A stretch of 28,267 nt of DNA. Source: Candidatus Velthaea sp. (GTDB lineage Bacteria; Vulcanimicrobiota; Vulcanimicrobiia; Vulcanimicrobiales; Vulcanimicrobiaceae). Position numbers and translations under genes: made by a program. The notes beneath the pieces were generated by a model that was given only the letters and a program-made list of their open reading frames with translations, was not told the DNA's origin and made no database searches. The stretch lies in contig JBEKHC010000068.1 in NCBI GenBank assembly GCA_050012475.1, forward strand, positions 1 through 28,267, in the 5' to 3' direction. Numbering within the stretch: the stretch's first letter is position 1; each line of letters opens with the position of its first letter. Below, one piece after another: positions 1 through 28,267 of this stretch.

Positions 1-1715
1 AAGCGGCGGTTCCGTTCGGGAGAGGGGTTATTCGTGGAATGCAGGCTGCTCGAGAGGAGTGCAGGTCTGCGGACGGTTTGCTCGGCGATCGGGTGTCGAT
101 AGTTTGCGGTGGGCGCGATTATAGGGTATTTCTAGGGGATCGCACAAGCCGGGCGGAGCTTCGAAGGGCGAGTCTCATGCCGGCAGTGGATGTCTGCGGG
201 AGTAGGGATGGGTGTAGAAATAGGCGTTACATCAGGCTATCCCCGTCAGTGCTGGTAAGGCCATGGTTTGCGAGGCGAGGTCGAAGTCGTGTAAATCATC
301 GTAGCTAATGAGCGTGTATCCGGGCACGTCGTCGGAATGCTGGTTGGGTTTGGCGGGGCATCGGTACGTTGCCGGGCGAAGAATGTGTCGATCCGGCGCA
401 AAACAGTAACAATATGTATGCTGTGTATGCTGTCGATACTCAATAGTCAGGAGAGTTATAGTTTGCCGTGGCATGCGGAGAACTAGCGAATTGAGCTCGA
501 ACTTGTTTCTCAAGACTTGCGCGCCAGATTGTACTTTTGAGATCGTAAGTTTCGCCGGTTGATCGTCATGGAGCGCTCAGCTCGCGAACCATTCGATGAT
601 GTTGAACAGAATCGAAACTGATTGTGCGCATCTTTTAAAGACTGCGCTTTGCGACGTTTCGGCGGTAGCGTCTACCGCAGAACGCTGGGATCAGAGGCTG
701 TCCTTGCAAGTGCTGTGGGGTATCGAAAGTGGCTGTCGTGGATAAGGCTGGTGCCTTTTGTCAGCGAGAGCTGCACTCGAAAGTGCTAGAGACCCGCGGT
801 GGGACGCATCAAAAGCCGTGATTAGGAAATTTCCAGGGCGATCGGTTCTGTGTTGATCTCGTGGATAACGGATACCGTCTGATGGTCTGATATGCCTACG
901 AGGATCTTTGTGCAAATGCGAAGATGCGATCTGATCGAATTGTGACGCGCGCTGGAAGTACCTAAAGCTCCATCGTTTCACCGTGCTTTCCGCCTCAAAT
1001 CCGTAGTGGCTCACCATTGATGGGAGGAGTCTAAAAGATTCGATCTACTCCTATCTTATCAACCGAAGGCTATGGGAGTACTTCGGAGGGGTGACGGAAA
1101 TCACAGCTCGTATCTAGACGCTGTTGCGACCTCAGCGTAACAAATCGTTGGCGGAGGCGGACTGATCTCGGCGATCTTGGCACGAGCTTCCCATTGCGGT
1201 GCTTTCGTAAATGCAGGGTGGGCGGCAAGAGCGTTCACGAGATCCGCGTGTCGGAGCGTTTGACCTTGGCTCGCGGCCACACCGCCGAGACAGTGGGCCG
1301 GCCAGTCGAGGTCCGGTTGTCTAACGGTTGTTCAATAAGGATTGCGCCCCCGGAGTTTGGAGTTTCGCTCCATTTCTGGCGGGAAGACGGGCAGGGACGG
1401 CGAGTGGCACTTTGCGTGCCAGAAGGAAGACGTTCAGCGCCCGCTCGCGCCCTTCTGCGAGCATGCGGATATGCTAAATCGGCGGTGCTAGCGGCGCGAA
1501 AAGCTGGGCAATGAGCCGCGGAAACGCTGCTCGCTTATTCTGAGGTCTAGTTAATCGAACGAATTGGGCCGTTCTTTGCCCTACGGGACGAGCATTCCGA
1601 AGGATAGTGAGATTGTCTCAGAAACGGGCTAAAGCCCGTCCCAGGTGCCGATATCTCAAATGCAGTGACAAATCTCATTTGTGTGACAAATCGGCAAAAA
1701 AAGTGAAAACCGACA
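1..1715. mobile_element. Terminal part of a Tn7-like (Tn6022/AbaR-type, comM-targeting) transposon; the element continues beyond the left edge of the window
   Basis: comM similarity stops abruptly at 1716. The minus strand then reads TGTCGGTTTTCACTTTTTTTGCCGATTTGTCACACAAATGAGATTTGTCAC, a TGT terminus followed by repeated motifs. The DNA to the left is visibly lower in GC. No transposase gene lies in the window. Confidence 0.7.
1607..1715 (-). repeat. Transposon end: terminal TGT plus an array of putative TnsB/TniA binding sites
   Basis: Plus-strand copies: GTGAAAACCGACA 1703-1715, GTGACAAATCGGCA 1683-1696, GTGACAAATCTCA 1665-1677, GTGCCGATATCTCA 1645-1658, GTGAGATTGTCTCA 1607-1620 (spacings 20, 18, 20, 38 bp). 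Also an inverted repeat ACGGGCT-aa-AGCCCGT at 1624-1639. Confidence 0.7.
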
Positions 1716-2577
1716 CGCCGCCGACGAGCGCGATGTTGGAGATCGTATGGTGAGGGGCGCGAAAGGGCCGAGTGGTCACGATGTGCGGCGCGTTGCCGAG
1801 CGCGCCCGCGACGCTGTAGATCTTCGTGACGTCGAGCGACTCGTTCAGCGACATCGGCGGCAAGATCGAAGGCACTCGGCGGGCGAGCATCGTCTTGCCG
1901 CATCCGGGCGGTCCGACGAGCACGGCGTTATGGCCGCCGGCCGCCGCGATCTCGAGCGCCCGCTTCGCGATCCGCTGGCCGCGCACGTCGCCGAAGTCTC
2001 CGCCGACCAGCTTCGCGCGCTGGAGCGGCGGCGATGACGGTGAGGCGACGCAGCGAAATTTTGTGCCGTTTCCGAGCACCACCGCCACGGCGTCGGCGAG
2101 CGCCGGCACGGCGTAGATGTCGAGTCCGGCGATCAAGGCAGCTTCGGCGGCATTTGCCTCGGGCACGATCACGTTGAGAAAGCCCGCGTTCTTGGCCGCA
2201 ATCATCATCGCCAGCAGACCGGGCACAGGCCGAATGTTTCCGTCGAGTGCGAGCTCACCCAGGGCTAGGAAGTCGCGCAATGCGGCGCCGTCGATCTGCT
2301 CGTCGGTCGCGAGCAGCGCGAGCGCGATCGGCAAGTCGAAGCCCGGGCCTTCTTTGCGGATGTCGGCCGGTGCGAGGTTCACCAGTAATCGCCCGGGCGG
2401 AAAACCGAAACCGGAATTGATGATCGCGGCGCGCACGCGTTCGCGTGACTCGTTCAGCGCCCGGTCGGGCAGCCCGATGATCGCGAACGCCGGCACGCCG
2501 GGCGAGGAATCGGTCTCGATCCGCACGACGTAGCCGTCGATGCCGAGCATCGCCGACGAGAATGCACACGAGAGCAT
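1675..2577 (-). pseudogene. comM: ComM/YifB Mg-chelatase-like AAA+ ATPase, 5' part only, interrupted at about 1716 by the insertion
   Basis: Motifs IIGLPD..ESRERVRAAI, VNLAPADIRKEGPGFDLPIA, GELALDG, Walker A GPPGCGKT and RPFRAPHHTIS..ALVGG. The ORF is 300 aa against roughly 500 aa for intact family members, and its last 13 residues (VSVFTFFADLSHK) are read-through into the inserted DNA. Confidence 0.93.
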
Positions 2578-3018
2578 GCCTTTCGATCACGCGCTGCTGC
2601 GATGCGACTAGCTGGATGGCTGTCCCTATGACGTTATCGAGTTCGGCGAAGTGGATGGATGGAGGTCTCCGCGGTTCGCTCGACTCCGTCCCGGCCGGCA
2701 AGCAGACCCGAGCGATTTGCCGTGCGCGCTCTCTTACGCCGTTCCAAGCAGTGCGCCCGTGCGCGCAACGTGGAGTTTATCGCGCATCGTCGCATGCCGA
2801 GGTATTTGCGGTTGGTCACGGTAGTGGTAGTACAGTAGTGTTAAAAACACAAGTAATACTAAAAACCGGAGCCGGAGACTAGGCTACTACTTCAGGTCGC
2901 GCACGGCACATTCTCGGACCCCGGGACGGCGACGAACCGCCACGTGCCACCCCGATCGGTCTTGGGTCTACGTCCTGCATGCCGGCGAGCCAATCGGCGA
3001 GATCAGCGCGGAAAACGC

Positions 3019-5463
3019 TTATGCTGGCAGCGCTGCGGCAGGCTCCGCTTGTGCGTTGAGTTCGATCATGAGGCGCGGCACGTCGCTGTTGGGACGTGGC
3101 CGGCTGAAGAGATAGCCCTGCGCTTCGATGCAGCCGTATTGCCGCAGGTGCGCGAGTTGCTCGGGCGTTTCGATCCCTTCGCCGGTGGTGGCCAACCGGA
3201 GATTCACGCCTAGCGCCACGGTGGCGCGCACGATCGCCGCCGCGCTCTCTGAGGTGTCGACCGCGCCGACGAAGGAGCGGTCGATCTTGAGCTTGTCGAA
3301 CGGAAAGTTTAGCAAGCTCGAAAACGACGAGAAGCCGGTGCCGAAATCATCGAAAGCCACCGTGACGCCCATCGCGCGCAACGCGTTGAGGCCGGCAAGT
3401 GTCGAAGCGCTCTCCTGCAGCAGCGCGGCTTCGGTAATTTCGATCTCGAGGCGGTGCGCCGGTAACCCCGAGTCGCGCAGGCATCGGGCGATGTCGGCGG
3501 CGAGGTGTTCGCTCTTGAGCTGCAGCGGCGAGATGTTGACGGCAAGTTTGACCGGGACGGGCCAGTGCGCCGCGTCGTCGCACGCGGTGCGCAGCACCCA
3601 CAGCCCCAATTCACCGATCAACCCGCGCTCCTCGGCGAACGAAATGAAGCGATCGGGTCCCAAGAGCCCGCGTTCGGGATGGTTCCAACGCACGAGCGCC
3701 TCGAACGCGGCGACGCTGTTGCGCACGACATTCACGATCGGCTGATAGTACACCACGAACTCGCCGCTCGCGAGTCCGCGCCGCATCTCGCCTTCGAGCG
3801 CGCCGTGCTCCTCGATCTGCATGCCCAAGCGCGACTCGAAGAAGCGATAGGTGCGCCGCCCGCCGCGCTTGGCCTCGTAGAGGGCCAGATCGGCCTCTTT
3901 GAGGAGGATCTCGGGCGACGGTCCGGCCGCGGCGATCGCGATGCCGATGCTCGCGCCGACGATCACGGTCTGCCCCTGGATCAGGAACGGCTTGCCGATG
4001 TCGCGGATGATGCGCTCCGCAGTGTTGGCGACCGCTTCGGGACCTGCAGTATCGGCGAGGATGATGGCAAATTCGTCGCCGCCCAGCCGGGCGATTGTGT
4101 CAACGGAACGCAAACCGGCCGCGATCCGCTCGGCTGTCAGACACAGCAGCTGGTCGCCGGCATCGTGCCCGAGCGTGTCGTTGACGTCCTTGAAGTGATC
4201 GATGTCGAGATAGAAGAGTGCGAAGGATGCACCGCGTTGACTGCGGCTGATCGCTTCGGCGATGCGTTCTTGGAATACCACGCGGTTCGCAAGCCCGGTC
4301 AACGCGTCGTGACGCGCCATGTGTGCGATCTGTTCGCTGTTGCGGTTCAGCTCCTCGGTCGTCGCGCACAGGCTGGCGGTGAGACTTTCGAGCTGCATCG
4401 AACGCCGCAGCGACAGTAGCAGATACGCGACGATCAGCGCGGTAATGGCGAAACCGATCACGAGCACGGTGAGGGCCTCCCAGATTCCGCCGCTCCAGCG
4501 CGCTGCCGACGTGGGGGTAACGATCGCTCCCCAACGCTGGTCGATCAGCCCCACGGTGCCTTGCCAGTGCATGCCCGCGCGGAGCGTCACTTCAGTGGGC
4601 GGGTTGCGTTGCCCCGAAGCGGACGAATGCCAATAGATGCGCCGATCGTCGGGGGTGCGCGCGGGATCGTAAAGATACAGATCGAGGCCGCTCGCGTGCA
4701 TTCGGTCGGCGATGATCCGGTCGATCATGGGCGCGATCTCGAACGCCGAGATCACCACTCCGGTCACAGGCGCCTTGGCGGGTTGCGCCGATCTGCCGAC
4801 CGCCATGAACGCCACCGCGCCGGTTCGCTTCCCCGCAAGGCCGACGATCGACGTCGGCGGGGTCGCGGCGGGCTGTCCGGTTCGGATTGTGCGCGCAACA
4901 GCTCCGCCCCTTATCGGCTCGGACGTATTGTCGAAGCCGAGCAGATTGCGTAGGCTGCCTCTCCGAAACTCCGGGGCCGTCTGCACGTACAAGACGGGAA
5001 AATAGGCGGGCCGCCGGCGCGCGGGGACGAGCGTTCCGTGGGCGTTGCGTTGCAGGATGCGATCGTGGTGCGGAATGCCCATCGGAGCGAGGACGTGATG
5101 TTCGAATGCCGACCGCTGTGCCTCGGTGACGCGCGGAGCCCAGATGATGTTGCGAACGCCGACCACGCGCACGTGCAAGGCCTGGGCGAAACGCTCGAAT
5201 TTCGCGCGCGCGACTACGCTTTCGTTCGTGTCGACGTACGCGCTCATGGTGAAGAGTAGCGTTTTGGCCGCACCCAGATCGTCGTTGATGGCTTCGAGAT
5301 AGCTCTTGGCTTTGCTCTCAAAAGCGATTTGGGTGACGCGTTGTTCCCATGAGAACGTGAGAAGACATGCGCCGATCGAGGTCAGCGTCCCCAAGAGGGC
5401 AGTCAGCACGATCACGGCGTAGCGATGCCGAAACACCGGGTGCTTCGGAAGGTTCGGAATCAC
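3019..5463 (-). CDS. Membrane-bound CHASE-GGDEF-EAL diguanylate cyclase/phosphodiesterase
   Basis: Two TM helices (YAVIVLTALLGTLTSIGACLL; ALTVLVIGFAITALIVAYLLL) flank a CHASE-like region (WAPRV, YFPVLY, LLGFD). Then HDALTGLANR, RLGGDEF, FEALVRW, DDFGTG and QGYLFSRP. The start is uncertain: GTG at 5463 is preferred, and the frame is open to 5583. Confidence 0.92.
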   Translation of the reverse strand: MIPNLPKHPVFRHRYAVIVLTALLGTLTSIGACLLTFSWEQRVTQIAFESKAKSYLEAINDDLGAAKTLLFTMSAYVDTNESVVARAKFERFAQALHVRVVGVRNIIWAPRVTEAQRSAFEHHVLAPMGIPHHDRILQRNAHGTLVPARRRPAYFPVLYVQTAPEFRRGSLRNLLGFDNTSEPIRGGAVARTIRTGQPAATPPTSIVGLAGKRTGAVAFMAVGRSAQPAKAPVTGVVISAFEIAPMIDRIIADRMHASGLDLYLYDPARTPDDRRIYWHSSASGQRNPPTEVTLRAGMHWQGTVGLIDQRWGAIVTPTSAARWSGGIWEALTVLVIGFAITALIVAYLLLSLRRSMQLESLTASLCATTEELNRNSEQIAHMARHDALTGLANRVVFQERIAEAISRSQRGASFALFYLDIDHFKDVNDTLGHDAGDQLLCLTAERIAAGLRSVDTIARLGGDEFAIILADTAGPEAVANTAERIIRDIGKPFLIQGQTVIVGASIGIAIAAAGPSPEILLKEADLALYEAKRGGRRTYRFFESRLGMQIEEHGALEGEMRRGLASGEFVVYYQPIVNVVRNSVAAFEALVRWNHPERGLLGPDRFISFAEERGLIGELGLWVLRTACDDAAHWPVPVKLAVNISPLQLKSEHLAADIARCLRDSGLPAHRLEIEITEAALLQESASTLAGLNALRAMGVTVAFDDFGTGFSSFSSLLNFPFDKLKIDRSFVGAVDTSESAAAIVRATVALGVNLRLATTGEGIETPEQLAHLRQYGCIEAQGYLFSRPRPNSDVPRLMIELNAQAEPAAALPA

Positions 5464-5824
5464 GCGCCGTTCTGCCGAGGGTGGAAAGGGAATGATGAAT
5501 GCATCGTGGTTACACTTGGTTATCGGCAGACGCAGTGGATCGACGCACGTGCGACGACGGGGCGGCTTACGGTGCAGCCGCAAACGCGACGGGTCGACAG
5601 ATCAAGTCCTCTCCGTTCGCTGGCAGTGCCGTCAGCCGCCGCGCCGGATCGAACCAGCGGACTTCGGCATACCCGCGATCCGCGTATAGGTGCAGCGCGA
5701 CACCGGTATTGGCCGCGAACACGTGGCGGTCCGGCTGTCGTAGCACGCACGCGCGCCTTCGGGCGACTCCCGCGGCGAGCGGAATCGAGAGCATCCCTCG
5801 GTTAGATCATTAAGAACGCTCGCA

Positions 5825-6010
5825 AATCCCGGGATCGTCAAATCGGTGATCGCGCTGGCCCGACACCTTGGATTTGCGGTGATCGCCGAGGGCATCGGGA
5901 CCCGAAAGCAGGAACGTCAGCTGCGCGCGCTCCGGTGCGATTATGCGCAAGGCTACTGCTATGCCAAGCCGCTCGACTCACACGCTGCGGCGCGCTTCCT
6001 CATCAAAGAG
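5825..6010 (+). pseudogene. C-terminal fragment of an EAL phosphodiesterase domain
   Basis: IVKSVIALARHLGFAVIAEGIGTRKQERQLRALRCDYAQGYCYAKPL matches the last ~55 aa of EAL domains. No EAL or DDFG motif is recognisable upstream. The frame runs on to 6160 with no recognisable similarity. Confidence 0.8.
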
Positions 6011-6211
6011 CAAGTGGCGCAGCCGGACGAGGGTTACGGGAAGGGGCGCAGGTTGAACGCCCGCCTCGGGTATAGGCTAGAGGCGTTGACCGCCGTTATC
6101 GGGGAACAGGAACTCCTCGCCACCGGTATCCCCGGTAGGCCTGGTTTCGATTTCCGCTAGGTATCCCGGAAAGCGCTCTTATCTTGGACGCAGCAGCCGC
6201 GTCGGGGCCAA

Positions 6212-7987
6212 ATGCGAGGACTAGAGCAGCAACACAAGTTCGCCGATTATATCACTATGGGAGGAAGCACCAGTAGCCCAACAACGGAGCGTCTTGAAGC
6301 ACTTTTGGCTGATGTCTCCCTCTTGGAGCGCACCTTTTTCCTTCAGCCGAATATCGACCTGGAACTGCTCGAAACCAAATTGGCCATCGCCCGCGAACTT
6401 CGGAACCCTCGGGTTCTGGCTCGCGTGCTATGCGTAAAGGGTCGCGCGCACGCCCTGTTGTCCGAATATACTCCCGCGTTGCTCAGCGCCCAGGAGGCAA
6501 TTGCCATCTTCGGTCAGCTCAGCCCGGAGGAGATGGCTGTGTGTGCTGGTTCCTTTGCTGAAGCGAAACGTGTTCATGCGAGAGTTCTTTCACATTTCGA
6601 TCGACTTAGCGAAGCATTGCCGCTGTTCGCGGAGTCGGTACAGATTGCGCATCTCGGTGTTGAGCGCTTTTCTTCGGACAAGCAAGGTGTAGATTTCGCT
6701 TTTGCTGCAAGCGCGCTATTTCGTAGCCTCCTTGGGTTTGGTGTCTGTCTCATCAACATCGACGATTTTGATACCGCAATTGACACGTATTACCAGGCTC
6801 TAGCTATTCCTCCGATCTCGGCTGAGCTGTGGCCCAATTTTACGAGCGATCTTACGATGGTCCGCAGCAGTTTGGTTGACGCATTACATGAGCGCGCAAG
6901 GCGCTTTCGTGAAGCTCATCAAGACGCCACCTGCGCGCAGGATCTCACGGCGGCTCGAGTTCTCCTTGACGTTGAGGCGTTGAGGCTTTCGGCAACCTTG
7001 GCCGGAGACAGCCCTGCCTTTTATGGACAATCGCTGTATTACGAGATGTGGGGAAAGCACTTTCTCCTAACGGGCGAGCCGGTTCAGTCTCAAGAAATGT
7101 TCGAGAAGCAGCTGGGGCTGAGCTCCGGGCATCTCTCATTTGACTTGGCCTCACGCAACGAAGCCTTGACTGGACTAGCTGAGGCGCTCCTTGCGCAGGG
7201 CCAAGCCCGTGAATCTCTCGATACGAGTTTGCTCGCACTAGCCGGCTTGGATGAAAACGACAACGTCTACATTCGCGCCAGAGTGCTTTTCGTTCGCGCC
7301 GAGGCCCAGCGTGCGCTTGGCATGCACGATGAAGCCTATGATAGCCTACAAGCGCATCACCGCCTGCGCTCGCATCCCAAGAAAATCGCAAGTTACTGGA
7401 ATTCCATTTATAAGAAGCTTACCGAGGCGCTAGCCGAACTACGGATCACACGAGCAGCGTTAGAGAGCCGAACTCAAGAGTTGGAACGTCTCTCGCTTAC
7501 CGATCCGTTAACCGGCCTTCCGAATCGGCGGCATCTCTACGAGCGTGCGGCGTCTGAAATTGAAAGACTCCACCGAACCGATGGGTCGCTGGCCGTAGCG
7601 CTCTTCGATGTCGATCACTTTAAGAAAGTGAACGACACGTACGGTCATGAAGCAGGTGATAGCGTTTTGATGAACATTGCTTGCGCAGCTGGTGACAAGC
7701 TTCGATCGCTTGATTTTCTGGCGCGACTGGGCGGTGAAGAGTTTGCCGTTCTCATTCCAGACGTTAATTTTAACGAAGCCGTCGCGGTCATCGAGCGACT
7801 TCGACAGACTATTGCCCAAAACGGGATATCGATGGGTGACGGGACCCGCGTGTACGTTACAGCGAGTTTTGGCGTCACGCGCTTCGACCCGGCTAGTGAT
7901 TCCTTTGACACGGCCCTGAGTCGCGCCGACGCTTTGTGTTATAAGGCAAAAGAGGCCGGCCGGAACAGCGTCTGTGAATCGAGCTAA
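6212..7987 (+). CDS. TPR-like helical-repeat GGDEF diguanylate cyclase
   Basis: N-terminal helical repeats and a coiled coil, then TDPLTGLPNRR, DVDHFKKVNDTYGHEAGD, I-site RSLD, RLGGEEF and KAKEAGRN. Alternative start at ATG 6257. Codon usage is more AT-rich than in neighbouring genes. Confidence 0.92.
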   Translation: MRGLEQQHKFADYITMGGSTSSPTTERLEALLADVSLLERTFFLQPNIDLELLETKLAIARELRNPRVLARVLCVKGRAHALLSEYTPALLSAQEAIAIFGQLSPEEMAVCAGSFAEAKRVHARVLSHFDRLSEALPLFAESVQIAHLGVERFSSDKQGVDFAFAASALFRSLLGFGVCLINIDDFDTAIDTYYQALAIPPISAELWPNFTSDLTMVRSSLVDALHERARRFREAHQDATCAQDLTAARVLLDVEALRLSATLAGDSPAFYGQSLYYEMWGKHFLLTGEPVQSQEMFEKQLGLSSGHLSFDLASRNEALTGLAEALLAQGQARESLDTSLLALAGLDENDNVYIRARVLFVRAEAQRALGMHDEAYDSLQAHHRLRSHPKKIASYWNSIYKKLTEALAELRITRAALESRTQELERLSLTDPLTGLPNRRHLYERAASEIERLHRTDGSLAVALFDVDHFKKVNDTYGHEAGDSVLMNIACAAGDKLRSLDFLARLGGEEFAVLIPDVNFNEAVAVIERLRQTIAQNGISMGDGTRVYVTASFGVTRFDPASDSFDTALSRADALCYKAKEAGRNSVCESS

Positions 7988-8193
7988 AGGATTGCGTAGT
8001 AGAACGTGCCGTTGCCGGCAAGCACGCTCTATTGGGTTTATGCTCGTCAGTCAGTAGTGCTGGACGTGTCTCGATCGAGGGATGAGCCAGCTCGACCAGA
8101 GTTCAAGATTTGCCGGTCTTGCCGAGTCACCGGAAACGCGGTGGCTCGGCCGGACTCGGATGTCCCTCGTGCAGCGGTTCTAAACGGGCGAGT

Positions 8194-9594
8194 TTAGAAT
8201 CCACCCAACCCCTGCGGTACGCCTAGACCCGCCGGTCCGCTGTATCCGGTTTCCGCCGTACACAGGAACTGCGGTGAACAGGTACCATTTGAACCGCTCG
8301 TGACTTTGAGAAAGTTCGAGGACGCTGCACCGTAGAGCGGTTGCGCGCCCATTCCGGCCGCGGCCCCTTGGGTCTTGCCCGAGAGCGCGAACAGACCAGT
8401 GATGATTGGGGCGGACACGCTCGTCCCGCCGAAGGTGGCCCAACCGCCGCTCGTTCCCGAAAGGGTGCTGTCATATACCGCAACGCCGGTGGCTGGGTCG
8501 GCAACCGCCGCGATGTCGACGACACTCCGATTGCTGCACGTGCCGGCTGGAACCGTTTGCCACGATGGACGGGGAAAGAGCAGACTGCAGCCGCTGCCGG
8601 TTCCGGACCAGACGGATTCACTGACCTTGGTGCCGCTTACGGATAGTGTCGTGCCGCCGACGGCGACGACGTCTGGATTTGAGGCCGGGAAGTACACGCC
8701 GTACCCGGCGTCACCCGCAGCTGCGACCACCCGGACATCATTGTTATTGTAGTACGCATTAATGCCATCCAACGACCAATCGGTGGCGGCCTCTGGGGCG
8801 CCGAAGCTTGCATTGACGATGGTCGCGCCGGCGTTGATTCCCGTCGAGACGGCGTTGCTCAAATCGGCGATGTCGTCGGTTGCCGCTTCAGAAATCACGA
8901 TCTTGCAATTCGGGCATGTTGCTGAGATCATCTCGGTGTCGGTATCAACTTCGCCGGCCCAACCGGTGGAACTCCCCGTTGCCGCGTGCGCCGCGATGGA
9001 CGACGAACCCCCCGACAGTGCGGCAGCTTGTGATGACGCTGCCGTGCTGACAATGTTCAGACACCCGTTTGCCGTCGTACACGGCGACAAGCCGAAATGC
9101 GAGCGATACACGGCGAGGTCGGACGCTGCAGCAGCATAGTTTCCGACGACGACGACGGCAACGGTTTCACCCTTGCCGGCACTGCCCTGTGCGGAGGGAG
9201 GCGGGTATTTGTAGAGTGTGCTGAGATCGTTTGGCGTCAAGCCGTTGACGTCGTCGGGAAATACCGAGCTTATGAGCGAACCCGCGAGAACGCTGGCGAA
9301 GCAGGAAGCGTGTCGCGGATCTGTCGGTGTCGCGCACAGGTGGATGGTTTTACTTGCAGCCGTGATTGGCGCGATGCTTTTCCGGCCCAGCGGGCGACTG
9401 AGGATTCGTAACGCGGATCTCGTCGAGCTAAAACCTCGCGCATTCGGCATCGTATCGAGCCTGACGGACGAAGCTTGCAGCATCGAGTTGGCTGAAGTGC
9501 TCTGCTGCGGCGGGATCGCGGTCCCGTTGGAACCACTGCAGCCAGCCAGAGCAAGACCAGCGGCCAGTGTGGTGGAGAGAAGTAAGTGACGCAT
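8194..9594 (-). CDS. Lipoprotein S53 (sedolisin-like)/S8 subtilase-fold serine peptidase
   Basis: Signal peptide MRHLLLSTTLAAGLALAG-C with lipobox LAGC. Catalytic motifs WAGEVDTD (E-x3-D), AAAGDAG (oxyanion Asp) and GGTSVSAP (catalytic Ser), with a C-terminal GYSGPAGLGVP. ATG 9594 is preferred over 9612. Confidence 0.88.
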   Translation of the reverse strand: MRHLLLSTTLAAGLALAGCSGSNGTAIPPQQSTSANSMLQASSVRLDTMPNARGFSSTRSALRILSRPLGRKSIAPITAASKTIHLCATPTDPRHASCFASVLAGSLISSVFPDDVNGLTPNDLSTLYKYPPPSAQGSAGKGETVAVVVVGNYAAAASDLAVYRSHFGLSPCTTANGCLNIVSTAASSQAAALSGGSSSIAAHAATGSSTGWAGEVDTDTEMISATCPNCKIVISEAATDDIADLSNAVSTGINAGATIVNASFGAPEAATDWSLDGINAYYNNNDVRVVAAAGDAGYGVYFPASNPDVVAVGGTTLSVSGTKVSESVWSGTGSGCSLLFPRPSWQTVPAGTCSNRSVVDIAAVADPATGVAVYDSTLSGTSGGWATFGGTSVSAPIITGLFALSGKTQGAAAGMGAQPLYGAASSNFLKVTSGSNGTCSPQFLCTAETGYSGPAGLGVPQGLGGF

Positions 9595-9742
9595 CGTTCT
9601 TTCTGTGTACAACGGAGATCCGGCCGGGGCGGTGCATTGCGCAAGTACCGGCTTGGCATGAGCCCGCGACCATTTTTGAGATCTTATTGTGATCTAAAGC
9701 AAGTGTTCGGCCTCTCAGTCAAAGAAACTTAACGCAGTTTTA

Positions 9743-10085
<343 letters not shown>

Positions 10086-10390
10086 CGCGAAGCGGCCGAC
10101 ATCATTTCATCACGCCGTGCGCCGCTCGACTTGAGTTAATGGAGGCCGGTGCGCTTAGCATTGCCACGCAGGCCGGACATGCCCGCGTTCGCCCTGCAGC
10201 ATTCCCTCGGGCGAACTTCGGCTAGGCAGAACGTCCCTTACCCGCTCGCTTCCTTCCCGACCATGGAAACGAAGCGCAGGAATTGGATGACTCGGTGAAA
10301 AGCTTTACCCCGGCAAATCTGTTCGCGCGGAGATTCGTTCCACTTGCTCCGGCGCGCTGTCTTCCGGCCGATCCATTCGCTTTTGTTCTG

Positions 10391-10396
10391 AGGAGG
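10391..10396 (+). promoter_or_regulatory. Shine-Dalgarno sequence of the ABC transporter operon
   Basis: AGGAGG 4 nt upstream of ATG 10401. Confidence 0.75.
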
Positions 10397-10400
10397 ACGC

Positions 10401-11423
10401 ATGTTCAATTCGCGACGCGATTTCATCCGCACGGTCACGGCTTCGACCGCCGGCGCGGCGGCATTCTTGGGCGGTTTGGGAGTCGATCCGGCCGTCGCCG
10501 CCGACATGATGTCGGCCACCGGGCGTTCGACCAAGCCGCTCAAGGCAGCATTCTCGAATGCCGGTTTGCAAGCCACCTGGTGCGCTCAAGGAAAACAAGC
10601 CGCCGAAGCCTGGGGCAAACTCTACAACGTTGAGGTCACCTGGTTCGACGGTCAGCTCAGCGCAACGAGTCAGCGCACCGCGATCGATAACATGGCATCC
10701 CAGAAGTGGGACTTCGTTGCGATTCAGGCCTTCGGCATCGGCACCCTCACTGCGCCGGTGAACAAGATGATCGCTGCGGGCATCCCGGTGATCGATCTGG
10801 ATACGCTGATCGCTCCGCTGGACTCGATCCAGGTCCACAGCTTCCTGGCACCGGACAACGAGTTCATGGGCGCCGCCGTAACACAGGCGCTCATCGACGG
10901 CATCGGCGGCAAAGGCACGATCACGATGACGCAAGGCGCGCTCGGACATACCGGCGCCCAAGGGCGCGCGCGCGGCTTCAACGCGATCGTCGCGAAATAC
11001 CCGAACGTCAAAGTGCTCGACACCACGCCGGCGGATTGGGACGTCACCAAGACGGCCCGCATTTGGGAAACGCTGCTGACCAAATATCCGAAGATCGACG
11101 CGGCGTACTTCCACAACGACGACATGGCACTGGCGGCGATCAACGTGATGAAAACGCACGGCAAGACGTCGATCCTCGTCGGCGGCTGCGATGCGATGCC
11201 GCCGGCGCTTGCCGCAGTCTCCGACGGCCGCATGCACGCGACGGTCCGCAATCCGTCGTGCCGCATCCACGGCGGCGCGATCGTCGCGGGTGTCGCCGCG
11301 GTGATCAACGGCGAGAAGACCGGCCCCGGCGGCATTCCCAAGCACATCATCACCGACGGTCCGGTCGTCACCAAGGCCAACGCACCGGGCATGGCCTGGA
11401 TGGAACAGAACTTCCTCATCTGA
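10401..11423 (+). CDS. Sugar/polyol ABC transporter substrate-binding protein (RbsB-like), Tat signal
   Basis: Twin-arginine signal SRRDFI with AVA-A cleavage. Periplasmic-binding-protein type I motifs AGIPVIDLD, PDNEFMG, ADWD and HNDDMALAA. Confidence 0.93.
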   Translation: MFNSRRDFIRTVTASTAGAAAFLGGLGVDPAVAADMMSATGRSTKPLKAAFSNAGLQATWCAQGKQAAEAWGKLYNVEVTWFDGQLSATSQRTAIDNMASQKWDFVAIQAFGIGTLTAPVNKMIAAGIPVIDLDTLIAPLDSIQVHSFLAPDNEFMGAAVTQALIDGIGGKGTITMTQGALGHTGAQGRARGFNAIVAKYPNVKVLDTTPADWDVTKTARIWETLLTKYPKIDAAYFHNDDMALAAINVMKTHGKTSILVGGCDAMPPALAAVSDGRMHATVRNPSCRIHGGAIVAGVAAVINGEKTGPGGIPKHIITDGPVVTKANAPGMAWMEQNFLI

Positions 11424-11457
11424 AGCCCGAGCTACCGTCCGCACAGGAGCGAATCGC

Positions 11458-12963
11458 GTGACGCCTTCAGGTCCGCCGAACGTCCTCGAAATGAATGGAA
11501 TCGGAAAGACGTTCGGCGGCGTGATCGCGTTGCGCGATGTCGACTTTGCTTTGCGCGCGGGCGAAATCCATGGACTCGTCGGTGAGAACGGCGCCGGCAA
11601 AAGCACGCTCATGAAGATCATCGCGGGCGTCCATGCCGAGCACGACGGCACGATGCGCGTCAACGGGCGCGAGGCGGCGTTTCGCTCGGCCAGCGACGCG
11701 CTCGCCGCCGGAATCGGGATGGTTCACCAAGAGCTTAGCGTCGTGCCCGAACTCACGGTCGCCGAGAACGTGTTCTTGGGCACGCAACCGACGACCAAAC
11801 TCGGCGTCGTCGATTGGCCGTTCATGTTTCGCGAGGCCCACCAGCAGCTGTCGCAACTTGGCATCGACGTGAACGTGCGCGCGACCATGGGGACGCTGCC
11901 ATTAGGCGTGCAGCAGCTCATCGAACTGGGCCGCGTGCTGTTCTCGGGCGCCGAGATCATTATTTTGGACGAGCCGACCTCGGCGCTCTCGCCGCCCGAG
12001 ATCAAGCGGCTCTTCGACACCTTGCGCCATTTGCGCGAGACCGGCAAGAGCATCATTTTCATCTCGCACTTTCTGGACGACGTGCTCGCGGTCTGCGACA
12101 CGGTAACCGTCTTTCGCAACGGTCGCAAGATCGCCACGATGCCGTGTGCTCACGTCGACAAGCACTGGGTCATCGAGAGCATGATCGGAACCGGTCATGA
12201 AGATCTCGAAGAGAGCTATACCAGCGAGCGCCGGTTGGAGGCGCCGCCCGATGGGCCGATCGTGCTCGAATCCGAGGGCTTGAGCAAGCTGGGGGCATTC
12301 AGCGACGTCTCGCTGAACGTGCGCGCCGGTGAAGTGCTGGGCATCTACGGCTTCATGGGTTCGGGGCAGCTCGAGTTCGCGCGGGCATTGTTCGGCAAAA
12401 TCGTCGCCGACGCCGGAACGATTCGGGTCGCCGGCAAAACGCTGCGCGCGCGCAACACGGCCGCCGCCAAGCGCGCCGGGATCGCGCTGGTCCCGGAAAG
12501 CCGGCGCAGCATGCTGTTTGCGCTCGAACCGGTCTTCAAGAACGTGTCGATCAGCATTTTGGAACGGCTGTCCGCCTTCTTGCTGCGTCCGGCGGCAGAA
12601 CGGCGCATCGCGCAAGAACATGTGACGCAACTGCATATCAGACCGCCGCACGTCGAACTGCCGTTGGGAACGCTGTCGGGCGGCAATCAGCAAAAGGTCG
12701 CGCTGGCGAAGTGGTTGGCTTACGTGCCCAAGGTCTTGGTGCTGTGCGAGCCGACCCGCGGAATGGACGTCGGCGCCAAAGACGACGTCGTGAAGATCGT
12801 GCGCGGCCTGCGCGATGCCGGTATGGCGGTCATCGTGGTCTCGACCGAACCGGAAACCGTGCTTTCCCTCGCCGACCGCATCGTCGTCATGAAGAAGGGC
12901 TGCGTCGTGCGCGAATTTACCAACGAAGCGGTCAGCAAAGACCGGCTGCTGGGCGCGGCATAA
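11458..12963 (+). CDS. Sugar ABC transporter ATP-binding protein (RbsA/MglA type, two NBDs)
   Basis: GENGAGKST, ILDEPT, FISHFLD, LSGGNQQKVALAKWL and EPTRGMDVGAK. Start is GTG 11458 or a nearby ATG. Confidence 0.95.
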   Translation: MTPSGPPNVLEMNGIGKTFGGVIALRDVDFALRAGEIHGLVGENGAGKSTLMKIIAGVHAEHDGTMRVNGREAAFRSASDALAAGIGMVHQELSVVPELTVAENVFLGTQPTTKLGVVDWPFMFREAHQQLSQLGIDVNVRATMGTLPLGVQQLIELGRVLFSGAEIIILDEPTSALSPPEIKRLFDTLRHLRETGKSIIFISHFLDDVLAVCDTVTVFRNGRKIATMPCAHVDKHWVIESMIGTGHEDLEESYTSERRLEAPPDGPIVLESEGLSKLGAFSDVSLNVRAGEVLGIYGFMGSGQLEFARALFGKIVADAGTIRVAGKTLRARNTAAAKRAGIALVPESRRSMLFALEPVFKNVSISILERLSAFLLRPAAERRIAQEHVTQLHIRPPHVELPLGTLSGGNQQKVALAKWLAYVPKVLVLCEPTRGMDVGAKDDVVKIVRGLRDAGMAVIVVSTEPETVLSLADRIVVMKKGCVVREFTNEAVSKDRLLGAA

Positions 12964-13994
12964 TGCAGGTCACGGACGCCGTCAAGCCGCCGCAACGCGG
13001 GTCGCTCAAAGATTGGCTGCGCGGCCGGTTGCGCAACATCGCACCGTTTGCGACCTTGCTCTTCCTCGTCGTTTTCTTTTCGTTTTCGAGTCCGTCGTTT
13101 CCAACGTGGGACAATCTCGGCAACATCCTCACGCAGATCTCCGTCACCGGCATCATCGCCGTCGGATTGACGTTCGTCATCTTATGCGCGGAGATCGATC
13201 TCTCGGTCGCCAGCATTGCCAACACGACGGGCGTCGTGCTGGCGTATTTTACCCTGCAAGATCCGAGCACCAATATTGCGAATCGGCCGCTGCCGGGGCT
13301 TGCGGCGATCGTTCTTTCGATCGTGGCTTGCTTTGCTCTCGGGCTCGTGAATGCGTTCGGTATCACGCGCATTGGGATTCCGTCGTTCATCATGACGCTG
13401 GCGATGCTGCAGATCGGCAACGGCATCACCGCACTGCTCGTGCGCGGGCAGATCGCCTATAACGTGCCGCCGGTCATCGCGACACTGGGGAACGGCAGCT
13501 TGGGGCCGGTGCCCTGGATCGTCATTTGCGCTGCGGTTACTTTACTGATCGGTCACTTGGTGCTCACCTACACGCGCTTCGGCCGCTATGTCTACATGGT
13601 TGGCGGCAACCGCGAAGCGGCTGAATACTCGGGTGTCAACGTCAAACGCATCGTGGCCGCCGTGATGATCATCTCGGCGGTTTGCTCGGGCATTGCCGGC
13701 ATGCTCGGCGTGGCGCACTTGGGCAGCGGTCAGCAGAACGAGTTCGACAACTATCTGCTTGATTCAATCTCGGCGGTGGTCGTCGGCGGAACGAGCCTCT
13801 TCGGCGGTCAGGGCTCGATCGGCAATACGATCGTGGGGCTCTTCGTTTTGGGCGTCCTCAATAACGGCCTCGACCACATCTCCATCGACAGCTTTTTGAA
13901 GGTTCTGATCCGCGGGCTGATCCTGCTCGCGGCACTGATCATCAATGTTTACGCCCAACGGCTGCGCTCGGAGCAGGCGGCGCCGGCGGCTTAA
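12963..13994 (+). CDS. Sugar ABC transporter permease (RbsC type)
   Basis: ATG 12963 overlaps the ATPase stop (TAATG). Motifs EIDLSV, IPSFIMTL, TRFGRYVYMVGGNREAAEYSGV and ISAVVVGGTSLFGG, with multiple TM helices. Confidence 0.95.
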   Translation: MQVTDAVKPPQRGSLKDWLRGRLRNIAPFATLLFLVVFFSFSSPSFPTWDNLGNILTQISVTGIIAVGLTFVILCAEIDLSVASIANTTGVVLAYFTLQDPSTNIANRPLPGLAAIVLSIVACFALGLVNAFGITRIGIPSFIMTLAMLQIGNGITALLVRGQIAYNVPPVIATLGNGSLGPVPWIVICAAVTLLIGHLVLTYTRFGRYVYMVGGNREAAEYSGVNVKRIVAAVMIISAVCSGIAGMLGVAHLGSGQQNEFDNYLLDSISAVVVGGTSLFGGQGSIGNTIVGLFVLGVLNNGLDHISIDSFLKVLIRGLILLAALIINVYAQRLRSEQAAPAA

Positions 13995-14653
13995 GTGCTC
14001 CTTAACGGTAACATAAAAGAATGTGGACTCTGTTAAGCTCTGTTCACATTACGCACAGCTAAAAGCGATCCGGCTGTGGATAATCGGTCCAATTGCGGCA
14101 AATTTCGCCGGCCGGGAATGCTCCAAACGCGCGCCTGATTTGATGCGACGGAGGGCAAAGACGCCGGCCTTTCGGCCTCTCGCCAAAAATTATCGCGACG
14201 CGTCGCCGCTCTTTGTCGCGCACACGCGAAATTATGCCGGTGGGCCCGCGGAGACCGAATGACGGGCGTTTTCAGGCGGCGCTCGCCGTCCTTGCGGGGT
14301 TGTAGGACGAACGTAAGAGGTCGCACCAGGCGATTTCCACCGTCCTTTCCCCATAAATGAGAGTAGCGTCCGGATGCGGCGTTTGGGTGGCAAAGCAGGG
14401 CGTCCGGCGAGGTGTTCGAGCTTCTTGAGAACGACTTGTAACAAGCCGGACGAACAAGAGAAAACCGCCTGGAATACCCGAAAAGGGCGGAAAATACCGT
14501 GTGATCGGCATCTGCGGGCCGATCGAAGGGCTAAAGTGCGGCCCGCTCCTTGCCGAAGCGAGCCTCCAACATGCGCCGTCGAGCCGCTCGCTCGCTTTGG
14601 TTATTCACAGGAGCAGGCGGGTCTCGTGCCGCAGCGGACGCGCTGCGGCGGCG

Positions 14654-16453
14654 TCACTGGATGCGCACGCTGAGCGAGAAGCTTCCGGTGTTGTTTGGGC
14701 TATTGAAATCCAGCGTGCCCGAGAACGTGAATTTTACGCCGGTTACCGTTCGATCGTAGTTCGCGGGAGCGCCTCCGGCGCCGCTCGCCGGAGTGTAGGT
14801 CCAGGACGATGTCGCGAGGTTCGCGTCGTTGGAGTATTGCACCGTATAGGTAAGGTTTTTACCGGTCGCGCTGACCGAGCCGAGTTGAAAATCGGTGTTG
14901 GCCGGGATCGGATCGACGATCGACACGTTCTGGGCCGGCATCACGCCCGAGTTGGTGAACAGGCCGGTATAGGTGAGCGCCGTTCCCGGTGCTTGGACGC
15001 CGCTGGGAGATACGCTGAGGACCGTCGCGATCACTGGTCCCGGCGGCGTGCTGCCGACCAAAACATTCGGGCCGAATTCCGACGTTCCGTCGGCGGCCAG
15101 ATATTCGATTGCCGTCAGCAGGCTGCCGACACTTACGTTGCTGGGCGCGGGCAGCGAGAATAAGAAGCGGTTCGCCGTATCGGTTCCCACGCTGGTGTTT
15201 CCGCCCGGAACCGTGTAGGTGCTTGGATTTGCGTAAGTGCCGGTCGCGCTCGTCGTAAGATAGGTTTTCCCTTGCCCGAAACCGCTGGCCGGAGTCGTAT
15301 CGGCGACGTAGATTTCGATCGTGGCGCCGGCGCGCGCGTAGCCGGTGAAGATGAGATTCCCGTTGACGATCGAGGCGGCGTCGACGATCGGAAAGTTGAA
15401 CAGGTTGTCGCCGCCCGTTCCAACGCCGCCGCTGCGGTTGGGCGTAATGAACGGCGCCGTTCCGGTTCCGCCAGCGTCGCCGCTGCCTTCTAAATCGATG
15501 CCGATCTCGCCGGATGCCGCCGCTCCGTTCGCTGCCGCGATCGTACCGTTGGCGAAGATGCTGTTTTGCGAGATCGTGTTCTGCGTCGAACCGTTCGCGA
15601 CGAGGATTCCGGCGCCGTAGTTCGCCGTAATGATATTCTGCGAGATGATGTTCGCGCTGCCGACGAGCGCAATGCCCGGCGTCTGGGTTGGCGCCGTGCC
15701 CGCGATCGATATGCCGTTCCCGCTTATCGTGTTGTTTTGAATGGTGAGCGAACCGGTCGTGCCGCTCGCTGCAATGCCGCTGGCGGGGTTGCCGGCGATC
15801 AGATTTCCCGACACCGTCGAACCGGTGGTCGACGCAAGTGCGATCCCGGCATAGCTCGAGCTTCCCTGCGCGGAGCGAATCTCGTTGCCGCTGATCGTCC
15901 AGCCGGAGGTCGTCGTCAGGGCGATCGGCGAGCCGCTCATATAGCCGAGCATGTTGTTTTGAATCGTTCCGCCGCCGCTGCCGCTGACGGCGATCCCATT
16001 GCCACCGGCGCCGTTGCCGCTCGAGAACGCCGTCGCGCTGGTGCCGATGACGTCGTTGACGATCTTGGTTCCGGACGTGCTGCTCCCGCTGACCGTGATG
16101 TCGCCGCTGGTGGTGCCGCCGCCCGTACCAAAACCGGAGATCGCGATGCCGCGAACGGTAACGTTGCTCGCCGCGATCGCGAGACCAGTCGCGACCGACG
16201 ATGTGCCGGCCAGCTGCACGGTCGGCCGATTGATCGTTGCCAGGGCCGTGGATGCCGTGCCGACGGTCCCCCCGGTGCCCCACGTCCCGCCGTTCGTACT
16301 GCCGTCGTCGCTCGTTTCCGTCGTGCCGTCGACGACCGTGCCCGCGTTCGAGATCGTCGGCAGTGCGCTGCTCACCGAGATCGTTGCGACCCCGGACGCC
16401 AGCAGGTTACTTCCGGCGTGCAGGCCGTTGTGCGCCGTGCCGTTCCCGATCAT
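14654..16453 (-). CDS. C-terminal segment of a frameshifted large exported adhesin-like protein: right-handed beta-helix, Ig-like domain and C-terminal DUF11-like domain
   Basis: Beta-helix repeats ([42 protein letters not shown]), GIDL..NFP, GTSEFG, then [31 protein letters not shown]. This segment has no signal peptide of its own. Confidence 0.8.
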
Positions 16454-17625
16454 GGCGCAACGCCGCCCAACGCATCGGCGTTGGTGAGGAACTGAGCAAA
16501 ACTTCCTTGGCCGCTCGCGTTGACGTTGACGATCGTGTCGAAATTGAAGCCGAAATCGATGCCGATGATGCCGGACGTCGACGGCACCGCCGCCGACGCG
16601 ATCGATTGCGCGGTCGTGCCCGTCGCCGTCAAACTGGTCAAGGTCGCGTTGCTGGTATTCGCCGCCGCGTCGGAGAGACTGGGCGTCTCGCCGCCGACGT
16701 GGTCGGTCACCGCGACCGCAGTGCCGCTCGTGGCGGTCGTTCGATAGGTTTGCACGGGGATGATTCCGGCCGTGGACCCGCCGGTTCGCGACGATGTCGT
16801 CGGCGTGACGACGCGAACGGTGTACGTGCTGCTGAGGTTCACGAGAAAGACGTAGCTGCCGCCCGTCACCGTGGTCGTCGCCGAAACGAATGCGCCGGCT
16901 TGCGAATAGAGTTCGACCCGCACGCCGGCCAGGCCGACGCAGCCCGCGGTTGACTTCGCCCGGCCCGAACCGCCGCCGTAGTTGACATCCTCGAACACGG
17001 CTCCGGAGAGCGCTACCTGCCCGAAGCTCAGATAGTACGAGCCCGGGGCGCTGGCATTCACGGTCGCGCCGCAAAACGACGCGTTGCACGTTAGCGCGAT
17101 CGGAACCAGCGCCGCGGGAGTCTGGAACGTCGGATCGCCGAGGGACACCCAGAGCTGCGGATTCGGGATGCCCGTGAACGTGTTGGCCGGTACTTGGATG
17201 GCGATCTGCGAGGTATTGGTCAACTGCGCGAGCCAGACGCGCGCCATCCGGTAGATGCCCGAATAGTTGGCCATCGTCGTCGAACCGCCGTTGTCGCCCC
17301 AGACCAAAAACGTCTTGTCGCTGCCGAACGCCGCGTTTGCCGTCTGCGACGCCGTCGAGACCGACGTCCCGGTGGAGAACGTAATATCGACGGTGTTTCC
17401 GCTGGCGACCGAATTGATCGAGTGTGAAACGCGCTGATCCAGACCCGATGCGTCGTCGCGCCCGATCGCTTCCATATCGTGCTGATAGGTCGCGTTCCCC
17501 GTCCAGATGATCGCGCCGTTGCTGGCGTAGTAGTTCTCGGCAACGCTGGTATTCGTTTGCGCGTTGTAGCCCAGCGTTATGCCGTATTTGATCGCCAAGT
17601 ACGATCGGATCTGCTGGATCTGCGT
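16450..17625 (-). CDS. Middle segment of the same frameshifted protein (end of LamG-like domain, accessory beta-domain, SdrD-B-like domain)
   Basis: [66 protein letters not shown], and [27 protein letters not shown]. Confidence 0.78.
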
Positions 17626-18491
17626 CCCGTCAGCGCCGCAGCAAGATTTTTGTAATAGACGATCTCATCGATCGAGCCGGTGAAGAGGTTTCCCGTTGCA
17701 CCGTTCGAAGTGCGGCCGCCGAGGTCGAACTGCGCTGTCGCGGTCACCGCGCCCGCTGGTGAAACCGAGGTGCTGATGCCGTTTTGCGAGATCGTCGCGC
17801 CCGTGCCGGAACCGGCCGCGGAGTAGGCATCATCGCTCTGAATCGTCGTCCCGGCGGGGACGGAAAACGAACCTTGGCCCTGGTTCGTGCTGGTGTCGAC
17901 GCCGTAAAAGCCGTTCGAGAAGCTGAGCCCTTGGGCCGGGCCGCTCGCCCCATTGTAACCCGAGAGGACGTCGCCGAATGACGTCGCGGGCGGCGCGGCG
18001 ACGCTCGAATTGGAAACCGCGAAAATATAGCTGTTGGCGCCCGCGAACGCGCTCGCTGAAAGCGAACCGCGCAGCCACTGCGTCGCGCCGTCGAACCTCA
18101 GGCCGGCATTGTAGTTGGCATCTTGCGAAAGTGCGCCCGGGCTGACGGCACCGCTGGGCGGCGATGCGGTGACGGCCGATGAGCTGTGGTCCGTCCACGT
18201 GCCGGCGACGGAATTGAAGTCGCCGGCGCGATACCACAGCGTCGGCGCGACGCCGCCGGGCCCGACGGTCGTGGTCGACGCCTGGGCACGCGCCGCGACC
18301 AACGACAAAAAGACGACGAGGCAAACGAGCCATGCTGCTGCTGGGCCGCCCGCACTCCGTACTCGTGGCCCGGCATTGCGCGCTGCGGGCTTCGGGCTCG
18401 GTCCGGGCATCAGGGCGAAGTGGCCGCCGATCCGTTCGAAAGCGAATGCTTCATGCCTGTCTTCATCGGCAGCATTGCCGGGAACGTTCAT
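17577..18491 (-). CDS. N-terminal segment of the frameshifted adhesin: signal peptide and LamG/concanavalin-A-like domain
   Basis: Hydrophobic signal [18 protein letters not shown], then [25 protein letters not shown] and [15 protein letters not shown]. The frame shifts at about 17626. The start is uncertain (18491 or a later ATG). Confidence 0.78.
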
Positions 18492-18525
18492 GTCGCCTGC
18501 TCTCGCGTCGAAAGAACGCGCGTTG

Positions 18526-20682
18526 CTATTTCACTTGGACCATGAAGGAGACGGTGCCGCTGGTGTTCGCTGCGAGCGATGCGATCGTGTCGGTGAATTT
18601 CGTCGAACCGGCGGCCGTTCCGCCGCTGTAGCCGGCGAGCGTTCCGCCATTCGAATCAACCGGCGTCGCGTATAAACCGTTCGTGTTCGCGGCCCAGTTG
18701 TTCGTGTAGGCCGTGCCGCCCGATCCGCCGCTTGCGGTGCCGTCTTCGGTGATCACGACGTTGCTGGCGCTGAGCGCAACGCTGTTCGTGCCGCCGGCCG
18801 GCGACACGTTTTTGTAGGTCACGGTGTATTGCACGCAATCGCCGGGTTTGGCGGTCGTTGCATTGGCGGTGAACGAGGGGCTTCCCGAGCACGCTTGGCC
18901 CGAGGCGACGGCAACGCTCTTGACGAGTTGAAGGAAGCCGCCCACGAGGAACTCGTCGTTGGTCACGTCAGACTTCGTTGCGTCGTTGCCCGACGTTGCG
19001 GTGACCGGCACATCATAGGGCGAGAAGGCGGTGAACGTCGTGGCGCTGGCCGGCGGCGTCAAGACGACGTAGTACGTCACCGTCGCGGCCGAGCCGACGG
19101 CCAGCGTGGTTATCGCCGATCCGCCCGGCGTTGCTTTGAACGTTACCGTCCAGCCGGAGGGCAGCGCCGTGTTCGTGCTCGTGAGCGTGAACGTATCGTT
19201 GGTGTTCCCCGTGTTCTCGACGCTGTTGGTGAACGAAATGGACGCCGCATTCGCGGGCACGCTGACGGTGGATCCGTTGACCGTGCTGGTCAGGTTGCCG
19301 CCGTTGGTATAGCTCACGACCGTGTAGTCCGTCGCCGTGGTGCCGTCGGCACCAGTCGCGCCCGGGTTTGCGTTCGGGCCGTTGAGCACGGCTGCCGTGG
19401 TGGCCGCCGCCGCTGCCGAGGCCGAGGCCGCGCCGTTGAGCGTTGCGGTGGTGTTGGCGATCGCCGGAGCCGTTTGCGTCGTCGTCGCGCTCTCGGTGTT
19501 GGCGATCGTCGTCAGGGTGATGCCTGGGCCTTCGATGAAACCCGAGCTATCGCCGAAGAGCGAGTTGGCGACGTCGGTGACCGCGGTCGCGTTGCCCGCG
19601 CCGCTCGCCGCCGACGACGTCAGCGAGAAGTTGAACGACAGCTGCGGGGTCGGAACCGAACCATGCGACGAACCCGCGTTCGCGCTGAACGCCCCGACGC
19701 CGGTGGACGGAACCCATACGCCGATGTAGGCCGCACCGGTTTGGGTGGTGGTCCAGGTCGTGCCGTCGATGGAATAGATGAATTGCGCGCCGGTCGGCTG
19801 CGTCACGAACGCCGGGGTGCCGCTGATCGTCAGCTGCGTTCCGTTGTACGAGGGCAGTTTGTCGGTGACGATGATGCCCGCGCCGGTAATGCCGGACCCG
19901 GCCGGTAACCCGCTACGATTCACCGCGACCACCGCGCGGCCGCCGCCGTTGGCGTAGCTGAGCGTGTATTTGGCCAGCGTCGATCCGCTGGGCGGGACGA
20001 CGGTGACTTGCGCGTCCAGCCGCGCGTCGGCAACGAGCGTGTCAGAGTATTCGCCGACGACGGCGGTCGAGGTCGCGGCCGTCGTCCCGGTTCCGGCGGG
20101 TTGGGTGATGGTGGACGTGAGTTCGGTCGTGATGGTTCCGGTCGCGCCGGAGTTGGCGGTATAGGTCACGCCGACCGTGATCGAATTCGTCGTGGCGGTG
20201 AGAAACGGACCGCCGCTGTTGCCGGTCGAGAGATACGTATTGACGGCCGCCACGGTGGTAAACGTTTGGGCGGTTTGACCGGGAACGCTGACGAGGTACG
20301 AGCCGAAGCTGGCCGAACCGCTGGTCACGCCGTCATCGGTGCCCTGCACGCCGCTCAAGGCGAAATAGCCCGAGCTGTTGCCGGCGTTGGTGAGCGTGTA
20401 CGTTTCGGTGACCGTGCCGCCCGCGCTGATGGTCGTCGATCCGGGCGTGCCTTGCGCGGGCGAAACGCTGAGCGCCGGCGCGTTTTGCACCGTCGTCGTG
20501 ACGGTGTTCGATTGCGTGGTATAGGCCGTCGCGTTGCTGTCGGAGTACGCTGCGCTGGACGTATTGCTGATGACTGTTCCCGCCGTCGTTGCGGCCGCGG
20601 CAGGAACGCTCAAGAAGAGGCCGATGCCGAGCGTCCCGAGCCCGGTCGCGAGTGTGACGCGCCACTGCTTGCCGAACGTCAT
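18526..20682 (-). CDS. Exported Thr/Ser/Gly-rich multi-beta-sandwich protein with DUF11-type repeats (putative major fibre subunit)
   Basis: Sec signal ending VPAAA-A and N-terminal AGTVISNTSSAAY. Internal TYTLTNAGN, IIVTDKLP and FTNSVENTGNTNDTFTL. C-terminal LQLVKSV..AKPGDCVQYTVTYKN..VVITED..LAANTSGTVSFMVQVK. ATGA overlap with the upstream gene. Confidence 0.85.
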   Translation of the reverse strand: MTFGKQWRVTLATGLGTLGIGLFLSVPAAAATTAGTVISNTSSAAYSDSNATAYTTQSNTVTTTVQNAPALSVSPAQGTPGSTTISAGGTVTETYTLTNAGNSSGYFALSGVQGTDDGVTSGSASFGSYLVSVPGQTAQTFTTVAAVNTYLSTGNSGGPFLTATTNSITVGVTYTANSGATGTITTELTSTITQPAGTGTTAATSTAVVGEYSDTLVADARLDAQVTVVPPSGSTLAKYTLSYANGGGRAVVAVNRSGLPAGSGITGAGIIVTDKLPSYNGTQLTISGTPAFVTQPTGAQFIYSIDGTTWTTTQTGAAYIGVWVPSTGVGAFSANAGSSHGSVPTPQLSFNFSLTSSAASGAGNATAVTDVANSLFGDSSGFIEGPGITLTTIANTESATTTQTAPAIANTTATLNGAASASAAAAATTAAVLNGPNANPGATGADGTTATDYTVVSYTNGGNLTSTVNGSTVSVPANAASISFTNSVENTGNTNDTFTLTSTNTALPSGWTVTFKATPGGSAITTLAVGSAATVTYYVVLTPPASATTFTAFSPYDVPVTATSGNDATKSDVTNDEFLVGGFLQLVKSVAVASGQACSGSPSFTANATTAKPGDCVQYTVTYKNVSPAGGTNSVALSASNVVITEDGTASGGSGGTAYTNNWAANTNGLYATPVDSNGGTLAGYSGGTAAGSTKFTDTIASLAANTSGTVSFMVQVK

Positions 20683-21164
20683 CGAACGACGACCTCGTAC
20701 ACATACCGATGGGACGCACCTGGTGCGAGCGGAGCGGCCGTGCGCCAGCGGATTGCGGTGTAGGTCGACAGATCCGCATTGACGGTCTTGACCGTATCGC
20801 CGCTATGAACGGTAACGGTCGGCGTGCTCGACCACGTTTTGCCGCTGTCCAGTGAAAACTCGACCGCTGCGTTGGCCGCGGCGCCGCTGTTCGCAACGTA
20901 CGTCGTCGCCGGCGAGATCTTGCCGCTCGGAACGAAATTACGAGCGGGCTGATCGCCGGAGTTCGTCGCAACGATCTCCCAGCGGATGTGTTCGCCGGGT
21001 TGAGCGGCGCGGGCCGAAACCGGCACCAGCTGCTCTTTCCCGTCGGCCGAACGCGTCACGTACGCGCCGCTCAGCTTCAAGGTGATGACCGGCTTGGCGA
21101 AGGCCGCGCATTGTGAAGCCGCAACAACCACCGCGGTGAAGAAAAAGACGAGGAACCGACGCAT
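20679..21164 (-). CDS. Small exported DUF11-like (conserved repeat domain) protein
   Basis: Signal MRRFLVFFFTAVVVAASQCAAFA, then AQPGEHIRWEIVATNSG..ARNFV..PATTYVANS..VEFSLDSGKTWS..YTAIRW..LAPGAS..YEVVVR. Confidence 0.85.
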   Translation of the reverse strand: MRRFLVFFFTAVVVAASQCAAFAKPVITLKLSGAYVTRSADGKEQLVPVSARAAQPGEHIRWEIVATNSGDQPARNFVPSGKISPATTYVANSGAAANAAVEFSLDSGKTWSSTPTVTVHSGDTVKTVNADLSTYTAIRWRTAAPLAPGASHRYVYEVVVR

Positions 21165-21382
21165 AATCTAGTGCTCCGCACGCAGAAATCGACCGGCGCA
21201 CGAAAGGACGTTACGCAGACCACATCCTTTGTATCGGCAGAATTTTACGAGTTCTCAGGAACAATCTTGACCGTCGCCCATCCGCCGTCATTCGTTTCGA
21301 ATGGGTTCGGGCGCCGATGCGTCCCCGGCGGCGAGCCGCGCGAGGTGCGCGTGCTATCGGCCGTCGCGGGGCGTACCCGGTG

Positions 21383-22159
21383 TCAGCCCGGTCCGGCGTC
21401 CTCCGGGCGCGGCTGCTCGAGCGCATCATCGAGACGATACCCGACGTGCGGTTCCGTAATGATATAGCGCGGGTGCGCGGGATCGGGTTCGAGCTTGACG
21501 CGCAGCCGCCGAACCACGCCCTTGACGTAGTCGCTTTCGCTGCCGTACTGGCGGCCCCAAACGCGCTGCAGCAGCAGCCGCGTCGTGAGCACGCGGCCGG
21601 CATTGGCGCCGAGTTCGGCGATGAGCGCGTATTCGATCGGCGTCAGGGTGACGCTGCGGCCGCCGACTTTGACCAGGCGCTTCTCCGTGTCGATCTCCAA
21701 GTCGCCGCAGGCAATCTTTTTCGAGCGAACTTTCCCCGCCCGGCGCAGTACGGCGCTGATCCGGGCACGCAGCTCGCTAAGCCGGAACGGTTTGACCAGG
21801 TAGTCGTCGGCGCCCAGATCGAGGACCGAGACGATGTCGCCTTCACCGCCTTTGACGCTGAGCACGATGATCGGCGTGCTCGACGATTCACGGATGCGAC
21901 GGCAGATTTCCAAGCCGCCCAAGCGCGGCATCATCAGATCGAGCAGCACCAGATCGGGTTCGTCGCTCTCGAAAGCGGCTAACGCTTCGATCCCGTCGAC
22001 GGCGGTGGTGACCTCGTAGCCGTGCAGTGCCAGTGCGGGGCCGACGGCCGCGACGATTCCGTCGTCGTCGTCGACGAGCAGGATCCGTTTCTGCAGAGCG
22101 CGCGGCCGCGCGGGGCGCTGCGCCTCCGCAGCTGGGATGCGCTTCTCGGTCATTCTCAT
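21383..22159 (-). CDS. OmpR/PhoB-family (KdpE-like) response regulator
   Basis: Receiver motifs ILLVDDD, DLVLLDLMMP and GADDYLVKPF. Winged helix LTPIEY..LLQRVWG..LRVKLEPDPAHPRYIITEPHVGYR. ATGA overlap with the kinase stop. Confidence 0.95.
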   Translation of the reverse strand: MRMTEKRIPAAEAQRPARPRALQKRILLVDDDDGIVAAVGPALALHGYEVTTAVDGIEALAAFESDEPDLVLLDLMMPRLGGLEICRRIRESSSTPIIVLSVKGGEGDIVSVLDLGADDYLVKPFRLSELRARISAVLRRAGKVRSKKIACGDLEIDTEKRLVKVGGRSVTLTPIEYALIAELGANAGRVLTTRLLLQRVWGRQYGSESDYVKGVVRRLRVKLEPDPAHPRYIITEPHVGYRLDDALEQPRPEDAGPG

Positions 22160-24651
22160 TCGCCGATCTCCGCCGCGTGCTCGGCGATCAACGGGATCAT
22201 GAAGCGGAAGATGCTGCCCGAACCAGCGTTGTCGTCAACCCAAATCCGTCCGCCGTGCGCCTCGACGATGCCGCGGCAGATTGCAAGTCCGAGACCGATG
22301 CTTCGGATTCCGGTGTTCTCGCGACCGCCCACTCGATAAAAACGCGTAAAGATATGCTCGCGTTCGGTGGCGCGCACGCCCGGACCGCGGTCGGCGACGC
22401 CGATCGTCATCTCGGTCGCGGTCCAGGCCGCTTCGACTCGAACCGGAGAGCCAGGGGGCGTGTATTTACACGCGTTGTCGAGCAGATTATACAGCACTTG
22501 GACGAAGCGGTCTTTGTCCACGAACAGCAGCGGCGGATCGGGCGGAATCGCAAAGCGCACGCGCTCGCTGCCGTAAAGCGCGGCGATCCCGCTGGCGGTA
22601 TCGGTCAGCAGCGCCGGAAGTTCGTTCCACTCGCGGTCCAGCCGCAGCGCGCCGGCACCGATCTGCGAGACATCCAAAAGTTGATCGACCAGCCGCCCCA
22701 GCCGATTCGCCTGCCCGGCGATGTTCTGCAGCAGTCCATCGCGCGGCGAATTCACTTGTGGCACGCCGCGATCGAGCAATCCCTCGACCGAGGCGCGGAT
22801 CGCGGTGAGCGGCGAGCGCAAATCGTGCGAGACGGTGGCGAGAAACTCGTTTTTGAGCCGATCGGCCTGGCGCAATGCTTCGAGTTCTCCGGCGGCCCGG
22901 CGCAGTTGCGCGTTGCGCAGCGACATGCAGACCTGCTGCCCGATCGCGGTGAGGGTTTTCAGATCGGCGTTGGTGAGCGGCCGCGCGCGCCGGATCGCAA
23001 GCTCGATGACGCCGACGATCGAACCGCCGTCGGCCAACGGAACGGCCAAAGCGGAACGGCAACCCGAGGCCCGCAACGGAAACTCCGAATCGGTATCGGC
23101 GGTGCGCAAGTCGATCTCCGCGAGCACCTGCGGCTCTCCCGTTGCGGCGACGGTGGCCGCCAAGCCGGTCACGCCGTGTCCGGCTGCGGCAATGCGCAAA
23201 ACGTCGGCCGCCGATTCTTCGATTCCAGCGTGTGCTGCGAAGCGCAGCCGTTGCCGGTCGTCATCGTACAAGAAGAGCAATCCCGCATCCAGATCCATGA
23301 CCCGCACGATACAGCTGAGTAACCGCACGACGTGCGCCGCGGGATCCGAGAGTTCACCCAGCAGCCCAGCGATCGCGTTGATCGCTTCGACGTGCCGGTT
23401 GTGCTGACGCAGCGCATCGAACAGCAGCGCGTTTTCGATCGCCGTTGCGGCTTGCGGCATGAGCGCGAACGCACGGCGCAGGTCCTCGAAGTGCCAGTGC
23501 CCGACGGTTTGCCGCAGTGCTGCGACGAAGCCTACGATTCCGCGCGCCGTCGAAAGCGGCAGCAACGCCACGGAACGCACGTCGGCCGCTTCGAGTTGCA
23601 CGTCCGCCAAGAGCGGCATCGCGCGAACGTCTTCGGCGATGATCGGTTCGCCGCGCTCGCGCAAGGCATCCACGATCTCGGGCTTGGCGAGCAAGGCGTT
23701 GAGTTCGTAGCCCGGCGCGTCGATCGACCAGGGCGGCGCATAGCGCCCCTTCGCGCCGCCGTCGCCGAACAAACACACCGCCGCACGTTCGACGTGGAGC
23801 AGAGCTGCGGTTTGCTCGGCGACGGTGCGCAGCGTGACATCCAGATCGAGGCTTGCGCTCATCGTTCCTCCGGCGAGCGTGAGAAGCATTGCGTCGCTGG
23901 GGCTGGACTCGAGCGCGGGCTGCGGCAGGCGGGCGGGAACGGAGGGAAACGGCGCCCGGCGGGTGCTCCCGGCGCCGATGACGCGTAATTGTTCTTCGAT
24001 CTCCAGTGCGTTGATGGCGAGCAAGCTCATGAGGTACGAGCGGATGAGGCGGTAATCGCCGGTGATGTCGAGCACCCCGATGACTTCGGCCGTGTACGGA
24101 TCGCGGATCGGCGCGGCGGTGCATGTGAGATCGGTCCAGCCGTCGCAGAAATGTTCGGCAGCCATGAGTTGGACGGGCCGGCGATCCGCGAGCGCAGTTC
24201 CGATCGCATTGGTGCCGGCAGCCGATTCGCTCCAGTTGCCGCCCGGAATGAAGTCGATCCGTTCGAGCCGGCGGCGCACCGAGGCGTCGCCGGCGACGCG
24301 CAGGATGCAGCCGTGTTTATCCGTGAGCACGACGGCGTAACCGGAGTCGGCGAGATGGTTGACCAACCGATCGATGACCGGGTGCGCCGCGCGCAGCAAC
24401 GGTTCGTTGGCCGCCCAAATCTCGCGCAACTGCGCATCGCGCGAAATCGCCAAGGGTGCGTTGCGGCGTCCGGCGTCGACGTGCATGTCACGGCAACGGT
24501 TCCACGAACGTTGAATGAGCGGTCGAGCGATCGATTCCGTGAGTCCAGTGGTAAGGAACCGGTGGCGCAACTGACTGAGGGTGCGCGCCGTGGTCTCGAT
24601 CTCGTTCGGTGATGCAATAGACCAACCGGGCGCTCGAAGCTCAGTCGCCAA
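22156..24651 (-). CDS. Cytoplasmic sensor histidine kinase: AcoR/MimR-type GAF, two further GAF domains, KdpD-like HisKA/HATPase
   Basis: IQRSWNRC, VLTDKHG, WSESAAGTNAIGTAL, EHFC..TCTAAPIRDP..GVLDITG. The GAF domains end in ATAIENALLF and MSLRNAQL. H-box SHDLRSPL, NLLDNACKYT, DRGPG and GLGLAICRGIVEAHGG. No TM segment. TTG start. Confidence 0.92.
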   Translation of the reverse strand: MATELRAPGWSIASPNEIETTARTLSQLRHRFLTTGLTESIARPLIQRSWNRCRDMHVDAGRRNAPLAISRDAQLREIWAANEPLLRAAHPVIDRLVNHLADSGYAVVLTDKHGCILRVAGDASVRRRLERIDFIPGGNWSESAAGTNAIGTALADRRPVQLMAAEHFCDGWTDLTCTAAPIRDPYTAEVIGVLDITGDYRLIRSYLMSLLAINALEIEEQLRVIGAGSTRRAPFPSVPARLPQPALESSPSDAMLLTLAGGTMSASLDLDVTLRTVAEQTAALLHVERAAVCLFGDGGAKGRYAPPWSIDAPGYELNALLAKPEIVDALRERGEPIIAEDVRAMPLLADVQLEAADVRSVALLPLSTARGIVGFVAALRQTVGHWHFEDLRRAFALMPQAATAIENALLFDALRQHNRHVEAINAIAGLLGELSDPAAHVVRLLSCIVRVMDLDAGLLFLYDDDRQRLRFAAHAGIEESAADVLRIAAAGHGVTGLAATVAATGEPQVLAEIDLRTADTDSEFPLRASGCRSALAVPLADGGSIVGVIELAIRRARPLTNADLKTLTAIGQQVCMSLRNAQLRRAAGELEALRQADRLKNEFLATVSHDLRSPLTAIRASVEGLLDRGVPQVNSPRDGLLQNIAGQANRLGRLVDQLLDVSQIGAGALRLDREWNELPALLTDTASGIAALYGSERVRFAIPPDPPLLFVDKDRFVQVLYNLLDNACKYTPPGSPVRVEAAWTATEMTIGVADRGPGVRATEREHIFTRFYRVGGRENTGIRSIGLGLAICRGIVEAHGGRIWVDDNAGSGSIFRFMIPLIAEHAAEIGE

Positions 24652-24755
24652 TCGTCAGACCCCCACATAGCGCGGCTTCGCGCTTCCTTCTGCACGCACC
24701 GGCGAGCAGCCGCCCCCACTGCAGCTCGTTCGCCAACGCCTTCACCCACGGCGAA

Positions 24756-24887
24756 TTTATCGCCGCCTTACCGTTGCTTAACCTTTTGTTTGTACCCGGG
24801 GCGTAGATTAATTTCACCGCTTTTGCACGAAGCTGGGAGGCTTTTTCACCGCGGCCTCACCCGAGCAATGTTAGCGTGAAATTCTAA
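24756..24887. promoter_or_regulatory. Divergent promoter region with phased direct repeats (putative response-regulator boxes)
   Basis: TTTCACCGC occurs exactly at 24812 and 24844, each followed 11 bp later by a weaker copy (TTGCACGAA 24823, CCTCACCCG 24855). A second set, TTTAT/CTTAC/CTTAA, lies at 24756/24767/24777. Confidence 0.45.
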
Positions 24888-24918
24888 CTGTCAGCGACGT
24901 CCATGAGGGTTCGGCTGC

Positions 24919-26025
24919 ATGAAAAATGGCGTGTTTGTCTTCGACGCTCACACCGGGGTGTGGGACGCCAGCGCAAAAAACTGCAAAAACCGTTTCGGCG
25001 ACGCCTTCATCGAAACGTTTTATGCGTTTCAGACCGGGTTCAATCCGCCCGACAAGCGTTGGACGATGGACTACGAGACCGTCTTCCGCAAGACCGATCC
25101 GGACTGGTACCTCGAGGAGATGTTCGTCAAAGGCGATGCCGACATGGCGATTCTCTCGACGCAAGTCCTCAAAGATTTCTATCATACCGGCTTCGTGACT
25201 GCGGAAAGTAACCAGCGCATGGTCGCCCGCGCACCGGAACGGCTGATCGCGCTCGGCGGCGTGGATCCGCGCATGCCCAATGCCGCCGCCGAAGTCGAAC
25301 GCCAAGTTCGTGACTGCGGCGTCAAGGGCTTCAAGTGGTATACCGCCGAGTGGCGCGGCGAGTCGCGCGGCTGGTCGGCGAACGATCCGATGGTTTTTCC
25401 GTGCTACGAGAAAGCGCTCGAATTGGGCGTCAAGAACATGCACTTCCACAAGGGGCCGGCCGTCGAGCCGCTGACCTTGCAGAAGTTCGACGTGCGCGAC
25501 ATCGACGAACCGGCTTGGCTCTATCCCGAGCTCAACTTTATCGTCGACCACGTGGGCCTGCCGCGCCTGGACGATTTCTGCTGGATCGCGGCGCGCTGTC
25601 CCAACGTGTACGGCTCGCTCGCCGTCGCGCTGGCGTTCATTCACAACCGCCCGCGTTATTTCGCGGAGATCATGGCGAATCTGCTGTTTTGGCTTGGGCC
25701 CGATCGCATCGTGTACGGCACGGATTTCCCGATTTGGTATCCGCATTGGATGCTCGACGAGTTCATGGCGTTCGAGCTGCCCGACGACATCAAAAAGGAA
25801 TACGGTGTCGATCTGACGGCCGAGATCAAACAGAAGATCGTCGGCGGCAACATCGTCCGGTTGTATGGCATCGACGTCGAAGCTCAGCGCAAAAAAATTG
25901 AAAACGACGAATTGGCGCAACGCAAGCGGGCGTATCATGCCGAAGCCGAGCGCAACGGTTCGGGTCCCAGCGCGCCGCCCGTCGACGGCCCCGGCCCGAC
26001 GGCTCCCGAACTGGTGAAACGATGA
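24919..26025 (+). CDS. Amidohydrolase_2 family metal-dependent hydrolase, of the type found next to prm/mim monooxygenase genes
   Basis: FVFDAHTGVWDAS, DMAILST..LKDFYHTGF, GFKWYTAEWRGESRGW, HFHKGP, FDVRDID..YPELNFIVDHVGLPRLDDFCWIA, NVYGSLAV and GTDFPIW. Confidence 0.92.
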   Translation: MKNGVFVFDAHTGVWDASAKNCKNRFGDAFIETFYAFQTGFNPPDKRWTMDYETVFRKTDPDWYLEEMFVKGDADMAILSTQVLKDFYHTGFVTAESNQRMVARAPERLIALGGVDPRMPNAAAEVERQVRDCGVKGFKWYTAEWRGESRGWSANDPMVFPCYEKALELGVKNMHFHKGPAVEPLTLQKFDVRDIDEPAWLYPELNFIVDHVGLPRLDDFCWIAARCPNVYGSLAVALAFIHNRPRYFAEIMANLLFWLGPDRIVYGTDFPIWYPHWMLDEFMAFELPDDIKKEYGVDLTAEIKQKIVGGNIVRLYGIDVEAQRKKIENDELAQRKRAYHAEAERNGSGPSAPPVDGPGPTAPELVKR

Positions 26026-26324
26026 CCGTTCTCGATCTCGAGGCGGTTCGCCGGGCTGCAGGTTCCACGCCGGATCCCGAGGTGCGCTGCTCGATCGCGG
26101 AATTGGGTCTGCTCGACGAAGTCGACGCCGACGGCGGCAAAGTGCGCGTGCACTTCCACCTGACCTCGCCGCTGTGTCCGTCGAAATTCGCTACGCGCAT
26201 CGGCCGCGACATTCGCCGGCGCGTCGAAGCGGTGCCCGGCGTCGAGTCGTGCGAAGTGGTCCTGACCGATCACTTCATCCGCGACGAGATCATCGATCTC
26301 ATCAACGTCCGGGCGCGCGTATGA
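26022..26324 (+). CDS. DUF59 / FeS_assembly_P (SufT/PaaD-like) metal-sulfur cluster protein
   Basis: DPEVRCSIAELGLL..V..HLTSPLCP, the DPE-x-T-x2-CP signature. ATGA overlaps at both ends. Confidence 0.9.
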   Translation: MTVLDLEAVRRAAGSTPDPEVRCSIAELGLLDEVDADGGKVRVHFHLTSPLCPSKFATRIGRDIRRRVEAVPGVESCEVVLTDHFIRDEIIDLINVRARV

Positions 26325-27175
26325 CGATGGCTGCCTTCGACGCGCTCAAAGGCCGGCGCGAAGCAGCCCGGCTCGACTCGCCCTCGGTTCGGCATTTTGC
26401 CGAGCTGTTGGGTCGCCGCTGCCGCGACGCGTCGTGGATTCGCACCTCGGTCGCGAGTTTGGACCGCTTCGCGGTTCTGACCCGGAACGACGACCTCGAA
26501 GTGCTGCTCGACCGGGCGCGGCGCGATCCGCGCGCGGCCGCCGATGCGCTGCTGGCGTTCGCGGCGGCGCTGCCGGCTGCGACGCCGTCGCAAATGGCTG
26601 CTTTGCTGGTGGGCCCGAAGCTGTGGTTCACCTTCAACGGCGTCGACGTTCCGTGGTCCGCGCTGGAGGCGGATGCGGCCGAACCGTCGGCGATTCGCAC
26701 CGCCCATCCGGTCGACCGGCTCATTCTCCTTGCGCTCGTCGGCAGCGGATTGCACCGCTCCGAATTGTTGCGGCTGCGCCTCGGTGACGTCGGCCGGCTC
26801 GACGCGGAGGGACGGCTGGTCCCCGATCCCGACGCCGACCCGCTGGCGGTGCGCTACGTCCAGCGCCGCGCCGGCACCGAATTCATCACGTTCTTCACCG
26901 ATCAGGCGCGCGCAGCACTGCACGTCGAACTCGAACGCCGGCGCCGCGCCGGCGAAAAGCTCGATGCCCGTTCGCCGCTCGTTTCACGGGCCTCGGGCGG
27001 TGCGGCGACGGCCGCGACCACGGCTCGCGCGCGGCGGCTCAACACCGCGCTGATCGGTGCGACCAACGCCGTCAACGTCGAGTTGTGCAAGAAAACGGGC
27101 GAATTTTTCCGCACCTGGGGACCGCCTGGCGCGCGGTTCAACGAAACGGACCAACACGTGGGGGAGACTGCATGA
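26321..27175 (+). CDS. Tyrosine-recombinase-fold protein, predicted catalytically dead (284 aa)
   Basis: Box I-like DRLILLALVGSGLHRSELLRLRLGDV, with His where the catalytic Arg of GLR should be, then ITFFTDQARAALHVELERRRRAGEKLDARSPLV. There is no HxxR or LGH motif and no C-terminal Tyr. ATG 26321 overlaps the DUF59 stop and the stop overlaps the ADH start. Confidence 0.75.
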   Translation: MTMAAFDALKGRREAARLDSPSVRHFAELLGRRCRDASWIRTSVASLDRFAVLTRNDDLEVLLDRARRDPRAAADALLAFAAALPAATPSQMAALLVGPKLWFTFNGVDVPWSALEADAAEPSAIRTAHPVDRLILLALVGSGLHRSELLRLRLGDVGRLDAEGRLVPDPDADPLAVRYVQRRAGTEFITFFTDQARAALHVELERRRRAGEKLDARSPLVSRASGGAATAATTARARRLNTALIGATNAVNVELCKKTGEFFRTWGPPGARFNETDQHVGETA

Positions 27176-28200
27176 AAGCCGTTCGGTTGCACCAGTATTT
27201 GCAAAAATGCGTCATCGAAGAAGTCGCCGACCCGCAAATTACCGGGCCGCTCGACGTCATCGTGAAGATCGGCGGCGCCGGCTTGTGCCGCACGGATCTG
27301 CACATCATCGAAGGCCAGTGGAAGGAGAAGAGCAACGTCGCGCTGCCCTATACGCTCGGTCACGAGAACGCGGGCTGGGTACACGCCGTCGGTTCGGCGG
27401 TTTCGCATGTCGCGGTCGGCGACACGGTCATCGTTCATCCGCTCATGACCTGTGGGTTCTGCTTCCCGTGCCGGGCCGGACACGACATGCACTGTGAGAA
27501 CTCGGCGTTCCCGGGCATCTCGACCGACGGCGGGTTCGCGCAGTTCCTCAAAACTTCAGCGCGCTCGGTCGTGAAACTCGATCCGAGCTTGGCACCAAAA
27601 GATATAGCGGCGCTCGCGGATGCCGGCTTGACGGCCTACCATGCCGTCAAGAAATCGGGCGCGCTCTTGTATCCCGGAACCGCCGCCGTCGTGATCGGCG
27701 CCGGCGGTTTGGGTCACATCGGGATCCAGGTGTTGCGGGCGCTCACGCCCGCAACGATCATCGTGGTCGATCGTTCGGAACAAGCGCTCGCGCTTGCAAA
27801 GCAGCTCGGTGCCGATCACACCGTGCTCGCCGACGGCAAACAGATCGACACGGTGAAGCAGATCACCAACGGCTTCGGCGCCGAAGTCGTCCTCGACTTC
27901 GTCGGGGAGGGCGGCGCAATCGCGGACGGCATCGGGTTCATGCGTCGCGCCGGAAGCTACTTCATCATCGGTTACGGCGGCACGCTCAACGTGCCCTTGA
28001 TCGACATCATCTCGACGGAGACGAACTTCGTCGGGAATCTCGTGGGAACGTATACCGATCTCGTCGAGTTGATGACGCTGACCGCCGCGGGCAAAGTCAC
28101 GTTGCACACCAAAACGTATCCGCTCGAAGCGTTCAACGATAGCGTCGACGATCTCGATCATGGCCGGCTGCAAGGCCGAGGCATCCTAGTCCCCGCGTGA
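27172..28200 (+). CDS. NAD(P)-dependent Zn-binding alcohol dehydrogenase (MDR), likely secondary-alcohol type
   Basis: GLCRTDLH, LGHENAG, structural Zn CGFCFPCRAGHDMHC, ADAGLTAYHA (Asp as third catalytic Zn ligand) and GAGGLG. RBS GGGGAG before ATG 27172. Confidence 0.95.
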   Translation: MKAVRLHQYLQKCVIEEVADPQITGPLDVIVKIGGAGLCRTDLHIIEGQWKEKSNVALPYTLGHENAGWVHAVGSAVSHVAVGDTVIVHPLMTCGFCFPCRAGHDMHCENSAFPGISTDGGFAQFLKTSARSVVKLDPSLAPKDIAALADAGLTAYHAVKKSGALLYPGTAAVVIGAGGLGHIGIQVLRALTPATIIVVDRSEQALALAKQLGADHTVLADGKQIDTVKQITNGFGAEVVLDFVGEGGAIADGIGFMRRAGSYFIIGYGGTLNVPLIDIISTETNFVGNLVGTYTDLVELMTLTAAGKVTLHTKTYPLEAFNDSVDDLDHGRLQGRGILVPA

Positions 28201-28201
28201 G

Positions 28202-28267
28202 GGCGGCGACATTTCCGCCGGCTCTTCGTTGCGCGAGGGCTCATTTGCCATAGCAAACTTCGCCCTC
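28202..28267 (+). terminator. Possible stem-loops after the ADH gene
   Basis: GGCGG-N8-CCGCC at 28202-28219, and GAGGGC-tca-TTTGC-cata-GCAAA-cttc-GCCCTC at 28235-28267. No U-tract is visible before the window ends. Confidence 0.3.

Follow-up and report, generated by a model that had tools for sequence, protein, structure and literature searches.

A catalytically dead tyrosine-recombinase derivative in a conserved amidohydrolase-DUF59-alcohol dehydrogenase operon, and its probable role as a protein partner of the amidohydrolase

Results

Genes and features of the window

The DNA analysed (28,267 nt; positions 1 to 28,267 of contig JBEKHC010000068.1 from Candidatus Velthaea sp., hereafter the window) was scanned over its whole length for tRNA and tmRNA genes, and none was found. 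Near its 3' end, the following genes lie on the forward strand: a gene for a PF04909 amidohydrolase-fold protein, AMH (24919..26025), with D9-x-H11, E144, H177, H211 and D269, the predicted binding partner of X; a gene for a short DUF59 (FeS_assembly_P) protein of 100 aa (26022..26324; PF01883), in which C52, D83 and H84 are invariant (58 of 58 aligned rows); the gene studied here, X (26321..27175); and a gene for a Zn-dependent NAD(P) alcohol dehydrogenase, ADH (27172..28200), 62% identical to the Rhodococcus ADH of an AMH-long DUF59-ADH-groL cluster. Divergent from these, on the reverse strand, are genes for a GAF-domain histidine kinase (22156..24651; PF01590 three times, PF00512 and PF02518) and an OmpR-type response regulator (21383..22159; PF00072 and PF00486). 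The same pair adjoins the cassette or the propane-monooxygenase (prm) genes in related loci, and the response regulator is likely to regulate the operon.

The initial annotation described X as an intact gene with host-like codon usage, joined to its neighbours by ATGA overlaps. The frame of X is indeed unbroken (26321-27175, forward strand, 284 aa), ATGA is present at 26022, 26321 and 27172, and the codon adaptation index of X is 0.735 (76th percentile; GC3 0.81) against a reference of 1454 long ORFs of the same genome, chosen heuristically. A 1299-nt contig from a public sequencing run, which may be the source sample, spans 25954-27252 without gaps and with 2 substitutions.

The contig ends in a repeated element (28212..28267), at which several unrelated contigs join. 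In the closest relatives (L001-L005 and L065), ADH is followed by prmA-B-C-D-groEL without interruption, and contig C107 of the host genome (G000; positions 1-4400, L150) begins with prmB-prmC-prmD-groEL, where MimD scored over the cut-off for prmD; prmA was not found in the G000 assembly. The gene order in these relatives and the start of C107 make it probable that the window represents the front half of a prm operon, whose remainder, prmA-B-C-D-groEL, would lie beyond an assembly gap where the repeat probably broke the operon. Elsewhere in G000, contig C10 (about 1300-5800, L151) carries a second soluble di-iron monooxygenase-like cluster with a reductase and an alpha subunit 26% identical to PrmA. 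As for the rest of the window, a run of long ORFs (718, 304, 382 and 161 aa) with little or no Pfam assignment and with DUF11 and SdrD_B matches occupies 14654-21603 on the reverse strand and is possibly a surface or secreted protein cluster. A ComM/ChlI-like ORF of 300 aa (1675-2577, reverse strand), whose match to the Mg_chelatase profile covers only positions 1-95 of 207, may be truncated. The GC content is lower at 1-1000 (0.535) and 6001-8000 (0.55).

Fold and ancestry of X

The protein of the window (P0001) gave no Pfam and no NCBIfam match as a single sequence, and PF00589 was matched by 21 of 55 aligned X members at E<=1 (best 2.4e-5). An AlphaFold model of X alone had a pLDDT of 83.4, with only 52-62 in the C-terminal helix. 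In this model, residues ~19-114 (26375..26662) form a core-binding (SAM-like) domain with conserved R33-C34-R35, W39, R41, R49, K100 and W102, which matched 5vfz (VIA Z 8.0, rmsd 2.2, 84 aligned) and 3nrw (Z 7.1). Residues ~122-250 (26684..27070) form the first half of a recombinase catalytic domain, the part common to the tail of the long DUF59 proteins described below, and matched XerA 5hxy (Z 7.0, rmsd 3.4, 113 aligned) and XerD 5dcf (Z 6.8, rmsd 2.5). A C-terminal helix and an FFRxWGxPG tail follow (27011..27142), with N252 and C256 (codon 27086-27088); this segment makes the main predicted contact with AMH. The top VIA matches of both domains were recombinases, so the fold comparison suggested in the initial annotation found a recombinase fold in each. 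With Foldseek, the best match of the model was XerA (E 8.5e-4). Other VIA matches were MrpR (Z 4.9) and, at Z 5.6, a chain whose title is 'Phi3T SroF bound to DNA'; judged by PDB title, Ndc10 and QRICH1 are matches as well.

Archaeal-type integrases had been named as the closest kin of X, and three lines of comparison agree with this. The X profile matched eight archaeal-type integrase-like proteins with a probability of 99.8 over 223 columns, a value that is not independent because the eight were found together with X; a near relative, P0205, bears the name Nitrososphaerota integrase; and the Atlas structure neighbours of X include archaeal integrase clusters. The nearest full-length relatives possess the box II and GH motifs. 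X shares with the archaeal-type integrases (P0205; XerA 4a8e and 5hxy) the core-binding domain, the box I region, the hairpin, and the ITF and RRxxGExLxxxSPL segments over these 223 columns. It differs from them in that its box I Arg is unconstrained, HxxR is absent, and a Cys-bearing helix stands in place of the H/W and Tyr segments, before which the chain is cut; it also belongs to a fixed metabolic operon and not to a mobile element. X thus consists of a core-binding domain and the first half of a catalytic domain, with the fold and the ancestry of a tyrosine recombinase.

Residues lost and residues kept

As annotated initially, X of the window has no H-x-x-R, no H/W and no Tyr nucleophile; there is no Tyr after residue 179. 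Of 134 relatives, 8 have H-x-x-R beyond residue 200, in differing sequence contexts. The reading of box I as GLH in place of GLR holds for this protein (H145), but the Arg is not lost throughout: the column is mixed in 135 aligned relatives (H 72, R 25, Y 11, Q 10, T 7), so the position is unconstrained. Likewise, the WGPPG word is present near the C-terminus, but the protein runs 14 residues beyond it. The C-terminal Cys to which attention had been drawn (Cys256) is conserved, and a second one, C34 (126 of 135), had been overlooked. C256, R41, W102 and E148 are invariant (135/135), N252 is nearly so (134/135), and R257 is kept in 109 of 135. Aligned members end a median of 29 residues past Cys256 and are basic (median pI 9.8). 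The nucleophile-bearing segment is absent.

A remodelled box II helix, of which R257 might be a remnant, was considered for the C-terminal tail and rejected as not significant: 6 of 100 shuffles scored equally, and only the GxPG word aligned. The idea is a lead only. The proteins P0163, P0173, P0155 and P0167 form a divergent subfamily, in part fused to DUF59, that keeps Cys256 and has neither Cys34 nor the FFRxWG tail; its members are possible intermediates.

Gene order, distribution and selection

Among 8000 scored candidates, 165 homologues of X were found, and the best 120 of these are 50-76% identical to X and mostly about 285 aa long. A scan of genome contigs with the single sequence gave no X locus; an alignment-based scan gave 143 loci, with near-duplicates included, and an X match was present in 143 of the 144 loci that include the window. 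One locus within these counts (L020, genome G012) is flagged as unpublished, and no conclusion rests on it. The loci are labelled Vulcanimicrobiota, Chloroflexota and Actinomycetota, with single Pseudomonadota, Nitrospinota and Myxococcota bins. The module is patchy, since a search of 200 further genomes sampled from the phylum found no X.

The order amidohydrolase-DUF59-X-ADH, noticed in the window, is conserved. Of the testable loci, 125 of 126 have DUF59 directly upstream of X and 110 of 111 have AMH-DUF59 there; ADH is downstream in 124 of 130, three of the exceptions having ADH shifted upstream. The -4 overlap between DUF59 and X was seen in 55 of the 59 loci listed. X is thus strictly co-inherited with AMH and DUF59. 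The dN/dS ratio of X was 0.05-0.46 in the 14 closest pairs, with a median of 0.42 over 202 of 1953 pairs and a maximum of 1.03, as estimated by a simple counting method on GC-rich genes; the adjoining genes gave 0.22-0.36, so X evolves faster than they do. These ratios, mostly below 1, indicate purifying selection on the coding sequence of X. The notion of a one-off decaying insertion is refuted by the gene order, the dN/dS values and the number of homologues.

Propane-monooxygenase genes are present in 24 and pmoCAB in 8 of the 143 loci. When the loci with 5 kb on both sides were taken (n=42), 12 had prm, 2 had pmo and 28 had neither. Genome searches gave PrmA in 9 of 47 and pmoA in 4 of 46, in sets that were chosen mostly for having no visible monooxygenase and are mostly incomplete; neither was found in the complete Ktedonosporobacter genome. 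An obligate linkage of the cassette to a monooxygenase is ruled out by these numbers. No common gene was found among 74 neighbour proteins of the monooxygenase-free loci. Genes related to small substrates near X include DhaKL (5 loci) and an acetate-transporter family gene (6 loci), and aquaporin or DJ-1 genes adjoin clusters of the long DUF59 type; together with prm and pmo, these neighbours point to small oxygenated substrates. In L032, L035, L090, L092, L110, L116, L128 and L139 (Actinomycetota bins and metagenome contigs), the cassette adjoins pmoCAB/amoCAB-like copper monooxygenase genes, and L035 contains both the X module and a long-DUF59 module.

A homologous domain in long DUF59 proteins

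Relatives of AMH with 45-50% identity are found on plasmids of Thermomicrobium, Rhodococcus, haloarchaea, Peribacillus, Bradyrhizobium, Aminobacter and Caballeronia, where they adjoin a protein of 230-280 aa annotated as 'iron-sulfur cluster assembly protein' (long DUF59). In the clusters of the last four genera, AMH and long DUF59 have no annotated ADH alongside. The C-terminal tail of the long protein (135-175 aa) has no core-binding domain and retains an invariant Cys, which aligns with Cys256 of X; both the DUF59 Cys and the tail Cys are present in 53 of 53 long proteins.

The tail was compared with X using hhalign, and the probability was 81.5 with 6 rows and 94.9 with 53 mostly different rows; with the larger set it was 95.8 (score 59, against a maximum of 22 for shuffled alignments). 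Compared with integrases directly, the tail gave probabilities of 94.2-95.9. An HMM of the tail only, built without X, found X proteins with E-values down to 1.8e-7 and the integrase P0205 at 1.7e-4, the best of 50,048 decoy ORFs being 0.099; X of the window itself scored only E 3.3. PF00589 was matched by just 1 of 23 long DUF59 proteins (E 0.11). In the model of a long DUF59 protein (pLDDT 93.7), residues 118-205 matched XerD, XerH, XerA and other recombinase-fold catalytic domains with VIA Z 4.2-5.3, values within the range common by chance and thus weak alone but consistent. With the same model, Foldseek gave no recombinase match below E 0.87, and an Atlas search with the tail gave no usable match. 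Natural fusions of DUF59 and X also exist (P0130, P0163 and P0173). X and the unannotated tail domain of the long DUF59 proteins in propane-monooxygenase clusters are thus homologous.

When 60 loci were chosen on AMH alone, 47 of 48 with a long-type AMH had the fusion of DUF59 and the recombinase-derived tail, full X was present in 9 of 12 with an X-type AMH, and the remaining 4 were cut by contig ends; no locus of the 60 had both forms. Seven of the 12 X-type genomes already belonged to the X set. AMH relatives occurred in 48 of 401 and in 59 of 401 sampled genomes. The long form is common: of 8000 candidates scored, 7804 matched at E<=0.001, plain DUF59 matches being counted among them. More distant AMHs adjoin a short DUF59 (about 120-145 aa) without the recombinase-derived tail. 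In the AMH tree, reconstructed with a quick method from 43 rows (30 X-type from 63 complete loci, 9 long-type and 4 outgroup sequences, the outgroup with long branches), the X-type and long-type proteins were sister groups (98 and 99), apart from the AMHs with short DUF59 (100). The simplest reading is one integrase capture before the X-type and long-type AMHs split. A third AMH family, accompanied by a short DUF59 with a D-P-C motif and no recombinase-derived tail, was observed at L037 (13684-15141) and L155-L158.

The amidohydrolase and the predicted complex

X-type AMHs have D269-F-P-I-W (30 of 30 rows; D269-F-P-I-W-Y in the window), and the N-terminal motif of the window AMH is D-x-H-x-G (D9-A-H11), the second His of D-x-H-x-H being absent from the X-type. 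The dinuclear oxygenases of the amidohydrolase fold (AROs: PtmU3, AibH2 and SfbO; PMC13154177, PMC10401708, PMC10811679) resemble it in their PF04909 barrel and N-terminal D-x-H, as described in the available parts of these papers. The ARO motif, however, also comprises a C-terminal D-x-P-H-x-D/E (PMC13154177, available sections), which AMH does not have; nor is there an adjacent Rieske protein in the window, where the partner is DUF59/X. AMH as an ARO was rejected on the C-terminal motif.

The initial annotation had suggested modelling X with DUF59 and the amidohydrolase. In the three-chain prediction, X was placed on AMH with a score of 0.85, the best of 3 controls being 0.00; in the calibration, 116 of 157 solved pairs attained this mark, as did 2 of 215 mismatched pairs, and these counts hold only roughly for a three-chain job with custom alignments, which is unlike the calibration. 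The runs agreed in at least 91% of contacts, with a partner pLDDT of at least 84. A confident contact between X and DUF59, which had also been envisaged, did not appear in this model, and this is not evidence against binding. The best modelled contacts join X 244-270 to AMH 29-41, 217 and 240-258, the C-terminal helix of X lying on AMH residues 24-41, 180-184, 214-218 and 237-263. R12, R13, R41 and R49 of the core-binding region also touch AMH in the model, so the old DNA-gripping face appears to be reused to grip a protein. C256 and C34 are absent from the listed model contacts. Conserved residues of X were enriched at the modelled interface (22 of 55 vs 45 of 229, p 0.002), an enrichment that is partly circular because alignments of the same family fed the model. 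No similar complex was found in sequence searches of the PDB. PF04909 enzymes often dimerise, and since AMH was modelled as one copy, X may sit on the surface of an AMH homodimer.

Upstream regions

TTTCACC-type direct repeats lie upstream of AMH (24812..24852, forward strand; copies at 24812-24820 and 24844-24852) and are conserved in Vulcanimicrobiota and Chloroflexota loci whose promoters are kinase-linked. Of 15 kinase-linked promoters, 9 had a GTGA/TCAC dyad with an 11-bp period (shuffle maximum 3), which was not among the top dyads of 31 kinase-free promoters. Judged from these motifs, the repeats are likely to be the binding site of the divergent response regulator and probably not sites for X. 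No shared inverted repeat was found in 46 upstream regions; the top dyad occurred in 5 of 46 (shuffle maximum 6), in a scan for simple 4-mer dyads, which divergent sites would escape.

Discussion

X beside described systems

The initial annotation knew of no described system with this arrangement. That statement stands for the combination of recombinase origin and partner role, of which no instance was found in the open-licence literature, and not for its components. The layout amidohydrolase-unknown-ADH-groEL beside a propane monooxygenase has been described (PMC6849523, in the text available), and the group V propane-monooxygenase clusters of the Gordonia TY5 type contain an amidohydrolase, an 'iron-sulfur cluster assembly protein', ADH and groEL (PMC6849523, PMC9213486 and PMC13677872, in the text available). 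In the accessible parts of these papers, the genes are given as predicted, as of unknown function or by annotation, with no link to a recombinase; TY5 was compared by its description. The cassette of the window resembles these clusters in its sister AMH (about 45-50% identity), its 62% identical ADH, the shared Cys of DUF59, a homologous domain that derives from a recombinase and bears a Cys, and, in related loci, a frequent linkage to prmABCD-groEL. It differs in that the partner is split here into a DUF59 of 100 aa and an X of 284 aa still with its core-binding domain, and in that the window AMH has D-x-H-x-G in place of the D-x-H-x-H of 8 of 9 long-type AMHs. Recombinases without activity are also known: MrpR, the SPbeta repressor, has a recombinase fold and no recombinase activity and binds DNA (PMC10516654, in the portion available). 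Cassette layout and dead recombinases are thus each known separately, and what is new is the link between X and the tail of the long DUF59 proteins, and the role proposed for it. No report of a recombinase reused as the partner of a metabolic metalloenzyme was found among open-licence papers.

Role of X

From the computational data taken together, the domestication of this tyrosine recombinase is real and ancient; its product most likely partners an uncharacterised metalloenzyme. It had been suggested earlier that X might serve either as a DNA-binding regulator or as a partner of the neighbouring proteins. The second alternative, with AMH as the predicted partner, is supported, and we regard it as likely that X is a partner of AMH. 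The regulator alternative received no support: no inverted repeat is shared by the 46 upstream regions scanned, and the sister form has no core-binding domain. That X is a domesticated, non-cutting tyrosine recombinase acting as a protein partner of the adjacent amidohydrolase-fold metalloenzyme is, as a whole, our preferred and fairly probable reading. Among the points against it are that X stays basic and that it keeps an entire core-binding domain, with which, judging by the long form, AMH can dispense.

X might alternatively have two roles, its tail partnering AMH and its core-binding domain binding DNA or RNA, so that the state of the enzyme or of the metal would be coupled to expression. 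Several phyla have retained the domain, which is missing from the long form; R33, R35, W39, R41 (135/135), R49 and K100 are conserved and several of them lie outside the modelled interface; the protein carries a net basic charge; and the 28 of 42 fully flanked loci without prm or pmo show no common regulator among the neighbours sampled. Against this, R12, R13, R41 and R49 are used against AMH in the model, and the 46 upstream regions share no inverted repeat, which leaves a double role rather unlikely. Regulation of the operon as the sole function, in the manner of MrpR (PMC10516654, in the portion available), has a precedent, and the matches of the fold to MrpR (Z 4.9) and SroF (Z 5.6), the recombinase fold of X without catalytic residues and the basic charge are in keeping with it. 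However, MrpR has both domains at full length, whereas X is truncated, carries an invariant Cys and is a predicted enzyme binder. A purely regulatory X is moreover improbable because it lies mid-operon and is translationally coupled (-4 overlap, 55 of 59), because a dedicated kinase and regulator with their own repeat motif are present, because the homologous domain is fused to DUF59 without a core-binding domain, and because the invariant Cys and the complex model would be left unexplained.

DUF59 and X might also constitute a metal or Fe-S maturation factor acting mainly on the monooxygenase (PrmA or the PrmB reductase) or on ADH, and not on AMH. The fold of DUF59 resembles that of CIAO2B and further Fe-S targeting factors, and prm (24 of 143) and pmoCAB (8 of 143) do accompany X. 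The constant partner is nevertheless AMH, not ADH, as the Peribacillus, Bradyrhizobium, Aminobacter and Caballeronia clusters demonstrate, and PrmA (9 of 47 genomes) and pmoA (4 of 46) are infrequent in genome sets of which most members are incomplete, the complete Ktedonosporobacter genome having yielded neither; maturation of these other enzymes is accordingly a quite improbable main task. A decaying one-off insertion, or a recombinase that is still active, could draw on the integrase ancestry, the patchy distribution (0 of 200) and the faster evolution of X relative to its neighbours. Given 165 homologues of similar length in a fixed gene order, dN/dS values of 0.05-0.46 in the closest pairs (median 0.42) and the absence of the nucleophile-bearing segment, this explanation is hardly credible.

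If X is a partner of AMH, the following mechanism may be proposed. An archaeal-type integrase would have been captured anciently and have become either a second subunit of AMH or a maturation clamp. The AMH segments contacted in the model would be loops at the active-site face of the barrel, which X would cap. The metal-ligand set of AMH appears incomplete, and Cys256 of X and Cys52 of DUF59 might help to load or complete an Fe or Fe-S centre, with DUF59 as the metal-supply partner; given that X partners AMH, a role of the Cys in metal handling is slightly favoured. Judged by its neighbours, AMH-DUF59-X-ADH might process small alcohols or ketones (C2-C3), in many cases following the action of a propane (di-iron) or copper monooxygenase; the naming of one exact substrate would be doubtful. 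A bolder scheme, which we put forward as a serious possibility falling a little short of probable, is that a single ancient capture of an archaeal-type integrase gave rise to a subunit of a new heteromeric metalloenzyme, that the surface once used to grip DNA now clamps the amidohydrolase barrel, that the new Cys-bearing helix and the DUF59 Cys supply or deliver metal ligands in trans, that the long 'metal-sulfur cluster biosynthetic' proteins, which number in the thousands beside propane monooxygenases, are shrunken, fused descendants, X being the least eroded form, and that the enzyme catalyses a step still missing from the aerobic breakdown of propane, acetone or short alcohols.

The comparison reveals a recombinase origin for a common unannotated domain beside propane monooxygenases, and the two genes at these sites, AMH and its partner, gain a structural identity and a testable role: their products should form a complex. 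The dead recombinases that could be traced here have remained in nucleic-acid roles, and the partnering of a metalloenzyme, if true, would be a different kind of exaptation. Should the role of X as a subunit be confirmed, it would be categorically new.
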